IMG/VR virus record: IMGVR_UViG_3300037010_001227
Span: 1 to 64,000 of that record
Strand: one strand, 5' to 3'
DNA: 64,000 nucleotides
The position numbers and the translations under genes are program-made. The notes under the pieces are model-generated. The model was not told the DNA's origin. It saw nothing but the letters and a program-made list of their open reading frames with translations, and did no database searches. Below are positions 1-64,000 of this stretch, piece after piece (the first letter of the stretch is position 1; each line of letters begins with the position of its first letter).

Positions 1-177
1 TAGGTCTGTGACGCCTTTTGCGTATTCTACGTTAGCCTTAATTACTAAAGACAGTGCTGTTAATAAAGACTCATTTGATACTTCTTGTCGTTTGCTAATT
101 AGTGCTTCCTCTTCAAGAGAAGAAGCGACGTCTTGAATATCGGTTGATCTAACCCTAACTACTCTTTTAACGTTCAT
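1..177 (-). CDS. hypothetical protein, runs off the window edge (MNVKRVVRVRSTDIQDVASLEEE...)
   Basis: Manually translated; ATG at 175-177, no stop before base 1; not in ORF track. Confidence 0.55.
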   Translation of the reverse strand, partial: MNVKRVVRVRSTDIQDVASSLEEEALISKRQEVSNESLLTALSLVIKANVEYAKGVTDL

Positions 178-188
178 AAACTGTATTC

Positions 189-350
189 CTATTTAATGTG
201 TTTTTGCATTTGCAATCTATGGACGCGACCGATTTTTATAATTTTAGATAGCTCTACTAAAGATTCCTCTAGCTCTTCACAATACCTTAAAAGTAGTAGC
301 TCTTTGTTAGAATCCGAGGTATTTGCGTCAGTTTTCACTTGCTCACTCAT
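189..350 (-). CDS. hypothetical 53-aa protein (MSEQVKTDANTSDSNKELLLLRYCEELEESLVELSKIIKIGRVHRLQMQKHIK)
   Basis: Manually translated ATG...TAG, fills the gap between co-oriented genes. Confidence 0.55.
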   Translation of the reverse strand: MSEQVKTDANTSDSNKELLLLRYCEELEESLVELSKIIKIGRVHRLQMQKHIK

Positions 351-364
351 GTTACAACATTCTA

Positions 365-643
365 TTAGTTACGTAGTGCGTCTGTTCCAGGAGCTCCAGA
401 TGTTGCAGCAACAAAACCTTGTGCTGTTCCACTTGAACTATGAAGTATGTCAGTTAATGGAACTAAAACTTCAGTAAAAAATACCAAGTATTCAGCAGCC
501 GTGGCAAATATAAGTTTTTGGCCACCAAAAGTAACTTGAATTGGAGCATTTAAAGTGTTTGTTGAAGTATTATAAGAAGTAAATGCAGAACTTTTACTAT
601 CTGAAGAGCTAAATGTAATTTGTTCTACTATAGTCTTAGTCAT
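365..643 (-). CDS. hypothetical protein, possibly virion-associated
   Basis: 92-aa ORF co-oriented with operon; AATTAAGT motif 25 nt upstream. Confidence 0.6.
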   Translation of the reverse strand: MTKTIVEQITFSSSDSKSSAFTSYNTSTNTLNAPIQVTFGGQKLIFATAAEYLVFFTEVLVPLTDILHSSSGTAQGFVAATSGAPGTDALRN

Positions 644-668
644 TGGGCAGTCCGAATTTGTTTATTAA

Positions 669-676
669 ACTTAATT
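669..676 (-). promoter_or_regulatory. candidate late promoter AATTAAGT
   Basis: 25 nt upstream of the ATG at 643. Confidence 0.45.
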
Positions 677-697
677 AGATTTTTAATGAATCTTATC

Positions 698-1171
698 CTA
701 CTTACTATCCTGGTAAAGTCTAATTTTAAGTAAATATCTAAGAGGCTTATTCATTCTATAGGTATCTTTAGCTATTTCGTAAACAACAAATTTTTGATTT
801 AACTGGAGACTATAAAGAACATCACCTAATACAGGTTGTCTACCTAAAAGTTTTTCAATAAGATTAATATTAAAAGAAGCTGTTCCTGTCCTTTCTGCAT
901 TTTGAACAGCTCCAGTATCGCCTAAACTATGTGTAGTATTGGGATCAACATGCAAAAAAGAACGTAATTCTAGAGGCTCTTCATAGTCTGGAGAAGAGAA
1001 GAAATCTCTAAAAATACTGTCGTAATTTTTTTGTTGCGCTTTAAATTTATAATAAAAAACATTGATTCCGAATAACGAAAATTGTTCTACATCTAACGTA
1101 TTAAAAAGATTTAAATCTTTTAATAGAGAAGGATTTCCATCAGTGTAATTGTAGCTTGAAGAACGAAACAT
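698..1171 (-). CDS. neck/head-completion protein, T4 gp14-like
   Basis: LNLFNTLDVEQFSLFGINVFYY and EKLLGRQPVLGDVLY resemble gp14-type neck proteins; gp13-like gene lies 7.7 kb upstream. Confidence 0.6.
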   Translation of the reverse strand: MFRSSSYNYTDGNPSLLKDLNLFNTLDVEQFSLFGINVFYYKFKAQQKNYDSIFRDFFSSPDYEEPLELRSFLHVDPNTTHSLGDTGAVQNAERTGTASFNINLIEKLLGRQPVLGDVLYSLQLNQKFVVYEIAKDTYRMNKPLRYLLKIRLYQDSK

Positions 1172-1172
1172 A

Positions 1173-1682
1173 TTAAGCTCCAGATTTTTTTAATACTTCA
1201 GTATTTTTACTGGAAATAGAAATTTTTTGTTTAACTTCATTGGGAGTTTTCCAACCAAGTTTATGTTGTTTTCCTTTGTAAGCTAATGATAATTTCTTTT
1301 TACTGTCTTCTCTATGTTTGCGTCCAGGTTTATTTAATTTTGCTATTGATTGCTTTAATTTAGTTTCGACAGATCTTTTATTGCCTAAATTAGTATTAGC
1401 CAAAGGTTTACAAGTATATCCATTTTTATAAGAATCATAATTATTACTGGCACGGTGTTCAAAAAATACTAAATCTATTATATTATAGTATAGTAACACT
1501 TTAAAATTAAAATTATCTATTTCATGCTTATTAACAGAATTTTGTAATTTACTGAAACCAGGTTTATTATTTTTTAAATCATATTTATGCTGTCTCCAAT
1601 GATTTTTAATATCTTTAGATGACCCAATATAGACTTTATTAGTGTCTATATTTCGTATTATGTAAATATCACTTTTAAACAC
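1173..1682 (-). CDS. GIY-YIG homing endonuclease with NUMOD3-like repeats
   Basis: DIYIIRN...KVYIGSS, HWRQH, RSVETKLKQS / KHREDSKKKLS motifs; GTG start. Confidence 0.8.
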   Translation of the reverse strand: MFKSDIYIIRNIDTNKVYIGSSKDIKNHWRQHKYDLKNNKPGFSKLQNSVNKHEIDNFNFKVLLYYNIIDLVFFEHRASNNYDSYKNGYTCKPLANTNLGNKRSVETKLKQSIAKLNKPGRKHREDSKKKLSLAYKGKQHKLGWKTPNEVKQKISISSKNTEVLKKSGA

Positions 1683-2057
1683 TTAAACGTTATCCTTTAT
1701 AATTAGTTCCATGGCTCCAGTGATTAGTTTCATTGCTGGGTGGTAATAGTCACCATATTCGCAAGCTGCTAAATCTTCATGTATCTTCACCATTCTAGAT
1801 TCTTTATCATAAAAAATTAAGTTTTTGGCATCATTTTTGAAGTTCTTAACCAAAATCTCAGCTTGATTTTTCTGTATTTCAGGCGTTATTTCTAATCCAT
1901 TATCTGAAAGGTATTCCGCAGCACTACCAAGAAAGTTTTTATATGAGAATGATTCTATAACAGAACTTATTTTGTCATTCATAACTGCAGCCCAAGATTC
2001 TAATAAGTCTTGTTCAAAAAGTTTTAATACTTCGTCATCTATCTCTATTTTATCCAT
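1683..2057 (-). CDS. hypothetical protein (weak resemblance to neck/tail-completion proteins)
   Basis: 124-aa ORF coupled to upstream gene; C-terminal CEYGDYYHPAMKL. Confidence 0.6.
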   Translation of the reverse strand: MDKIEIDDEVLKLFEQDLLESWAAVMNDKISSVIESFSYKNFLGSAAEYLSDNGLEITPEIQKNQAEILVKNFKNDAKNLIFYDKESRMVKIHEDLAACEYGDYYHPAMKLITGAMELIIKDNV

Positions 2058-2491
2058 TAGTAACCTATTTGTTTAACAGTACTAAAATACATCCAAGAAT
2101 TATCATATAAATATTGTTCAATATTATGATTTGTGATATTATAAATTAACATTCCAATTGCAAAAATTTGAATAATTGGTTGTGGAACATCTTCAAAAGC
2201 AAGGCCATATTTACTAGCAGTTGCTCGTGCAATTTGGTTGTTCGTTTGTAAAGCAACAGTATATAGTTTAGCTTTTTCCTTTTCTGTGTATTTAGGAACA
2301 AGATACCGTTTATATGAAGGTAAATTATCGGCGTATGCTAATAAATAAAATTTCTCATCCTCTACTGGAATTATTAACTCTTCGTGTTGATGTGGAGCTT
2401 CTCCTACCCAAACATACTGTGGATTATTATAGTCTACAAAGAAATCGTATGGCACTATTTTATTACAAATAAGATTAGAAAACTCTGACAT
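2057..2491 (-). CDS. hypothetical protein
   Basis: Frame open to 2503; ATG at 2489-2491 is the likelier start. Confidence 0.65.
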   Translation of the reverse strand: MSEFSNLICNKIVPYDFFVDYNNPQYVWVGEAPHQHEELIIPVEDEKFYLLAYADNLPSYKRYLVPKYTEKEKAKLYTVALQTNNQIARATASKYGLAFEDVPQPIIQIFAIGMLIYNITNHNIEQYLYDNSWMYFSTVKQIGY

Positions 2492-2517
2492 ATAAACACC
2501 CAATCAAAATTAATTTT

Positions 2518-2919
2518 ATGAACGTAGATAGCTATAAATCCGCAGTAGCCAAAACTATTAATAACTTAATAGCCAGCTCAAAGAAAGAAACAACTGACGC
2601 CATTGATATGGGTGCCTTCATATCTGCTTGTAAAAAAGAATTTTTAACTTTAAAGATTCCTATTTTCAATATTAAACTATCTGAATATCGAGACAATGTT
2701 ATTGTAATAGAGCTTCCATTTTGCAAATCTTGTGAAATCGCCATTAATAGTGTTGAATTCGGTAAAGAAGATCAAGAAGTTTTACTCTATGTTGACAAGC
2801 ATATAGTTAGACGTATTCGGTTAAAAGCTTATGACGCTAAATATATGAATGAAGTAGCAATGGCCCTTGTAGATTATTTTAAACGCTACTTGTTGTTACA
2901 AAACAAATTTGAACGTTAA
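2518..2919 (+). CDS. hypothetical protein; only credible plus-strand gene in the window
   Basis: 133-aa ORF that overlaps no credible minus-strand gene and ends at a hairpin terminator. Confidence 0.65.
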   Translation: MNVDSYKSAVAKTINNLIASSKKETTDAIDMGAFISACKKEFLTLKIPIFNIKLSEYRDNVIVIELPFCKSCEIAINSVEFGKEDQEVLLYVDKHIVRRIRLKAYDAKYMNEVAMALVDYFKRYLLLQNKFER

Positions 2920-2920
2920 T

Positions 2921-2946
2921 AAAAAGCCCCTAAAACTAGGGGCTTT
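2921..2946. terminator. intrinsic terminator between convergent units; closes the radical SAM operon
   Basis: aaagcccct-aaaact-aggggcttt hairpin; U-tract on minus strand, weaker one on plus. Confidence 0.75.
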
Positions 2947-2964
2947 CGCTTTATAAAATGATTT

Positions 2965-3054
2965 TTATCTTCCAGTGCATGTTCCTGTGCAGGATGAACT
3001 ACAAGTATTACTACACGTAACATTAAGTATACTAATTAATCCTTTAAGGTATAC
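2965..3054 (-). other. start-less CXXX-repeat coding remnant or mini-peptide (VYLKGLISILNVT-CSNT-CSSS-CTGT-CTGR-stop)
   Basis: Manual translation; four Cys at exact 4-residue spacing, ends C-x-G-R-stop like the 7096-8802 protein; no in-frame ATG. Confidence 0.7.
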
Positions 3055-4171
3055 TTAATTTAAGTTCTTTTTCTTTAAGTTTACTTGCAAAATACATCTT
3101 TGCTATTGATATAGCATGAGTCCATCCGCACTGACGTTTTTCATTAACGTATTTTTCCTTATCTTCTACTTCATATATAGCTGCAACACAAGTAGGACAA
3201 GATGCTCTCAGTAAGCAAGTCTGGCACTCTTCTGGCCAAATACGTTTAAAAGTTGTTACCTCATTTAATAGTTTTGTATTTGTAATATTGATAGCATTGT
3301 CACTAAAGGTTCCTAGTTCCATACCAGGTTTATCCATAGTGCAGAATCTATTACAACCATATAATTTACCATCAATTCCTAAACAAGCCATATGAACGCA
3401 AGTTCCACACCACGAATCCTGACTAGAAGACAAAACTGGCATATAAGATTTAATATCTTCTAAAGAATTACCAAATTGAAGTAATTTGACAGTAGATTCT
3501 AGATTATTATTAACAATATAGTCGATAGTTTGTTTTAGTGGTTTAACGATGTCATAGGATAGATCTTTAGTTACAATATCTTCAAAGACTATGTTCCCAG
3601 CAATCTGAGTAAACCCTAATTTAATCAAATTTACCATACCTTCATAATAACTATTAAGATATGTCTCTACTGTGAAGGTTGCTTTTACACTTACATTCTC
3701 TTTGCCTAAAGTCTTAAATAACCAAGGTAAATATTCAATAGCATCTTCATATGAACCAGAACCATCTTTATAGATTCTATATTTATCGTGGTTTTCTTTT
3801 GTTCCATCTACAGAAACCCCAAGAGAAAAATCATTAGTTTTATATTTTTCGATTAAAGCTCTAACTTTAGGATTTTTTAATGTAGTTCCATTTGTAGTTG
3901 TAGATAGGAAAATATGCTTATTAAACTTATGCGACAACTGAAGAGCATATGAAAAAATCTCGTCACAAAGTTCAGGAAACAGAAAAGATTCTCCACCAAT
4001 CAAGTCAATAATAATATGCTTGTTTTCAATAGTTTTGAACTTAATATACATAAATGTCTTGATAGTATCAATGTCATTATGTTTCTGTTCTTTATGCTCA
4101 TAACAATAAGTGCAGTCTAAATTACAGCTTAAATTGGTAAGAATTTGAACTGTGGCTGGAATACCATTCAT
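3044..4171 (-). CDS. radical SAM/SPASM peptide maturase, CXXX-repeat-target type
   Basis: CNLDCTYC, IGGE, TTNG, SVDGTKENHDKYR..GSGSY, SPASM cysteines WCG...GCNRFC...CQTC...SCPTC...QC. Confidence 0.88.
   Translation of the reverse strand: MNGIPATVQILTNLSCNLDCTYCYEHKEQKHNDIDTIKTFMYIKFKTIENKHIIIDLIGGESFLFPELCDEIFSYALQLSHKFNKHIFLSTTTNGTTLKNPKVRALIEKYKTNDFSLGVSVDGTKENHDKYRIYKDGSGSYEDAIEYLPWLFKTLGKENVSVKATFTVETYLNSYYEGMVNLIKLGFTQIAGNIVFEDIVTKDLSYDIVKPLKQTIDYIVNNNLESTVKLLQFGNSLEDIKSYMPVLSSSQDSWCGTCVHMACLGIDGKLYGCNRFCTMDKPGMELGTFSDNAINITNTKLLNEVTTFKRIWPEECQTCLLRASCPTCVAAIYEVEDKEKYVNEKRQCGWTHAISIAKMYFASKLKEKELKLSIP
3053..3060 (-). promoter_or_regulatory. candidate late promoter AATTAAGT
   Basis: Inside the 3' end of the SPASM gene, upstream of the orphan CXXX remnant. 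Confidence 0.3.
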
Positions 4172-5589
4172 TATAACAGTCCCTTATTAAATCGTTTACA
4201 AATATCTAAATAATAATCAAAATCATTTCTGGTGGCAAATAAGTTTTCTTTACCCTCTGCAGCAAATACAATCGTATTTTTATATGTTGGATATAGCTTT
4301 TTCAATTCCATTTCAATTGCTATGACAGCAGTAATATCAAACGTTGCCTTGGTAACTTGTAAATCAATTTGAAAGGGGCACATAAAAATTCTAAATAGTT
4401 CTAAAAAGTCATTTGAAAAGTGCTCATTTGGAGAAATTGATTTTTTAATCTTTTTAGTTGTACTAGTAAGAAGTTCTTTTACTAAATCAAGATTTCTACT
4501 TTGAATAACTGCATTTTTAACTGATTTTGTATCACCATTTAAAGTATCAAAATTAACAATTAACGAAATACCATGATAATTTGTAAAAGCAACCAAAGAT
4601 TTAGTAATAGAATACCCATCAATAATTAAAGATAACTTAGCCATCGGTTGCTGAATTTTAACTGTCTGAATAATGCTTAAAAAATCATGTTCATCAATGA
4701 AATTATCCGAACAATCAAATACGATTTCTTTATATTTGGTTGCCATAGTTGCATTTAGTAATTTAGGATTAGATGCTATTAAGACATATTCTAAAACTAA
4801 TTTTGAGGGTTCCATAGGGTCTCTTCTGAAAGTGTCTACAAATTTTAAAAACTCTGTGTATTGTTCAAACGACATTGCAGTTCTGTATCCTACGCATCCT
4901 GGAAAACCTGGAACTGGTTCACATAGTTTCTCAACAGAGCCATCAGCATTTATAATCATATCTGAATAATCACATTGTTTTGTTGTATGTGTAAATGTCA
5001 ACCATTTAGTGCTTGTAGAATCTATAGTTTTTAAAGCTATTAATTCCTTTTTAATCCAATCTAATGAAATATCGTCAAATTTTTGAGTTACATCTAAAGA
5101 CAATCCAATGTTTGTATTAAATAGGATTCGCAATTGATGTAAGGTGTTACAAAGGTTTTTAGTATTTGGCAATACTATTGTAGACAAGGACAAACTGTTA
5201 ATAGTCTTTAATAACTGGGGCCATTCTTGGTTATCAGTTATAATTTTAGCATCTTCTACAGATTTCTCTCCAGTAATTCCTTGGAGACTAATAATGATAT
5301 GAATATTGTTGGCATTAATCCATGAAATAATCTCTGGTGTTAATAGTCTTCCATTAGTATTTATCGTCTTTTTGGAGTCTAGACTTAAGGAAGATATTAC
5401 CTTTTTTAACTTATCGAAGTCTAAAAAAGGTTCGCCACCAGTTATAACAGCATGTTCATAATATCCAAAAGTACTAATAGACTTTAAAATGGCTTCAATA
5501 TTCTCGCCTTTTTTAGAATCTTCTGTTTTTAAACAGAAAGAACACTGCATATTACAGTGTTCATTCAATTGTATTGTTAATATTGACAT
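4171..5589 (-). CDS. radical SAM protein with a second, motif-less radical SAM-like domain
   Basis: CNMQCSFC, TGGEP, NTNG in N-terminal half; C-terminal half aligns by eye to the same paralog family but lacks CxxxCxxC and GGE. Confidence 0.8.
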   Translation of the reverse strand: MSILTIQLNEHCNMQCSFCLKTEDSKKGENIEAILKSISTFGYYEHAVITGGEPFLDFDKLKKVISSLSLDSKKTINTNGRLLTPEIISWINANNIHIIISLQGITGEKSVEDAKIITDNQEWPQLLKTINSLSLSTIVLPNTKNLCNTLHQLRILFNTNIGLSLDVTQKFDDISLDWIKKELIALKTIDSTSTKWLTFTHTTKQCDYSDMIINADGSVEKLCEPVPGFPGCVGYRTAMSFEQYTEFLKFVDTFRRDPMEPSKLVLEYVLIASNPKLLNATMATKYKEIVFDCSDNFIDEHDFLSIIQTVKIQQPMAKLSLIIDGYSITKSLVAFTNYHGISLIVNFDTLNGDTKSVKNAVIQSRNLDLVKELLTSTTKKIKKSISPNEHFSNDFLELFRIFMCPFQIDLQVTKATFDITAVIAIEMELKKLYPTYKNTIVFAAEGKENLFATRNDFDYYLDICKRFNKGLL

Positions 5590-6263
5590 TATTTACCTGA
5601 AAGAATTTCAGCTCTCTTAGCAAAATAATCGGCCTGTAAAGCTCGTATTCTGGCTTTTTCAGCAATAATAGTAGCTGGAGTATTAGAGTTATTAATATTT
5701 CCTACTGTTAACATAGTTTTTAAATCTTCACCATATTTGTTGCAGATATTTACATCATTAAGAACTAATAGCTGAATGATTTCTGTTAAATAATCAACTT
5801 GAGCTTCTAATGTGGCAATAGACGAATAAGGATCTATTTTATAGGTAATAGTTTCAAATTTTATATCTTGTTTTTTACACTTAAAATCAAACTCTGGTAT
5901 TGTCTTAAGATAGGTAAGAAAATTAGAACATGAGTCAAAACCATGAGGTCCACAATCTAATGTTTCTGCCGTGCCACAATAAATAAACACAAAGATATCA
6001 GAACCTACTCGTAAAATAGTAGCAATATGCATATCATTTAGAGTTTTATCACTCCAAGGGAATGTACGATAGGTTTTATTTGACTCATTATAATGTAAAA
6101 AGACGCCATCAAAAGATTCTTTTAGTGGAGAGCAGTCAAAAGTATATGGTAACGTAGTTTTATAGTGATTAATCACTATAGTAGTATCATTTACTATACT
6201 TACAGAAATTACTCCAGTGTCTGTTAAATAATCAGAATTGGTAACTTTAACTAGTTTTATCAT
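5589..6263 (-). CDS. accessory protein of the radical SAM cassette
   Basis: 224 aa, coupled to neighbours; Cys cluster YCGTAETLDCGPHGFDSC and helical C-terminus. Confidence 0.7.
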   Translation of the reverse strand: MIKLVKVTNSDYLTDTGVISVSIVNDTTIVINHYKTTLPYTFDCSPLKESFDGVFLHYNESNKTYRTFPWSDKTLNDMHIATILRVGSDIFVFIYCGTAETLDCGPHGFDSCSNFLTYLKTIPEFDFKCKKQDIKFETITYKIDPYSSIATLEAQVDYLTEIIQLLVLNDVNICNKYGEDLKTMLTVGNINNSNTPATIIAEKARIRALQADYFAKRAEILSGK

Positions 6264-7089
6264 TATCTTCTTCCAAGTGAATAATTTGCATTTCCTGTTT
6301 AAAATTGTCTATTGTATCTATAAAATAATTAAGCGTTTCCATACTATCAAAACAAACCGCCTCACACTAAATCTCAACAACCATTCCAGCCCTTGACAGG
6401 TCGGTAAGGATAAGGTCTGAAAAGTAAATTAAAACATCGTTGATTACATTCTTTGTGGGCAAGTAAAAACTTTACTGACTTAAATACAGAATAAGGTACT
6501 AGTTTTTGTAATTCTGCTTTTATAAATTCTACATCAGCGGGTTTAAATTTTTTCGTGGAATCTAATGTAAGCTGAAAGGTGGCAGATGGAAACAATAAAG
6601 ACAAATCTTTAAAAGATTCTGTAAAAGTTATAGAAGCAAATACTACTTTCATAAGTTCTACTTGATCTAAATGCCGTATATGATCTATCAGAGAAAGATT
6701 TTGTGTGAGATTAATAGCATTTAATACGGATTTTTCACCTTGTAAAACATCTCTAAAACCTATGGAAAATTTTATTTTATTGTAATTAAAATAATTTACT
6801 AGTTCATTTGTTAGTAAACTACCATTTGTATACACAGACAACATCATAGTTTTTGAATGTTCTCTTACATATGTTATAGCGGGAATAAAAATTCTAAGTC
6901 TTGTAAAGGTTCTCCGCCAGTAAACGATATTACTGTATATAGATGATGTCCAAAGATGTCTTTAAACTTTTCTAACCTATCACTAGTAGATAACCTGTCT
7001 TTTCGCTCTAAAAATTCGCGTCTAGAACAAAAAGAACAGTTCATATTACATAAAAACCTAGTAAAAACAAAAAGATCGTAAACTTTCAT
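6247..7089 (-). pseudogene. radical SAM paralog broken by at least two frameshifts and one in-frame TAG
   Basis: CNMNCSFC and GGEP in 6874-7089; frame switch at a T5 run near 6890 into IPAITYVREHSKTMMLSVYTNG; second switch near 6420; TAG at 6367-6369; tail ends 6247. Confidence 0.75.
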
Positions 7090-7095
7090 AAGTTA

Positions 7096-8802
7096 TTAGC
7101 GACCTTTGCAGCCACTAGCACAATCTGCTGTGCAAGATGCAGAACAAGTTCCTGTGCAAGTTCCTTCACAACCACCTGTGCAAGTTCCTGTACAACCACC
7201 TGTGCAAGTTCCTGTGCAAGTACTAAAACAAGTTCCTGTGCAAGATGTCTGACAACCACCAGTACAGGTTGAAGAACAAGTTCCTTCACAAGTTCCTGTG
7301 CAATTTGCTGTGCAATGTCCAGTGCAAGAATTTAAACATCCTCCAGTACAAGATGTAATACAACTACCTACACAAGTATTATTACAACTACCTTTACATG
7401 TAGATAAACAAGACCAAGAACAACTACCACCACAAGTATAGAAATCGGGCGGTTGACCACCTAAAGTAACAGCATTAACATTTGTTATTTGAGAACCATC
7501 ACCAGCAAATGAGGGGGCAATGAATCTAGTGGAAGAAGCCAAGGAAACAGGATGTGTTTCATCAGCAGCTCTTCTTGATATAATAGAATCTACATCAGAC
7601 GTTCCAGAACCAAAGCTGATTTCACCACTGTATGAGATAGAAATTCTACTAAAAATATCACCGGGAACATTAGTAACCAAGGCGTCTTTGTGTAAAGGAC
7701 CTACAAAGTGGACACTAGCTGGATCTGTAACAATTAATGTGCCAGCTACTAAATTATCACCGTCTCTATTAATTTTACGATTTAACTGACTCTGAACAGG
7801 ACTTGTTACACCAGATAAAAGATTCAACTCGTCTAAATTGGTATTCATTGTAACAACTACTTTGTTAGAGTCTATACCTAAAACTCTATTAGCTGTTAAT
7901 TTATTTAACAGTAAATCAGATGTATTACTTAAAGCAATAGAGCCTGCTGTATGAGTAACTGAACCAGTCAACTGTGCAGAAGCTAAAGGAGCTTTTAAAT
8001 CTAATTGGCCTTGAATAGGAGATGTTACATTGTGAACATAAGAAAGTTCAGTAGATGTGGTTGAAGAGCTTGTTAATTTTTTATTGTTGTCTAAATAAAC
8101 AGCAGTTGAAGCAGTTAATGAAGAAACAATAAAATTATTAGATAGTGTAAGGTTGTTTGCAGCTGTTAAACCAGTTAAGTGAGCATCCAGTAATGGAGCC
8201 TTTAAGTCTAATTGACTCTGTAAAGTTATTCCAGTTGACAAATCAGATAATTGATTGATTTGATTTGTTGATACTGCGGCGCACATAATTTTGGAGCCGG
8301 TTGGATCCGAAATTAAAACCTTGTTTGTATCCAAGCCGGTTAGAGTAAATGCACCGTTACCAATAGTAACGGCAGCAGTAAAGTTTGCTGGTCCTTCTAC
8401 AGTAACATCCCCAAGAAAATCTACAGGCTTAGTAAAGTCTACGTTGTTATTAAAATATGATAGTCCAGTGAACGTAGTATTACCACTAAAAATATTATTA
8501 CCACTGAAGTTATTAGGAGCAGCAGACAGAGCAAAGTCTGACATTGTAGTGCCGTCATGACTAAAATAGAGTCTCCAAGCATTTACATTAGTATCCCAAT
8601 CACATTTAATATGTGGATTATAATTTACACCGACATTGTTTGATACCTGGAACACCAAATACTTTGGACTGTATCCTACTCCGTGTCCATTTTGTTCTCC
8701 ATCGGGGGCTCCATTAACAGCTGTTAACGGAGTTCCAATAACAAAGTCATTGTCAGGTGTTGTTGTGTATCTAAATTGACTTAATCTTAACTCACCACTC
8801 AT
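7096..8802 (-). CDS. fibre-like virion protein with C-terminal 28x Cys-X-X-X repeat (candidate radical SAM substrate)
   Basis: Fibre-type repeats (LQSQLDLKAPL, STTELSYVHNVTSPIQGQLDLKAPL, LSGVTSPVQSQLN), TLGGQPPDFY linker, then 112-aa CXXX tract. Confidence 0.8.
   Translation of the reverse strand: MSGELRLSQFRYTTTPDNDFVIGTPLTAVNGAPDGEQNGHGVGYSPKYLVFQVSNNVGVNYNPHIKCDWDTNVNAWRLYFSHDGTTMSDFALSAAPNNFSGNNIFSGNTTFTGLSYFNNNVDFTKPVDFLGDVTVEGPANFTAAVTIGNGAFTLTGLDTNKVLISDPTGSKIMCAAVSTNQINQLSDLSTGITLQSQLDLKAPLLDAHLTGLTAANNLTLSNNFIVSSLTASTAVYLDNNKKLTSSSTTSTELSYVHNVTSPIQGQLDLKAPLASAQLTGSVTHTAGSIALSNTSDLLLNKLTANRVLGIDSNKVVVTMNTNLDELNLLSGVTSPVQSQLNRKINRDGDNLVAGTLIVTDPASVHFVGPLHKDALVTNVPGDIFSRISISYSGEISFGSGTSDVDSIISRRAADETHPVSLASSTRFIAPSFAGDGSQITNVNAVTLGGQPPDFYTCGGSCSWSCLSTCKGSCNNTCVGSCITSCTGGCLNSCTGHCTANCTGTCEGTCSSTCTGGCQTSCTGTCFSTCTGTCTGGCTGTCTGGCEGTCTGTCSASCTADCASGCKGR
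7099..7434 (-). repeat. 12-nt/4-aa Cys-X-X-X coding repeat, 28 units
   Basis: Counted from CGGS to CKGR; commonest units CTGT and CTGG. Confidence 0.95.
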
Positions 8803-8820
8803 CGTATACCCTATAGTAAA

Positions 8821-8828
8821 ACTTAATT
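8821..8828 (-). promoter_or_regulatory. candidate late promoter AATTAAGT
   Basis: 18 nt upstream of the CXXX-fibre ATG. Confidence 0.5.
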
Positions 8829-8834
8829 GTAATC

Positions 8835-9602
8835 TTACGCGATAAAGAACTGTTGGCTTGAAGCATGGTTTGCCAGCTCTTCTCGTAAATTGGTTATCTC
8901 ATCTTTGGCTTGTGACAGCAGTTCCTGGGCATTTAAAGTTTGAGTCTCTCCAGTAGCACCAGCTATAGTTGAATATTTACCACGAACTAATCCTAGCATG
9001 TTCTTTGTAATAGCAAGGGCCATACGCTTTATCCAATAGGTTCCCCATTGATTAGATGTGGATATGGCTCCATCTTTAGACATAACGCCAAAGGCATTTT
9101 TAGAATACTCGATAATAACTGTCTGAGTGGCCTTAGGATAAGGAAATAGATAGAGTGTATTGTCAATAACTTTAAAAGTGATATCAAGACCTAAAGCTCG
9201 GTTTCTATTTTGTATATACTCATAGAATACAGCAAGATTAGCAGCACCATGAATAAAATTACCATAGCCAGCTCCTTGTAATCCTCCAAAACCACCACCG
9301 CCTCCCATAGCGAAACTAAAGATGTCTGTTGTTCCAGCCATACCGGCCATTATTTCGAAGGGCATAGCATAACAAACACTAGAGACAGTTCCTACTTCAG
9401 GAGGTAATGGAACTTCATTGTGCCCCTGAATAGCCATCGGTTGGTAGTAAGCTCTTTCTACTGCTCCAGTGGCAAGGTATTCATCCACGGCGGTGTTAAT
9501 AGCAGTATGAAGTTGAGCTTCATCTAACTCAACAGCAACAGTGGGCCAACCTAAATTAGTCAGGATGTAATTTTGAATGTCTTCTCGTTTGATTAAGCCC
9601 AT
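8835..9602 (-). CDS. neck protein, T4 gp13-like
   Basis: N-terminal IQNYILTNLGWPTVAVELDEAQL..AI..A matches the gp13 pattern; C-terminal GLVRGKY...LNAQELL. Confidence 0.8.
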   Translation of the reverse strand: MGLIKREDIQNYILTNLGWPTVAVELDEAQLHTAINTAVDEYLATGAVERAYYQPMAIQGHNEVPLPPEVGTVSSVCYAMPFEIMAGMAGTTDIFSFAMGGGGGFGGLQGAGYGNFIHGAANLAVFYEYIQNRNRALGLDITFKVIDNTLYLFPYPKATQTVIIEYSKNAFGVMSKDGAISTSNQWGTYWIKRMALAITKNMLGLVRGKYSTIAGATGETQTLNAQELLSQAKDEITNLREELANHASSQQFFIA

Positions 9603-9610
9603 TGGTAACC

Positions 9611-12040
9611 TTACTTAGCTATGTTAATTTGTAGATTTGTTGTGTTTAATACAATAATTTCGTATGGTTTAATAGGATACTCAGCGCCGAAGAGAATATC
9701 ATACTCAGAAGATAGTTTAGGAAAGTCTCTTTGAGAGTCTTTGTATCCTGGAATATCTTTAAGTTGCTTATATGTTTTAACTCCAGTTGCTAATACTGTT
9801 CCATCAGGTAAGAATGCGGAAGCCAATCCACCAACATAAATGTCAAAAGATTCTACGCCTGAAATAGCAGATAATGACTTAATGAAATCAAAGCTATTTA
9901 AACCCATACCCATTTCAAAATTATCCATTTTGAAATAGTTTGTTACAGAAGTGTAAATATCATTTCTGATTTGGCCTGATAGGTAACCAGCTTTTACTTT
10001 AACGTCTAGTCTGATATCTAAACTTCTCATTAAACCGTCAGCAACTTCAATATCAACACCAATACACTTATATTTATTTAAATAGTTACGTAATTGATAT
10101 TTTTCAGTAAGTGTTAAAGGCTGAACGGAGGTTTTATTAACTGAACTTAAGCAATACAGTCTAATAATGCTTCCATCTGAATCAGATTTAACAAGAGCAG
10201 CTGCAACTTTATAATTACTATTGAATTTTTTAGCCAGTGTAATATAATCTTCAGAACCTACTGCTCTATCTTGAGCAGCAAAGAATCGTGTTACTAATTC
10301 CTTAGAAGATTCAATAGATTCACCTTTTGACGAAGGTGCTGAAGAATATTCATTGTTTAATGAAACAATTACACCACCAATCCGAATTGACTTCTCTGAT
10401 TCGTTAGGTTTAATAATATAACCGTAACTACCAGTATTATTTACTCGATAGATAACTTTAATAGCTGCACCCTTGTCTGGGATTGCACCAAAATGACCGT
10501 CACCAAATCTAATAAAAGCATTAAAATTACCATCCCAAGTGACTTCATATACAGATTCTGCTTTATAGTAGGTATCAATATCTGCTGACAACCCAAACGC
10601 GATAACATTGTCAGATAATACCTTACCAATAGCAATCTTGTATGAAGGATTATTTTTTAAGAACTTAATAGAAGGATATTTAGTTGGATCCGCTAACTCA
10701 ATTTGAGTATCTGACACTAATTGTGGTTGTTTATATTCACCACCAATATCCTTATATTCTAATAGATAAAGAATGTCTCCAGCTGACCAAGCAATTGGTT
10801 CACCATAAATATTTGTAACTTCTGTTTCTAATGTAGTAGATGTAGCTGAATCAGTATTATCTGCAACTTTACCATAAACATATGCAGAGTGATATAATAA
10901 AAGATCAACATAATCATCACCAGCTACGGTAGAACTGGATAGATTAGAAATAATACCAATTCTATATGGAACATTTAGATTAACAAAGTCTTCATACTTG
11001 GCGATAATAGCTTCGTTATCATAATTGATAGCTAACATCATACCAACTTGAAGTAGATTGTTTTGTTTTAATCTAAAAGTCTCTTCAGATAGTTTAAAAG
11101 GAGCCAACAGGTAAGGAGTGTTTAAATTTTTTGTTGCTCCTACTTCAGTAGCAGACTTAAAGCCTGCTAATGCTAAGTAAGAAAGTTCGCCCCAAGTATT
11201 ATAAGCATACTTTCCAGGAATATTAATAGTAGTATCTTGGACTTGAACAATTATTGATGAGTTTAATACAGGTCCAGAACTTAAAGTAATGATTTGATTT
11301 GCAGTTCCATTAGATCGAAAATCTTCAACTAATGTCGTTCCACTTAATGCGAAACAAGTATATGTATTGAGTTCTTTTTCAATAGATTCTGCATCAGGAT
11401 CGTCAACTCTCACATAAGGTGGTAAAATAACATCACCTAAGTAATCAGGCTCAAAAATACCGTCTGTTAGTATAGCTGGGAATAATTCAAAGGTTTCTGA
11501 ACCAAAGGTAAGTTTTCTTCGGGCTAAACTAGAAGAAAAAATAATTTCTGAGGCATCCTCAATGTCTCTCGCTGCTGATGAATTAGCCAAAGATCTGTTT
11601 CTGGTAACTTTAAGAAGCAACACACCTTGTTGAGGACGGGAAGGTTTATATTTAAACATGTTTAAGAGTCTGTAAGTAGCGTATGCAGACTGTGAAGTGT
11701 CTAAAAATAGTTCGTTAACCATGGAATCAGTGTGATATGAAAGCATTTGACCCATGTAGGCCATCATGTTCATCATCATGCCTGAAGTGTTTGAATCTGC
11801 AAAGTCTCTTACAGAATACCCTAATTTAGCAGAATTGGCCTTAAGTAGGTTTAGTAATTGCAGTTTAATAGAACTGAAGTCTAAGTTTGTATATTCAAGA
11901 GGCGGCAGCTGAGGCTTAAATCTAAGTAGATCAATATCCAACGGAGTAACAGCGTCCGGTATATTTGGGTCTACTATAATATTTCCAGTAGAAGATACTA
12001 TATCTGTTATACTATTTGGCGTATTGTAAATTAATGTCAT
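9611..12040 (-). CDS. baseplate wedge subunit, T4 gp6/baseplate J-like
   Basis: YTNLDFSSIK..L, MAYMGQMLSYHTDSMVNELFLDT, IRFGDG..G.IP, DRAVGSEDY. Confidence 0.85.
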   Translation of the reverse strand: MTLIYNTPNSITDIVSSTGNIIVDPNIPDAVTPLDIDLLRFKPQLPPLEYTNLDFSSIKLQLLNLLKANSAKLGYSVRDFADSNTSGMMMNMMAYMGQMLSYHTDSMVNELFLDTSQSAYATYRLLNMFKYKPSRPQQGVLLLKVTRNRSLANSSAARDIEDASEIIFSSSLARRKLTFGSETFELFPAILTDGIFEPDYLGDVILPPYVRVDDPDAESIEKELNTYTCFALSGTTLVEDFRSNGTANQIITLSSGPVLNSSIIVQVQDTTINIPGKYAYNTWGELSYLALAGFKSATEVGATKNLNTPYLLAPFKLSEETFRLKQNNLLQVGMMLAINYDNEAIIAKYEDFVNLNVPYRIGIISNLSSSTVAGDDYVDLLLYHSAYVYGKVADNTDSATSTTLETEVTNIYGEPIAWSAGDILYLLEYKDIGGEYKQPQLVSDTQIELADPTKYPSIKFLKNNPSYKIAIGKVLSDNVIAFGLSADIDTYYKAESVYEVTWDGNFNAFIRFGDGHFGAIPDKGAAIKVIYRVNNTGSYGYIIKPNESEKSIRIGGVIVSLNNEYSSAPSSKGESIESSKELVTRFFAAQDRAVGSEDYITLAKKFNSNYKVAAALVKSDSDGSIIRLYCLSSVNKTSVQPLTLTEKYQLRNYLNKYKCIGVDIEVADGLMRSLDIRLDVKVKAGYLSGQIRNDIYTSVTNYFKMDNFEMGMGLNSFDFIKSLSAISGVESFDIYVGGLASAFLPDGTVLATGVKTYKQLKDIPGYKDSQRDFPKLSSEYDILFGAEYPIKPYEIIVLNTTNLQINIAK

Positions 12041-12045
12041 GAATT

Positions 12046-12231
12046 TTACTTTTGATAAGAGTCTTTAAACCACCCTCCACCTGACATAGCAAATGAAGTT
12101 TTAGATATTTGTCTTTGTAAACTATCAGACTCTCCACAAGATTCGCAACTCTGAACTTCTGGAGAGGTAAAAGATTCTAATTTCTCTATACTAATATTAC
12201 AATTTTTACAACGATATTCGTATAGAGGCAT
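12046..12231 (-). CDS. FmdB-family zinc-ribbon protein
   Basis: MPLYEYRCKNC...CESCG...F..SGGGWF. Confidence 0.85.
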   Translation of the reverse strand: MPLYEYRCKNCNISIEKLESFTSPEVQSCESCGESDSLQRQISKTSFAMSGGGWFKDSYQK

Positions 12232-12233
12232 AG

Positions 12234-12461
12234 TTAGATAGAGATTCGTGAAAGAACCTTATTAGTAATGTAATTGTTGATGATGTCAGAATTGTAGCTA
12301 ACGTCTTTGATGTCAGAAACAAGCCATAAAGCCTCGTCTACTGTTTCACCAGGATGTAGAACCAGAGTTGAAGTTGTCAATACTCCATTTACTACAGGAT
12401 CAGCAACATTGAACATTTGTAAAGTAATGACATTAGGAGTAATATTTTTTAGCAGTTTCAT
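12234..12461 (-). CDS. small hypothetical protein
   Basis: 75-aa ORF in operon; LKN...LVLHPGET motif. Confidence 0.6.
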   Translation of the reverse strand: MKLLKNITPNVITLQMFNVADPVVNGVLTTSTLVLHPGETVDEALWLVSDIKDVSYNSDIINNYITNKVLSRISI

Positions 12462-12504
12462 TTAAGAACCTTTGATGAGTGTTAAAATTAATTTGGTATT
12501 ATTA

Positions 12505-13047
12505 CTAAGATAATGAATCAAGCTGCTTGACTGTCTCTTGTATTTTACCCATTTGATGTCGCATGTCTCCGTTTATAATCAGCATTAGGTTTTTTAAGTC
12601 TTTGTCACATTGCCTCTCTCTTCCCCAAGGATTCAAATGTTGGGTAGCATTTATGTAATCAACTAAATTATCTGGATCTATTTCAGTGTATCTAATCTGA
12701 CCTACATTATTTTTTTCAGGAGTTGGGATTTTTGCTAACTGTTCTACCATAGCTTGTTGCTGTGATAGATTATTTACTGCGGCAGCTCCAGAATCAGCTA
12801 AAGTTTCTTTGCTGCTTGACAAGGTAACTTTAGTTTCCAATGGACTTGGAGGATTTAACATAAGTTCCGATAGTTTAGCTTCCAAAGATTTTATAAAAAT
12901 TATGTCTTCACTTGTAGCAGTTCCATTAGCTTCTTTTCGTCGTAGATTTAAAAGTTTTTGTTCTAAGTCTAATTTTAAGCTGTTATACATCACAATACTG
13001 GTCGTATATTGCGATAAATTAACGCCAGTTGCAGTAATGTCAGACAT
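12505..13047 (-). CDS. hypothetical helical protein
   Basis: 180-aa ORF coupled to upstream gene. Confidence 0.65.
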   Translation of the reverse strand: MSDITATGVNLSQYTTSIVMYNSLKLDLEQKLLNLRRKEANGTATSEDIIFIKSLEAKLSELMLNPPSPLETKVTLSSSKETLADSGAAAVNNLSQQQAMVEQLAKIPTPEKNNVGQIRYTEIDPDNLVDYINATQHLNPWGRERQCDKDLKNLMLIINGDMRHQMGKIQETVKQLDSLS

Positions 13048-13877
13048 TATGCCTCCATATGAGCGTTGATTTTAGGAGATAAACTAAAGAATTTTTTATC
13101 TTCCTCCTCTTCAGAAGCCCAACGATTTTTCCAGTAGATTTTATCGGCAGCAAGGGCTTTTCGTTGGTTTTCATAGCTATTTACTTCTAATTTTGCTTCT
13201 TTTAAATGGCTTTCAACTAACTGTACTTCTGCATATTGGTTAATTTGCAATTGTTTGTTTTTTTCTTGTTGTAAATTATAAGCCAATGCTTCAGCTTGTG
13301 TCATTGCATTAGATGGTTTTTTAGTATCTATCTGTTGAGTCTTTTTAATAGAATCTAACATTTTTTCGTAGTAATCTTTTTTCTGTTCTGAATATTTTTC
13401 ATTAAAATTAATCAAAATGGCCAATTTTTGCCACTCAATATTTTTATTAATTTTTTGCTTTGTTCTATTTAAAGCCCGTTCTACACGTAGCTTTGTCAAT
13501 GATAATAGCTTTTGAGCTTTAGCTATATCTTCATAAAACATATTTAATACAGTGCTAAGACTCATTATATTACTTGCTAATTTCATTAATTCCATAAATA
13601 ACGTAATAGCAAATGCTATCTCTTTTATGAAATAAATAGTCATATTAATTACTACACCCACATTAGGCGCAAATCCTGGAGACATAGATACGCCATATTT
13701 CATCTGAGATATAGCTGATTTAAAATCAGCAAAAAGATGTTTAATACTTTTTATTAATTCTCTAATAGATTCTTCTGCTTGTGGATCTCCCGTAGCTAAC
13801 GCCCGGAGTGTATACTCATAGCTAACATTAAGAGCTTTTACTTTTTGCATTAAGGGTTGTATTACTGAATCAGCCAT
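13047..13877 (-). CDS. hypothetical coiled-coil protein with a hydrophobic segment
   Basis: 276 aa, Lys/Glu/Gln-rich heptads; GVVINMTIYFIKEIAFAITLF segment. Confidence 0.65.
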   Translation of the reverse strand: MADSVIQPLMQKVKALNVSYEYTLRALATGDPQAEESIRELIKSIKHLFADFKSAISQMKYGVSMSPGFAPNVGVVINMTIYFIKEIAFAITLFMELMKLASNIMSLSTVLNMFYEDIAKAQKLLSLTKLRVERALNRTKQKINKNIEWQKLAILINFNEKYSEQKKDYYEKMLDSIKKTQQIDTKKPSNAMTQAEALAYNLQQEKNKQLQINQYAEVQLVESHLKEAKLEVNSYENQRKALAADKIYWKNRWASEEEEDKKFFSLSPKINAHMEA

Positions 13878-13879
13878 AT

Positions 13880-13887
13880 ACTTAATT
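13880..13887 (-). promoter_or_regulatory. candidate late promoter AATTAAGT
   Basis: Only 2 nt upstream of ATG 13877; atypical spacing. Confidence 0.3.
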
Positions 13888-14091
13888 TGTGTTAGCTGTC
13901 AATATGAATAAAGGGCTTGTTTTTATCTTTAAAAGCACTAAAAAATCTTCAGAAACTTGAGTAAAAATGGAAAAGTGTATTTAAAACAGATATAATACTG
14001 TAAAATCCATCCAGATTCTTTATATTTCTTGTGTAGACCAGCTAGAATAGCATCAAAAATAAGAATACTTTTCCATCATATATTCCATAGT

Positions 14092-14348
14092 TTATCGTTC
14101 AGCAACTGGAGTCCATTCTACTTCCATAGAAACAACTAAATCTGGAAGTCGTAAAGATATGAGAACCATTCTTACACCGTCTAATGCAGAAGCTTTTCCC
14201 AGAAATAGCTCCTAAGTAACACTATGTGAGTTCAAATAAGCTTTAGTAACAATATTTTGGTTGTTTGTTAATTGGATTAGCTATATTCGGAATCAAACTA
14301 TTATTAAGATTTAGATTCCGAATATACTAGGATTGGAGTTAGACTCAT
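14092..14348 (-). pseudogene. decayed small fibre-associated gene
   Basis: MSLTPILVY.. then NLNLNNSLIPNIANPIN then IVTKAYLNSH pieces in different frames, plus in-frame TAG; resembles the LNNN.I.N.A.P....D.VTKAY fibre motif. Confidence 0.55.
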
Positions 14349-14355
14349 AAATACC

Positions 14356-14899
14356 TTAGGAAAGCATTAATGTTCACGCTACTATTTCTGATAGTTGAAC
14401 ACGAACTTGTGAGATACTTGAGAAAGTTACATCAGCCCAAACCTTAACACCATCTGCGTTAATAACTTCAACATATGGGTTATGTCCGAATGAATGTGTT
14501 TGTAACCATTCTGTAGATGCTTCAACTGAGAAACTTAAAGATGCATCAGTGACTGTAATACTAACAAACACCTCTTGGCCATAACTGACCTACAGAAGGT
14601 CTTGCACCGTTACCTCCAGTTCGTTCTTTGTAGGAAGCTGGAAAAGTTGCTATGCTTACTTGGTGAGCTTGTTTTTGGCTAATAGTAGATTGGGTTTTTG
14701 CATTTAATAGTAGTTTAACCCTTGCAAATTTTGGTGTTACAATTAACCACCGATTAGCATTTGAAAATGAATTAACTGGAAATGCTTGACCAACTTTAAG
14801 AATATATGGAGATCTCTTAGGTACATTGGTTTTAATTTGTTGAGGACAGCGGATCGATAATCCCGTAGCGTCAACTAAATTTTTTACTGGTGCTGCCAT
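14356..14899 (-). pseudogene. interrupted structural gene (frameshift near 14570, TGA at 14374)
   Basis: 14561-14899 and 14374-14571 overlap in different frames; second part has a THSFGHNPYVEV domain and continues past TGA as TLMLS-stop. Confidence 0.55.
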
Positions 14900-14908
14900 T
14901 ATATATCC

Positions 14909-16798
14909 TTAAACAGGCTTTTGGTAACCAGCAAGTAGTAACCCAGTATTAATCTTAACCAACCACATAGCTACATTTACTGTAGTTCCATTTAATTGAG
15001 ATACAGGATTAGTTGCGTATTTACCACGAGTACATCCAGTAAAAGATGTTGGAGTTGTGCCAGTATATTGTATAACTTCACCATCAGCAACTATATAGCC
15101 AGTTGCAGGAAATCCTGTAGTTGATGCAACTGTTAGCGTATCATCGGTTGCTGAAGCAGTAGAAGTTATAGTAGTTGTAAAATCTGTAGATGCGGCTAAT
15201 ACCAATTGTTCATTTGCTAAGGTTCCAACATACCTATACCAATCTAAATTAGTAAGTTCTGGAACAATTCCTCTACCATTTGCACCCATTGTAAGTGTAT
15301 AAGTCCAAGTTGTATCAGAATTCATAGTTAATCTATGAATTGTATACATATTTCCATTATCTCCATCAGAAAATAATCCTTCCGATTTCATAGTTATATT
15401 AATATCAGCAAAACTAGATACGTTTCCCATAGTATCTGACACATAACCGGAAATTCCATGTTTAGTGAATACATTACAAGATTGATAGTCTGTTTCTGGA
15501 TTTAACACACCAAATCTATTGCCATAGTCAGGATAAACTACCCACCAATGTGTTATTTTACCGTATCCCCCAGTATTAGTAGCTATGTCATCATAGCCAA
15601 CTACTAGTTCAATAGGTGTAACAGGTAATAATGTGTGATCATTTGCAGGCATTTGAACAAGTGCTTCTGCGTTATTTCCATAACAAGCATGACACGGACC
15701 ATAAAAACCAGCATTTGTTTTAATAGCTAATGCGATACCTCTAGAACATACTTGAAGATAATAAATAAAACCATTTAGTAGATCAATAGTCATAGTATAA
15801 CTACGAGTTACACCAGTTCGTTGTATTTGTGGCTGAGCATATACACTTTTTGTTATAGTAGTAATGTTTGAAGTCGTAATAGTTATATTATTAGCTGGTA
15901 TCTTCTTTGTGGCTAAGAAATAAGAATAATTTGATAATCCTAATAAAGAACTAGTCCATTTCCATTCCCAAGCAAGAAAATTAGCATCCGTGCTTGTGGA
16001 TACAGCTTCAAATAAACCTCTAGCATTTTGTACTGCAGTATTCCCAGCAATACCGGTGTATGAAACTGTCACATTGTTTATTGTAATACTTAAAGTAACA
16101 GCTCCAGAGGTTGCGGCATAAAAACTATTACATTGTGGCATAGCTGTTAATAATTCTTGTATTGGAACAATAGAAATAGCAGATGAGTTACAAGAAATTT
16201 TAACTAGTTCTCTTGACACACTATTACCTATTGTTTCAGTTACTGGTGGGATAAAAAATCCATACATGTTTGTAGATACTTGATTATTTGAAGAATCTTC
16301 TAACCAAATATTAGATATCGTTGTAACTGTACCAGAAACTCTAGCTGTCACATTTAATCTCCAATAAGATTTTGCTGGAGCCCCAGTGACTGCAAAACTA
16401 CGAACTTCGGATATAACCAACCAATTATTTTCTCCTGTCCAAGTTTGGTGAGTGGTCCAAGTAGTTCCATCATCACTCCAATCTAATGTAAAATCTTTTG
16501 GAGCGGCGCTGGGAGATGATGATATTTGTATAATAAGGTTGGTAGGAGTAAATGGGTTAGCCAGTTGAACTCCTACCCACTTAGGCAACGAACTTGTTTC
16601 TGTTACTGTTGTTGTATTATCACCATCAAATACATTTCCAGGTGATGTAAAAGTTCCTAATGTAGCTACTGGAACTAGACTTTGTTTAATACATTGCCAG
16701 CCATAAGAAGTGATGGCTGTTTTTAGTGTATCTTGAACGTTTTGAACAGTAGAACCTGAAGGAATTAGAAAAGATTCAAATCCTAAGAAAGCAGACAT
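14909..16798 (-). CDS. tail-associated adhesin with discoidin (F5/8 type C)-like domain
   Basis: VFDGDNTT..WVGVQL..PKDFTLDWSDDGTTWT..YWRLNV; C-terminal LTVASTTGFP.G.I..DGEVIQYTG.T..SFTGCTRG module. Confidence 0.7.
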   Translation of the reverse strand: MSAFLGFESFLIPSGSTVQNVQDTLKTAITSYGWQCIKQSLVPVATLGTFTSPGNVFDGDNTTTVTETSSLPKWVGVQLANPFTPTNLIIQISSSPSAAPKDFTLDWSDDGTTWTTHQTWTGENNWLVISEVRSFAVTGAPAKSYWRLNVTARVSGTVTTISNIWLEDSSNNQVSTNMYGFFIPPVTETIGNSVSRELVKISCNSSAISIVPIQELLTAMPQCNSFYAATSGAVTLSITINNVTVSYTGIAGNTAVQNARGLFEAVSTSTDANFLAWEWKWTSSLLGLSNYSYFLATKKIPANNITITTSNITTITKSVYAQPQIQRTGVTRSYTMTIDLLNGFIYYLQVCSRGIALAIKTNAGFYGPCHACYGNNAEALVQMPANDHTLLPVTPIELVVGYDDIATNTGGYGKITHWWVVYPDYGNRFGVLNPETDYQSCNVFTKHGISGYVSDTMGNVSSFADINITMKSEGLFSDGDNGNMYTIHRLTMNSDTTWTYTLTMGANGRGIVPELTNLDWYRYVGTLANEQLVLAASTDFTTTITSTASATDDTLTVASTTGFPATGYIVADGEVIQYTGTTPTSFTGCTRGKYATNPVSQLNGTTVNVAMWLVKINTGLLLAGYQKPV

Positions 16799-16805
16799 TA
16801 GTAAA

Positions 16806-19490
16806 TTACTCCATTTTAAGAATATTCATCGTTACAACAATTGCTGTCGCTGTTGGATTCATATTTTGAATTGTTACATAAATATTTTTTGTTAATACTG
16901 TATCCATATTAACACAAGTAGGAACAGGGCTTAGTATCCAACTAAGATTAGATTGTGATAATACGATTTCTGCATACATCCCATGGTTACCGATAGGATC
17001 TAACGTTACTAAACGTTGCCTATCTGCTACTGCTTGACTATTAGTTCCATACAATCTAATTCTGCATGGATGACTTGCTGTAATTGACTGTAACTGGAAG
17101 GTATAACATGTTGTGTTAATAGCTCTAATTTCATCTGCTAATATATCTAATACAGAAGTTGTAATTTGTATTGGTAATCTACTTAACGTAGTAGGACCAC
17201 TTATACCACTAATATCCTGCCAATAAGAAGTTACACCATCTGTTGTTAAGACTTTACCTGAGTTACCAGAAACATTTGGTATACCAGAATAAGGAACCCA
17301 AAAAGCTGTTGTTCCATCGTTACTTAAATATTTACCACCAGACTGTCCATTTACATCTGGTAATTGATTAGGTAATGACATCCAAGAGTAGTTAGTTCCA
17401 TCAGTACCTAAAAACTTGCCTGTTTGACCAACAACAGTTGGGACTTGATAAATAGTAGTCCAATTAGGTGTTGAGCCATCAGTAATTAAAAATTGATTTG
17501 GATGCCCTGTCTGAGTTGGTAGTTCCGTTGGAGTTGTAGTCCATGTTAATGCACCACCAACAACTCCTAAAAATTGTCCATTAGAACCAATAGAAAGTCT
17601 ACCAGCAGTTCCACCAGCTAAACCAGCAATTATGTCACCGGCTGCAATCATTGGATTAGCAAAACCTGTTGGTGGAGTAGTCCAACTAACTGTACTGCCA
17701 TTAGTTGATAAATACTTTCCGCTATTCCCTGTTTGTTCTGGGAAAGAGTCTACAGTAGCCCAATAAGCAAAACTACCATCAGAGTATAAAAACTTTCCAG
17801 CGTGACCTTCTACTGGAGGAGTCAAAGATCCCTTGACCCAATACGGATTAGAACCATTAGAGGCTAAATAATAACCAGGTCCACTTATTTCAAGACGAGT
17901 AGGTGTTCCAGATGCTCCACCATAAATCAAATCTCCTTGATTTATCATAGGATTGGTTAGTACTCCAGGCAAATCTGATGCAGTGATTGTAGTCCAAGCT
18001 AATGTTCCATTTGATTGCGTTGTTAGATATTGCCCTGTAGTTCCGTGTGCTAATCTAATAGGTGAACCACCTATAGTGCCTACTATTAAGTCTCCTGTAT
18101 CAATCATTGGATTAGCAAAACCACTTGCAGGAAACTCCCAATCTACGCTGGCACCATTAACAGTTAAAACTTTGCCTGTATTACCGGCTAAACTTGGTAA
18201 AACACTAGCAATACTTGTCCATGAATATGCCGCTCCATCAGAAGACAATAATTTACCAGCAGTTTCTGCATTAACAGTTGGAACTTGGTTTAAACTATAC
18301 CAAGCCATAGCCGCTCCGGTGTTACCTAAGAATTTGCCTGCTTGACCTGTAATATCTGGAGGAGCTGTGTTTGTTATCCAAAGTGCGGTTGTTCCATTGG
18401 TAGATAAAATCTTACCGCTATCTTCAGAACCCATTGCTGGAACTTGATTAATAGTTTGCCAAGCAGCTTCTGAACCATTATTAGTTAAAAACTTACCATT
18501 ATTACCAGTTAAACCTGGGATTACGAAATCTTTCCACACTGGTAAGCCACTAGCAACAGATAAAAATTGTCCTTCTTGACCAATTGCTAATCTACCAGCA
18601 GCTCCAGCAGTTCCACCTATGATAATATCTCCATAAGTACTCATAGGATTTAACATATATGGAGGAGTTCCCCAACTTACAGATGTCCCATCAGTAGTAA
18701 GATATTTATTAGCTTGACCATCTTGTGCTGGAAATGCTGATTGCCAGTATGGAAATACCCCATTTGTGTGTAAAACTTTACCAGCTTGGTTTTCTTGGTT
18801 TGGTAAACCTTCTTCTGAAACTGGTTGCCAAGTTACACTAACACCGTCTGTTTTTAAATATTTATTAGCATTGCCAAAAACAGATGGTAATGATGGGCCT
18901 CCCCCGCCACTGGAAATAGCATTTGAAAATACAGATGAAATTATTGTTACTTTAATACTGTTCTGTCTTGGTGCAGTTATAAAAGATAGTGAAATCTCAT
19001 TTTCAGAAATAATACTTATTGTACAATTTACATTTCGTCTTGCATCTAATGTTTCCCATACGCCACAAACAATAGCATCTGTTCCTAAGTTATGAAGAAC
19101 ATTTATAACTCTTGAAAATCCATCACCAATAACAGTGGTAAAAGAAGCATTATCAATATTACCAGAAGTATCAACAAACTTCCAACTTAATGTAGTTCCA
19201 TCTGTCTGTAAAAATTTACCAGTATTACCAGTTTGATCAGGTAAAATAGAGCTTGAAACGTCATCTACTAAAGCTATTCTACCACTTTTATTAGGAAATG
19301 ACCATCGTTTATCTGAACCGGTGATTAAATCAGTAGTTATAATACCTTTAAAAGCACTCGACAAATATTTGATTTCAATATTTCCAGGGACTGAAAATGT
19401 TCCAGTTGTTCCAAATGAAAATGTTGAATTAACATTATTCTCGCTGGTCTGGATTTGATACAGACTATTTGGTTGTGCTGTTATTAACAT
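16806..19490 (-). CDS. long repetitive tail-fibre-like protein
   Basis: About 15 copies of LP.Q.G..GK.L.T.G...SW and 4 longer NPM...GD.I.G...G...RL..G..GQ.L...W units; HNLGT domain near N-terminus. Confidence 0.8.
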   Translation of the reverse strand: MLITAQPNSLYQIQTSENNVNSTFSFGTTGTFSVPGNIEIKYLSSAFKGIITTDLITGSDKRWSFPNKSGRIALVDDVSSSILPDQTGNTGKFLQTDGTTLSWKFVDTSGNIDNASFTTVIGDGFSRVINVLHNLGTDAIVCGVWETLDARRNVNCTISIISENEISLSFITAPRQNSIKVTIISSVFSNAISSGGGGPSLPSVFGNANKYLKTDGVSVTWQPVSEEGLPNQENQAGKVLHTNGVFPYWQSAFPAQDGQANKYLTTDGTSVSWGTPPYMLNPMSTYGDIIIGGTAGAAGRLAIGQEGQFLSVASGLPVWKDFVIPGLTGNNGKFLTNNGSEAAWQTINQVPAMGSEDSGKILSTNGTTALWITNTAPPDITGQAGKFLGNTGAAMAWYSLNQVPTVNAETAGKLLSSDGAAYSWTSIASVLPSLAGNTGKVLTVNGASVDWEFPASGFANPMIDTGDLIVGTIGGSPIRLAHGTTGQYLTTQSNGTLAWTTITASDLPGVLTNPMINQGDLIYGGASGTPTRLEISGPGYYLASNGSNPYWVKGSLTPPVEGHAGKFLYSDGSFAYWATVDSFPEQTGNSGKYLSTNGSTVSWTTPPTGFANPMIAAGDIIAGLAGGTAGRLSIGSNGQFLGVVGGALTWTTTPTELPTQTGHPNQFLITDGSTPNWTTIYQVPTVVGQTGKFLGTDGTNYSWMSLPNQLPDVNGQSGGKYLSNDGTTAFWVPYSGIPNVSGNSGKVLTTDGVTSYWQDISGISGPTTLSRLPIQITTSVLDILADEIRAINTTCYTFQLQSITASHPCRIRLYGTNSQAVADRQRLVTLDPIGNHGMYAEIVLSQSNLSWILSPVPTCVNMDTVLTKNIYVTIQNMNPTATAIVVTMNILKME

Positions 19491-19505
19491 TTAAAACCTT
19501 AATAA

Positions 19506-19513
19506 ACTTAATT
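19506..19513 (-). promoter_or_regulatory. candidate late promoter AATTAAGT
   Basis: Just after a terminator, 15 nt upstream of the fibre ATG at 19490. Confidence 0.55.
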
Positions 19514-19528
19514 TACCAACCACATATA

Positions 19529-19565
19529 AATAAAAACCGGAGAACCATGTTGTATTCTCCGGTTT
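19529..19565 (-). terminator. intrinsic terminator
   Basis: 11-bp stem aaaccggagaa/ttctccggttt with downstream U-tract on minus strand. Confidence 0.75.
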
Positions 19566-19583
19566 ATAGTAAAAGAACGCGTT

Positions 19584-22430
19584 TTAGTAGAACAGTAATT
19601 GTCTGAAACATTCAGAGTTTGAATGTCTATTAGTCCAAAGATACTTTAGGCCATCAATAGTAGAATAGATTTCTGTTCTATTACCAATAATAATGGTACC
19701 TGTGTTATATGGAGTTATACCAGCACCATGAATTGTATTCGTAATACAATCTAAATAATACCAACGTAATGTAGCATCTTTTTCAAAGTAAAGTCTATCA
19801 CCATAATCATACGCGTATTGAGAACCAGCTGATAAGACTTCAATCTGTGGAGTAACTGGAATTAAATTCCATTGATCTGTTGTGATATCTAATTTATCAA
19901 ATCCTAAAGCACCACCGCCGCGAGCACTAACCATATATTTGCCACGGAAAGTTTGATTGATAGTACCTAAACCAAATATCCATTTTAAAGAAATACCAGT
20001 ACCGCGAACTGGCGGTTGAAGAATTACATATGATGAAACTGATGCTACTGGAGCAGTAGCAGCACCAAAAGTTAACGTATTATTGGTATTTGATGTAATA
20101 GTTAATTCTTGAGCCTGGCCAGTGCCTCCTAATATTCTAACTTTACGTCCAGCATAAGCATTAACTACCCAGCCTGGGGTAATAGTTCCACCAGAAATTG
20201 AAGATGTTGCAGCCATCGATAAAGTATAAGTTCCTTGACCACCTAATGATCCATTTGGCATAGTAGATGTTAACTGATTAACAATGACGGCACCAGCAGG
20301 AATACTAGCATGTGTTACCGACATTCCAGGTGATAAAATACCTGATGGAGTAGTAGAAACGGTTAATACAAAACCTCCAGCATTCATAGATCCAGTAAAT
20401 GTACCAGTTTTTGTAGTATCTTGTAATGTAGTTGTAGATTGTGTACCAGTAGCAATACCATGATCTAAAGTTCCAATTGTATTTCTAGGCGTAATAACAT
20501 AACGAGAAACTCCATTAACAGGAGCGGTTCCAGTTGTTACAAACGTTAATGTATCAGCAGTATTTGAAGCAATTTGGAAAACTTGACCAGTAGCTAGTCC
20601 AGACGCGGCAGTAACAGCGGTTGTGGTCATATAACACATATAGCCAGCCCACTGATTTGATGTCCATGATTTAGTTTTGTCACATAATGTTGATGTAGAT
20701 TGAGAGCCAGCTAATGTATCTGCCGAAGGTGTTCCAGCCATTGTATATGTAAAGGTTGTAGTAGAAGGAACCGAAACAATAGTAGCAGTAGTATTAAAAT
20801 TAGCATCCGTCATACCTTTAACGGTAATTGACATACCTACTTTAAGACAATGTGGATTAACGGTTGTAATTGTTGCTGTATTAGTAGAATGTGTTGCTGA
20901 AGCGATTGCAATTGGTTTAGTTTCTCCAAATATTACGCAAGCATTTCTCGCTACACCAGAATCAGCCAATCTCCCATAAGTCGCAATATCGTCGTCATAA
21001 TTATGAATTAACGTAGCCGCCTGTCCACCTAACATTATATAGATTTTGTCGCCATCTCCTTGGAAGTTATAAACAGATGTGGAATCTGGAGTTACTAACC
21101 ATGGTTTAGCTAACGTAATAGTTGTAGCAGTATTACTTAGAATTGGCATTACCTGACCCGCGCCAGTTCCGCTTGTGATTCTAATAGCGTAATTTTTAAA
21201 TCTATTAATTGGCCAATTCTTAGTATTATCAACTAAAGTTGTAGTTGTAGCACTTGTAGCTGTTCCAGAATCAAATCCATCAATTAAATACTTTGAAGTT
21301 GCATCTGGTACTGTTCCACTAGTAGCCCACGTTAAAGTATTAGCTGTATTACTAACAATTTGTCTTAATTGACCATCACCTGTTCCTCCAAATAAACGAA
21401 CATAATAACCGGCCCATTGATTAGTATTCCAAGATTTTGTGGTATCAATTAAAGTAGTTGTAGTACCACCTGTAGCTACTCCACGTTCCCAAATAGACGA
21501 ATTTTCTGTACAAGATTCAATTGTTCCATCGGTTCCAACAGCAGATATATTTAACGTGTTAGCCGTTCTAATATACCAAGTATCTGTTGCAACATCATAA
21601 ACTTGTAATGTATAAAATGGCGTTGCAGCAGCGGAAGATGCTAAAATAACCATTCCAGATTCAATACGGAAAATAGATGTAATATCTGGATTAACAGTCC
21701 AGTTTGTATCGACTGTAACAGTTGAAGATTCAATAGAATAGATAGATTGAGATCCAGCCGTAGCAAGAATAGCTGGTGATGTAATCATTGGATTACACCA
21801 GTTATTTTGCGCAGAAATACCAGAATCGCCTAAATATAAAACAGTGGCAGAATTATAAAGAATACGTCTTACTTGACCAACGCCAGTACCAAAACTAATT
21901 CTAACTTGATATCCAGCCCATTGATTAACTGTCCAAGCTTTTGTTGTATCGGTAATTGTAATAGCGCCCAATACGTTATTAACTGCTGTTGGAACACCCG
22001 TATCCATTACAACGGGTTCAGATACATCTGTAATAATTCTGCGCTGTCCCTTTCCCGTTCCGCCGACAATACAAATATCAAAGTTCTTTAAGGCTTGTCC
22101 AGAATAAGCTGGAATATTAATAGAGTTATTAGTAGTTCCGGGAAGGCATAATCCTTCTACCCCTAACGCACCATTAAATTTCATTGCTGACCATGTTGCA
22201 GGAGCAATAGGTGGAGAAGATAACTGAAGATATGTATCAGTCCATGTGTCATATTTCCAGAAAGACGTGGCTGCGATTAGATAATATATATATCTTCCAT
22301 GTTGAGGATGGAAGTTTGAGTTGTCTGCACTACAAGAGCTTGAACTAGTTGAAGAAGACACTGGAGCAAATCTTGCCCATTCCCAAACGGGAATGTCAAC
22401 TTGTTTTCTTAGAGTATTCTGAATTGCCAT
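19584..22430 (-). CDS. receptor-binding/tail-associated protein with propeller-like ends and repeated beta modules
   Basis: Kelch-like termini (FWKYDTWTDTY..LSSPP; FDKLDITTDQW); several D.TK.W..NQWAGY.V....GTG.GQ.R.I..NTA repeats. Confidence 0.7.
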   Translation of the reverse strand: MAIQNTLRKQVDIPVWEWARFAPVSSSTSSSSCSADNSNFHPQHGRYIYYLIAATSFWKYDTWTDTYLQLSSPPIAPATWSAMKFNGALGVEGLCLPGTTNNSINIPAYSGQALKNFDICIVGGTGKGQRRIITDVSEPVVMDTGVPTAVNNVLGAITITDTTKAWTVNQWAGYQVRISFGTGVGQVRRILYNSATVLYLGDSGISAQNNWCNPMITSPAILATAGSQSIYSIESSTVTVDTNWTVNPDITSIFRIESGMVILASSAAATPFYTLQVYDVATDTWYIRTANTLNISAVGTDGTIESCTENSSIWERGVATGGTTTTLIDTTKSWNTNQWAGYYVRLFGGTGDGQLRQIVSNTANTLTWATSGTVPDATSKYLIDGFDSGTATSATTTTLVDNTKNWPINRFKNYAIRITSGTGAGQVMPILSNTATTITLAKPWLVTPDSTSVYNFQGDGDKIYIMLGGQAATLIHNYDDDIATYGRLADSGVARNACVIFGETKPIAIASATHSTNTATITTVNPHCLKVGMSITVKGMTDANFNTTATIVSVPSTTTFTYTMAGTPSADTLAGSQSTSTLCDKTKSWTSNQWAGYMCYMTTTAVTAASGLATGQVFQIASNTADTLTFVTTGTAPVNGVSRYVITPRNTIGTLDHGIATGTQSTTTLQDTTKTGTFTGSMNAGGFVLTVSTTPSGILSPGMSVTHASIPAGAVIVNQLTSTMPNGSLGGQGTYTLSMAATSSISGGTITPGWVVNAYAGRKVRILGGTGQAQELTITSNTNNTLTFGAATAPVASVSSYVILQPPVRGTGISLKWIFGLGTINQTFRGKYMVSARGGGALGFDKLDITTDQWNLIPVTPQIEVLSAGSQYAYDYGDRLYFEKDATLRWYYLDCITNTIHGAGITPYNTGTIIIGNRTEIYSTIDGLKYLWTNRHSNSECFRQLLFY

Positions 22431-23080
22431 TAAATTAACTCCTTCACTTTACTATGTCTTTTATGATGGCATATAAAACACAGAGTTATTCCATTGTCTA
22501 CAGCATATCTATATTCTGGATAATCCTTCCATTTTAATTTATGATGTGCATTTAATTTACCGCCCTTAACCTTACAATCTTGACACGTATAATCGTCTCT
22601 AATATATACGGCAGTTCTCCAATTTTTATAATCTAAAGAAAGAGTTGCATTAGAACGAACTTTATCCGAGGTATAATTTCCATTTTTATAATTCCAATGG
22701 CGTTTCCCTTCTTTTCTTAACTGTGCTGCATGTTCTTTTTTCTTTTCTGATATTTTCTTTTTTGCTTCTTCGGTATGATGATGTCCGTCAAATCTATATT
22801 GAAGATTTCTTAAATGTTCAGCTTTTTTCTTATTAGAAATTTCTTTTTCTTCAAGGGTTAAATTTTTCTTTTTTTGATTTTCTGAATTTACTTTGTTTAT
22901 ATGTTCTTTATTTTTTAAGTAATAATCTGCTTTATATCTTTTTAATTGTTCTTTATTATTAATGTAATCTCTTTGTTTACCTCTAAAACACACTTTACAT
23001 TCAGAACGATATTTTTGACTATCTTGTCTAAAATGAAATTCTTCTTTTAATTTATCTTCTTTACATATTTTACATATCAT
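22430..23080 (-). CDS. HNH homing endonuclease with zinc finger and NUMOD3
   Basis: CKIC..CKVC, HHHTEEAKKKIS, RDDYTCQDC..LNAHH..NGITLCFICH. Confidence 0.85.
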   Translation of the reverse strand: MICKICKEDKLKEEFHFRQDSQKYRSECKVCFRGKQRDYINNKEQLKRYKADYYLKNKEHINKVNSENQKKKNLTLEEKEISNKKKAEHLRNLQYRFDGHHHTEEAKKKISEKKKEHAAQLRKEGKRHWNYKNGNYTSDKVRSNATLSLDYKNWRTAVYIRDDYTCQDCKVKGGKLNAHHKLKWKDYPEYRYAVDNGITLCFICHHKRHSKVKELI

Positions 23081-23089
23081 TCCACTATC

Positions 23090-23641
23090 CTAACTAAAAT
23101 TCAAATTTCTGCGAATACCATTGCTGTACGAATTTCTAGCATTTTCTATAAATAAAAATCTGGGATCAACACCACCCATAGTTGCTAAATTGCCTAAAGG
23201 AACCGCATTTGTAATAGTATTTAATGTGGAAACAGTGGAAATAGTAGCTGAAAATGAATCTACTGAAATTCTCTGTCTTTGTGCTCCATCTTGCGTTGCT
23301 AGTGGAGCTAATAAAGTACACATTCGTTCAAGTAAAAGATGTGTATAATTATCAGTCATTTCAGCAGTTTTCTGAGCTACAGATATTGGTAAATCGACAT
23401 AAATCTGTAAAGCATCGTTAGCAGACATTGATGTAGTGTCATAAGTTAATGTTAAAATATTATTAGACACAGTTCCACCTAAAGATGCATTAGCGAAACA
23501 ATAAATCATTATTCCATCAGTTGTATTTGTAATTGTGAGAATTTGTTCTAATGTAATAGGTGATATACCTATTAAAGTAATAGTTTTAGCGGCAGGATTA
23601 AATATGTAACTACCGATATCTTTTCCAATTAACTGTTTCAT
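23090..23641 (-). CDS. hypothetical structural protein
   Basis: 183 aa; Y.FNPAAKTITL..ILTITN.T.G..IY.FA domain typical of fibre-region genes. Confidence 0.65.
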   Translation of the reverse strand: MKQLIGKDIGSYIFNPAAKTITLIGISPITLEQILTITNTTDGIMIYCFANASLGGTVSNNILTLTYDTTSMSANDALQIYVDLPISVAQKTAEMTDNYTHLLLERMCTLLAPLATQDGAQRQRISVDSFSATISTVSTLNTITNAVPLGNLATMGGVDPRFLFIENARNSYSNGIRRNLNFS

Positions 23642-23646
23642 GTTAA

Positions 23647-23844
23647 TTATCCTAAAGCGATAGCCATTGCAATTACGAAAGCCTCGTCTTGGCCACTGCC
23701 AGTTGCCGGAATTAAGCTAGAATCAAATTGTCCAGCACCATTTAATTGAGCCAACTTCCCAGACGATGCCGGGCCAGAAGATACAGTTATTGGCTGTATC
23801 TCCTGATATGATCCATCGTCGTTTAATTGTATAAGTTTTAACAT
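23647..23844 (-). CDS. small structural protein, N-terminus paralogous to 23844-24380
   Basis: LNDDGSYQEIQPI..SG...GKLAQL..G.FD.SL.P. Confidence 0.7.
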   Translation of the reverse strand: MLKLIQLNDDGSYQEIQPITVSSGPASSGKLAQLNGAGQFDSSLIPATGSGQDEAFVIAMAIALG

Positions 23845-24380
23845 TATGCTCTAACAGTAAAAGGTTGTTCAGAAAAATTAATTGTTACAGTTCCACCAAA
23901 AGCTTCAATAGTGCCAAGCACTTGAGCAATTTGTCCCGTCGACGCTGGAATAGTAAGAGTTGCAGTACCAGCGGTAGATGGAGATAAAAAGACTTTTTTA
24001 CCAACATTAGCAGCTACAAATGTTCCAACTGGAACGGAGGTATTTAAACCGCGAACATAAACTAATGCAGTTGCGCCACTATCAAAGCCAGATAATACGA
24101 AACCATTTGCAGGTTTAGTATTATCAGCAGCATTAGCTTTTCTGCAATTTCTAGTACCAGAGTTATCGTAAATATTTACGAAATCACCAGCCACAAGAAC
24201 TTCAGAAGTTAAAACAGATTGAGTATCAGCACCAATACCAGTTGGCATTAAACTCACATCAAATTTACCATTAACATCAACTTGTGCCAGTTTACCAGCA
24301 TCTCCAGCCCCGGCAGACGAAACAATAGGTTGAATTTCTTGTAAAGAACCATCTGTATTTAAAGAAAGAATTTTAGCCAT
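23844..24380 (-). CDS. structural protein with cement/decoration-like C-terminal domain
   Basis: EVLVAGDFVNI..RKANA...PANGFV..VFLS..G.A.L..P..GQI.QVLG. Confidence 0.7.
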   Translation of the reverse strand: MAKILSLNTDGSLQEIQPIVSSAGAGDAGKLAQVDVNGKFDVSLMPTGIGADTQSVLTSEVLVAGDFVNIYDNSGTRNCRKANAADNTKPANGFVLSGFDSGATALVYVRGLNTSVPVGTFVAANVGKKVFLSPSTAGTATLTIPASTGQIAQVLGTIEAFGGTVTINFSEQPFTVRA

Positions 24381-24394
24381 CTGTTATTACCCTA

Positions 24395-24805
24395 TTATAA
24401 TAATTTAATTGGAAGCTGTGGGTCAAATATAAAGTTAGAACTGTTAGGAAGACATCTACCAACTAATACTTGGTATCTTGTATTAGTCGGTCTTACTGTC
24501 GAGATTACCCCAGTTGATGTTAACCAATAGAATTTAGCTTCTGTAAAGTCAAATATTGTATGGTAAATATTGTTTCTCACACAAGCATATTGAACTATTG
24601 AATCAATACCACCAGATTCTAATGTTATACCATCAATTATAGGTATTGTTAAATCGTCTGCGGTGACTATATATGCTTTACCTAAATCACCTATTTTAAA
24701 TGCTGTGAATGTAGCCATAGGTTCTGCTAAAGTGATAAAATTATTGGCTAAATCTACCTCTTGTAAAGAAGCTCCATCTTCTGATAATACTAGTGCTTTT
24801 TTCAT
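24395..24805 (-). CDS. cement/decoration-like domain protein
   Basis: LAEPMATFTAFKI..IDGITLESG..YWLTSTGVIS.VRP..YQVLVG. Confidence 0.65.
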   Translation of the reverse strand: MKKALVLSEDGASLQEVDLANNFITLAEPMATFTAFKIGDLGKAYIVTADDLTIPIIDGITLESGGIDSIVQYACVRNNIYHTIFDFTEAKFYWLTSTGVISTVRPTNTRYQVLVGRCLPNSSNFIFDPQLPIKLL

Positions 24806-24806
24806 A

Positions 24807-26177
24807 TTAACTCAATTTAACTGGTATACTCGGATTGAATATAAATAAATCTGAATTTTCGGTACTGTGACCAACTACCAATAGATATTTGTCTCCATTT
24901 TCTGATAAGGGTCTTGTCAATGTTAATGTTCCTGTTTGTGATAAGAACAATGGTGCTGTTCTGTCGAAAATTGTCAAAGCATGATAAGAAGTTCCAGGAA
25001 TTCCAATTTTAACAGAAGCTCCTAAGACGCCTGCTTCTAAAATAATACCGTCGATTACAGGAGATACAGAACTTACTGAGTTAACCGCAAAAGCTCTTCC
25101 ATTAGTTAACTTGAAACAAGTAAATGCTGGTAAAGGTTCACCAAGTACTACAGAGTAGGAGATACCATGTGATACTAAGTTTGTTAGAACTTCTTGAACG
25201 TTATTACCCAAATTAGTATTACCTGGAGTAGTTACTGAGATTTGTGCTGCTGTATAATCACCAGCTTGAGCAGAAATGTCACCTTCTCTACCAAATACTG
25301 AAGCCACTTTGTCAATATCATTATATTCTTCAGCCAAAATAACTCCTGGTGCAGATATATTGGTTTCTTTAGCCACTTCAGATTGCTCTGCAATATTGAA
25401 TATTGAAGTAGTTCTATGAACGTAAGACTCTTCATGAAGTGGAGGAGTCATCCAACCTTTAATTGTAATTCTAATAGTTCCTCTAACTACACGTCTATCG
25501 GTTCCAGGAATAAAATTGCTTGTATCTGCAATTGAATCTAAGACCATAGGGACATAAGGAGTATAAAATAGTTTGTTAGTTTCATCTGTCATATCATATA
25601 CGTCTGTTAGATAGGACATTGGATTGAAATCATTATGAAAAGCTGTTAGTAACTGAAATAAGTGTTCTCTAAATTCTGTCCAGATATCTACTTGAATCTG
25701 ATAATCAATAGGGATAGGAGCATGTGTTACAAAGGCTTTATCAAACAACTTATTTTTAGGTTTTACTCGATATCTAACGCAAGGATTTACAGAACGTTTT
25801 TCGTCTCTTTTAGAGTCAAGAATATAGTAAGATACTAAAGGCAATACAACTCTATTTGTTAAAGATGCTTCTGAAGCTAATCCCGTAGAATTACTGGGTA
25901 AATTATCTGAAAATGCCTGCTGTGGTGATGCGTATCGAATTGGGATGTCAATAAACTCTTCTTTTGCTAAATCAAATACTTTTGATTTACTATCTCTAAG
26001 ATAGTCACCAAATTTTTTAGCGTATATTCTAAAATCACCTACATAACACTCTTCAACAGTATTAGCATAGGAATAGAGCATACTTTCTCTATCTGGAGAC
26101 ATTCTATTATCCGTTATTACAGGATAAGAATTACCAGGTCTATTCTCTTTATCTTGATAGTAAAGTTCTGTAGTCAT
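24807..26177 (-). CDS. tail terminator/sheath stabiliser (T4 gp15-like) with C-terminal cement-like extension
   Basis: IPIRYASPQ, VLPLVSY, PIPIDYQIQVDIWT..LFQL..F.P in first 260 aa; then VFGREGDISAQAGDYTAAQI and a domain resembling 24395-24805. Confidence 0.75.
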   Translation of the reverse strand: MTTELYYQDKENRPGNSYPVITDNRMSPDRESMLYSYANTVEECYVGDFRIYAKKFGDYLRDSKSKVFDLAKEEFIDIPIRYASPQQAFSDNLPSNSTGLASEASLTNRVVLPLVSYYILDSKRDEKRSVNPCVRYRVKPKNKLFDKAFVTHAPIPIDYQIQVDIWTEFREHLFQLLTAFHNDFNPMSYLTDVYDMTDETNKLFYTPYVPMVLDSIADTSNFIPGTDRRVVRGTIRITIKGWMTPPLHEESYVHRTTSIFNIAEQSEVAKETNISAPGVILAEEYNDIDKVASVFGREGDISAQAGDYTAAQISVTTPGNTNLGNNVQEVLTNLVSHGISYSVVLGEPLPAFTCFKLTNGRAFAVNSVSSVSPVIDGIILEAGVLGASVKIGIPGTSYHALTIFDRTAPLFLSQTGTLTLTRPLSENGDKYLLVVGHSTENSDLFIFNPSIPVKLS

Positions 26178-26917
26178 TAATAAGTATCTTTCATATAACT
26201 AATAAGTTGAGTTTGTATATTTTTATTTAACTTATTAAACCTACCGTCATGGGCTTTATTTTTATGACACTTTTTGCTTAAATTTGTAAGTTCACACTGC
26301 AACTCAAACGATTCTGAAACCGGTGCTATATGTAAAACTCCACCAATATGTCCACATAAATAATCAGTAAAATTATCTCGTTGTTTTATTTGTTTTTGTA
26401 TTTTACTTATATTATTTTTATTTTTATTTATAGCATTTATAGAGAACATTAAAACATCTGGATCTAATCCTTTTTTTAATCTATACACAGAGTGTTTAAT
26501 TCTCAAGCATCCACAACTATGAGTAGTACCATTTAATAAATTAGACCTGTTTACTATAGTAGTATTACCATAAGAACATGTACACTCGTATTGTTCATGA
26601 CCACATGAGGTTAATCCTACACAAGTAGTTACTAGTAAATTATCAAAAAATTTACCTATTAAAGAAGTACAAAACTTCTTACCTTTAACATTTTTATTAC
26701 CACTATTAGAGGTTCCTAATAATCTATCAGTTTCTTTTTTACAATAACCACAACTTTTAGTAATTCCACTTGTTAATTTATAGTTTTGAGTAGATTTTAT
26801 TATATTTCCACAATCGCACATATAAACACAAGCAGAACTACCACTCACTTTTTGAGTATTACCAATGGCAGTCAATTGATTATATTTTGAATTTACTGAT
26901 AAAAGTTTTATTTTCAT
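26177..26917 (-). CDS. degenerate HNH homing endonuclease
   Basis: Two C.CDCG..L.SG.T.SCGC-type repeats; HNH core eroded (RDNFTDYLC, LHIAP, NLSKKCH). Confidence 0.65.
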   Translation of the reverse strand: MKIKLLSVNSKYNQLTAIGNTQKVSGSSACVYMCDCGNIIKSTQNYKLTSGITKSCGYCKKETDRLLGTSNSGNKNVKGKKFCTSLIGKFFDNLLVTTCVGLTSCGHEQYECTCSYGNTTIVNRSNLLNGTTHSCGCLRIKHSVYRLKKGLDPDVLMFSINAINKNKNNISKIQKQIKQRDNFTDYLCGHIGGVLHIAPVSESFELQCELTNLSKKCHKNKAHDGRFNKLNKNIQTQLISYMKDTY

Positions 26918-26927
26918 GGATTTAGTT

Positions 26928-27425
26928 TTACAAATAAATAATCCAAGTAATAATTAGTGAAATAGTATCTGTTTTAGGAATACTTGAAAACCGTTTAATA
27001 GAAAATGCAGTATGTGGCGTAGTATTCAGCATTAAGGCGATTTCACTGATAGATTGTCCATTTAATGCTGTGTTAGATTTCGGAACTACAATGGAATGGA
27101 TGAGTTTTGGTGCAAGTGTGTTCACAGGGTTAATAGTAAAGGTGTAATCAGTATTAGCAACTAATCCAGTAATCTCATTTTTAAGAGTAAGATCGGCAGG
27201 TAAAACTGGATCAACACTGTTACTACCTTGGTAAACACCGCCATTACCAAATGCAACATCTGTAATAGATACATAATTGGTTCCAGCTAACGCATTTACA
27301 ATAGCTGCTCGACCATTTAATACAATGAGATTCTTATCTTCTACTAATGTAGTAAGCTTCCCAAATTCATCTACAGCACAAATTGTTACTTCGCCGCGCA
27401 TGTGGATATTTTCTTCAATATTCAT
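26928..27425 (-). CDS. baseplate/fibre-junction protein
   Basis: MRGEVTI..KNLIVLNGR..I..VAFGNGG..ISEIALM..FS.KRF..IPK..I.WII. Confidence 0.7.
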   Translation of the reverse strand: MNIEENIHMRGEVTICAVDEFGKLTTLVEDKNLIVLNGRAAIVNALAGTNYVSITDVAFGNGGVYQGSNSVDPVLPADLTLKNEITGLVANTDYTFTINPVNTLAPKLIHSIVVPKSNTALNGQSISEIALMLNTTPHTAFSIKRFSSIPKTDTISLIITWIIYL

Positions 27426-27443
27426 TAAAATACCTTCTCAAAA

Positions 27444-27451
27444 ACTTAATT
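27444..27451 (-). promoter_or_regulatory. candidate late promoter AATTAAGT
   Basis: 18 nt upstream of ATG 27425. Confidence 0.5.
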
Positions 27452-27503
27452 TAAAAAAGCCCAAACATTTTATTGCTTGGGCTATTTGTTAAATGAATAA
27501 AAC

Positions 27504-28568
27504 TTATTTATTTACTTCTAAGCTTAATTTTATACTGATCGGACTATCTAAACCCATTACATCTGAAAAATCATCCGCAGAGAAAGAGTCTACAACACCT
27601 GGGATAGAAGGCCCTCTTCTACTCGTTCCAGTTTTAACATATTGACTCATATTAGGTCTTACCATTCCTGGCACTTGGTTTTGAATAACAGGAGTTTCTG
27701 GATTTACTCCCATATTTTGTTGTGTCTGTTTTACTGTGTCAGAGAGATTTGGAGAGGATGGTTGCCAAAAAGTAGGAGTATATGAATTTAACACATCCAT
27801 TGGATCAGCTATATCAGTAAAATCATCAGCTACATGGTCTACTTCAACTTCTACTAAACCATCATTAGTTTTTGAAGTTTCTTTAGTTTCAGGCTCTTCA
27901 ACTACTTCTGGTTTTGTCTCTTCAACTTCATTTGAAATGTCTGGTTGTGTATCTTTGTGTAGTTCAACTTCAACCTCAGTTGGATCAAAGTATTCATCAT
28001 GACCTTTAGGATTTTTATTCTTATTTAAAGGACCGGAAGAAAAAATTTGATTTAAATCATCCATAAAACTATAAATATCATCTACTTTTTCTTCAGCAAT
28101 TCTATTTGATTGCTGTTGTTGAGCAGACTTTTGAGCAGCTTGTGTTTGCTGATTTGTTTGTTGCTGATTATTTTTATTTTGGTCTGGATTACTACTTTCA
28201 GCGGCTTGTCTAGCTAAAATAGCTAACTGAGTTAGTTTTTTAACATCTTCTGGAGATTTTACTTCAACATTCTCTGGGTTATCAGAAACAATAATTGGTT
28301 TACCTGTTTTAGGATCGACCATTATTGTGCTACCGTCAGGAGTAGTAGCTATTTGAGTAGCGCCATCTTGTTGAGCAATATCTGTTTGTGTAATTGGCTT
28401 ATTGTTAGAAAAAGTTCCTAAATTTGTTCCTTGAGGAAACAAATTGGCCATTTGTTCAGAACTTAAACTTTCAATAAAAGATTTACGTTCTTTATTAACC
28501 TCAGATTGAAGTTCTTTCATCTTATCTGAGGTTAACTTAATCTGACTAAAAAGAGAACGTTTTATCAT
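27504..28568 (-). CDS. hypothetical low-complexity protein
   Basis: 354 aa with Gln/Asn-rich and acidic tracts. Confidence 0.7.
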   Translation of the reverse strand: MIKRSLFSQIKLTSDKMKELQSEVNKERKSFIESLSSEQMANLFPQGTNLGTFSNNKPITQTDIAQQDGATQIATTPDGSTIMVDPKTGKPIIVSDNPENVEVKSPEDVKKLTQLAILARQAAESSNPDQNKNNQQQTNQQTQAAQKSAQQQQSNRIAEEKVDDIYSFMDDLNQIFSSGPLNKNKNPKGHDEYFDPTEVEVELHKDTQPDISNEVEETKPEVVEEPETKETSKTNDGLVEVEVDHVADDFTDIADPMDVLNSYTPTFWQPSSPNLSDTVKQTQQNMGVNPETPVIQNQVPGMVRPNMSQYVKTGTSRRGPSIPGVVDSFSADDFSDVMGLDSPISIKLSLEVNK

Positions 28569-29176
28569 TATTTTTCTTTCTTTCTACTACTTTTTGTTAC
28601 TGGTTCAACAACTGCCTGTTCAATAGCTGGTTCAACAACTGCTGGTTCAACAACTGCTGGTTCAACAACTGCTGGTTCAACAACTGCTGGTTCAACAACT
28701 GCTGGTTCAACAACTGCTGGTTCAACAACTGCTGGTTCAACAACTGCTGGTTCAACAACTGCCTGTTCAATAGCTGGTTCAACAACTGCTGGTTCAACAA
28801 CTGCTGGTTCAACAACTGCCTGTTCAATAGCTGGTTCAACAACTGCCTGTTCAATAGCTGGTTCAACAACTGCCTGTTCAACAACTGCCTGTTCAATAGC
28901 TGGTTCAACAACTGCCTGTTCAACAACTGCAGCTGGAACATTCACTAATTCTGGAATAGGTTCAGAAATTGGTTGATTAGGATTTATTAAAATACCAGTT
29001 CCATATTCTAGTTTTACTAAATGATGAGGAACATACTGATCTAAACCAGGATATTCTAATTCTTTAATCGTGTCAGGATATATAAGAATATCCTCTGCTG
29101 TTTTGAAATCACTTGAGGGAAGGATTACATGAACAACTTTAGTAGAAATATTTTTGTAAATATGTTGCTTTATCAT
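28568..29176 (-). CDS. hypothetical protein with (AVVEP)n repeat tail
   Basis: 202 aa; 110-aa repeat tract; basic C-terminus. Confidence 0.75.
28601..28930 (-). repeat. coding tandem repeat: 18 x 15-nt ([10 protein letters not shown]) plus 5 x 12-nt (AIEQ) units
   Basis: Unit tggttcaacaactgc; nine identical copies at 28628-28762. Confidence 0.95.
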
Positions 29177-29179
29177 AGG

Positions 29180-29347
29180 TTATTTCTTTCTTCCACAGGT
29201 TCCACAAATAATACGGGTTCCTTGTAATTTTGCAAGAGCTTCACACGAAGCACAGCCCTTATATATAATTCGTTTTATAGGTTCAGAAACCGGTTTAGAA
29301 TACCCCGCTACTGATCCGCTGGTTGTCGATTCATTTAACTTTTTCAT
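29180..29347 (-). CDS. 55-aa protein with CxxC...CxxC (MKKLNESTTSGSVAGYSKP...CASC...CGTCGRKK)
   Basis: Manual translation; AGGA upstream; fills an intergenic gap; not in ORF track. Confidence 0.7.
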   Translation of the reverse strand: MKKLNESTTSGSVAGYSKPVSEPIKRIIYKGCASCEALAKLQGTRIICGTCGRKK

Positions 29348-29357
29348 ATTAATCCTA

Positions 29358-32300
29358 TTAGGCTGTTATAAAATATTTTAATTTAATGTCATCGGATACG
29401 ATTAGGCGGTATCCTAAATCAGGTGATAATTCTATGTATGCAATATTATTACCAATAATGAATTTCCATGCTTTACCATAAGCATATTCAATACCGTTGA
29501 TAGTTAATACCATGTTTGGAATTACTACATCATGGTTAATAGTAGAGGTTAAATCTGTTAATGTAGTAGATGAAACTACTTCCCCAGTTTTTGGATTAAT
29601 CCAAGAAACATCTGCATTAGTTGGGATAGGGAAGCGATATAAAATACCGCTAGAAATATCGGTTATATTTTGTGTAGTTATTACTGGTGAGAAATATCTA
29701 GCATTCTCTTCTATAATTGGATTTAATACATTTAACTCCTCGTTTAAAATATTATAAGTTATTTCAATAACATCTGTTTCATATACTGGAGTTATCATTT
29801 TAAGTGCTTTTGATACGTCCATAGTAATGGTCCAAGTTTTACCATATGCCATTTGTATACCGTTCAATGTTACCATGACATTTGGAACAGCAGTTGCTGA
29901 TAAAGGGTAATTTCCAGAGTTTACATAGCTTCCAGAACCAACTTCTGTCCATACAAAATATGGATTTTTATATTTTAAATAATATGTAGATTGAGTTCTA
30001 TCAAAAACATTAAAAGTCTCTGTAGTGGCAATTAAACCCTCAATAGAGAAGTCAAAATAATCCATGCCATCATATATTAATCCTGTATTTGGTGACATTC
30101 TAATAGTCATATTACCAGCATACAAAGAAGTCAATAAATTAGTAGTGCCTGGGATATAATAAGTTGACCGATTAGCGTAATTAGTAGCATTATCATATCT
30201 AGTATCAGTGTCATTCAAGGTCCACTGTGTTTCTACTGTGTTACTAATAGAAATTTTATTTTGGTTATTCATTGTAGTATAAAAGTTTTCTACTGTAGGA
30301 ACTACAATATCAGAACTTTCAAAATCTGGATTGAAATAGGCCCTGGAAACATCTGCTTTACTAGAAGCATAAATATATTTTAAATTGGATAACTGAGAAC
30401 GAGAGATAATATCGGTTGCATAGTCCGACATATTATCAGTTCTGTTAAACAAAACTTTTTCTGACCGTCTACCTTGCAGAGTTCGTCTATTACTACCATC
30501 ATAAGCATAAGGAAGTTTTTTTGATGTTCCTCTGGTCCACATTAATTCTCTATCAGAACTGATTTTTCTAGTGGCTAAAAAATTAGCTGGATTAGTAGTA
30601 TCTAGAAGCTGAAGAGCTGTTTGCCATCTAGTAGAATTTCTGCAAGTCTCTTGAATATCATAAGAAGTATCTACAGAGAGATAAGGAATTAGATAATTTG
30701 AATTTTCATCGCCCTGCGTAGTTTGAAAATAATTTGACCACCAAGAAGGTGAGATTTTTTCACCTGTTATATATGATGTATATAAAGAAGAATAAACTTT
30801 CCATAAATGCTTGTCGCAGACATTTAAAGTATCCTTATTTACTACAGAATAATCCGGTGTAATTTTATATTGTTTTAAACTCTGCCGTGTATATACTATA
30901 GGCAAGGAAGTTTTGTATAACTTTTCATTGACAAAATCTTCTTTTAAGGTTCCTGTAACAGGATCAAATTCAAACTTTTGAGTTCCTTTAATATCTTCTG
31001 AAGATAACACAGGCACTGTATTAGAATAAGCTCTAGTGAATTTATTATTTGATCTGTTGTTGATGTACATAGAACGAGATGTTTTTTCTAGTGGAACATC
31101 ATCAACAGTTTTTGTTTTCGCAGCAAATAATACTCTAATAGAAGCATTGTTAAGGAAAGAAGCATCCGTAATAGCATTGCAATTAGTCAATTGTTTTGCA
31201 ATTGCTAAACTATCGAAGTATAATTGTTTATTATACAGCTTATAACAAGAACTATCTAAAATAAGATCTTGTGTATTATCATCAGAAGTAGTTCCACTAT
31301 ACTGGAATGCTACAATCAAAAACTCGTCTATAAGTTTTTGTAGAACATCTTTGGGAGTTGGTTTTGGTTCTATTTCTAGATCATCATAAAACCGGGTACA
31401 GTTTTTTAAATCCCATGGGTTTTTATTTACATATGATTCAACGTGACCGTTTATAGTGACAGTATCGCGTTGAGATGCATTTAAAGACTTAACTTTATCT
31501 ATTTTAACTTTTGTAGTTAAATTATATTTAAATTTTAAAAAAGATTTTAAATCTATTATTGTATTAGTTTTAAAAATATCAGAGATATCTACTTTTACAA
31601 ACTTAAAAGTTGCAGGATATCGTAAAGATTCTTCTTGAATAGTTCGTGTGTTTGTATCAACAGAAGTTCCTGGATATCCATCCCCACCATCAAAGTCTTC
31701 AGTATACCAAATATGATTATTTAAAACATTATAACCATTATTATTTTCTTCCCATACAGTTTTAATAGACAATCCAACAGTTTGCACCTCAGTAAAATCA
31801 GATACTCTTTTTGCGTTAGCTAACTTATATTGACTAAAAGATGTATAGATGGTTCCATGGTTATTATTTGAAGGAACCCAGGGTGCTACTTGATCTGTTG
31901 TAGGTAAATTAACATTTCTAAAAGAAATGGTTTCTTCTGGTTTATTCGATGTTAGATAAGCAGAGAAGTCAAAATATTCTCTATATTCTAAACACTCTGC
32001 GGCCAAATTATCATTGGTAGTTCCAAAAGTATAGTCAGCTAGACTAAATAATACATCAACATTATTGATAAAAATATGGAATGGCTTAAACTTTAATAAC
32101 ATTTCCAGTGCTGCATCTAAGTTTGTAGCAATGACATTTCCATTTGTATCAATAGAATCTAAAGCTTCATCTTTCTTTAAAACTACATTTATTCTTGGAG
32201 TTTTAGAATATCTAGATAAAGAACCTTCGCCAGTTAATGGATTGTATCCAGGTGTAGTAGCTAAAGTGCTAACGCCCGTAGATTTATCACTAGTGTTTCT

Positions 32301-32879
32301 ATAAGGTCTTATAACATGACCAGCATCGTTAAGAAAGGCATCTGATAAATTGTAAGATTCAAATAGATCAGATTCAATTGCAACTGATATTGGATTACCC
32401 TGATCATCTCTTGGATATGTTTTAAACCAAGGCTTGTGTAAAATTTCTTCTGGTATATTGTTAAATATACGTTCTTTTACAGTCAGTTCACCTAAATGAT
32501 CTCGGTATAATTCGCTAATGAATACAGAATATCCTACTAGCTTTTCAGCTAAAGTTAAACCAGCTTTAGTTCCTTTTATTTTATACAGCAGGGGAGCTGT
32601 TTTAATCTGTTCTCGCCAACAGACAGGATCTGTTCCAACTAAGTTCCAACCAATTAAAGAAGATAAGAATTTAAGATATTTTTCTGGACAAAGATCTGGA
32701 TCAAACAACTCATCCATATTCACTATCTTGTTATAGAAATAGTGATACATGTGTTGAGCCATTGTATAGACTAGCAGTTGTAAAGCTTTACCGTTATCAT
32801 CATCAGAGCTTCGCCATACTTCTGGAATTTTATACCAGATAGAATTATAAAATTCTTCAAAAGTTAGTTTAGTTTTCAT
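29358..32879 (-). CDS. large baseplate wedge protein (P2 gpI / T4 gp7-like N-terminus)
   Basis: FDPDLCPEKYLKFLSSLIGW..WREQIK.A..LYKIKGTK.GL..FKPFH. Confidence 0.75.
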   Translation of the reverse strand: MKTKLTFEEFYNSIWYKIPEVWRSSDDDNGKALQLLVYTMAQHMYHYFYNKIVNMDELFDPDLCPEKYLKFLSSLIGWNLVGTDPVCWREQIKTAPLLYKIKGTKAGLTLAEKLVGYSVFISELYRDHLGELTVKERIFNNIPEEILHKPWFKTYPRDDQGNPISVAIESDLFESYNLSDAFLNDAGHVIRPYRNTSDKSTGVSTLATTPGYNPLTGEGSLSRYSKTPRINVVLKKDEALDSIDTNGNVIATNLDAALEMLLKFKPFHIFINNVDVLFSLADYTFGTTNDNLAAECLEYREYFDFSAYLTSNKPEETISFRNVNLPTTDQVAPWVPSNNNHGTIYTSFSQYKLANAKRVSDFTEVQTVGLSIKTVWEENNNGYNVLNNHIWYTEDFDGGDGYPGTSVDTNTRTIQEESLRYPATFKFVKVDISDIFKTNTIIDLKSFLKFKYNLTTKVKIDKVKSLNASQRDTVTINGHVESYVNKNPWDLKNCTRFYDDLEIEPKPTPKDVLQKLIDEFLIVAFQYSGTTSDDNTQDLILDSSCYKLYNKQLYFDSLAIAKQLTNCNAITDASFLNNASIRVLFAAKTKTVDDVPLEKTSRSMYINNRSNNKFTRAYSNTVPVLSSEDIKGTQKFEFDPVTGTLKEDFVNEKLYKTSLPIVYTRQSLKQYKITPDYSVVNKDTLNVCDKHLWKVYSSLYTSYITGEKISPSWWSNYFQTTQGDENSNYLIPYLSVDTSYDIQETCRNSTRWQTALQLLDTTNPANFLATRKISSDRELMWTRGTSKKLPYAYDGSNRRTLQGRRSEKVLFNRTDNMSDYATDIISRSQLSNLKYIYASSKADVSRAYFNPDFESSDIVVPTVENFYTTMNNQNKISISNTVETQWTLNDTDTRYDNATNYANRSTYYIPGTTNLLTSLYAGNMTIRMSPNTGLIYDGMDYFDFSIEGLIATTETFNVFDRTQSTYYLKYKNPYFVWTEVGSGSYVNSGNYPLSATAVPNVMVTLNGIQMAYGKTWTITMDVSKALKMITPVYETDVIEITYNILNEELNVLNPIIEENARYFSPVITTQNITDISSGILYRFPIPTNADVSWINPKTGEVVSSTTLTDLTSTINHDVVIPNMVLTINGIEYAYGKAWKFIIGNNIAYIELSPDLGYRLIVSDDIKLKYFITA

Positions 32880-32898
32880 TAAAGTCTCTTACGCTGAA

Positions 32899-33495
32899 TT
32901 ATTTAATAATTGGAACTCCAGAAGGTGCAAAAAGTGCTCTACAGGTTCCTGCAAAAAATATTGATTGTGAACCTGTACAAACTGCTAGAGGAGCATATCC
33001 TATTGTATCTTGATTAAAAGTGGTTTTGTCACCTGATAAGTATAACGAATCTTCATCTGTATTAAGATATAAAGGATCACCAGGAATAGCATTCCATAAA
33101 GTAGCTAAATTTTTTGTGGGATAAACAAAATTAGGACAGAATGTACATACTACAATACTATTTCTATTTGATACAGCGCTGTCTATTTCAGCTTCTGCTA
33201 CCACAATACCATAACGAGCATGTAAAGGATCATGTACTGTTGCATGGACAGCAATTTCATCATCAGTTATTCTAACAATTTGGTAAAGTAGAAACTCTGA
33301 AGAGTCTAAAGCAGGTTGTAAAATACTTACTGCCCCACCGTAAGAAAAAATAGTGTTAATGTTGTCTGCATAAGTATATGCAGAGAGTGCCGGTCTATTT
33401 AAATTTTGAAAATAAGGAACTTCATCTCGTAAGAGAGGAAGAAATCCAGGATAGTTAGGGACTTGCTGCGTAGGGTTTATATGTTTTATTCTCAT
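32899..33495 (-). CDS. structural protein with NRP anchor motif and cement-like domain
   Basis: PYFQNLNRP; YGIVV..PGDPLYL..GYAPLAV. Confidence 0.6.
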   Translation of the reverse strand: MRIKHINPTQQVPNYPGFLPLLRDEVPYFQNLNRPALSAYTYADNINTIFSYGGAVSILQPALDSSEFLLYQIVRITDDEIAVHATVHDPLHARYGIVVAEAEIDSAVSNRNSIVVCTFCPNFVYPTKNLATLWNAIPGDPLYLNTDEDSLYLSGDKTTFNQDTIGYAPLAVCTGSQSIFFAGTCRALFAPSGVPIIK

Positions 33496-36023
33496 TATTT
33501 GATTACCGTTATATTACCGTAAGATGCTAATTCTCTTATTGCGCCTGAAGCCTTATCCGCAGAGTTTTTTACCATACGGAATTGTAAAGTTTCGTTTAAT
33601 TTTAATGAAACTATGGTATCAATTGTCATAGTCCAAAGACCTGACACACTACCAATAGCTGATGTAGTTGCTCCACCAACAGTTTTTGCAATAGTTTTTC
33701 CTTGCTTTTGTAAATCAATAATAACAGAGTAATCGGATGCATCTAAAACTACGTTTAGTTTTACATGTAAGATACAATCTCGTAAAGCTTTAAAAACACC
33801 CTCGTCCACAGCGGCCACTAAGAAATCATTAAAATAATCTGAAAATAGATCTGGAGCATCATTAGATACTAAACCACCGTCTCCAGTTGGTTTATAGTCC
33901 CAAGAACCCCAAATATCTTGATTATTACTTCTAACATTTGCAACTAGATCGTCTACATATCCCTTACTTGTAACTGTATGGATATCATCAGATTGTGTTG
34001 TTCCACCAGTTCGTAATTTGATTGTAGGAACAGTTTCATCACCTAGTAGTAGGAAATCAGCAGTATCAACAAAGTTAATATATTTTGAACTAGTATCTAT
34101 AATAGCATTTACTGCTACTGTATCAATACTTAAAACTCGGCCATTATGAGAAGAGTCTGCAAGAGTTAAGAAATTAGTGAATGATTTTGGTCCAGTAATA
34201 TCTTGAAGAACTGTTCCACCTACAGTCACCATAGGAGTAATAGCAGAAGAAATAATTGCGCCATCAACATAGGTCTTTAGATAACCTTTATTTACTGCGT
34301 CTAAAGCATCCCAACCGTCATCAGAAAAATGAGCTGAGGTTGTGTATATTTTTAAAACTTGTAACTGTGGAGCGTCAGTCGAATCAATAAACCGGATAGG
34401 TGACGAGCTATAAATGTCTGTATGTCCTAAGGTGTTAAACTTAAGAACTGTAGAAGAGTCAGTAAGTGTTGTTACATTAAATTCAAAGATTCCGGCAATT
34501 GCATTACCTTCTGATGTTCCACTTAATGAAACCTTCTGAACGGTTGAATCTGAAATGGATGCGAACAGTGAATCAGTATATTTTTTATTACAGACTTCAG
34601 AATCTAGTACTGGTTGTTTTAATACATGGACTCCATGCGAACCAGAAAGAATTACATAACCATCGGCAGATAAAGCTAAATTAGAAAGTAGTTCAGAACC
34701 TGATTTAGCGTGTAGCAATAGGGTAGAACTATTTGATAAATCTGTTAATGTAACAGTTTTAAACTTAGTAGCCTCTGCTAAAGCTCGTTCATCAGTTTCA
34801 GTAGGTCTTGTAACTCCAACTGAAGTATCTTGAACTAGTCCTAAATAAACTCCTAATCCATAATCAGAATAATCACCAAAAGTGATACCAGAAATTGGAT
34901 TCACTCCTAGAGTTGGGATTAAGGCACTTGTAATACCAGTAGTTTGATTTACTGAGTTACCAATACTTCTTGTAACGCTAGGAAATTGTGCGACTAACGT
35001 TTGAGTATTTGCAGTTGAAAACTTAAAGTTTAAAGAGGTTGAGATACTCTGTTCTAATTCTGGAATTGCTTCAGAGAAACTTGCAGTATGAACAAGATTA
35101 TTTTTAGCAAAATCGAAAAGACTTCCAACTGTCACACCAGCAGACTGATAAATTTTATCTTGATTACTGCTTGAAGAGATAATAGGAGATTTAAAGTGTA
35201 ATTCATTTAGTTTAGAATCTAAATCTAAATCTAAGAATTCTCCAGTTACTTGATTATATACTAAATCATTATTGGTAAAAAATACAGGAACAGCACTTTG
35301 TGATGTAGCGAATTGTGGCTTATGACTACTCTGGTATTCAGCGAACACATAAGGTGAGTTTACTGTATTAATATTGATTGTTTTTAAAACAATTGCAGAT
35401 TCTTTGTTGTCTCTTACAACAGTAACTAACCCAGAAGTAGAGTCATCGTAGTTTTTTTGTAAGAAATTATTATCACTTAATACACCTACTTGGTTTCCAC
35501 CAAAAGTGATTTCTGTAGTGCTAAGAATTTTACCTACAGTAATATCCTGATATCCTTTACCGCCACAATATTGATTATAGTAGAAGTAGTCAGTTAAAAC
35601 ACCACCAAAACCTACTTTAAGTGTATTACCTACTGAAGTTTTTAAAAACGCTTGAAGTTTATCATTTACTTTATATAGAATAGAGAAAGATAGACATTTA
35701 TATATATTAGTTTTACTATCTTTATCTACTACTAGAACAATAGGAAATTTAGAATAATCAATTTCGGAAACTGGTTTGGTGATGTCAACTGGAAACAGTA
35801 AGCTGTTTTCTCTAATACAAGCACAAGTATTCTTAGTAAATCCACCCACAGGTTCTGTTTCTGGGTTTGCTTTTGCTTCAATATAAAATCCTAGATTACC
35901 TAACTGATTGTTTAATAACTGAAGGTTAGATACTATGTCGTATAAAGGTCTGTTATCCACCGATACGTCATAAATATCTGTTTCATTGTAGTATCTTACT
36001 GGTAATAGTGACAACGTTGACAT
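33495..36023 (-). CDS. baseplate-attached fibre/spike-like protein
   Basis: N-terminal VRYY..D.Y..VDNRPL..N; repeated D(A/V)V(N/S)K.Y.D motifs; C-terminal beta-sandwich. Confidence 0.65.
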   Translation of the reverse strand: MSTLSLLPVRYYNETDIYDVSVDNRPLYDIVSNLQLLNNQLGNLGFYIEAKANPETEPVGGFTKNTCACIRENSLLFPVDITKPVSEIDYSKFPIVLVVDKDSKTNIYKCLSFSILYKVNDKLQAFLKTSVGNTLKVGFGGVLTDYFYYNQYCGGKGYQDITVGKILSTTEITFGGNQVGVLSDNNFLQKNYDDSTSGLVTVVRDNKESAIVLKTININTVNSPYVFAEYQSSHKPQFATSQSAVPVFFTNNDLVYNQVTGEFLDLDLDSKLNELHFKSPIISSSSNQDKIYQSAGVTVGSLFDFAKNNLVHTASFSEAIPELEQSISTSLNFKFSTANTQTLVAQFPSVTRSIGNSVNQTTGITSALIPTLGVNPISGITFGDYSDYGLGVYLGLVQDTSVGVTRPTETDERALAEATKFKTVTLTDLSNSSTLLLHAKSGSELLSNLALSADGYVILSGSHGVHVLKQPVLDSEVCNKKYTDSLFASISDSTVQKVSLSGTSEGNAIAGIFEFNVTTLTDSSTVLKFNTLGHTDIYSSSPIRFIDSTDAPQLQVLKIYTTSAHFSDDGWDALDAVNKGYLKTYVDGAIISSAITPMVTVGGTVLQDITGPKSFTNFLTLADSSHNGRVLSIDTVAVNAIIDTSSKYINFVDTADFLLLGDETVPTIKLRTGGTTQSDDIHTVTSKGYVDDLVANVRSNNQDIWGSWDYKPTGDGGLVSNDAPDLFSDYFNDFLVAAVDEGVFKALRDCILHVKLNVVLDASDYSVIIDLQKQGKTIAKTVGGATTSAIGSVSGLWTMTIDTIVSLKLNETLQFRMVKNSADKASGAIRELASYGNITVIK

Positions 36024-36056
36024 TAAAATTCCTATTCTACAATAGCATTAAAAATT

Positions 36057-36082
36057 AATTGCCTAGCTAAAACTAGGCAATT
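36057..36082 (-). terminator. hairpin, probable terminator
   Basis: 10-bp stem aattgcctag/ctaggcaatt, 6-nt loop, followed by AATTTTT on minus strand. Confidence 0.55.
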
Positions 36083-36091
36083 TCATTTATA

Positions 36092-36343
36092 CTATGTATG
36101 TGAAGATTGTGTTCTTTTTGCGGCTTCCATTGCGTCTTTTTTAGTCTCTTCTATTTGGTATGCTCTATTGAAATAGTTCATTAAATCAATTGGTAACAAT
36201 AGTTCTGTGAATTGATACTCAGCCTTTATTGTCTGGCGCAAGTAGATTTCAATATCTATTATATCCTTGTAAACTACAAAATTGTGAAAAAAAGTATATA
36301 AGATTGAATCTATATTATCTAAAGTTTCTACTGTGAGGGGTAT
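36092..36343 (-). CDS. downstream tail-assembly partner (T4 gp51 / gpT-like); start uncertain
   Basis: Frame open to 36499 but no ATG after the upstream stop until near the end; ATA at 36341-36343 has GGAG 5 nt upstream. Confidence 0.55.
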   Translation of the reverse strand: MPLTVETLDNIDSILYTFFHNFVVYKDIIDIEIYLRQTIKAEYQFTELLLPIDLMNYFNRAYQIEETKKDAMEAAKRTQSSHT

Positions 36344-36359
36344 GTCTGCTCCGAAAATA

Positions 36360-37151
36360 TTACTGAAAAAACAAGTCAGTATAAGGAATTGTGTATTGTT
36401 GTTCAGTCTTACATACTGGACAGGAAACTTCGGCTTCACCAAAAAGTCCAAAAGTATCATCTGGATAAGCACCAGTGACCAAGTTGGCTTCATCAGCATT
36501 TAGATAATCTAGGAGCTGATCTTTAATAACAGGGACTGGAAAGCCTGAGACTTGAGTAATATGGGCTTTTAGTAATTCTGTTAGTGGGTAAGTAGTAATA
36601 GGCTGATTTAGTTTTGCCGCCATTTCAGCACTTTGTCTAATTGCATTATCAATTCTAACGTAATCTGCTCTTGTAAGAGGTTTCACGTCTACTGTTACCT
36701 CAAACCCATGTTCTTTTTTGAACCGTGGTAACGTAATGGTTTTTACAGGTACTAGAGGCTCTTCCAGTAATTTCACAGACGTATTTGCAGTAACATCATA
36801 TTCAAAATTGAACTTGTGACGACACTGAACATTTTCACAAAACTTGGTTCCACTGGCTTTATTTCCAGAAGTATAGAGTCTTACTAAATATACTAAATAA
36901 TTATAATCCTGGATTAATAGTTTTGATAACTCAATTGGCTCTTGAATACAAGAAGAAATACAGTTATCAAAAACCTTCTTATCGAATCTTCCTGAAGCTG
37001 TTAAATGTTTTAATTCTTTAACAGTTAAACCTCTAACATTTACTATAGAAGGTTGGCTGTTGTACTGTCCATTTGAAGGCAAAGTATGTTCATGAAATGC
37101 GGGTAGTAATAGTTTTAAATCAAAAGTCTGAATGCCTTGCTGTGAAGCCAT
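36360..37151 (-). CDS. tail assembly chaperone / baseplate hub assembly protein, T4 gp26-like
   Basis: HTLPSNG..VRGLTVKE..LLIQDYNYL...R..CPVC..IP..LFF. Confidence 0.8.
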   Translation of the reverse strand: MASQQGIQTFDLKLLLPAFHEHTLPSNGQYNSQPSIVNVRGLTVKELKHLTASGRFDKKVFDNCISSCIQEPIELSKLLIQDYNYLVYLVRLYTSGNKASGTKFCENVQCRHKFNFEYDVTANTSVKLLEEPLVPVKTITLPRFKKEHGFEVTVDVKPLTRADYVRIDNAIRQSAEMAAKLNQPITTYPLTELLKAHITQVSGFPVPVIKDQLLDYLNADEANLVTGAYPDDTFGLFGEAEVSCPVCKTEQQYTIPYTDLFFQ

Positions 37152-37167
37152 GAAAATCCTTTAGGTG

Positions 37168-38436
37168 TTACATTAAATTAATAAGTTCGGTAGTAAATAA
37201 ACCAGAGTTGGTTGAAAACAAAACAGAAGCTGAAGCGCCTGTTGAGACTATACGATGTTTCTTTACTTCTAATCCTGTGGTAGAACCATACTCATAAAAA
37301 TCCCAAACAATAATTGTATTTGGCTCACCACCATCGTTGGTATTACCTGGATTGAATACCGTGGCAGTTACACCAAGCTTACCATATAGTAATGAGTTTG
37401 TTGGTGGAACTTTTAGGTATTGATAATACTTTTCAATTGTAAAGTTTTTAAATGATGATAGTGAAGCAGCATTTAAACTATAATCAGGAGTACTGATATT
37501 ATTTCCAAGAACTATAGGAGAAAGTTCATAGTTCTCATAAATTGCATTATTGTTCCCAAGAGTTTGTTTATACGCAATATCAGACCAAGAACTATTAGCT
37601 ACTTTATCAGGTGTAATAGTTGCATTCTGGAATCGAACATAACGTTCTTTTAAAACCTTTGTATTTAAAGCTGAATCATAAGTAGTAATAACAGTTGTAT
37701 CTTTAATAATGTTACTTAAGTCAGCAGATAATTTTGCTGACATTGGATTGATAGAATTGCTTAAGTCTTGTATATAGAATGTAGATTTTGTATATTGAAT
37801 AGGCGCTTGACCTTGATCTACAAATGCTAATAGATTTCGTAAACGACTAAATCCGTATAAATTATGAGAATTGGCTCTAGCAGTTTCTGAAACTACAACT
37901 GTTGAATTACTTAATGACGAGTAAGATGAGATAGTAACGTAAGGGTACTTTTTAACTTTTCCTATAACAACCTGACTATTAGAAGGAGACAAAACGGGCA
38001 TAATAGTACCGGCTATTGTAACGTCATCTACACAGTTGGCCACCAGGAAATAGTCAGAATCCGTCTGGGGAATTATAGCACTCAGGCCCACAGAATCCAA
38101 ATCAAGGTGCTCTGAGGCCCAAATAACCCTGTTTAAACCTGCTTCTGTACTTCCGATAACAATACCTAGAACTGGTCTACTACTAACTGCGGTATCAGCA
38201 TTAGGATATCTAATGGCACCATTCGTTAATAATTCTACAGCTCTACCTGGAGATAATAAATTACCAGCTACAGAGACATGTTCACCATATCCAATTCCAA
38301 CAAGTGAAGAATTTATATGTCGAATATTAGTATCTAAATTGAATAAAGGACGATTATCTACCTCATAACCATATGGGTCATCGGGAGTGTAAAAAAGCAC
38401 ATCACTGATTGCTGGAATAGATGAAGATGTTGACAT
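37168..38436 (-). CDS. structural protein with DNRP anchor and cement-like domain
   Basis: VLFYTPDDPYGYEVDNRPL; PGRAV..ADTA...VLGIV..YFL. Confidence 0.65.
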   Translation of the reverse strand: MSTSSSIPAISDVLFYTPDDPYGYEVDNRPLFNLDTNIRHINSSLVGIGYGEHVSVAGNLLSPGRAVELLTNGAIRYPNADTAVSSRPVLGIVIGSTEAGLNRVIWASEHLDLDSVGLSAIIPQTDSDYFLVANCVDDVTIAGTIMPVLSPSNSQVVIGKVKKYPYVTISSYSSLSNSTVVVSETARANSHNLYGFSRLRNLLAFVDQGQAPIQYTKSTFYIQDLSNSINPMSAKLSADLSNIIKDTTVITTYDSALNTKVLKERYVRFQNATITPDKVANSSWSDIAYKQTLGNNNAIYENYELSPIVLGNNISTPDYSLNAASLSSFKNFTIEKYYQYLKVPPTNSLLYGKLGVTATVFNPGNTNDGGEPNTIIVWDFYEYGSTTGLEVKKHRIVSTGASASVLFSTNSGLFTTELINLM

Positions 38437-39086
38437 TTAGTGTTTATTCCTTGGTAAAATTAATTCATTGATAGATATATAACTACAGCAGTATACAACT
38501 ATAGCTGGTGGAAGTATACTTCCAGGTCTTGGAAGTATAAGTAAAGGATCTGTTTCACATAATAATGTATCGGTAGTTCTGTCATAAAACCTAAAAAAGA
38601 AAAATATAGTATCTGAACTAGGATCTACAGTAGTGTATACGTCACTCAATAACTCTTTTTCAATTACATTTTTACCATTACACAGCTATAGTTTTATATA
38701 TCATAAATAGTGTTAAGTTTTAATTGCTGATAATCTATCATCAGAATATTCAAAATCAACATTATCCCAGCGGTGTGTAATAAATGAACTCATTCATTAA
38801 ATATACTTCATGATCATTTGAGAAGCTGCATTTAAAGGAACATAGAGACGTTCCGATATTTCTACGTCATCATAAATGTTAGTAGCATTCCAGCTATTTA
38901 CAAATGGGTCTGGTAGTGTTCCAAAAGGATACCGAGCCTCGTTTTTCCAAACAGTATCAACTGGAGCAAAATAATTATTAAATCTATTGATTGTTAACAT
39001 TATAAGTATATCCTATATCCAGTTCTATTCCAAAGAGCATTAGGTGGATCTACTGTAATAGTATCCATTGGTATCTTAGTCTTCAT
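38437..39086 (-). pseudogene. interrupted gene: 28-aa, 67-aa and 70-aa fragments
   Basis: 38797-39000 and 38437-38649 share a frame but are separated by five stops within about 120 nt; a 28-aa piece at 39000-39086 precedes them. Confidence 0.55.
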
Positions 39087-41019
39087 ATTCGTTCAATGAA
39101 TATGCTACATTATATATAGGCACATAATAAGTTGAAACACCTGTTATAGTATATGTTATTTTATTAATTACAAGACTTCTTGTAGCTACATGATCAATAT
39201 AAAAAAACACATATTTTCCAAAAGCCCTGGAGCTTATTAGATAACCAAATAGCAATTCATCACTAGTCTCAAATAAAGTTTTAAATTTATTGTAATAATT
39301 TAAAGTGTTAGTTGAGTATAAAGAACCGTTTACGTTTAAAATTAAACGTAAGTTATCATTCATATAAGACTTTGTATCAATAACTTGATCTACTTGCCCA
39401 AGACTAGCAGTATCTTTTGTTGATTTAGAAAAGAAATTTGGTTTTAATTCTAATTGATGTGTTAAAGTAGTGAAATTATTTCTTTTAAAATAAGTAAAAT
39501 CAAAATTATTTTCACTAGGTACATAACTTAAGTATGGAACAATATTATTTGTGTAAGTTTTGTACTCCACAGGAACAACAGTTTTTATATTGCAGCCTAT
39601 AATTGTTGAAGTCCCTGCTGGAATAACTAAATCAGTTAATCGAGAATTGTATATTTTAGTATTGATTTGTCTAGTAGCAAAAGAAGAAGATATTTTTAAT
39701 TTTAGTTCATTATTTACATAAGTGAACCAATACTGTATTAAACCAATATTAGAAGCTACACAACCTAAAAATTCAGTGTCACTGATTTTAGCTAAAGAAA
39801 AGTTAACTAATCCAGTCAAAGGTATCTTACATTCGTTAGCAACGGTAGCGAACTGTAAAGAAGTATTCAAGTAAGTGTTTAAATATTTTGTATTTATATT
39901 AACGAGATCTGCATCTTTGTGCAGTAATAGACTCCAAGAGCTAGTATTGAAAGTATATTTCCAGACAGCATTATCTACAGTTAGGAAAATATACTTTGCT
40001 AAAGTAAATGGTTCTGTAAATGTAGAGAGTCCAGTAATTTTTTCTTGTGTTGGTGACAAAATATTGGCAACTGTTGCCGTCTTTTCTAAATATGCTATAT
40101 GATTATTTCCAAGTTCATCAGAATATGCCACTACTAAAGTATTATCCACAAACGTAGTAGTTCTAATAATGTCTGCTAAGTTTTTAGGTAATACTGTATT
40201 AAACTCTTCCCAGACGGTAGTGAGGTCAAATAGTGACTTAAGATAGTATTGTTTATGTGCTCTACTAAATACTATTAAAGGACATGTATCTGTGTCATTT
40301 AAGATACCCACAACATATACTGGAGCAAAAGTTTCTGGAGACTTTTTAAAAATAAGTTCCCCAGAGATCTTGTCCAAATTTACTAAATCAGTATAAGTTG
40401 TATCTTTTCCAGGAATGAAACATTTGATACCCTCTCGTAAAGTGCCGACAAATAGCTTGGCATATACTTTAGTAGAATTTTTTGTTTCATATACCTGAAC
40501 AGCTATTGATGTGATTTCATCTGGATACTTTAAATTATCATTAGAAATTAAAACCGAAGAGGCGCCTTTATTTAGAGAGTATGAAATACCTTCAATGTCT
40601 CTGTAGTAGATAACAGCTACATTTTTTTGTGAATCTAATACTGGTAAAATTTCCAAGTGATTGGTCTGTTGCCCGTATTCTTTATTCACAAATTTTATTG
40701 TTTTATTGTTATTAACTATAGCAGAAAAAGTTCCACCTTGAATAGAGACAACTTCTGGGATAGGTTCTGATAAATCAACAAAAGTGCTTGATAATATCTT
40801 ATTATCAATGTATTCTTGAATAATAGATACATTATAATAAGGTGAAGAAAGGTCTTCATTTACTATTAAATCATAATATACAGATTCGTCTGGTTTTAAA
40901 TGAAGGGTATAATCAGCATTAATCTCCAAAGCAATACAGCTACCAGTCAAATTCGTCAAGAGTTTGAGAGGTCTATCTGTGAAAATCTCAGAAAGAGGAG
41001 ATGTAATTGTTACTGGCAT
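39076..41019 (-). CDS. hypothetical baseplate-region protein
   Basis: 647-aa beta-rich ORF, coupled to upstream gene. Confidence 0.7.
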   Translation of the reverse strand: MPVTITSPLSEIFTDRPLKLLTNLTGSCIALEINADYTLHLKPDESVYYDLIVNEDLSSPYYNVSIIQEYIDNKILSSTFVDLSEPIPEVVSIQGGTFSAIVNNNKTIKFVNKEYGQQTNHLEILPVLDSQKNVAVIYYRDIEGISYSLNKGASSVLISNDNLKYPDEITSIAVQVYETKNSTKVYAKLFVGTLREGIKCFIPGKDTTYTDLVNLDKISGELIFKKSPETFAPVYVVGILNDTDTCPLIVFSRAHKQYYLKSLFDLTTVWEEFNTVLPKNLADIIRTTTFVDNTLVVAYSDELGNNHIAYLEKTATVANILSPTQEKITGLSTFTEPFTLAKYIFLTVDNAVWKYTFNTSSWSLLLHKDADLVNINTKYLNTYLNTSLQFATVANECKIPLTGLVNFSLAKISDTEFLGCVASNIGLIQYWFTYVNNELKLKISSSFATRQINTKIYNSRLTDLVIPAGTSTIIGCNIKTVVPVEYKTYTNNIVPYLSYVPSENNFDFTYFKRNNFTTLTHQLELKPNFFSKSTKDTASLGQVDQVIDTKSYMNDNLRLILNVNGSLYSTNTLNYYNKFKTLFETSDELLFGYLISSRAFGKYVFFYIDHVATRSLVINKITYTITGVSTYYVPIYNVAYSLNEYED

Positions 41020-41519
41020 TATGATACAAGTATGTTAACTGTTGCTGTTCCGGTAGAGAATAGATAGACATATCGTAGAGGATTCATTGCATTCCAGAAT
41101 GCAAGAGTTTCATTTGGATTTAAGTCAGAAATGAATTTAGCGTCTGGAGCTGTTTCAGGAGCTTCAATTCCACTAAATGACCAAGAAACCTTATCTGTTG
41201 CGGATTCATTATGGATTTCAAACTGAGAACTAATACGTCCTAAATCTACTAATGTCCAAGTATTTGCAACAAGAGTAATAGTTTTTCTGAATGGATCCCA
41301 AAGATCATCCATACCACCAGCATCAACAAGTTGAATAAAGGTTGGATAGGATACTAAAAGTTCATTATATGACCGTTGTGAAATAGATCTAGTTTCTTGA
41401 GGACCAAGAATCATAGTGGCACTCATATTATCTGACCAGCAGTATAATTTCTTACCTTCACGTAAGCTTTCATCTGCATTGTTAATATCACCAGTTAAAT
41501 TTTTGACTAAAAATCTCAT
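41019..41519 (-). CDS. hypothetical structural protein
   Basis: 166-aa ORF in the baseplate operon. Confidence 0.65.
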   Translation of the reverse strand: MRFLVKNLTGDINNADESLREGKKLYCWSDNMSATMILGPQETRSISQRSYNELLVSYPTFIQLVDAGGMDDLWDPFRKTITLVANTWTLVDLGRISSQFEIHNESATDKVSWSFSGIEAPETAPDAKFISDLNPNETLAFWNAMNPLRYVYLFSTGTATVNILVS

Positions 41520-41572
41520 GTTTTATATTCCTATTACTTATTTCTTTATTATATTCTGTAAACTATCTTGGT

Positions 41573-44146
41573 CTATGGATTTGAACCATGGCCCTCGACA
41601 AGTTGTCCAAAAGGTGGTGGAGCTGGAGTTTTTGTTTTACTATTCGAAGGATTTAAGCCTCCTTCTGGTTTATCTGCCATTCTTCGTAAAATATCTCTGG
41701 TATCTTCTGCAATTGCTTTCATACTATTTTTGTATTCTTCTTCTTTTTTGGCTTTCTCTTCCTCAGCTTTTTTCATATCTTCCTGAAGGTCAAATTGACG
41801 TTCAGCTACAGTCATGAAACCGATTGTTCCATCATGACGTCTGCCATAAGTCAGATCATCACCTCTAGCTCCAATACTATTTAGGTCATCTAGTTTTTTC
41901 TTATCTTCATTAATTCTACTATCATACAATTTAGTAATCGCAGCTAGTGCAGCTGGAATTGCGCTAGTACCACCTTCTTTATCAGTAGATTTGAATTCTT
42001 TTATTATGTTAGAAGATTGTGTATCTAAGCCATTCGTATCAAATAGTTCAAATTTCATACGAGGAGCAATAGCTTTCATCATACCAATGGCGATTAAACT
42101 CCCCATTGGACCTGCTGCTGCCATTAAGATCTCTATAATATGACCAAAGGCAAATTTAATAGCATCTTTTAATTTTTCTCCAAATGTTTTTGGACCAGAC
42201 AACCAATTTATGAACTCCTCTACCTTGAGAACAAGACTAGAAGCCCAATCGGATACTTTATCGAGTAAGGTTGTAAGACCTGTAACTAATGAATTACCAG
42301 TTGGACTGTTAACAGCATTCTGGAATTTCTCTACCAGATTTGTCAGAATAGCTTGTAATCTGGTTAAACCACTACTGCCACCAACAGCACGTTCAAATGC
42401 ATTCATGGCACCAGCTTTAACTTTTTCCCATGCATCAACTAAAGTTGCAGTTACTTTTTTATAAGAGTTACTAACGGCATTTTCATCCAAGCTAACCATC
42501 AATTTTTGCATTTCTCTGATATGAGCTTTTTGTTTCTCATCAAGTTGTAGTAATCGTAATGCAGTTTCTTTGCTAACTCCAAATTGTTGAGCTACTACTT
42601 GAGAAGTAATATTGATGTTACCGTTGAATTGAGTGTTTAATCGTTGCATAAACTCTGCTGTTTTTAACATTGCAGAAGTTTTATCAAAAGTATCATTCAT
42701 GACATCCTTGATATTTGCACCTTTGGCAATAATCAACATGTCTCTAAAACCAGAGGATTGTGAACTTAAAATATTTCCAGCTTCTTCAAACTTACCATTG
42801 ATTTCCCCAATATTTAAACCTAAAGTAGTAGTTAAACTAACTAAAGTAGAAATATCTTTAATCATATTATCGGTAAATTGTTTACCATTTTTAGCAGCAA
42901 TCAGCAGGGAGTTACTTGAAGTTGTTAAGCCCTCACTAAAATCTTTAAAAGAACTAGCTGCAATATCACCAAAGTCTAATGCTAATTGATTGATACTTAC
43001 AAAAGAATTACCAATAGTCTTTATAGAACTATCAGTCATTTGTGTTGTTTTAATCAATTGTCCAAATAAACTACTAATTTCATCTGTAGCTACACCAGTT
43101 GCTCCAGATAGTTCTAATGTCGTTCCTACTAAACTATCACTCATTGCTCTGGAATAACTAATTCCATTCTTTAAATAATTTAAAACAACCCCGTTTATCT
43201 TCTCTGTAGTCATTCCTAAATCTAACATAGAAGTATTTATATCAATAAGTTGTTTTCTCATTTTAAATAGATTATTTTCACCTACTCCACCAAAAACCTC
43301 ATCAAATTTTTTCATTTCCATACGTGCTGATATAGATGCTGCAGCAATTTTCCACATAGCATATCCAAGTGCTTCTACAGCAGCAATTATTAAAATTATG
43401 CCACCAGTTGCAATAGCTTCCATAGCAGTAATGGCAGCTCCTGCGCCTTCAGCGCTCTCAGTAACTTCTCCTAAACCTTCTGCTAGTTTGCCTACTTCTC
43501 CAGAAGCAGCTGCATCCGTTACAGGAGTATCTGGATTTTGGATCCGTGCTATTCTATCAGAGCATTCAAGAAGATTTTTCTTTAAGTCTTCTACTGAATT
43601 ATTTGCTTTATCCATAGCTTTTTCAATGGAGTTTGCTAATTTTTCAGCAGGGTGTTTCGTCTTTTCTGCGTCTGTTTGTAACTTTTTAATAGCTTGCGGA
43701 CTCATAGCAGCAGATGCTAAATTAACGGCAAGCTTACCTAAAAGACCCATATTATTATATAGTTCTTTATTAGCGCCTGCAACGTTCTTAGAAATTACAC
43801 CATACTTGATTACCTGATCTAAATGTTTACCCCAACTTCCAGTTAACCCAATAATAGACTTGTTAAAGCCATTTAAATCCATGGTTAATAAAGATTTACC
43901 AAGTTTAAATAGTCCTGTTGTTAATGTTTCAATTTTACCTGGAGCAAAAATATGATCTTTAGGTAAGTTAGCAGAAACATTTTTTAATGTTTTATCTAAA
44001 GCAGTAAAGACTGGACCAGCTTTGTTTTCAAGTTCTGAATAGTCAATAGATAGACCAAGTTTAACTAAATAATTAGCTAAAACCTTTTCAGCACCCTCAC
44101 GTTCAGGTGTCTTTTTAACATTTTGTGGTGGTTGTTGTGGTATCAT
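41573..44146 (-). CDS. central baseplate spike, gp5/VgrG OB-fold-like
   Basis: Directly follows the hub gene in the baseplate module; size and beta-rich composition fit; assignment rests mainly on position. Confidence 0.55.
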   Translation of the reverse strand: MIPQQPPQNVKKTPEREGAEKVLANYLVKLGLSIDYSELENKAGPVFTALDKTLKNVSANLPKDHIFAPGKIETLTTGLFKLGKSLLTMDLNGFNKSIIGLTGSWGKHLDQVIKYGVISKNVAGANKELYNNMGLLGKLAVNLASAAMSPQAIKKLQTDAEKTKHPAEKLANSIEKAMDKANNSVEDLKKNLLECSDRIARIQNPDTPVTDAAASGEVGKLAEGLGEVTESAEGAGAAITAMEAIATGGIILIIAAVEALGYAMWKIAAASISARMEMKKFDEVFGGVGENNLFKMRKQLIDINTSMLDLGMTTEKINGVVLNYLKNGISYSRAMSDSLVGTTLELSGATGVATDEISSLFGQLIKTTQMTDSSIKTIGNSFVSINQLALDFGDIAASSFKDFSEGLTTSSNSLLIAAKNGKQFTDNMIKDISTLVSLTTTLGLNIGEINGKFEEAGNILSSQSSGFRDMLIIAKGANIKDVMNDTFDKTSAMLKTAEFMQRLNTQFNGNINITSQVVAQQFGVSKETALRLLQLDEKQKAHIREMQKLMVSLDENAVSNSYKKVTATLVDAWEKVKAGAMNAFERAVGGSSGLTRLQAILTNLVEKFQNAVNSPTGNSLVTGLTTLLDKVSDWASSLVLKVEEFINWLSGPKTFGEKLKDAIKFAFGHIIEILMAAAGPMGSLIAIGMMKAIAPRMKFELFDTNGLDTQSSNIIKEFKSTDKEGGTSAIPAALAAITKLYDSRINEDKKKLDDLNSIGARGDDLTYGRRHDGTIGFMTVAERQFDLQEDMKKAEEEKAKKEEEYKNSMKAIAEDTRDILRRMADKPEGGLNPSNSKTKTPAPPPFGQLVEGHGSNP

Positions 44147-46365
44147 TATTTATTAATTCCATTCTGCTTTTCGTAATTATTTAATAATTGACGTAAAGAT
44201 TGAGATAGATTACCATTAAGAAATTCTGTGCTTGTTAAATCAACATTAGTATATTGCTGAGTAATTTTATCTGATGCTTGCGCTGTAGTAGAGTGTGTTG
44301 AATCCTTTTGAACTTCTTCAACAACTTCATTAGAAACAGTGGCCATTAAACCAGAACTTGTAGCATGTTTAAGTCCATAAATCGTAGTAGTGTAATCATT
44401 TAATGATATACTATGCGTAATTTGTTGAACTAAAAATACGCCGCTTAATAGTGCGTTAAGGTTATGTGTTTTACCAGTAATATCTGGGTAATAACTGATT
44501 AATTCAAAGTTTCCAACACCCAGTCTTAATAAAGTGGGGTCTCCCAATACTACAATACTTAAAGATAACGGTCGTTTTAAAAAGTTATTTATTCGACTTC
44601 TAATTTTTAATTCTGTGAAAGAGGAAGAATTTTCTGTATTGTAATGAGTTCTATTCTTACCCATAATGTTTCTATTAGAAATATCATCACACAATACTAA
44701 ACAGTTATTTGCACGAGATGCATTTTTAAATCTAAACGAGTTTTTTGTAAGATTATTAGAGGATGCAAGATTAGTTGGGGCCGAGGCTTTCTTCTGGGCC
44801 ATTGCATTATCATAGACTTCATCAACATCTGCACCTGAATACTGCTGTTTAACAGTTACAGTAGAAATTTTACCATTAGTTCCTGTTGTCATATAGTTGC
44901 CTTCATTAGCATACATGGCAGTTTCAGAAACACTTTCTTTTAAAAGTTCTACTAAGTTACTATACTTAACACTAACTGATAAAACATCTCCAAAAGTTTG
45001 TGAATGTTGCTCTGAGGTAGCAATACTGGCATTGAATACATTCATAGCTGAACCATGAAGATATGGAAAACTTGATGCGCCTGGGCCGTAAACAAGATTG
45101 GCAAACTGGGGATCACCATGAATATCTGATAAATCTGGTAATAAAAAGAATGCTCCAGTTTCTTGCAAGGAATCTTTTGGTAAATTGCCAGTAGTCGATA
45201 AACTTTTTGGAACATTAGGAATCCAGTATAACTTACAAGAAGATGCTAACAATGTTTGTAGGTCAGCTATTTTTTGTTTTTGTTCTGCAATTTGTGGACT
45301 GTCATTAGTATATTTTGTTTTAAGTTGTTCAAGTTCTTGCCATGCTTTTACATAAGCAGTATTTTGCTGAGATACCTCAGATATGACATTAGCTAACTCA
45401 GAGTTTTTATGGGAATACCATCGACAACGACATCTTGAAGCAAGCTCATCTAAAATAACTGAAAAGTTATTGCTGCCAAATCTTATTGGAGCTGTTTTTT
45501 CTGTTACGAAGAAAGTCCTGTCATTTACTGAACCATCTTTAACATATAATAGATCATCTAATGTGAACAGTCTCATGCCCAACATACGTTCTAGCAAAGT
45601 TCTTATTTGTTCTTGAGGATAATCAGATTCAAGAGCAAGACCTGGAAAACTACTATATTGACAAACAGTGTTTCCTATCTCCTGCAATGAAATAGTAAAC
45701 TCTGTTCCTGTAGTATCAAAATTAGTGAAATCAACATTTAAACTAATAAAGTCTAGTTTAGGTGTTTTAATTTCCTGTATACCAGTAGAAGTAGCAAATT
45801 TCCAACCCCATTGAAGAGTAATAATAGGTAAATTATCAGATGCATTTTGAGATGTTGTCACAGTTAAAGCATTAATAATTGGTCCAGGATCTTTAGCGAA
45901 TAGCTTTAGTGTTCCTCTAATAGTAGTTTCTTGACCACCCATAGGATAATTAATATCTAATGATTGGAAGAATAATTTTTCTGGGCTGGAATTATCAGCA
46001 ATAATACCACCACCAACAGAGCTAATATTATCATATGGATATATGTCAATACCGTTAATGGCTACATAAACAAATGGAGTTCGTACGTTAAACGTAGGTA
46101 ATGGAGTATTAGCATTGCTATCTCTTACACCTGAAATTAATGATTGCATTCGTGCTACAGAATCTGGATCTAAAAATCGTTGTAAAATTGTACTTACAAT
46201 CGCAATATCATTTTTATATTTTGCTGAATTGGTTGATCCAGATACATTTCCAGCGGTATCAAATGAAGATAAATCTCTTTTTAGAGCAGCTAATAATTCT
46301 ATAGTAGTGCTATCATTAGTAACACTAACAAATCCTGAAGAGTCATCACCCTTTGTCGTTACCAT
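44146..46365 (-). CDS. baseplate hub protein (gp27 / late-control D-like)
   Basis: 739-aa ORF coupled between tube-initiator-like and spike-like genes; assignment rests mainly on position and size. Confidence 0.55.
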   Translation of the reverse strand: MVTTKGDDSSGFVSVTNDSTTIELLAALKRDLSSFDTAGNVSGSTNSAKYKNDIAIVSTILQRFLDPDSVARMQSLISGVRDSNANTPLPTFNVRTPFVYVAINGIDIYPYDNISSVGGGIIADNSSPEKLFFQSLDINYPMGGQETTIRGTLKLFAKDPGPIINALTVTTSQNASDNLPIITLQWGWKFATSTGIQEIKTPKLDFISLNVDFTNFDTTGTEFTISLQEIGNTVCQYSSFPGLALESDYPQEQIRTLLERMLGMRLFTLDDLLYVKDGSVNDRTFFVTEKTAPIRFGSNNFSVILDELASRCRCRWYSHKNSELANVISEVSQQNTAYVKAWQELEQLKTKYTNDSPQIAEQKQKIADLQTLLASSCKLYWIPNVPKSLSTTGNLPKDSLQETGAFFLLPDLSDIHGDPQFANLVYGPGASSFPYLHGSAMNVFNASIATSEQHSQTFGDVLSVSVKYSNLVELLKESVSETAMYANEGNYMTTGTNGKISTVTVKQQYSGADVDEVYDNAMAQKKASAPTNLASSNNLTKNSFRFKNASRANNCLVLCDDISNRNIMGKNRTHYNTENSSSFTELKIRSRINNFLKRPLSLSIVVLGDPTLLRLGVGNFELISYYPDITGKTHNLNALLSGVFLVQQITHSISLNDYTTTIYGLKHATSSGLMATVSNEVVEEVQKDSTHSTTAQASDKITQQYTNVDLTSTEFLNGNLSQSLRQLLNNYEKQNGINK

Positions 46366-47501
46366 TAAAAAGCTTTCTGTAAAATCTTACTTAACTGATT
46401 ACTTACTGCGTTACTAATAACTGCTAAGTCTCCGCGCCGTCTATCATTATTACCTTCTTCAAAAATATTAAATGAAGTATCTCTAGTTAAAGTATAATCA
46501 GTAGAAGTTTTTAAGACCCCGTCTGAAAAAGTATATTTATCTGAGTTTGTTAATTGGAAAGCGCCTGTTTTAAATTGGCTTGAAATACCGGACTCATATA
46601 AAGAATCACCCATTTGTGAGGCTATATTAGATAAATCTTCATCAGACATTTCATTTCTATAACCGATAAATGTTTGACCAGCATTATCAATAACATCTTC
46701 AGCATAGTTGACTTCATTATCTGGAGACACTAAGGTAAGACTAATAGTAGCTGTGAAAAAATATGGTGCATAGGAAGGGACATTAAAAGTATGTTTAGCT
46801 GCATCTTTACTTTTAGCAACTGCTTGTCTAATATACCAAGGACCTTTAAAATCAATATCAACATTATTAACAATAGCTCTAAATTGTTTCCACTCACCAA
46901 TCATTACTTGAACTGGTGAAGGCATATAATAATACTTTGACGGAGATGCCAAAGACATAATGTAATCAGATAACTTTAGTTTATATAAATGTTCCACATG
47001 TGAAGATACATAAAAATCCCCAGTAAGAGATATAGTTGTAGGGTTACTATGTGAATAGGTCCAAACTGGTTCTGGCCTACCTAAAATATCTTTAGGAACC
47101 CAATTTGCTGACTTAGTAAATTTGATTGATTCTGGAGTGCTATCAAAAACAATATATAAAGGGACTGATGAATTTACAGAAGAAACCATATTAAATTCAG
47201 TTTTTAATATAATAGGAATAAAATTTTGTGAGTAGCTAGTTTTTGTAAAAGCCTCTTTTAGTTCAGGGGCCGCTTGACTTTTATCACCTAAAAAGAAGTC
47301 AAGAGTTGCGTCTATAATGGACGCACCATCGCCGCCTACAATGTTTTTTCGTCTTAAAAATGATCCAAGTCTTCCTGCACCTATCAAATTCAAATCGACT
47401 ACAGTCTCTTGATTCATTGCTTTAAAAAAAGGATTTGCAGTTTGTAAAGGCTGTTTAGAAGAGCCATAAAATTTCGTAATTGATGTAAGAATATCTGTCA
47501 T
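46365..47501 (-). CDS. tube-initiator-like baseplate protein (gp48/gp54 type)
   Basis: Follows the sheath gene; FQFTPE..SF..W motif read from the minus strand near 47100; likely start ATG 47499-47501 (frame open to 47531). Confidence 0.55.
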   Translation of the reverse strand: MTDILTSITKFYGSSKQPLQTANPFFKAMNQETVVDLNLIGAGRLGSFLRRKNIVGGDGASIIDATLDFFLGDKSQAAPELKEAFTKTSYSQNFIPIILKTEFNMVSSVNSSVPLYIVFDSTPESIKFTKSANWVPKDILGRPEPVWTYSHSNPTTISLTGDFYVSSHVEHLYKLKLSDYIMSLASPSKYYYMPSPVQVMIGEWKQFRAIVNNVDIDFKGPWYIRQAVAKSKDAAKHTFNVPSYAPYFFTATISLTLVSPDNEVNYAEDVIDNAGQTFIGYRNEMSDEDLSNIASQMGDSLYESGISSQFKTGAFQLTNSDKYTFSDGVLKTSTDYTLTRDTSFNIFEEGNNDRRRGDLAVISNAVSNQLSKILQKAF

Positions 47502-47516
47502 TGTATACCGCTTCTT

Positions 47517-47524
47517 ACTTAATT
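47517..47524 (-). promoter_or_regulatory. candidate late promoter AATTAAGT
   Basis: Just after the sheath terminator, 15 nt upstream of ATG 47501. Confidence 0.55.
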
Positions 47525-47544
47525 TAAACATATTAATATAAAAT

Positions 47545-47568
47545 AAAAAACCCCAATTTCTTGGGGTT
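47545..47568 (-). terminator. intrinsic terminator after sheath gene
   Basis: aaccccaa-tttc-ttggggtt with U-tract on minus strand. Confidence 0.75.
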
Positions 47569-47589
47569 CTCTAGTATTAATTTGTTTGT

Positions 47590-50283
47590 TTAGCTATTAA
47601 TGCTGATTCCCTGACCTTGTGGGAGAATATTAAAAACTTCAACAATCTTCTCGCCAGTTTTTACGGGGACAATACTAATGCTCATACGTAGTTCATTATT
47701 TTCTAATGAAAGAGCAGTATTAACCTTAGGACCAACATCTACGATATAACTACGAATAGCACCCTTATTCTTGTGATCTTCTAAGAGAGTTTCAGCAATG
47801 CCCTTTAATCTCATTGCAGTGATATTATCACCAGGTTCAAACTCAAAGTACTTAGAAGCAGTTGCAACAACTTTACGTAGTTTCAGTAATAGTCTACGAA
47901 CGTTTACACGGTCGAGAGCTGTTGTAGCAATCTGGAGTGTCATTTGACCACGAATATAAGTACCGTAACCAGTTTCATTAACGATTGGGTTAATCTGGTT
48001 AAGAGTTAACTGATCTCTATCTCCCTGATTAAGAGCTCGTTCTGTTCCTACAGCAGCTGCAATATTACCACGATTACGGCCAGCAGGAGCAGAGAAAACA
48101 TCTCCTACAGAGTCATTGTAAGCATACTGAGCAGCAACTAAACCGCTTGGTGGAACATAAATATCTTTTTTATTTACGTCATCAGTGATCTTAACCCAAG
48201 GATAATACATAGCTCCATAGTTATTATTAACACCTAAGATATTTTTACGATACTGAACAGCGTTTTGAACTGATAGACCAAAAGGAGTATCAAGAATACA
48301 CATACAATCGCTTCTATTTTCGCATAAAGCAACCATAGCTTTTGCTACTGCTGGATCTGCTGACCAACCTGGAACAAGTAAGAGGTTTAAGTCTAGTTGT
48401 TCTGGATCTGAGTAAGTATAGATACCAGTCTTATGTTCTGCACTACCGATAATATCATTTCGTGTAATAGCTGAACCAGCGGAACCGCCAGTTAAGAATG
48501 TTCGGAGAGCTGGAGCATATGAGCGACCTGATAACTCATAATTGATACCAAATAAAACACCTTTATTAGTGATGTCTGTTACTAGAACAGGCTCAAAGAA
48601 AAGGTTATCTGATACTGCAAGCGCTTCTGTAGTAACTTCACCAGTTTTTAGGTCAACTAGGTTTGTGGTGCTGTAGTCAATCTGTAGTCTAATTAGATCA
48701 GAATTTAGATTGATGTTATTTTGAATAACTTCTGGAGTTCCAGAATACTGCTCAGAAACAATAAAGTTACTTACTAAAGTTGAATCAGGATCAATATTTG
48801 AAGAAGCCTGCTTTGTGAATACTCTTACTGTATAAACTTTATTTTTCTCAGCATCTAATGAGTCAATATTTACACTGACAGTCACAGCAACATTTGAGAA
48901 GTCACCTTCACCAATACTAGTAAACTTTAAGTATGTTGGAATCTGTAAAAGACCAGCAGTGGTCATATTCCAAGTAGGACGATATAGATTTGTTACGAAT
49001 TCACCAGTAATAGCCATTGGAGTGATGGATACGCCAGTTGCAGGTATTACTGAAGTGTAAGTAGAAGTTGCACCTAATGTTAGAGCAGAGAAAACTAAAG
49101 CTGTTGTAACATTATTGGTGTTTTTAATAGCTGTACTGCTCTTAATACCTTTAGAAGTTCCATCAGCAGCGACTGTGCCTAAACCAATAATACCAGAAGC
49201 AGTAGTTGCGCGAGCATTATGCCAAAGAGCATTAAGATTTGGGAAAGTGCCAACTAGAGGTTCAGGTCCATTAAGGATACTGATTAAACCAGAAATGATA
49301 GTATTGATTAAGTTGAGACTTAAGGAATTATTTGAAGCACTTACTGCATAAAGAGGAACTGAGATTTTGATATCATTTGTATCAAGAGCTACCATAGCTT
49401 CGAGAGCTAGTTTCTTGGCTGCGGCATCTGCACCAGCAAAGATGTCAGCAACTGATGTAGCATCTGCATTAGCATCATAAGTTACTAAAACCTTTCCAGC
49501 AGGAGTATGAGAAGTTGCACCAAGACTAAAGAGAGTTGTACCATCAGCGGGAAGAACAAAAGCGTTACCTAATGTTAATACTGAAGTGGCTGTTTCTTTT
49601 AGTGGTGAATTGAAGGCATTAAAACTTGAAGCATTAACTTTGATCTTAAGGTCTGCACCATCTTCTACTAAATCAGTGATTGTTACAGCACTGTTTTTAC
49701 CAGAACCGGAAGTAATAGTAAATGTTCCACCTTTAACATATTTCTCAACGTAACTAGGATCAGCTACGAAGCTGGCAAGGTCTGCACCTAGTTTACCAAC
49801 AGCAGTTACTGTCTGAGGAACAGTTGTATCGTTGTATACAAAACCAGGAATTACAGTTCCGGCATCCAACTTTACAGTTTTTGCTGGAGATGAGGTTGCT
49901 AGAGAAGCAAAGTCAGTTATAGTAAATGTTGCTTCTGTAGCTGTTGCTGAGTCTAAAGTCCAAGCACCGGCATAAGGTGTGTATGTTTCTGGTAGTAGCA
50001 TAGTAACTTTAGCTACTTTTGCGTCAGCAGCAGCTACTCGGGTAACATAGACACTATTACCCTGGCTTAAGTAGGCTTTTACAGCATAACCTAAGTAGTG
50101 TCGAGGATCTTGGTCACCGAAGATACTTGAAAACTGCGCTGGTGATGTAATTAAAATTGGTGTATTAGAAGGTCCCTTTTCAGAGGTTCCCACCATAGCT
50201 ACTATAGTAGAAGAAAGATTTGAAATGTAATAAGATAAATCATTCTCTTTAGTGTAAACTCCAGGGGAGATAATTTGAGACAT
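47590..50283 (-). CDS. tail sheath protein, T4 gp18-like
   Basis: MSQIISPGVYTKENDLS start; about 897 aa; follows tail tube gene. Confidence 0.92.
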   Translation of the reverse strand: MSQIISPGVYTKENDLSYYISNLSSTIVAMVGTSEKGPSNTPILITSPAQFSSIFGDQDPRHYLGYAVKAYLSQGNSVYVTRVAAADAKVAKVTMLLPETYTPYAGAWTLDSATATEATFTITDFASLATSSPAKTVKLDAGTVIPGFVYNDTTVPQTVTAVGKLGADLASFVADPSYVEKYVKGGTFTITSGSGKNSAVTITDLVEDGADLKIKVNASSFNAFNSPLKETATSVLTLGNAFVLPADGTTLFSLGATSHTPAGKVLVTYDANADATSVADIFAGADAAAKKLALEAMVALDTNDIKISVPLYAVSASNNSLSLNLINTIISGLISILNGPEPLVGTFPNLNALWHNARATTASGIIGLGTVAADGTSKGIKSSTAIKNTNNVTTALVFSALTLGATSTYTSVIPATGVSITPMAITGEFVTNLYRPTWNMTTAGLLQIPTYLKFTSIGEGDFSNVAVTVSVNIDSLDAEKNKVYTVRVFTKQASSNIDPDSTLVSNFIVSEQYSGTPEVIQNNINLNSDLIRLQIDYSTTNLVDLKTGEVTTEALAVSDNLFFEPVLVTDITNKGVLFGINYELSGRSYAPALRTFLTGGSAGSAITRNDIIGSAEHKTGIYTYSDPEQLDLNLLLVPGWSADPAVAKAMVALCENRSDCMCILDTPFGLSVQNAVQYRKNILGVNNNYGAMYYPWVKITDDVNKKDIYVPPSGLVAAQYAYNDSVGDVFSAPAGRNRGNIAAAVGTERALNQGDRDQLTLNQINPIVNETGYGTYIRGQMTLQIATTALDRVNVRRLLLKLRKVVATASKYFEFEPGDNITAMRLKGIAETLLEDHKNKGAIRSYIVDVGPKVNTALSLENNELRMSISIVPVKTGEKIVEVFNILPQGQGISINS

Positions 50284-50316
50284 GTTTTATAATCCTTTTA
50301 AAAACTGAAATTTAAC

Positions 50317-50811
50317 TTAACTTAAAACTATCTTAGCTTCGTCGATTGATAAAACAAGACTAACTTCGATAATTCCGCCGCCCTGTGACCAATCTAATCC
50401 TTGAGGACGGGTAATATCTTTAGGCCAGGCACCGCGAAGTAACCATGACTCAACTACTGAATCATCTGGGCCATACATAAGTAGTGTTAAATCTCTCTTA
50501 TAATCTTTAGGATAACCCATTAAAGAAGTGCTAATATCATAAATCTGACGATGCCACTCTTGTAGAGCCGCTGCTGCCTGATTATCAACGTAGTCAAAGA
50601 ATTTTAAGTTAACGTCACCGTAGGAAACCTTAGCACCAGCTACTTTGTATTTATTATGCATTCTGTGGATTTCGACAGGATCAATATTGATTGAAGGGAA
50701 AGAAACTTGGTTACAAGTTAATCTTAAAGTATCTTCTAAAAGAAGTTCAAATCGTGTTTGTCGTTTGGGTTCCTGCATATTTGAAACCCAACCCATTAAT
50801 CGTTCACTCAT
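50317..50811 (-). CDS. tail tube protein, T4 gp19-like
   Basis: EPKRQTRFEL..GDVNLKFFDY..WHRQIYD..YKRDL..GPD..VESWLLRGAWP. Confidence 0.88.
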   Translation of the reverse strand: MSERLMGWVSNMQEPKRQTRFELLLEDTLRLTCNQVSFPSINIDPVEIHRMHNKYKVAGAKVSYGDVNLKFFDYVDNQAAAALQEWHRQIYDISTSLMGYPKDYKRDLTLLMYGPDDSVVESWLLRGAWPKDITRPQGLDWSQGGGIIEVSLVLSIDEAKIVLS

Positions 50812-50897
50812 AAGTCCACCCTTTTTAGCATTTACGTGATTTTGTGATTACTGCTCAACTTTTAATTACGGGATAGTCCCTATAATTATTCTATTAT

Positions 50898-51414
50898 TTA
50901 ATTACTTGTTATAAAATTAGTCCAATCAGATTCTACTGTCTTTAATCCATATAATGAGTGAAAGTTTTTATGTTCCTTAGCAAGTAAAACTATACCATTG
51001 GTAGGATCAAATAGTTTATCACAAGTTAAGTTGATGTGTAATGATTAACTCAGATACTGAATGACTGTGGTGAATGAACTTCCAGCTTATCCAACTCTCC
51101 GGGCAATTCTGACTTATTTTCTGCTCAAACATATTTTAACAAATTATCTATATTGTTTACATATCCGTTTCTGAAGTTCAAAATTCTCTCTCGGTATGCC
51201 CAGCCATTATTTATACTATTATAATAGTCTGATTTACATTCACAGGATTGCACTTTATTAAGTAAATCATAAAGTCTTACAGAGTTTTATATTTCCACAA
51301 TCACAAAGACATGTATAACCAGTATAATTTCAGGTTCCGTTATTTCTAATGACACGTTTTATTATTAATAGACTATTATATTTTTACCTATATTTTTATC
51401 CAAGGTTCACCCAT
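50898..51414 (-). pseudogene. decayed HNH homing endonuclease
   Basis: Fragments YTCLCDCGNIK, QSCECK and LFDPTNGIVLLAKEHKNFHSLYG..DWTNF with several frameshifts and stops. Confidence 0.7.
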
Positions 51415-51437
51415 TAATGTATCGGGAGTTATAAATA

Positions 51438-51469
51438 AAAAAACAGGCTGCCGAAACAGCCTGTTTTTT
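51438..51469 (-). terminator. strong intrinsic terminator after major capsid gene
   Basis: aaaaaacaggctg-ccgaaa-cagcctgtttttt. Confidence 0.9.
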
Positions 51470-51484
51470 AAGTTGTGTTTATTC

Positions 51485-53026
51485 TTATACGAATAGGTTT
51501 TGGACCTGTAGAACACCTAGGCCATACTTACCATCTAGGAGAGGCTTGTGGTCATAACGTTGCTGTAGACCAACAACTGTTGAGAACATATCACCGCTCA
51601 TTACGTCAACGGTAGGAGGAGTAAGGTAAGTTACATATGGGAAATACGCATAAGGAGCCTTGGTAAGATCCTTAGAAGTATAACCAAGAAGCATTTTGTC
51701 AGACTGTGGGAAATAAGGATTCTTGGCAACTGTGAAGTTGTCAATAACACCAAGCTTCTCTTGACCAACACTGTATTCACCGCCGTGAGAATGATCGGCG
51801 CCAGCTAGCTTGAATCGGTTAGTATTCTGTAGCTTGGTGTAAACATGAGGATGGCAAATAGCGAAGAAATCTTCACCACGGAGATAATCAACTGACATAT
51901 CGTTAGCAAGGAAATTCATCTTGTGAACGAGAGTCTCGTTGAAATCAGCCTGTGTTCCACGGAATAGACCTGAAGCATACTGGGCGTCCCAAGTTGCAAA
52001 CTTACCAGATACACTCATCATAGCCTGTGTTAATTCAAGGTCGATTTCAAGAGCCATTGTTTCAGTCATGGCTGTTACTAGTTCTTTAAGAGCATCTAGT
52101 TTACCATCTGAATAAGCTTCTAAGTCCTGAATTGCTTCAGCTGAAATCTGTGCAAAGTTCTTACGAGCTTTTGCAGTTACTTGAATTAGATCCATTGCGA
52201 AGCTGACTTCTGATAGATCTTTATTGCGTTCTAGACCGATTGAATAATCTAGTTCATAGTGGTAACCAGCGCCTGGGGCTGGAAGACTAGCTGTGGTAGT
52301 CATATCAACTACAGGCTTGGCACCGTTTAAAGAACCGTAACCAGTAATAGTTGTTACTGTAACAGCAGACTTCTTAATTGTACCAGTTCCATCATCAGCA
52401 CCTACGAAAGAACGGTCACGAGGAGTTAGATCGTTAACCTTGTAAATTGCTAATGAACCAGGAATTAGTGGACCGTGCTGTAGAGTAACGGGGCCAGGAG
52501 CTCCAGCTAACTCACCAGAGATTTCCTGTGAAGAATAATTAGGATCTAAACTACCCTTATTACCCTGCCAAGAAGTACTACCAGAAGCACCTTCAGTATA
52601 GAGCTTGTTGTACTGAGGATCGAACCACTCTGCGCCAGCAGCCTGACCATCTTTAGGAGTCTTACGATTTAGACGGAATGTTTGGATGATCTGAGTAGGA
52701 ACATCTAACTGACGAGTAGCTACGAACTTAGTAGCTACAATCTGGGGCATTACCCGCTTAATAATAGTAGGTAACATAGCTTTATTATAACCAGCGACCT
52801 GACTAGAAACTGTGGCTTCCTGTAAAGGAGTTAATGCATACTTCATTGACTGAACAGTGTGCATAAAAACTGTATTACGTAGATTCTCATCCTTAACGTC
52901 TTGTAAAGATTCCATAATAGCTGCCCAGAATGGAGCTTTACCTTTTGCTTTAGCTAGGTTGGAGTCCTTGGCTAAAATCTGTTTTACTTTTTCCTCTAGT
53001 AGAGGTTCATTTCCGCGAAGAAGCAT
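51485..53026 (-). CDS. major capsid protein, T4 gp23-like
   Basis: IIKRVMPQIVA..FVATRQL..PT..I; VTAKARK..S.EAIQDL; LEIDLE; YFPYV; QQRY. Confidence 0.95.
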   Translation of the reverse strand: MLLRGNEPLLEEKVKQILAKDSNLAKAKGKAPFWAAIMESLQDVKDENLRNTVFMHTVQSMKYALTPLQEATVSSQVAGYNKAMLPTIIKRVMPQIVATKFVATRQLDVPTQIIQTFRLNRKTPKDGQAAGAEWFDPQYNKLYTEGASGSTSWQGNKGSLDPNYSSQEISGELAGAPGPVTLQHGPLIPGSLAIYKVNDLTPRDRSFVGADDGTGTIKKSAVTVTTITGYGSLNGAKPVVDMTTTASLPAPGAGYHYELDYSIGLERNKDLSEVSFAMDLIQVTAKARKNFAQISAEAIQDLEAYSDGKLDALKELVTAMTETMALEIDLELTQAMMSVSGKFATWDAQYASGLFRGTQADFNETLVHKMNFLANDMSVDYLRGEDFFAICHPHVYTKLQNTNRFKLAGADHSHGGEYSVGQEKLGVIDNFTVAKNPYFPQSDKMLLGYTSKDLTKAPYAYFPYVTYLTPPTVDVMSGDMFSTVVGLQQRYDHKPLLDGKYGLGVLQVQNLFV

Positions 53027-53118
53027 TTACTTTTTCTCCTTAATATTTAAAAAAGTTGTTTTCTGTTTTAGTAGTTCACTAATGTAATATTTAATTGTTA
53101 TTTTTTATTTACTAGTTA

Positions 53119-53958
53119 TTAAAAAACATCAGTTGGGTCAATCATTTCTTTAGATGTACTAGGAACGGCCTTTTTCTGCTCTGCTACTTTGACTTTTACT
53201 GACTCGGCAAGAGCGATTAACTTCGCTTTGGCGTCATCAACAGTACCAATATTTTCAAGCATAGGCTCGGTAACTGTTTTATTTTCAGTTACTGATTCTA
53301 CTTTTGAGCGTAGTTCATGCTTAATTTTTTCAATTGCTTCTTTTGCTTCAGTTAAAGTTTTTGGTGAAAGTTCTTTTAAAGTATTAACGATTACGACTTG
53401 CTTTTCGAGAGAATAGCCAGCGCATTCTTTAACAACTAAAGTCTGAATATCATCAGAAAGAACTTTAGAACGAAGTTCTTGGTTCTCACGAAGAGCACGA
53501 TTTAGCTTAGTCTTGTATCCTTCAACTACAGCCGCGTTAGAAGCTTCTAATTCAGGAACATTAATGAAGGGAGCCATAATCTTAACGGCTGTAGAAAATG
53601 CTTCAGTAATTTTTGCTGATTGAGTATTAGTTTTTGAATCTTCTGCAATAGCAGTTGTAACCTTAGTTACGGATTCATTAATAAAACCATAAACGTCATT
53701 AGACATTTTCTTGATAGCTTCGTTAAGCTTGGCTTCATTAAAAGCCTTTAACTTCTGCTCATATAAATTTGCTTTAGCTACAAGCATTTTCTTATGTACA
53801 AATAGTTCTTTTTTAACTTTAGCCTTTTCCTCTAGTAACTCAGTCTTGGCTTTATCAAGTTCAGCAGCCTTAGCTTCTGTAGCTTTGATAATCTCAGCTT
53901 CGACTAAATTTTTGATCTGAGGATTTTCTAGTAATTCTTTAATTTGTGAAAGTTCCAT
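53119..53958 (-). CDS. prohead scaffolding/core protein, gp22-like
   Basis: Charged coiled-coil between protease and capsid genes; many L/I-x-E sites. Confidence 0.8.
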   Translation of the reverse strand: MELSQIKELLENPQIKNLVEAEIIKATEAKAAELDKAKTELLEEKAKVKKELFVHKKMLVAKANLYEQKLKAFNEAKLNEAIKKMSNDVYGFINESVTKVTTAIAEDSKTNTQSAKITEAFSTAVKIMAPFINVPELEASNAAVVEGYKTKLNRALRENQELRSKVLSDDIQTLVVKECAGYSLEKQVVIVNTLKELSPKTLTEAKEAIEKIKHELRSKVESVTENKTVTEPMLENIGTVDDAKAKLIALAESVKVKVAEQKKAVPSTSKEMIDPTDVF

Positions 53959-53992
53959 GTTAGTATCACCTACTTAAATTTAGTTGCGGTTT

Positions 53993-54637
53993 TTATTTCT
54001 TGTTTCTTAGGAGTTGTTGGATGTTTGACCTAAAACTGTTCAAATATTCCTGCTCTTCTAAAGCTTGCTGAATGGAATATTTTCTAGATTCATTTACTGC
54101 CTCAACATAAGCATTCTGAGTACTGGGGTCATGCACACAATCAAAAGTGATTAGTTTATATTGTTCTACAATTGTTTCTGGTGAAGACATTAGGCCAGCT
54201 GGTTTTACTGCACCTAGACCACGACTAGAAATACCAACAGTGCAATTGTTTCTAATTAAAGAACCAAGAATTCTACCCTGTGGAGTTCCTGCTGGGCCTG
54301 GATCATCAAATACAATAGCTTCTCCGATTAAATCTGAACCCATAAACTTTAGGTTTGTAATTACGTGACTTACATTTCTAAGAGATACGGTAGGACTTTG
54401 ATCAGCTGGGTGATCTAACTCACCAAACATATTGCGACTGTTTAAACTCTCTTTAACTTCTTCTACTGCTTTATTAAGAACATTAAATGGATAAACTCTA
54501 CCATTATGATTTTTAGCGTCTGCACGTTGAAAAGTACCACGAATTTTTAGAGCTTTCCAAGAAGAACTTAGAGAAATTTGTTCTTCTAAAACTTCAAAGC
54601 CTTTAGAAGAGGCAGTTATATCATATAAAAAAGACAT
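53993..54637 (-). CDS. prohead protease, T4 gp21-like
   Basis: RGTFQRADAKNHNGRVYP, FGELDHP, VSHVI, GISSRGLG, FDCVHDPS. Confidence 0.93.
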   Translation of the reverse strand: MSFLYDITASSKGFEVLEEQISLSSSWKALKIRGTFQRADAKNHNGRVYPFNVLNKAVEEVKESLNSRNMFGELDHPADQSPTVSLRNVSHVITNLKFMGSDLIGEAIVFDDPGPAGTPQGRILGSLIRNNCTVGISSRGLGAVKPAGLMSSPETIVEQYKLITFDCVHDPSTQNAYVEAVNESRKYSIQQALEEQEYLNSFRSNIQQLLRNKK

Positions 54638-55902
54638 TATACTCCTTTGCTTTCTTCATCAGGATTTAATCCAGGAGTCTCTTCAGAACCTTCAGAACCT
54701 TCAGAATTTTCTGTCTTTATGTCTTCTGTATCTTCTAACTCTTCAGATTTATTATCAGGTAACTGAGCATCAATTGAAGATTCATCACCAAAATCATCCG
54801 CAATAGCTTCAGGAGTATGATACTCTGAATCTAAGAAGTAACCAATCATAGGTTGCCAACGAGCTTCAATTTCAGATAGTCTGGCATCTGAAAGTTCTGG
54901 ATTATCTAAACTATCAAGGTCAGCGATAATTGTTTCGTCAAGATCAGGAGGAATATTAGAATCTTCTAGATCACTTGCCTTATCTGTAACAAATTCTTTT
55001 AAGGAATTCAAGATACTCTTTAAAGTCATCTTGTGAAGTTCTCTTACATCTTCCTCAGATAATGAAGAAGGATCAAAAGGTTCAAATTCCTGTGGACCTT
55101 CACCATCGGTAACATCATCATCCATTAAAGCAGGTTCCTCTTGAGTATAATCCTCAGAGTCTACATCACTTTCGTCAGGATATGAGCCACCTTCTAAATC
55201 ATAATCAGAAGTTGATAGTGCATTAAGGTCATCATTAGTATCTTTTAGCTCTTCTACGATAGTATAAAGATATGAGGTAACTGATTCAGCTAAAATATTG
55301 TTGCCAAGAAGAGCATCTGTAATAACAGGCTTAATCTTGTCTTTTCCTAAAGCTAATACGATACCGTGCTCTTCAATTACAGCAGCAAGGGCGCTTAGAT
55401 TCTTATTAGTAATAGCTTCTTCCACAACAGCAGCTGTGAAAAGAGCTTTCTTGAAACCATCTAAGCATTCTGTGGCTTTCTTTCTAATAGAAAAACCCTT
55501 ATTAAACTTAACAAGGTTTTCCATGAAAAGATCAGGACATTTCATTTTTAGAACATTAAACTGATAGAAAGTTTCACAAAATTCTGTCAATTTTTCTTCG
55601 GCAGTTACAAGATCATTGGCAACTAAACTCTCAACAACAGTTGAGAGAAGACCTTTTAGAGTCTTGTTTAATTCTCGTGAAGATACTGTAACTATCTCAT
55701 TCTCTAAAATATGCTCTGAAGTCATAGACTCATTTAGAGGAGTTTTGAAAGTGGCATTAATAAGCTTGCCGCCCTTGATGAATAGTACTGACTTGTCAGT
55801 ATACTCCAAAATAATGCAATCATCAGTTAGAAGATTGGCTAATTTTGAACCAAGAGCTATGTTTCCTGACTTTAAAACACTGACTAGATTTTTTAAGTTC
55901 AT
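54637..55902 (-). CDS. head assembly/core protein with acidic C-terminus
   Basis: 421 aa between portal and protease; Asp/Glu-rich tail. Confidence 0.65.
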   Translation of the reverse strand: MNLKNLVSVLKSGNIALGSKLANLLTDDCIILEYTDKSVLFIKGGKLINATFKTPLNESMTSEHILENEIVTVSSRELNKTLKGLLSTVVESLVANDLVTAEEKLTEFCETFYQFNVLKMKCPDLFMENLVKFNKGFSIRKKATECLDGFKKALFTAAVVEEAITNKNLSALAAVIEEHGIVLALGKDKIKPVITDALLGNNILAESVTSYLYTIVEELKDTNDDLNALSTSDYDLEGGSYPDESDVDSEDYTQEEPALMDDDVTDGEGPQEFEPFDPSSLSEEDVRELHKMTLKSILNSLKEFVTDKASDLEDSNIPPDLDETIIADLDSLDNPELSDARLSEIEARWQPMIGYFLDSEYHTPEAIADDFGDESSIDAQLPDNKSEELEDTEDIKTENSEGSEGSEETPGLNPDEESKGV

Positions 55903-55953
55903 ATTAAATATACCCTATACTCAAGTTTTCTTTTATATTAACAACATTAGTTA

Positions 55954-56515
55954 TTATTTAATTTCGAAGTTTCTACAAACATTTACTATATTAATTCTTG
56001 GAATTCTGGTAACACCGTTTCGCATAACTGGGTCTTTAATACAAAGTTTTTCTGTAAGTATTTTAGCAAGAGCTGTATCCAAACGTTTGTATGCTCCGTC
56101 ATGTGCTTTTAAATAACACTGTCTACATAATATTATTAAATTTTTAGGATTAAAAATATTAGAATCAGTACTGTTTTTATTACCTGGTATTGTATGGTGC
56201 ATGGTTAGCTCGGTTAAAGTATTACACAATTGACAACAGTAAGAATCTCTCTTTAGAGGTTTAATTTTAAAAGTGCATCTTTTGAATGCTTGTAGCATTA
56301 TTCACATATTTACGTTGATATATTTTATATTATTCTGACTTTTTTTACTAAAACTATTTAAAACTTCTTGGATTTTTCTGATATCTTATTTTATTTTTAA
56401 TTTTTATGCACTCTTTACAATCTGAGCCAACACCAATCTGGACACAACTCAGCCTATAAAAATCTGAGGTTGGTTTATTTTTTTTTTTACAAGAATTACA
56501 TGATTTTACAGACAT
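55954..56515 (-). pseudogene. broken HNH homing endonuclease
   Basis: ATG at 56513-56515 opens MSVKSCNSCKKKNKPTSDFY..CKEC, then stops; C-terminal RDSYCCQLC..MHH..NLIILCRQC survives as 55954-56298. Confidence 0.7.
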
Positions 56516-56516
56516 A

Positions 56517-58430
56517 CTAGTCTTTTAAAAATTTAAGTTTTTCTTTGTTGTGCTCGAACAGACTTGTATATTCATTGGTGTATTCCTTGGGGTATTTCAC
56601 CTTATGAACTACAGATAGTAATTGACCCTCATGTAGTACTTTAGATGTTCCACTATAATATCTGCCTTGGGTAATTGGTTGAGAAGCTTCTAATGGAGCT
56701 GGTGTTCCAGCCGCGCCCATTGGTGAATTTCCCATTTGCATTGAAGCATCTGCTCCCATTGCATTTGGTTGACCCATATCAGGCATTGGTTGTTCTGCTC
56801 CCATATCTCCACCTAAATCTTCACCCATATCCATTCCACTACCCATTCCTGGTAATCCTCCTCCGCCAGTAGCATTTTCCTGTGGATTAAGTGGATCTGG
56901 TTTTAGCATCTCTACTACTTCAGCATCAGTTTTACGAAGAACATTCTTAATGATCCACTCAGTATTAACATGCATACTCTGATAACTAGTGGCTAAGTTT
57001 AGTAATTCTGATTCTACTTCAATACGAGATTTCTCTTCAATATAAGAAGGACGAGTCATTACTAAGTCGAAAGATGTAAGTTCTTCTTTAGAAGAAATAC
57101 CCTTTACTGCTAAATGAATAATACAAAGATCCTTAATAGTTTCTAAGAAATCTTCTTGAATATTTTGAATAGCTTTACCAAAAGTTACGTTCTGCTGAGA
57201 TAGTGTAGCCTTACCATTAATATCTCCCTCGAAACCAAGGAAGGCTTTTGGAACTTTTAACGCACTAAATAAACGATTATTTAAATAGTTTAAATCTTCA
57301 ATGTCACCAATATTCTGAGCACCTGACATCATCTCAACTTTAGAACCAGCATTATTCTTTCCAATAGGAATAAAAATATTAGCATTCATATCTAATAGTT
57401 GATAACGTTCGTTAATACGTCCAGAAGGATCAAAGAATTCTTTCTTGTTAATAGCATTAATCTGCTTTTTAACAATATTTTCAATATCTGCACCTTGATT
57501 ATTACCTACATCTACGTAGAAAACCATTCGTGAAGGTGCTCTATTAAGACGATAGATAATAACAGAATCTACCATCAAATCTAGTTTCTTCCAGATATCA
57601 ATAGAAGATTCTAATACTGAAGTTCCATAAGGTTCAAATGTTCCACGTCCACGAAGTCTAAAATGGGCCAATTCGTATTTCATGAAAGGAACGATGTCCT
57701 CATTATCTTCATCGTCACCAGTAACACTATGTTTTTTGCCAGCTAGGTAAGGTCTTACTAACACATTTAGATCAATAAAAGGACTTGAGGTTCCCATGTT
57801 AGAAGCATACTGAGACATTTGATATCTAAATACTTCCATGTCTTGAATGTAACCCTGTAGCTCACCATCTTGTTCTACACGATAAATAGACCGTGGATCT
57901 AAATGAGTAAGTTTAACAATCCCACGATTTGAATCTATTTTAATGGAATCAAAACGGTCACCATACTTACACATGTCTCTCACAATTGACCACGAACGGT
58001 AATTATTAAGACCTGTTACTTCTAACATTTCTGTTAGCTCATCTTGAATATATCGTGATTGACTATAAACACCGATTACTACATTGTTTTGATTTTTCTG
58101 TGTAGCTTCATTTGCATATACATCTAAAGCAGAAGCAATCAAATCACTATCCATCTTTTCATACAATGCATATCGTGATTGTCTTACATTTTCACGTTCC
58201 AAGTATCTATGATAATTTTGACCTTCGCTCTTATCAACGAAAACACCAGTTCCAATACCTTTATTGGCAATGATATTTGGTTCCCAAGCAGGAACTGTTG
58301 CAGAGGGTCTGTTGGTTGTAGCTAACGCTTGTTCGACAGACTTACGAGTATCAAATTCGTTTGGTTTATTTTTGCTAAATATCTTACTAATCGCGGTAAA
58401 AATATTTTTAACTTTACCTGATTCAGCCAT
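56517..58430 (-). CDS. portal protein, T4 gp20-like
   Basis: IASALDVYANEA, IYRLNRAPSRMVFYVDVGN, GAQNIGDIEDLNY..LF.ALKVP; Met/Gly/Pro-rich tail. Confidence 0.95.
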   Translation of the reverse strand: MAESGKVKNIFTAISKIFSKNKPNEFDTRKSVEQALATTNRPSATVPAWEPNIIANKGIGTGVFVDKSEGQNYHRYLERENVRQSRYALYEKMDSDLIASALDVYANEATQKNQNNVVIGVYSQSRYIQDELTEMLEVTGLNNYRSWSIVRDMCKYGDRFDSIKIDSNRGIVKLTHLDPRSIYRVEQDGELQGYIQDMEVFRYQMSQYASNMGTSSPFIDLNVLVRPYLAGKKHSVTGDDEDNEDIVPFMKYELAHFRLRGRGTFEPYGTSVLESSIDIWKKLDLMVDSVIIYRLNRAPSRMVFYVDVGNNQGADIENIVKKQINAINKKEFFDPSGRINERYQLLDMNANIFIPIGKNNAGSKVEMMSGAQNIGDIEDLNYLNNRLFSALKVPKAFLGFEGDINGKATLSQQNVTFGKAIQNIQEDFLETIKDLCIIHLAVKGISSKEELTSFDLVMTRPSYIEEKSRIEVESELLNLATSYQSMHVNTEWIIKNVLRKTDAEVVEMLKPDPLNPQENATGGGGLPGMGSGMDMGEDLGGDMGAEQPMPDMGQPNAMGADASMQMGNSPMGAAGTPAPLEASQPITQGRYYSGTSKVLHEGQLLSVVHKVKYPKEYTNEYTSLFEHNKEKLKFLKD

Positions 58431-58460
58431 TCTTAAATCCTTCTATTTATTTAATTTTGA

Positions 58461-60446
58461 TTAAAATTTCCACTGCGATCCAATTTGTCCATATAGATAG
58501 TTTTGATGGCCTCTAATTAACTGCTGGTAGGATTCATCAAAAATATCACCAATAATATAACCAGATTCTGTTGGAATAACAGATCGTGAAATAGTTATCA
58601 AATTAATGTTTTCATCGGATTCAATACTGATATTATTAGTTCCTAAGAAATCAGATACAGACAACTGTTTCTCATATTCTTCGACAGGATGTTTTAAGTC
58701 TACTTCTTCTAATCCAGAACCATCGTATTTACCTTGCTTAATATCGTGGTAAAGTTTTAGTCTATGTGCTAGAGATGACTTGGAAATACCAAGTTTTTCT
58801 GAATAAAATGCTAAGTATTCTTCAGGATATTCAGAGGAATCTGTAATACTCTTCGAATCTACGGCAATACCAATAGTCTCTACAGGTCTATGTAAAATAT
58901 TTTTAGGCGTTAATGGTATTAGAGCTAAAGCCAAAGCTAGTGCAAGGTCATCGTTACCTTTATTAGCTTCATACTTTTTAGTTCCATCATCATATAAGGT
59001 TTTAGCAGAAAAATTTTCTAACTGAATTTTCAGCCTTGGACTTTTTAGTTTGGACATACCAAAACAATTATTATAAAATAACACTAGTTTTTCAATTAAG
59101 GTTACTCTAGAATACCTATTAGTATTAAAGCCTGGTTTACTTTTACCTTCAGCATACCAAAAATTGTTGTATCCTTTGTTCTCAAGAAGATAAACTAACA
59201 TATCCGAGTATGAGTTTTCTTCAATAACCAATTGAGCTGAATTATAATGTCTTGCAGTCTTTAAAAGAATATCTGCAAATACTTCTGTAGGCAATTTACC
59301 TACATATTCTGCTACTTGTTCTTGTGTGTCTTCATCTAATACAACAAATGCCGAGAAGTCTCGTGAACTAGGTTTATTAGCAGAGCAGTCCACACCTATT
59401 ACATACCGTTTTGTAGAGTCAGCTACTTCCCAAATCCAAAAAGTATCTTCGTAAGTCAAACCACCATAAACTCTGTTTAAGATTTTATCACTGGGGATGA
59501 AAGCTTGCAATGCTTTTGGACTGAATAACGATGCAAGGTTAACGTCGAATCTACATTCGTATTCCTGAGCAAACTTATCAGTATTTCCATTGTCAGTTCT
59601 AATCTGATCTTCTTTAAACTTCGGATTCTTAGTGAATATAGGTGAAACAGTCCAAGGAAATTCCTTCCATTCCCAACCGTTAATACCTAATTTTGCCATT
59701 GTAAAGGTTTTATAAAACCAATTACTATCACTATTACCATTTGGTGATGACAAGGCAATCAATTTAGCGTCTGCTGCTGCAATTGTAGGTAATAAACCTT
59801 TTACTACTTCATCAGCTTTATCAATGAATGCTGCTTCGTCTAATATAAACAGAGTTGCAGAGAAGGAACGTGCTGCGTGAGGGTTTGAAGTGATTGCTTT
59901 GATCTTACATTTTGTTTCACTAAACTCTACTGTGTTCTTTGAGTATAATGTGCAAGAAGGTTTCATCCATTCTGGTAAAAACTCATATGCAGTTTTTAAC
60001 TTTGTGATAAACTCTTCAGCAGCTTCTCTATTGTGAGCCACGATTAGAGTTCGTTTACCATTTGAGAATATTGAATACCATAAAACATAAAATACCATGA
60101 TTGTAGAGACACCTAACTGACGTGACTTTACGCAAATAGTATATTTATTATTTCTTACACTGTTTAAAATTTCATTCTGATAGGTTGCGGTATCCATTGG
60201 GATGAGTCCAGAGGAACCGTGACCAATAATAAATCCGTAATTATTAGCAAAATATACTGGATCAGCAATACATTTTTCTTTTTCTTCCTCAACATATTTA
60301 AAAAGAGCTGCCTGAACTTGATCTATTGGCATTCCTTGATCTAATAGTGCCTGTCCAAGCCGTTCAATCTCAAAAAATTTATGGTTTGGATAATCTTCTG
60401 GTCTACTATGATATTTTTTCGATAATTTTTTCTGTTTTGTTGCCAT
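58461..60446 (-). CDS. terL: terminase large subunit
   Basis: Walker A KSRQLGVST, Walker B FILDEAAF, LSSPNG coupling motif, nuclease IGVDC...NDDLA. Confidence 0.96.
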   Translation of the reverse strand: MATKQKKLSKKYHSRPEDYPNHKFFEIERLGQALLDQGMPIDQVQAALFKYVEEEKEKCIADPVYFANNYGFIIGHGSSGLIPMDTATYQNEILNSVRNNKYTICVKSRQLGVSTIMVFYVLWYSIFSNGKRTLIVAHNREAAEEFITKLKTAYEFLPEWMKPSCTLYSKNTVEFSETKCKIKAITSNPHAARSFSATLFILDEAAFIDKADEVVKGLLPTIAAADAKLIALSSPNGNSDSNWFYKTFTMAKLGINGWEWKEFPWTVSPIFTKNPKFKEDQIRTDNGNTDKFAQEYECRFDVNLASLFSPKALQAFIPSDKILNRVYGGLTYEDTFWIWEVADSTKRYVIGVDCSANKPSSRDFSAFVVLDEDTQEQVAEYVGKLPTEVFADILLKTARHYNSAQLVIEENSYSDMLVYLLENKGYNNFWYAEGKSKPGFNTNRYSRVTLIEKLVLFYNNCFGMSKLKSPRLKIQLENFSAKTLYDDGTKKYEANKGNDDLALALALALIPLTPKNILHRPVETIGIAVDSKSITDSSEYPEEYLAFYSEKLGISKSSLAHRLKLYHDIKQGKYDGSGLEEVDLKHPVEEYEKQLSVSDFLGTNNISIESDENINLITISRSVIPTESGYIIGDIFDESYQQLIRGHQNYLYGQIGSQWKF

Positions 60447-60952
60447 TAGTTTAAGTTTTTAAGAATATTGTTCACTGAAGAAGTTGTTTCACCAGGTTCT
60501 AGCTCTACTTCCGCATCAACAATATCTGTCCTTTCTACCTCTACTGGAACTGACTGAGTTCCATTAACATTTAGTTTCGTGCCTCCTGCCGCCATTACAG
60601 CACCAATACCAACACCAGCCATAATATCTTGAATACTACTTGTTGCATCTGCTGAACGTTTCTTCATTGTTTGTTCACCAGATTTATATTGAATCATTGT
60701 TTTTATTAATTCAATTTTCTGTCTACGTGCTGATAGTTTAATTTCAGCAAATCGTGCTAAGCTGATAGCAAAACCTACCTCAGAGGATTCTACCATCCTG
60801 TCTCTAATAACAGTCATGTCAGAATCTAGCTCCCGAATATCTGAATCTAAGTCATCCATAGAAGCTTCTACTTTGTCTAAAATTGTATTATCAATCTTTT
60901 GAACATTTATAGAAGCACTGGAAACTTCTCGTTTGTTTATTTGATTAGTCAT
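60446..60952 (-). CDS. probable terminase small subunit
   Basis: Helical 168-aa protein coupled (TAATG) to terL. Confidence 0.55.
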   Translation of the reverse strand: MTNQINKREVSSASINVQKIDNTILDKVEASMDDLDSDIRELDSDMTVIRDRMVESSEVGFAISLARFAEIKLSARRQKIELIKTMIQYKSGEQTMKKRSADATSSIQDIMAGVGIGAVMAAGGTKLNVNGTQSVPVEVERTDIVDAEVELEPGETTSSVNNILKNLN

Positions 60953-60988
60953 ATACGTGTTTTACAACTATAAGTGTATAATTAATTG

Positions 60989-60996
60989 ACTTAATT
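60989..60996 (-). promoter_or_regulatory. candidate late promoter AATTAAGT
   Basis: Just after a terminator, 36 nt upstream of the terS-like ATG. Confidence 0.5.
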
Positions 60997-61023
60997 AAAA
61001 ACCTCGCCAAAAGACGAGGTTTA
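60997..61023 (-). terminator. terminator after sigma gene
   Basis: aaacctcg/cgaggttt hairpin; end coordinates approximate. Confidence 0.6.
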
Positions 61024-61092
61024 CGCGTTAGGATAGCATGCTGTTATATATAAATATAGTAACACCCACTTCTAGGGTTTACTATAATATAA

Positions 61093-62097
61093 TTAGTCAT
61101 CATTGTTATCGGAATTACTAAGTGAATGCACTTTATAGGTATTTAACCGAAGAGGACCGAAATTGGTTCTCAAGAACACTAAAGCTTCTTCAATGTCCTT
61201 ATGTTTAAGTTTTGTTCTACTACGAAGTTCATATACTAAGTTATTGGAAATCTTTGATAGTCCTTCTTGGGAGTATAGCATGTCAGATAGTTCTGTATAG
61301 ATCATTCGCTGATTATCAGAAATTTCACTATCTTCTTGTAAAAGAGACTCCAGAACTAAAAGTAAATCCTGTAAAATAATACTGGCATCAGAGCATTCGT
61401 CAGGTTCTTGACCTAAAGAACGTGATAGATCTTCGTAAGAAGAAGTCTTTAGTTTTTCACCGCCGTGGGCCATGGTAATAGTAGTAATACCATAGTTCAA
61501 AATCATTGTGAAGTACGTGTAAACACGAGCATAAATAGGATTTCCACGTTCATCAATTCCAACTTGTCGTTTTGGATCAAACTTATCCATAGCTTGAATC
61601 AACTTAATAACTGCGCCTTGGAATACTTCACCATAAGAAAGGCCGTGCTTGTGACGGCCATATTTAAAAATTACACCATCTATAATAGTGAATAAATAGG
61701 TTACGAAGTTATTTTGATTTTCAGCAGACTTATCTGCATTCCAAGTTTCCCAGAGATACCTACCTACAGGCTCCAAGAAATACATATTAGATTTCTTACC
61801 TCGTCGTTTCTTAGTTGGCAATTCTGGGGTTAATTCGGGATAATAGACTAAGGCTTTTTGAACAAAAGATTCTGGATAAGCATTAAGATCTGAGTTAATA
61901 GCCAAAATCTTTTTAATAGCAACCTTTTCAACAAAGGCTACTTCTTCTTTATTGTATGTGATTTCTCTGTAATCATGTTTCTTACCTAAGGACTCATGTA
62001 ATGCGTCTAAATCATCACGTTCGTCTTCTATCATCTGTAAGTAAGCTAACTCATTATAATCAGTATCTTCTGCATCATAGTCATTATAGTTCTTCAT
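61093..62097 (-). CDS. phage late sigma factor, gp55-like
   Basis: EVFQGAVIKLIQAMDKFDP...YTYFTMIL matches the region-2 pattern of gp55-type sigmas. Confidence 0.7.
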   Translation of the reverse strand: MKNYNDYDAEDTDYNELAYLQMIEDERDDLDALHESLGKKHDYREITYNKEEVAFVEKVAIKKILAINSDLNAYPESFVQKALVYYPELTPELPTKKRRGKKSNMYFLEPVGRYLWETWNADKSAENQNNFVTYLFTIIDGVIFKYGRHKHGLSYGEVFQGAVIKLIQAMDKFDPKRQVGIDERGNPIYARVYTYFTMILNYGITTITMAHGGEKLKTSSYEDLSRSLGQEPDECSDASIILQDLLLVLESLLQEDSEISDNQRMIYTELSDMLYSQEGLSKISNNLVYELRSRTKLKHKDIEEALVFLRTNFGPLRLNTYKVHSLSNSDNNDD

Positions 62098-62183
62098 TTA
62101 TATTCCTCTATGTTATTGTATCGGACTATAAATATAAAAATATAAATAAAAAGAGCCCCTATGTTAATATAGGGCATTTAATT

Positions 62184-62270
62184 TGGCGCGTAGTGAGAGA
62201 TTTGAACTCCCGGTAGACTTTCATCGACGGATTACAAAACCGTTCCAATTGACCACTATGGGAACTACGC
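62184..62270 (-). tRNA. tRNA with UGU (Thr) anticodon on a class II, Ser-like body
   Basis: GCGTAGT/ACTACGC acceptor, CCA/TGG D-stem, ACGGT-TTTGTAA-TCCGT anticodon arm (U31-U39 mismatch), 15-nt variable region, GGGAG-TTCAAAT-CTCTC T arm, G73, encoded CCA; 87 nt. Confidence 0.85.
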
Positions 62271-62300
62271 AAGTAAAAATCGCTCCCTGCCTTTGTCAGG

Positions 62301-62334
62301 GTTTGCGCTCATGTTTGCGCTCATGTTTGGTCAT
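62301..62334. repeat. 12-bp tandem repeat (gtttgcgctcat x2 plus a partial third copy)
   Basis: Read directly; lies between the membrane-protein stop and the tRNA. Confidence 0.8.
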
Positions 62335-62623
62335 TATCTTGTTTATCAAGATTGATACCAAAACGAGCTGCTATCAATTTAATTACATCTTTCAACATTG
62401 TAATACTATAACCACCAAGTACTAAATAAAATAAATAATCATTTACTTGACTAATATAGGTTAAAGTGTCAAAAATCTTCCATGGATTTACTGCAATACA
62501 CCAATTTAATGTAATAAATGCTATAAACGCGGCGGTACTTATTACTCTTCCATAAGATGCATCAGTATTAGTACTATATACTTTTTTCCACCAATGTAAC
62601 ATAAAATACCTAAACCTTACCAA
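62321..62623 (-). CDS. small two-TM membrane protein, possibly holin-like
   Basis: Hydrophobic VISTAAFIAFITLNWCIAV and YLFYLVLGGYSITML; charged C-terminus; start uncertain. Confidence 0.55.
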   Translation of the reverse strand: MVRFRYFMLHWWKKVYSTNTDASYGRVISTAAFIAFITLNWCIAVNPWKIFDTLTYISQVNDYLFYLVLGGYSITMLKDVIKLIAARFGINLDKQDNDQT

Positions 62624-62721
62624 AACTTATTTAGAACTCTTCGATATCGGTATATCTTCATGGAAAAGCTATAGGTGTTTCTTTAAAGATTTTTGGAATC
62701 TTTTAAAGAAGACCCCACACC

Positions 62722-63798
62722 CTAATGAGAACTGAATTGTCTAACCCAAACTTTAATAGATTTTTTCACATAAAAACGTAGTTTAATCAAATTTAATAAC
62801 TGAATAATTCTAAAGTTACGTAAAAACCAAACCCTGTTCATTACTTTAACAATATCTTTTGTAGACGTTGGATCAGCTTTTGCAAAATTACTTACCCAAG
62901 AAACTTCTGGGGACACAACAATTGGTAATTCTGACATTACCATGTCCGCTGATACAATATTAAAAGTTTCAGTAAAAGATACTTGCATACCCATATCCAT
63001 ATCTTTTATAAATTCTAAAAAATCATCATGAGATAACCATTCATGTGTTACTAAATGATGACGATAGGAATTTTTAAATAATCCTCTAAGATTATTTAAA
63101 GCTGGTTCACTTTTATTTTCTATTCTGGTTCCATTAATATGGAAATAAAGAGTCAACTGGTTTTTATCTGCAAATTCTATAGCTGCTATAGCTTGTGTTA
63201 AGTGATTTTTCAAATGTCTAACAGCACCAAAACACATTATATGAATTTCATTCTCTCTATCTCTGAATCTTACATAAGGTTCATAAAATTCCATAGGATA
63301 ACAATTAGGCAGATATAAAACTTTTTTGTCTATTTTTGATTCATCCCAATAAGGGTGGGCAGATTTAACAATAGTTTTGATATCATGGTAACTGCGCTTT
63401 GAATTACCAGAAACAGAAACATTATCGTAACCTACGTATCGTGAAATCCAATCCATAGCCATACCTTCAGTTGCTAAGAAAGGCATTTCACTATGATTTC
63501 TAATAATCCACTGTACTTTAGGATGAAGTTTATGAAGAATCTCAAATTTTTCTGGGACTACCCAAAAGGCTTCTATAACTACATGAGTAGGTTTATACTC
63601 TGTCACTAGTCTATCAATACAATTATTATCAATAGCATGAACAACTTTTACAGAAAAACCTTTTTTTCTCAAAGCATCTGCAACAAAGTTAGCACTATTT
63701 ACTAACCCAGATGACAATCCAGTTCTACAACTATATGTAGAGTTACCATAAGAGTCTTCTCTAAATTTTAAAATAAATAAAATTTTTGCCATTTCCAT
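62722..63798 (-). CDS. GT-B fold glycosyltransferase, GT4-like
   Basis: FGAVRHLKNH and QVSFTETFNIVSAD..LPIVVS (donor-binding E motif); EWLSHDDFLEFI. Confidence 0.7.
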   Translation of the reverse strand: MEMAKILFILKFREDSYGNSTYSCRTGLSSGLVNSANFVADALRKKGFSVKVVHAIDNNCIDRLVTEYKPTHVVIEAFWVVPEKFEILHKLHPKVQWIIRNHSEMPFLATEGMAMDWISRYVGYDNVSVSGNSKRSYHDIKTIVKSAHPYWDESKIDKKVLYLPNCYPMEFYEPYVRFRDRENEIHIMCFGAVRHLKNHLTQAIAAIEFADKNQLTLYFHINGTRIENKSEPALNNLRGLFKNSYRHHLVTHEWLSHDDFLEFIKDMDMGMQVSFTETFNIVSADMVMSELPIVVSPEVSWVSNFAKADPTSTKDIVKVMNRVWFLRNFRIIQLLNLIKLRFYVKKSIKVWVRQFSSH

Positions 63799-63817
63799 TT
63801 CAGCCTCATATTAATGC

Positions 63818-63894
63818 TGTAGCGGGTTAAGAAATTTGAATTCTTATCGTAAGTTTGGTAGACTTTCATGCTAACTGTTGAACATCACACTCGC
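63818..63894 (-). pseudogene. decayed tRNA-Gly-like gene, anticodon ACC
   Basis: GCGAGTG/AACCCGC acceptor with 2 mismatches, ATGT/GCAT D-stem, AAGT-CTACCAA-ACTT, AAGAA-TTCAAAT-TTCTT, U73, ACA instead of CCA. Confidence 0.65.
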
Positions 63895-63900
63895 ATAAAC

Positions 63901-64000
63901 TTAAACTTCCTTTAAAAACTCTCTTACTTCATCAGCATAACTTCTAACAATTTTTTGAATGATTAATGTTTGACCTTCATGAGAACAGCTATTAAAGAAA
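63901..64000 (-). CDS. 3' end of a gene entering from outside the window (...QKIVRSYADEVREFLKEV)
   Basis: Open frame from the edge to TAA at 63901-63903. Confidence 0.55.
   Translation of the reverse strand, partial: FFNSCSHEGQTLIIQKIVRSYADEVREFLKEV

What the first reader, a model, noticed from the sequence alone, without database searches (positions are those of the whole stretch)
2965..8802. Phage RiPP-like system: a virion fibre ending in 28 Cys-X-X-X repeats with its own radical SAM maturases
Seen: a 568-aa protein with fibre-type repeats carries a 112-aa C-terminal tract with Cys every fourth residue, rich in Thr, Gly and Ser. It is followed in one coupled operon by three CxxxCxxC radical SAM genes (one with a full SPASM cysteine set) and an accessory gene, closed by a terminator. 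Established: radical SAM/SPASM enzymes form Cys-to-carbon thioethers on Cys-rich substrates (CteB on SCIFF peptides, PapB on CX3D, QhpD on QhpC). From memory, to be verified, TIGR04114/TIGR04115 describe bacterial CXXX-repeat targets and their maturases. Inference: here the core is fused to a structural protein rather than a short leader peptide, so the phage may build a thioether-stapled, protease-resistant or metal-binding fibre tip. O2-sensitive enzymes would suggest an anaerobic host. I know of no characterised example but could not search.
Basis: partly seen in the sequence, partly recalled or inferred. Interest (0 to 1): 0.92.

Follow-up and report, generated by a model that had tools for sequence, protein, structure and literature searches.

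The report
Phage fibre tip with radical-SAM maturases
A giant phage ends one of its fibre proteins in 28 cysteine-every-fourth-residue repeats and encodes, right behind it, radical SAM enzymes of the kind that staple cysteine-rich peptides. The same uncharacterised cassette also sits in cultured Salmonella and Erwinia jumbo phages, where it could be tested.

Summary
ORF 7096-8802 (-) is a 568-aa fibre-like protein whose last 112 residues carry 28 Cys at strict period 4. It is followed by radical SAM genes, an accessory gene and a real terminator.

Corrections:
- The first radical SAM gene is broken in at least two places; a close relative has it intact.
- The 472-aa gene is a paralogue of that partner enzyme.
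- A 17-codon orphan CXXX fragment follows the SPASM gene.

The tract passes TIGR04114 (20.7 bits, cut-off 20). The 375-aa SPASM enzyme hits TIGR04115 best but below cut-off (157 vs 350). It belongs to a phage-only clade next to the bacterial CXXX maturases.

The cassette recurs in myo-, sipho- and T7-fibre contexts, including SPN3US-like jumbo phages. It consists of a CXXX tail with a conserved junction motif, a short radical SAM partner and a SPASM enzyme. All 9 loci found through the junction motif that had enough flank carry the enzyme.

The anaerobic-host inference is not supported.

The most likely mechanism is enzymatic S-C cross-bracing of a fibre tip without leader removal. The chemistry is inferred, not shown. 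I found no publication on it. I rate it a new variant of a known, bioinformatically defined kind.

The parts
9611..12040 (-). Baseplate wedge (gp6/J-like), 809 aa. Context: places the cassette at the end of the tail/baseplate block.
   Evidence: TIGR02243 at 8e-14, PF04865, phrog_219.
8835..9602 (-). 255-aa structural protein directly upstream of the fibre (T4 gp13-like / phrog_211).
   Evidence: phrog_211 at 1e-17. PF26809 is precomputed for the orthologues in L003 and L219.
7096..8802 (-). 568-aa fibre-like protein. It has an N-terminal domain shared with CXXX-less fibres, three fibre repeats, a junction motif and a CXXX tail.
   Evidence: 32% identity to the L003 494-aa protein; P0122 at 80% identity; P0124 and P0128 share the N-terminus but have other C-termini.
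7435..7482 (-). Conserved junction motif (N-A-x-x-L-x-G-x5-Y-x) immediately before the first Cys. Together with C-x3-C-S-W-S/T-C it is the proposed recognition element.
   Evidence: Alignments A1, A5 and A9. phrog_6085 matches residues 443-531.
7099..7434 (-). CXXX tract: 28 Cys at period 4 (residues 457-568). It also shows 12/24-nt periodicity at DNA level.
   Evidence: TIGR04114 scores 20.7 bits against a cut-off of 20.
6874..7089 (-). Partner radical SAM gene, piece 1 (71 aa, CxxxCxxC and GGE motifs).
   Evidence: PF04055 at 4e-8. Matches residues 2-68 of the intact L003 273-aa enzyme.
6374..6847 (-). Partner radical SAM gene, piece 2 (157 aa), in another frame. There is a one-base gap relative to L219 near 6884/6883.
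   Evidence: Matches residues 83-245 of the L003 enzyme at E 4e-24. DNA alignment.
6264..6373 (-). Out-of-frame 3' remnant of the same gene after a premature TGA and a 7-nt indel.
   Evidence: DNA alignment to L219. Translation of the intact L219 gene.
5589..6263 (-). 224-aa accessory protein with an N-terminal beta domain and a C-terminal helical part. No family assignment.
   Evidence: No Pfam, NCBIfam or PHROG hit. Orthologues in L219 (75% identity) and L003 (22% identity, E 1e-13). AF2 pLDDT 66, with only a weak match to SPP1 gp22.
4171..5589 (-). 472-aa radical SAM protein: a paralogue of the partner enzyme (residues 9-257) plus a second, cluster-less partial copy (residues 298-402).
   Evidence: PF04055. 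BLASTP to the L219 282-aa enzyme gives E 2e-23 and 7e-7.
3044..4171 (-). 375-aa radical SAM/SPASM maturase of a phage-specific clade related to TIGR04115. It has no N-terminal RRE domain.
   Evidence: TIGR04115 157 bits, PapB 151 bits. CteB 5WGG at E 1e-18, aligned to chain residues 105-421. Invariant Cys. Tree.
2965..3018 (-). Orphan CXXX fragment: 17 codons with 4 Cys at period 4, ending G-R-stop as the fibre does. There is no ATG/GTG/TTG start.
2922..2947 (-). Intrinsic terminator hairpin between convergent genes.
   Evidence: -16.9 kcal/mol.

Best explanation
The window is the late structural block of a roughly 213-kb myovirus. Its last structural gene encodes a fibre whose distal module is the phage form of the 'CXXX-repeat radical-SAM target'. 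That module is a conserved junction motif followed by 28 C-[T/S]-G-[T/S/G] units.

Proposed mechanism, inferred by homology to CteB, PapB and QhpD:
1. In the infected cell the 375-aa radical SAM/SPASM enzyme recognises the junction. It lacks the N-terminal peptide-binding domain of CteB.
2. It works along the tail. SAM-derived radicals abstract hydrogen from carbons of neighbouring Gly/Ser/Thr residues, and the Cys sulfurs are joined to them as thioether (S-C) bridges.
3. A second, non-SPASM radical SAM partner, always present in this cassette, performs a second step or a subset of sites. Here it exists as one broken copy and one intact duplicated paralogue.
4. No protease or exporter is present, so the modified tail most likely stays on the protein, as in QhpC. 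This would turn an otherwise unfoldable, low-complexity tail into a covalently cross-braced tip of the fibre.

Shown: the anatomy, the homologies and the conserved linkage.
Inferred: the substrate-enzyme relation (about 0.8), the thioether chemistry (about 0.45) and incorporation into virions (about 0.7).
For: - Tail passes TIGR04114, and the enzyme's best hit is TIGR04115.
- The closest solved structure is the thioether-forming CteB, followed by anSME.
- SPASM cysteines are invariant.
- Phage enzymes form one clade (support 100) inside a clade (support 95) with bacterial CXXX-linked enzymes. All 10 bacterial loci with CXXX ORFs fall there and none of the 63 others do.
- The CXXX protein, the short radical SAM partner and the SPASM enzyme are syntenic in SPN3US, Erwinia phage EarlPhillipIV and metagenomic loci L003-L008, L129, L131-L136, L138 and L219.
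- All 9 loci found via the junction motif with enough flank carry the SPASM enzyme 1-3 kb away.
- Neighbours are fibre or baseplate genes in several tail types: GpJ in L004, a T7 tail-fibre domain in L006, collagen in L007.
- The fibre N-terminus is shared with fibres that have other tips.
- All Cys are kept between the window and the 80%-identical L219 fibre.
- AF2 finds no fold for the unmodified tail.
Against: - No experiment exists for any CXXX system that I could find.
- The enzyme is far below the TIGR04115 and PapB cut-offs.
- The bacterial partner domain TIGR04119 is absent from the phage accessory proteins that were scanned.
- No conserved Asp/Glu/Asn acceptor residue like those of PapB, QhpD or NxxcB is present.
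- In the SPN3US virion proteome, products numbered 161-166 were not reported, while gp167-170 were (PMC5694885). This is weak evidence: RefSeq leaves one CXXX ORF unannotated and calls another in the wrong frame, and cross-linked Cys-rich peptides are hard to detect.
- One partner gene is broken in this assembly.
Confidence: 0.55

Rival explanations
1. The SPASM enzyme does modify the CXXX tail, but by other chemistry. Options are oxidation of Cys to formylglycine as in anaerobic sulfatase maturases, epimerisation, or C-C/ether links. The tip would then be reactive or differently cross-linked rather than thioether-stapled.
For: - anSME is the second-best solved relative and appears among the family hits.
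- No conserved acceptor residue defines a thioether ring.
- Two different radical SAM enzymes are always present, which suggests two chemistries.
Against: - The best families and the best structure are thioether formers acting on Cys-rich substrates: TIGR04115, PapB, QhpD, SCIFF and CteB.
- The anSME family score is only 65 bits.
Confidence: 0.15
2. The CXXX tail is a metal-thiolate, Fe-S or disulfide ladder in a trimeric fibre tip, analogous to the His-coordinated iron needle of the T4 long tail fibre. The radical SAM genes serve another purpose or only assist folding.
For: - Cys at a strict period with small residues could stack in a trimer.
- AF2 gives no monomer fold.
- Metal-stabilised fibre tips are known from established knowledge of T4 gp37. 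That point is from memory and was not tested here.
Against: - It does not explain the strict co-occurrence with a peptide-maturase-type SPASM enzyme across unrelated phages and in bacteria.
- Cytoplasmic assembly argues against disulfides.
Confidence: 0.12
3. The cassette is decaying or inactive in this particular phage. One radical SAM gene is a pseudogene and an orphan CXXX fragment is left over.
For: - Two independent lesions in the partner gene.
- An orphan fragment without a start codon.
Against: - The SPASM gene, the 472-aa paralogue, the accessory gene and all 28 Cys are intact.
- The genes are translationally coupled.
- The relative L219 keeps the same order.
- The lesions could be assembly errors.
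Confidence: 0.08
4. The protein is not a virion part but a very large precursor. Its modified C-terminal peptide would be released as a RiPP-like effector, for example against competitors or host defences.
For: - Bacterial relatives are short leader-core precursors of 60-110 aa.
- The SPN3US small CXXX proteins were not reported in virions.
Against: - No protease, exporter or immunity gene is in the cassette.
- The gene sits at the end of the baseplate block.
- It has fibre repeats and an N-terminal domain shared with other fibres.
Confidence: 0.05

Closest known systems
Bacterial CXXX-repeat peptide system (TIGR04114 target, TIGR04115 radical SAM/SPASM maturase, TIGR04119 second maturase domain). 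It is defined bioinformatically, and I found no characterisation.
   Same: - Cys every fourth residue with small residues between.
- An adjacent radical SAM/SPASM enzyme without an N-terminal RRE.
- The enzymes are neighbouring clades in the tree.
   Different: - Phage enzymes score 127-166 bits against 506-513 for true members (cut-off 350).
- No TIGR04119 partner. A canonical short radical SAM partner takes its place.
- A phage-specific junction motif (Y-Y-x-C-x3-C-S-W-T-C).
- The target is the C-terminus of a 568-aa fibre-like protein rather than a 60-110-aa precursor.
Cassette of SPN3US-like jumbo phages (Seoulvirus, Derbicusvirus and relatives): phrog_6085 small Cys-rich proteins plus two 'radical SAM domain proteins' (phrog_1802).
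   Same: - Homologous SPASM enzyme at 35-37% identity.
- Same junction motif and the same partner radical SAM.
- Location beside tail-fibre genes.
   Different: - There the CXXX module is on 130-150-aa proteins, usually in two copies, and is not fused to a long fibre.
- The enzymes have roughly 70 extra C-terminal residues.
- The function is unannotated, and the ORFs are partly missed or called in the wrong frame in RefSeq.
PapB / freyrasin ranthipeptide system
   Same: Second-best family hit (151 bits). A SPASM enzyme makes several Cys-to-carbon thioethers in a repeated motif (chemistry from established knowledge).
   Different: - Below the cut-off of 340.
- PapB needs Cys-X3-Asp/Glu, whereas here the +4 residue is the next Cys and acidic residues are rare.
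CteB / SCIFF (PDB 5WGG)
   Same: Best solved relative, E 1e-18 over the radical SAM and SPASM domains.
   Different: - The phage enzyme lacks the first roughly 100 residues of CteB, its peptide-recognition domain.
- The SCIFF family score is 86 against a cut-off of 425.
QhpD acting on QhpC (quinohemoprotein amine dehydrogenase)
   Same: A radical SAM/SPASM enzyme cross-links Cys in a protein subunit that stays in the final assembly without leader removal. This is the closest analogy for 'works like' (family hit 89 bits; biology from established knowledge).
   Different: - Score far below the cut-off of 453.
- QhpC has few Cys, linked to Asp/Glu.
- There is no viral context.

Membership tests
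TIGR04114 / PF27846 CXXX-repeat radical-SAM target | Repeated Cys at period 4, recognised by the family model | tested here: met
   28 units. TIGR04114 scores 20.7 bits against a cut-off of 20. PF27846 is precomputed for this protein and its relatives.
TIGR04114 / PF27846 CXXX-repeat radical-SAM target | Short leader-core precursor architecture, as in the bacterial members seen here (60-110 aa) | tested here: not met
   The protein is 568 aa with fibre repeats. Bacterial precursors are described.
TIGR04115 CXXX-repeat radical SAM maturase | CxxxCxxC cluster plus SPASM cysteine set | tested here: met
   C16/C20/C23 and C255, C273, C316, C319, C325, C328 and C348 are invariant. TIGR04085 covers the full profile at 24.6 bits (cut-off 27).
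TIGR04115 CXXX-repeat radical SAM maturase | Score at or above the curated cut-off (350 bits) | tested here: not met
   157 bits. True members L142 and L148 score 513 and 506, while other phage enzymes score 127-166.
TIGR04115 CXXX-repeat radical SAM maturase | Falls inside the clade of CXXX-linked enzymes | tested here: inconclusive
   The phage clade (support 100) lies within a 95-supported clade that also holds bacterial CXXX-linked enzymes, but as a separate branch. This was a quick tree with midpoint rooting.
Bacterial CXXX system as a whole | Second maturase domain TIGR04119, fused or adjacent | tested here: not met
   L142 and L148 carry it (235-258 bits). No hit in the phage accessory proteins scanned (window 224 aa and the C-terminal half of the 472-aa protein; L001, L003, L004, L005, L007, L008), even at E up to 10.
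PapB-type ranthipeptide maturase | Family cut-off of 340 bits and a Cys-X3-Asp/Glu substrate motif | tested here: not met
   151 bits. The +4 residue is always Cys, and Asp/Glu are 7% or less at positions +1 to +3.
SCIFF maturase (CteB) | Family cut-off of 425 bits and an N-terminal peptide-recognition domain | tested here: not met
   86 bits. The alignment starts at CteB residue 105 and enzyme residue 14.
RiPP in the strict sense | Leader removal and release of a small product (protease and/or exporter in the cluster) | tested here: not met
   No such gene lies between 2965 and 8802.
Virion fibre | Physical presence in the particle | not testable with these tools
   Only context is available: the end of the baseplate block, fibre repeats and a shared N-terminal domain. 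The SPN3US proteome is uninformative for the small CXXX proteins.

The most novel reading that the evidence does not exclude
Radical-SAM enzymes install a ladder of covalent S-C cross-links in the tips of virion fibres. This would be a RiPP-type maturation applied to a viral structural protein. It would be present in a scattered but widespread set of phages, including cultured jumbo phages of Salmonella and Erwinia, and would matter for adsorption or particle stability.
Probability: 0.45. Interest if true: 0.85.

Novelty: new variant of a known kind. Interest (0 to 1): 0.76.

Why it matters
No CXXX-repeat radical SAM system, bacterial or viral, appears to have been characterised. No virion protein is known to me to be matured by a radical SAM/SPASM enzyme.

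If the tail is really cross-linked enzymatically, three things follow:
- It adds a new kind of post-translational modification to phage structural biology.
- It gives a natural example of RiPP chemistry acting on a large protein without leader removal.
- It explains two long-unexplained 'radical SAM' genes and several missed small ORFs in well-studied jumbo phages (SPN3US, the Erwinia phages).

Because those phages are in culture and SPN3US has a genetic system, the question is directly testable.

Tried and rejected
1. A degenerate DNA pattern for C-S-W-x-C-(x3-C)4 in viral contigs returned 120 loci. Almost all were low-complexity DNA read in a Cys/Trp frame. Only L009 and L099 were real, so the scan is useless for a census.
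Narrower alignments gave only 6 and 4 loci, so the co-occurrence test rests on 9 partly related loci.
3. AF2 of the C-terminal 154 aa with 17 sequences gave pLDDT 40 and no fold.
4. AF2 of the 224-aa accessory gave pLDDT 66. The best PDB match, SPP1 gp22, has E 0.03 and is not significant. There is no sign of an RRE fold.
5. A profile comparison of the 224-aa family with the proteins in the same position in other loci found no relation. A word-indexed search found only close relatives.
6. No link was found between TIGR04119 and the phage partner enzymes.
7. Reading TGA as Gly at the second lesion of the broken gene does not restore the conserved C-terminus. All long ORFs are open under table 11.
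8. Eight literature searches found nothing on CXXX repeats or on these phage genes. The 2011 paper that I recall as defining the TIGR families was not retrievable under the id I tried.
Full report
**1. What is in the sequence**

The window comes from IMG/VR contig IMGVR_UViG_3300037010_001227, 213 kb, with G+C about 0.33. Nearly all long ORFs lie on the minus strand. They form a myovirus late block:
- terminase, 58461-60446
- portal, 56517-58430
- major head protein, 51485-53026
- tail sheath, 47590-50283
- baseplate wedge, 9611-12040

The finding is the last part of that block.

ORF 7096-8802 encodes 568 aa. From residue 457 to 565 every fourth residue is Cys, giving 28 Cys in a 112-aa tract. 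The unit is C-[T/S]-G-[T/S/G]. At DNA level the tract shows 12- and 24-nt periodicity. In all six frames of the 64 kb, the only other Cx3Cx3Cx3C run is a short fragment next to the SPASM gene, so chance is excluded.

Upstream of the tract the protein has three roughly 50-75-aa repeats of a type found in other fibre-like proteins. Its N-terminal domain recurs in proteins P0124 and P0128, which have quite different C-termini without Cys repeats. The CXXX tail therefore behaves as an exchangeable distal module of a fibre.

**2. The genes behind it**

- *First radical SAM gene, 6874-7089.* It starts six bases after the fibre stop and has CxxxCxxC and GGE motifs, but the ORF stops after 71 codons. 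The rest continues in another frame at 6374-6847. The two pieces match residues 2-68 and 83-245 of an intact 273-aa enzyme in relative L003. In L219, whose fibre is 80% identical and whose gene order is the same, the gene is intact at 282 aa. Against L219 the window has a one-base gap near 6884/6883. It also has a premature TGA with a 7-nt indel near 6360-6376, which leaves the conserved last roughly 35 codons out of frame. Two lesions point to real decay rather than a single sequencing slip, but only the reads can decide.
- *Accessory gene, 5589-6263.* It encodes 224 aa with no family hit. Orthologues exist in L219 and L003.
- *Second radical SAM gene, 4171-5589.* It encodes 472 aa. Residues 9-257 are a paralogue of the partner enzyme (30% identity, E 2e-23). 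Residues 298-402 repeat part of it without the cluster motif.
- *SPASM gene, 3044-4171.* This is the 375-aa radical SAM/SPASM enzyme.
- *Coupling and termination.* Starts and stops overlap by one base at 5589 and 4171. A strong hairpin with a U tail at 2922-2947 ends the operon.
- *Orphan fragment, 2965-3018.* Between the SPASM stop and the terminator, in another frame, lie 17 codons with four Cys at period 4. They end G-R-stop like the fibre and have no canonical start codon.

**3. Family assignments**

The tail passes TIGR04114 at 20.7 bits against a cut-off of 20. It also matches phrog_6085, a family of roughly 130-aa proteins of unknown function.

For the SPASM enzyme:
- The best hits are TIGR04115 (157 bits, cut-off 350) and PapB (151 bits, cut-off 340).
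- The closest solved structure is the thioether-forming CteB, then anSME. The alignment begins at CteB residue 105, so the phage enzyme lacks CteB's N-terminal peptide-binding domain.
- The radical SAM and SPASM cysteines are invariant across 28 homologues.
- The SPASM domain model covers its full length, just below its cut-off.

Genuine bacterial TIGR04115 members (Lachnotalea, Clostridiaceae) score 506-513 bits. They are fused to a second domain, TIGR04119. That domain was not detectable in the phage accessory proteins scanned.

In a tree of 109 sequences, 28 phage-type enzymes form one clade with support 100. That clade lies inside a 95-supported clade shared with bacterial enzymes whose loci encode CXXX proteins. 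All 10 such bacterial loci lie in this part of the tree, and none of the 63 other SPASM loci do.

The phage enzyme is therefore a close relative of the CXXX maturases, but not a member by the curated threshold.

**4. The same cassette elsewhere**

Homologues of the SPASM enzyme at 35-37% identity occur in 104 phage records. These include the SPN3US-like jumbo phages of Salmonella, E. coli, Erwinia, Cronobacter, Proteus and Klebsiella.

In SPN3US the order is as follows:
1. a 5.2-kb fibre gene
2. a 412-aa virion protein
3. two roughly 130-aa ORFs with CXXX tails, plus a third truncated one
4. a 295-aa protein
5. a 304-aa radical SAM protein
6. the 442-aa SPASM enzyme

RefSeq misses the first small ORF and calls the second in a wrong frame. 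Erwinia phage EarlPhillipIV has the same layout.

Metagenomic loci carry the cassette in several tail contexts:
- next to a GpJ-type central fibre of a siphovirus-like tail (L004)
- next to a T7-type fibre domain (L006)
- on a collagen-repeat protein in an integrase-bearing element (L007)
- with four CXXX proteins of up to 87 Cys (L005)

All share a junction: N-A-x-x-L-x-G-x5-Y-(Y)-x-C-x(2-3)-C-S-W-T/S-C. Bacterial precursors lack it.

Searching with the junction found 10 loci. All 9 with enough flank have the SPASM enzyme 1-3 kb downstream together with a short radical SAM partner.

A profile of the junction against 1.84 billion representatives gave only 92 hits at E up to 0.001. Lengths of the junction-type hits run from about 50 to 570 aa and are typically 200-300 aa. 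The family is rare, and the window protein is among the longest.

**5. Mechanism**

The conserved unit is a CXXX tail with junction, a SPASM enzyme and a non-SPASM radical SAM partner, set in a fibre module.

By homology the SPASM enzyme most likely makes Cys sulfur-to-carbon bridges. The junction is the only conserved non-repeat element, and the enzyme has no RRE domain, so I propose the junction as the recognition site. No protease or exporter is present, so the product most likely stays part of the fibre, as QhpC does after QhpD. AF2 gives no fold for the unmodified tail. That is compatible with a segment that becomes ordered only after cross-linking or trimerisation, but it proves nothing.

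Still inferred:
- which carbon is attacked
- whether links are within or between chains
- what the second enzyme does

The rivals are other chemistry, a metal or disulfide ladder, a decaying cassette, or a released peptide. They are listed with their tests in the rival explanations.

**6.

The anaerobic-host idea is not supported. The same cassette works, or is at least maintained, in phages propagated in air on Enterobacterales.

Virion location is plausible but not shown. In the SPN3US virion proteome, gp167-170 were found and 161-166 were not (PMC5694885). However, the small ORFs were mis-annotated, and cross-linked Cys-rich peptides would escape a standard search.

**7. Novelty**

Families for the bacterial system exist (TIGR04114, TIGR04115, TIGR04119, PF27846), as do unnamed PHROGs for the phage proteins. 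I found no experimental or descriptive paper on either in the searchable library.

Three features make this a new variant of a known, purely bioinformatic kind:
- the phage clade with its own junction motif
- a different partner enzyme
- attachment to fibre proteins

It is experimentally open.

Noticed in passing
window 2965-3018 (-): Orphan 17-codon CXXX fragment (four Cys at period 4, ending G-R-stop like the fibre). It lies just after the SPASM stop in another frame and has no ATG/GTG/TTG start. It could be a relic of a lost small precursor gene, or be reached by frameshifting or a non-canonical start.
   Followed up: partly
window 3022-3032 / 3049-3059: A perfect 11-bp inverted repeat brackets the SPASM stop codon and abuts the orphan fragment. 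As RNA it folds at -9.8 kcal/mol, z -2.5. Its meaning is unknown.
   Followed up: partly
window 6360-6376 (-): At the second lesion of the broken radical SAM gene, a TGA stands where the L219 orthologue has a Gly codon. A 7-nt indel follows, and the conserved C-terminal codons continue out of frame up to the start of the 224-aa gene.
   Followed up: partly
L001 (SPN3US, NC_027402) 5100-5492, 5503-5907, 5971-6126: RefSeq leaves the first CXXX ORF unannotated. It annotates an overlapping wrong-frame ORF (5576-5911) in place of the second. A third 73-codon ORF has the junction motif but only a stub of repeats.
   Followed up: partly
L005 (ENA ERZ27319769 k141_19234) 992-2590, 2742-3668, 13885-14997, 15056-16666: One jumbo-phage-like locus carries four CXXX proteins of 308-536 aa with up to 87 Cys around a radical SAM pair. 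Its SPASM enzyme is 594 aa.
   Followed up: no
L139-L141 (Margulisiibacteriota / Termititenax MAGs): Bacterial proteins of 667-672 aa with 14 to 60 consecutive CXXX units sit next to a TIGR04115-like enzyme (267 bits). Fusion of the repeat to large proteins is therefore not phage-specific.
   Followed up: partly
P0007 contig (ENA ERZ1426824, no DNA held): A relative at 53% identity has the SPASM enzyme as a 634-aa protein with a faint cytidylyltransferase-type hit. Two further radical SAM genes and a Ro60/TROVE-vWA gene lie nearby.
   Followed up: no
window 62184-62270 (-): tRNA-Thr (anticodon TGT), unusually long at 87 nt. The fibre tail is Thr-rich, but no link was tested.
   Followed up: no
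window 1173-1682 (-): A 169-aa ORF with GTG start reads like a GIY-YIG homing endonuclease, judging by its N-terminal motif only. It lies between small ORFs beyond the convergent terminator. No family search was run on it.
   Followed up: no
window 29358-46365 (-): Six large ORFs of 422-1173 aa in the middle of the structural block have no PHROG match at E up to 1e-5.
   Followed up: no

What the first reader, a model, noticed from the sequence alone, without database searches (positions are those of the whole stretch)
2965..3060. Hidden second CXXX element: a start-less CSNT-CSSS-CTGT-CTGR remnant between the maturase stop and the terminator
Seen: a frame not in the ORF track encodes four Cys at 4-residue spacing and ends C-x-G-R-stop, like the 568-aa protein (CKGR-stop), with similar codons (TGC ACA GGA AC.). 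It has no in-frame ATG; the ATG at 3021-3023 is one base out of frame. An 11-bp perfect inverted repeat (3022-3032 / 3049-3059) encloses the SPASM stop and an AAAGGA. Inference, three options: (1) the old 3' end of the fibre gene, orphaned when the radical SAM cassette entered by recombination within the CXXX repeats; (2) a mini precursor peptide with an ATA start or a 1-nt indel; (3) a +1 shift at CCT-TAA appending a CXXX tail to the enzyme. Option 3 is weakest, because the known +1 sites in SPP1 and Listeria phages are CCC-TAA.
Basis: partly seen in the sequence, partly recalled or inferred. Interest (0 to 1): 0.75.

Follow-up and report, generated by a model that had tools for sequence, protein, structure and literature searches.

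The report
Leftover end of a cysteine-repeat fibre gene
Between an enzyme gene and a terminator in an uncultured jumbo phage lies a 51-base leftover of the cysteine-repeat tail of a fibre-type gene; it most likely makes no protein and simply records a past rearrangement of this gene cluster.

Summary
On the minus strand, 3015-2965 reads CSNT-CSSS-CTGT-CTGR-stop. It has no in-frame ATG, GTG or TTG. An ATG at 3023-3021 is one base out of frame. An 11-bp perfect inverted repeat encloses the SPASM stop codon. The Cys pattern is not chance: 0.09 matches are expected per 64 kb. The sequence is identical in five other assemblies apart from one SNP, and none shows an indel.

Nine relatives' loci with the convergent downstream gene have only 28-44 nt, a terminator hairpin, where the window has 124 nt. 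Real CXXX tails in relatives lie in ORFs with starts. They open with a conserved C-S-W-[ST]-C motif and end in R or K. The remnant keeps only the end. None of 120 listed SPASM homologues carries a CXXX tail.

One relative (L026) has a complete 601-aa CXXX-tailed gene directly after its SPASM gene. The locus is otherwise in decay: one radical SAM gene is frameshifted and another is a partial duplication.

Best reading: an untranslated fossil of a CXXX-tail 3' end, most simply left by deletion of a second tailed gene. No cassette-less allele was found. The mini-precursor and +1-frameshift readings are not supported. Interest is low.

The parts
2965..3015 (-). CXXX-tail remnant: 16 codons (CSNT CSSS CTGT CTGR) plus TAA. 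There is no in-frame canonical start.
   Evidence: pattern expected 0.09 per 64 kb; TIGR04114, E 0.0025. Identical in other assemblies.
3016..3043 (-). 28-nt spacer between the SPASM stop and the first Cys codon. The out-of-frame ATG lies at 3023-3021, in-frame ATA at 3030-3028 and in-frame ATT at 3036-3034. The SD-like AAAGGA lies at 3045-3040 and overlaps the stop.
   Evidence: SD spacing in this phage is 4-13 nt before ATG.
3022..3059 (.). 11-bp perfect inverted repeat with a 16-nt loop. The loop holds the SPASM stop and AAAGGA. It forms a weak AT-rich hairpin.
   Evidence: dG is -9.8 kcal/mol on the minus strand and -11.9 on the plus strand. There are 33 such repeats in the genome against about 2 by chance.
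2923..2946 (.). GC-rich hairpin with T-runs on both strands: a bidirectional intrinsic-terminator-like site between the cassette and the convergent gene.
   Evidence: I5. dG is -16.9 and -15.7 kcal/mol, z about -4. Relatives have an equivalent hairpin in the same gap. The simple consensus scan did not call it.
3044..4171 (-). Radical SAM/SPASM peptide maturase (375 aa), called 'B' here.
   Evidence: Best NCBIfam match is TIGR04115, the CXXX-repeat-target maturase, at 157 bits, below the 350 cut-off. Homologues are 51-63% identical.
4171..5589 (-). 472-aa radical SAM protein: one full small-rSAM unit (aa 1-257) plus a second partial copy (aa about 300-472).
   Evidence: two separate alignments to single-unit relatives.
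5589..6263 (-). 224-aa cassette protein of unknown function, called 'C' here. In five relative lineages it follows the SPASM gene.
   Evidence: 22-39% identity to the 205-238-aa neighbours in relatives.
6374..7089 (-). Small radical SAM gene next to the fibre, split by a 1-nt frameshift into 71-aa and 157-aa ORFs.
   Evidence: A strain in run X4 has one extra base behind 6885. That gives a colinear 238-aa protein aligning to relatives' 262-276-aa enzymes.
7096..8802 (-). 568-aa fibre-like protein with a C-terminal tail of about 27 CXXX repeats (about 7099-7434), ending CKGR-stop.
   Evidence: (TIGR04114). It lies next to a T4 gp13-like gene.
2518..2919 (+). Convergent 133-aa gene ('D') used as the synteny anchor.
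   Evidence: (homologues 41-83% identical).

Best explanation
The 51 bases are a non-coding fossil. They are the last four repeats and the stop codon of a CXXX-repeat tail of a fibre-type gene, stranded between the SPASM maturase gene and the shared terminator.

The simplest history is as follows. An ancestor carried a second CXXX-tailed gene directly downstream of the maturase, as relative L026 does today. A deletion removed that gene's body and most of its tail. It left the ribosome-binding region with the first few bases, the extreme 3' end, and the terminator. The remnant has no usable start and lacks the conserved opening motif of real tails. So it is most likely neither translated nor a substrate.

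Shown here:
- the sequence is real and stable across assemblies;
- it is CXXX-tail-like;
- it is extra relative to all relatives;
- a full tailed gene occupies this slot in one relative;
- the locus carries other rearrangement and decay marks.

Inferred:
- the deletion itself and its end points;
- the absence of translation.
For: 1. The remnant is tail-like and not chance.
- Pattern expectation is 0.09 per 64 kb.
- The only NCBIfam match is TIGR04114.
- Codon-level matches to fibre repeats are 16/17, 15/16 and 14/15.
- The C-x-G-R-stop ending fits: the fibre tails of the window and close relatives end in R or K, except one (L019_c).

2. It is extra DNA. In nine relatives' loci the gap between the last cassette gene and convergent gene D is 28-44 nt and holds only a hairpin. 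The window has 124 nt.

3. It is only the end of a tail. In 12 of 13 phage CXXX tails the array opens with C-S-W-[ST]-C (once C-T-W-T-C), usually after a Y-x-C context. The remnant has none of this.

4. There is precedent for the slot.
- In L026 the SPASM gene is followed after 44 nt by a 601-aa protein with 26 CXXX repeats ending CTYR-stop.
- More distant maturases in L040 and L045 also have their CXXX ORF directly downstream.
- In other relatives large non-CXXX proteins occupy the D-adjacent slot, so the slot is variable.

5. The locus is in flux.
- The fibre-adjacent radical SAM gene is frameshifted here but intact in another strain.
- The 472-aa gene is a unit plus a partial duplicate.
- Gene order differs from five relative lineages.

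6. There is no route to translation.
- No in-frame ATG, GTG or TTG.
- No indel in six assemblies.
- No CXXX-tailed SPASM homologue among 120 listed.
Against: - No close relative (between 63% and 100% SPASM identity) was available, so the full-length allele in this lineage was not seen. The deletion is inferred from a 53%-identical relative whose downstream context differs.
- All four Cys codons and the stop are intact. This fits a very recent event but also fits selection.
- AAAGGA lies 9 nt before an in-frame ATA, the spacing this phage uses before ATG. Weak initiation is therefore not excluded.
- The 11-bp inverted repeat is non-random and unexplained.
- No RNA or proteomic data could be examined.
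Confidence: 0.7

Rival explanations
1. Reader's option 1 as written. The remnant is the original 3' end of the present 568-aa fibre gene. It was displaced when the radical SAM cassette, with a new tail end, was inserted by recombination within the CXXX repeats.
For: - The remnant shares repeat codons with the fibre tail: 16/17, 15/16 and 14/15. With the L025 SNP the last match becomes 15/15.
- Both end C-x-G-R-stop.
- The repeats would be a good substrate for recombination.
- The remnant sits in front of the terminator, as a gene end would.
Against: - All relatives with a CXXX fibre already have the radical SAM genes next to it, and no cassette-less allele was found.
- The nucleotide similarity is not specific to this fibre: 26/28 to an unrelated CXXX gene in L037.
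- A crossover inside the repeats should leave the remnant joined to cassette DNA at a repeat. Instead a 28-nt non-repeat spacer with a hairpin separates it from the SPASM stop.
Confidence: 0.13
2. Reader's option 2. The stretch is a very short, essentially leaderless CXXX peptide of 21-23 aa, initiated at a non-canonical codon: ATA at 3030-3028 or ATT at 3036-3034. The adjacent maturases would modify it.
For: - AAAGGA lies 9 nt upstream of the in-frame ATA, the spacing seen before ATG in this phage.
- The frame is open with all four Cys intact.
- It lies directly after a CXXX-type maturase, where more distant systems place their targets (L040 and L045).
- A real 69-aa CXXX ORF with only four regular repeats exists in L036.
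Against: - There is no ATG, GTG or TTG, and ATA is a very poor initiator (established knowledge).
- The ATA lies inside the 3' arm of the hairpin.
- The conserved opening motif C-S-W-[ST]-C, present even in the 69-aa ORF, is absent.
- There is no indel variant in six assemblies.
- No relative has anything in this gap.
- The one SNP seen is non-synonymous.
Confidence: 0.07
3. Reader's option 3. A programmed +1 frameshift at CCT-TAA appends KGLISILNVT plus the CXXX tail to a fraction of the SPASM enzyme.
For: - The CXXX frame is the +1 frame of the SPASM gene, open from just before its stop.
- A stop codon in the A site is a known +1 stimulator (established knowledge of prfB).
Against: - None of 120 listed SPASM homologues has a CXXX tail, and their C-termini end within about 10 residues of this one.
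- There is no SD-like element upstream of CCT.
- CCT to CTT re-pairing is poor.
- The hairpin's 5' arm lies 3-13 nt upstream of the stop and would be melted by the terminating ribosome, so it cannot act as a stimulator (inference).
Confidence: 0.02
4. The stretch is a chance Cys-periodic sequence in AT-rich intergenic DNA.
For: A few other four-TGY period-12 matches exist elsewhere in the genome, at 49424, 85964 and 113157.
Against: - Expectation is 0.09 per 64 kb.
- The position is right after a CXXX maturase.
- There is a TIGR04114 match.
- The codons and terminal motif are shared with real tails.
Confidence: 0.01

Closest known systems
CXXX-repeat radical SAM target proteins (NCBIfam TIGR04114; Pfam PF27846) with their maturase family TIGR04115
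   Same: - It has the same four-residue Cys period and Thr/Ser/Gly-rich X positions.
- It lies next to a radical SAM/SPASM enzyme whose best family match is TIGR04115.
   Different: - It has only four repeats, no start codon and no preceding protein body.
- It lacks the opening C-S-W-[ST]-C motif.
- Its score is just under the family cut-off (18.2 against 20).
- The enzyme is well below the equivalog cut-off (157 against 350), so it is a relative, not a member.
Second CXXX-tailed gene downstream of the fused rSAM-SPASM gene in relative L026 (metagenomic contig, 53% SPASM identity)
   Same: - It has the same position: directly after the maturase stop.
- It is on the same strand and has the same kind of tail ending in R-stop.
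   Different: - L026 has a complete 601-aa gene with 26 repeats, followed by another radical SAM gene rather than by the terminator and gene D.
- There is no detectable nucleotide homology in the intergenic DNA.
Gene remnants left by deletion in variable tail-fibre (host-range) modules of phages (established knowledge)
   Same: - It is a short in-phase fragment of a gene end.
- It sits in a variable fibre region, next to other decayed genes and near a GIY-YIG homing endonuclease gene.
   Different: The fragment belongs to a peptide-modification target. A residual function as substrate or decoy is therefore conceivable, though unsupported.
Programmed +1 frameshift sites (prfB; Listeria phage A118/PSA-type capsid and tail genes)
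   Same: It has a Pro codon followed by a stop codon, with an open +1 frame.
   Different: - There is no upstream SD-like stimulator.
- The codon is CCT rather than CCC.
- No extension is conserved in homologues.

Membership tests
CXXX-repeat radical SAM target (TIGR04114 / PF27846) | Tandem Cys-Xaa-Xaa-Xaa repeats recognised by the family model | tested here: inconclusive
   The 29-aa translation scores 18.2 bits, E 0.0025, against a cut-off of 20. The fibre tail scores 39.7 bits.
CXXX-repeat radical SAM target (TIGR04114 / PF27846) | Encoded next to a radical SAM/SPASM maturase of the CXXX-target type | tested here: met
   It lies 28 nt after the stop of the 375-aa SPASM gene, whose best NCBIfam match is TIGR04115.
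CXXX-repeat radical SAM target (TIGR04114 / PF27846) | Part of a translatable ORF with a start codon | tested here: not met
   There is no in-frame ATG, GTG or TTG between the upstream stop (3057-3055) and the first Cys. No indel variant occurs in six assemblies.
Phage fibre CXXX tails (this clade, defined here from relatives) | Array opens with the conserved C-S-W-[ST]-C motif after a protein body | tested here: not met
   The motif is present in 12 of 13 tails surveyed and absent from the remnant.
Phage fibre CXXX tails (this clade, defined here from relatives) | Tail ends in a basic residue followed by stop | tested here: met
   The remnant ends CTGR-stop. Relatives end in R or K, with one exception.
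Programmed +1 ribosomal frameshift site | Extension conserved in homologues | tested here: not met
   None of the 120 listed SPASM homologues has a run of four or more period-4 Cys. C-termini are aligned.
Programmed +1 ribosomal frameshift site | Slippery P-site codon with good +1 re-pairing and a stimulator (upstream SD-like element or downstream structure) | tested here: not met
   The sequence reads AGT ATA CCT TAA. There is no SD-like element upstream. The only structure has its 5' arm upstream of the stop.
Programmed +1 ribosomal frameshift site | Two protein products observed | not testable with these tools
   No proteomic or ribosome-profiling data exist for this uncultured phage.
Gene remnant (pseudogene fragment) | Homologous to part of a functional gene, lacks the rest, and is absent from the same site in relatives | tested here: met
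Gene remnant (pseudogene fragment) | Full-length gene at the orthologous site in a close relative | tested here: inconclusive
   It is seen only in a 53%-identical relative with a different downstream context (L026). No closer relatives could be retrieved.
Intrinsic terminator (2923-2946) | GC-rich hairpin followed by a T-run | tested here: met
   An 11-bp stem with dG -16.9 kcal/mol is followed by TTTTTA. Equivalent hairpins occur in relatives. The consensus scan did not list it.

The most novel reading that the evidence does not exclude
The stretch is not dead. A 21-23-aa, nearly leaderless CXXX peptide is made at a low level from the in-frame ATA (AAAGGA lies 9 nt upstream). The hairpin may gate this. 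The neighbouring radical SAM enzymes would cross-link the peptide, giving a free phage-encoded modified peptide, or a decoy or primer substrate for the fibre maturases. A related variant is that the fragment serves as a silent donor cassette for recombinational variation of the fibre's tail.
Probability: 0.06. Interest if true: 0.7.

Novelty: new member of a known kind. Interest (0 to 1): 0.25.

Why it matters
By itself it matters little. It is a gene fragment that should not be annotated as a coding sequence, as a frameshift site or as a precursor peptide.

Its value is as a marker. It shows that the cysteine-repeat fibre and radical SAM module of these uncultured jumbo phages is reshuffled by deletion and duplication. 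Whole tailed genes can be gained and lost next to the maturases.

The surrounding system is more interesting than the remnant. It consists of a structural fibre whose C-terminal CXXX array is presumably cross-linked by two or three radical SAM enzymes. It is conserved from these phages to SPN3US-like and Erwinia jumbo phages. It seems barely treated in the open literature: four full-text searches found nothing relevant.

Tried and rejected
- Megablast of 2500-9000 against GenBank phages: no match.
- Single-protein scan of IMG/VR with the SPASM protein: nothing. The alignment-based scan gave 30 loci, all at or below 43% identity.
- Exact-pattern scans for the tail-terminator junction in metagenome contigs and for the hairpin junction in viral contigs: no matches outside the withheld own records.
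- Attempt to fetch the DNA of the closest relative by gene D (83% identity, a JGI sample): no DNA from the look-up, and the metagenome scan found nothing. Its gene calls suggest a 238-aa gene abuts D with a 29-nt gap. I could not confirm that this gene is the 'C' homologue.
- Laying public runs: only assembled contigs were available, not raw reads. Rare indel variants cannot be excluded, and no RNA run was found. The loose ends at 2954 and 3281 were judged to be short spurious matches, because the depth in the bin between them does not rise.
- Alignment of the window's post-SPASM DNA with L026's: no homology. L026's intergenic fold is not better than shuffles.
- tblastn of the L026 second-fibre body against the whole 213-kb genome: only the CXXX tail matches, so the lost gene's body has not moved elsewhere.
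- Naming the donor of the remnant from nucleotide similarity: rejected, because an unrelated CXXX gene matches as well as the resident fibre.
- Chance origin: rejected.
- Sequencing or assembly error creating the missing start: rejected.

Full report
**Setting**

The window is the first 64 kb of a 213-kb IMG/VR virus record. CheckV estimates it as 95% complete. GC content is about 31-37%. Public runs that hold it are microbial-mat and sediment metagenomes.

All genes discussed lie on the minus strand, in this order:
- a T4 gp13-like gene (8835-9602);
- a 568-aa fibre-like protein, F1 (7096-8802), whose last ~110 residues are about 27 Cys-Xaa-Xaa-Xaa repeats ending CKGR-stop;
- a small radical SAM gene split into 71-aa and 157-aa ORFs (7089-6374);
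- a 224-aa protein, 'C' (5589-6263);
- a 472-aa radical SAM protein (4171-5589);
- a 375-aa radical SAM/SPASM protein, 'B' (3044-4171).

Downstream of B lie the finding, a GC-rich hairpin (2923-2946) and a convergent 133-aa gene, 'D' (2518-2919, plus strand).

B's best NCBIfam match is TIGR04115, the maturase family for CXXX-repeat targets. It scores 157 bits, far below the 350-bit equivalog cut-off. PapB-type ranthipeptide maturases come next. F1 matches the CXXX-repeat target model TIGR04114.

**The observation**

- Cys codons lie at 3015, 3003, 2991 and 2979, followed by ACT GGA AGA TAA.
- The open frame starts after an in-frame TAA at 3057-3055 and has no ATG, GTG or TTG.
- The ATG at 3023-3021 is one base out of frame.
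- The 11-bp perfect inverted repeat at 3022-3032 / 3049-3059 has a loop holding B's stop (3046-3044) and AAAGGA.
- The CXXX frame is B's +1 frame.

The Cys periodicity is not chance. Dinucleotide-preserving shuffles give 0.09 matches per 64 kb. The 29-aa translation hits only TIGR04114 in NCBIfam (E 0.0025, 18.2 bits against a 20-bit cut-off). The inverted repeat is also non-random: 33 such repeats occur in the genome against 0-3 in Markov controls. As RNA it is weak, at -9.8 kcal/mol.

**Not an assembly artefact**

The exact SPASM protein occurs on six contigs from different samples.
- Four of the five other assemblies carry the identical 221 nt around the finding.
- The fifth differs by a single substitution, AGT to AAT. 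That is Ser to Asn at an X position of the CXXX frame.
- Contigs of four public runs laid on 1600-7500 show no inserted or deleted letters in 2900-3100. This includes a diverged strain, X4, that differs by up to 9% in patches elsewhere.

So the '1-nt indel' version of option 2 has no support. Only contigs, not raw reads, could be examined.

**What relatives have at this site**

Homologues of B at 51-63% identity and of D at 41-83% gave context. Three arrangements occur:
- fibre - small rSAM - SPASM - C - terminator - convergent D (L010, L011, L013/L016; L019 has the same gene order, but its contig holds no D);
- fibre - C - fused rSAM::SPASM - terminator - D (L028 and a 243-kb contig), with a variant in L030;
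- C - fused rSAM::SPASM - a second CXXX-tailed gene of 601 aa - small rSAM - 205-aa protein (L026/L027 and three more contigs).

In further relatives (L061-L063) a large unrelated protein without CXXX repeats is the gene convergent with D.

In all nine loci where the junction with D could be read, the gap is 28-44 nt and holds only a terminator hairpin. The window has 124 nt. The remnant and its 28-nt spacer are therefore extra DNA specific to this lineage.

**What real tails look like**

I surveyed the close relatives and 30 IMG/VR loci.
- CXXX arrays always lie in ORFs with a start codon, from 69 to 601 aa. The two exceptions are a 100-codon start-less frame in L038 and a 57-codon start-less four-Cys frame in L030 that I judged to be chance.
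- In 12 of 13 phage tails of this clade the array opens with C-S-W-[ST]-C (once C-T-W-T-C), usually after a Y-x-C context.
- The fibre tails of the window and close relatives end in Arg or Lys before the stop, apart from L019_c.
- The remnant has the ending (CTGR-stop) but not the opening.

At the nucleotide level the remnant matches F1 repeat units at 16/17, 15/16 and 14/15. It matches an unrelated CXXX gene in L037 just as well, at 26/28. The similarity therefore reflects shared repeat and codon usage, and it does not identify F1 as the donor.

**Can it be translated?**

- No SPASM homologue among the 120 listed carries a run of period-4 Cys. Their C-termini stop within about ten residues of this one.
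- There is no SD-like element upstream of CCT-TAA.
- The hairpin's 5' arm lies inside the footprint of a ribosome at the stop, so it cannot act as a downstream stimulator (inference).
- In this phage SD-like motifs lie 4-13 nt before ATG. AAAGGA is 16 nt before the out-of-frame ATG, but 9 nt before an in-frame ATA (3030-3028).

This last point is the only feature that keeps a low-level mini-peptide conceivable. It also fits a relic of a former initiation region, for example an ATG that decayed to ATA after an in-frame deletion. Alternatively, the ATG at 3023 may have been the old start and the deletion was out of frame. I cannot tell these apart.

**A locus in flux**

- The fibre-adjacent radical SAM gene is broken by a 1-nt frameshift in this strain. 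Strain X4 has one extra base behind 6885, which yields a colinear 238-aa enzyme aligning with relatives' 262-276-aa proteins.
- The 472-aa gene is one full small-rSAM unit followed by a second, N-terminally truncated copy.
- Gene order differs from that of five relative lineages.
- A GIY-YIG/NUMOD3 homing-endonuclease-like gene lies 1.3 kb away.

A stranded gene end is what one expects in such a region.

**Conclusion**

The remnant is best read as an untranslated fossil of a CXXX-tail 3' end (confidence about 0.7).

Its most economical origin is deletion of a second CXXX-tailed gene that once followed the maturase, as in L026. I hold that sub-claim at roughly even odds. The only precedent is a 53%-identical relative with a different downstream context. 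No homology survives in the intergenic DNA, and no body of such a gene exists elsewhere in the genome.

Options 2 and 3 are unsupported.

The inverted repeat remains unexplained. It could be a relic of the lost gene's initiation region, or a weak back-up terminator for plus-strand read-through, since a T-rich run follows it on the plus strand.

**Comparison with what is known**

CXXX-repeat targets and their maturases are curated families: TIGR04114, TIGR04115, TIGR04117 and PF27846. Gene fragments in phage fibre modules are commonplace. The remnant is a new instance of a known kind, and interest is low.

Four full-text searches found no paper on CXXX-tailed phage fibres and their radical SAM enzymes. 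The parent system may therefore deserve its own look.

Noticed in passing
window 6374-7089 (-): The radical SAM gene next to the fibre is split by a 1-nt frameshift into 71-aa and 157-aa ORFs in this strain and in identical assemblies. A related strain (run X4) has one extra base behind 6885, which gives an intact colinear 238-aa enzyme.
   Followed up: yes
window 4171-5589 (-): The 472-aa radical SAM protein consists of one complete small-rSAM unit (aa 1-257) plus a second copy lacking its N-terminal Fe-S motif (aa about 300-472). In relatives the small rSAM is instead fused to the SPASM enzyme (634 aa; P0007, L028).
   Followed up: partly
window 7099-7434 (-) and loci L010, L011, L013, L019, L026, L031-L036: Phage fibre-type proteins from 69 to 601 aa carry C-terminal CXXX arrays. 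The arrays open with a conserved C-S-W-[ST]-C motif and mostly end in R or K. They always lie beside one small radical SAM and one SPASM enzyme. The module reaches SPN3US-like Salmonella and Erwinia jumbo phages at 36-37% identity. Four literature searches found nothing on it.
   Followed up: partly
243-kb ENA contig (gene calls only): The CXXX-tailed fibre homologue there is 791 aa. It has weak Hint/intein-type Pfam hits in addition to the CXXX repeat, so it may be an intein-containing fibre.
   Followed up: no
window 1173-1682 (-): A 169-aa GIY-YIG/NUMOD3 homing-endonuclease-like gene lies 1.3 kb from the remnant. It could promote local rearrangement.
   Followed up: no
window 2916-3023 (-): A 35-codon ORF starts at the out-of-frame ATG, reads through the remnant in another frame and through the terminator hairpin, and ends inside the 3' end of gene D. 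It is probably not a gene.
   Followed up: no
whole genome G000: There are 33 perfect inverted repeats of at least 11 bp with loops of 3-20 nt, against 0-3 in Markov controls. Many are GC-rich with T-runs (terminators). The one at 3022-3059 is unusually AT-rich with a large loop.
   Followed up: partly
loci L061-L063, L028, L030, L010 (gap before gene D): The gene convergent with D differs between relatives: the 205-251-aa cassette protein, a fused rSAM::SPASM, a 467-aa radical SAM protein, or large unrelated proteins of at least 394-512 aa. This is a hypervariable slot bounded by a conserved terminator hairpin.
   Followed up: partly
L038 3721-4023 (+): A 100-codon open frame rich in CXXX repeats has no ATG, GTG or TTG before the repeats. 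It lies upstream of a 28%-identical maturase. It may be another broken or unconventionally started CXXX gene.
   Followed up: no
G000 about 146.6-147.1 kb: A further radical SAM gene, distantly related to the small cassette enzyme at 25-33% identity, lies far from the fibre locus.
   Followed up: no
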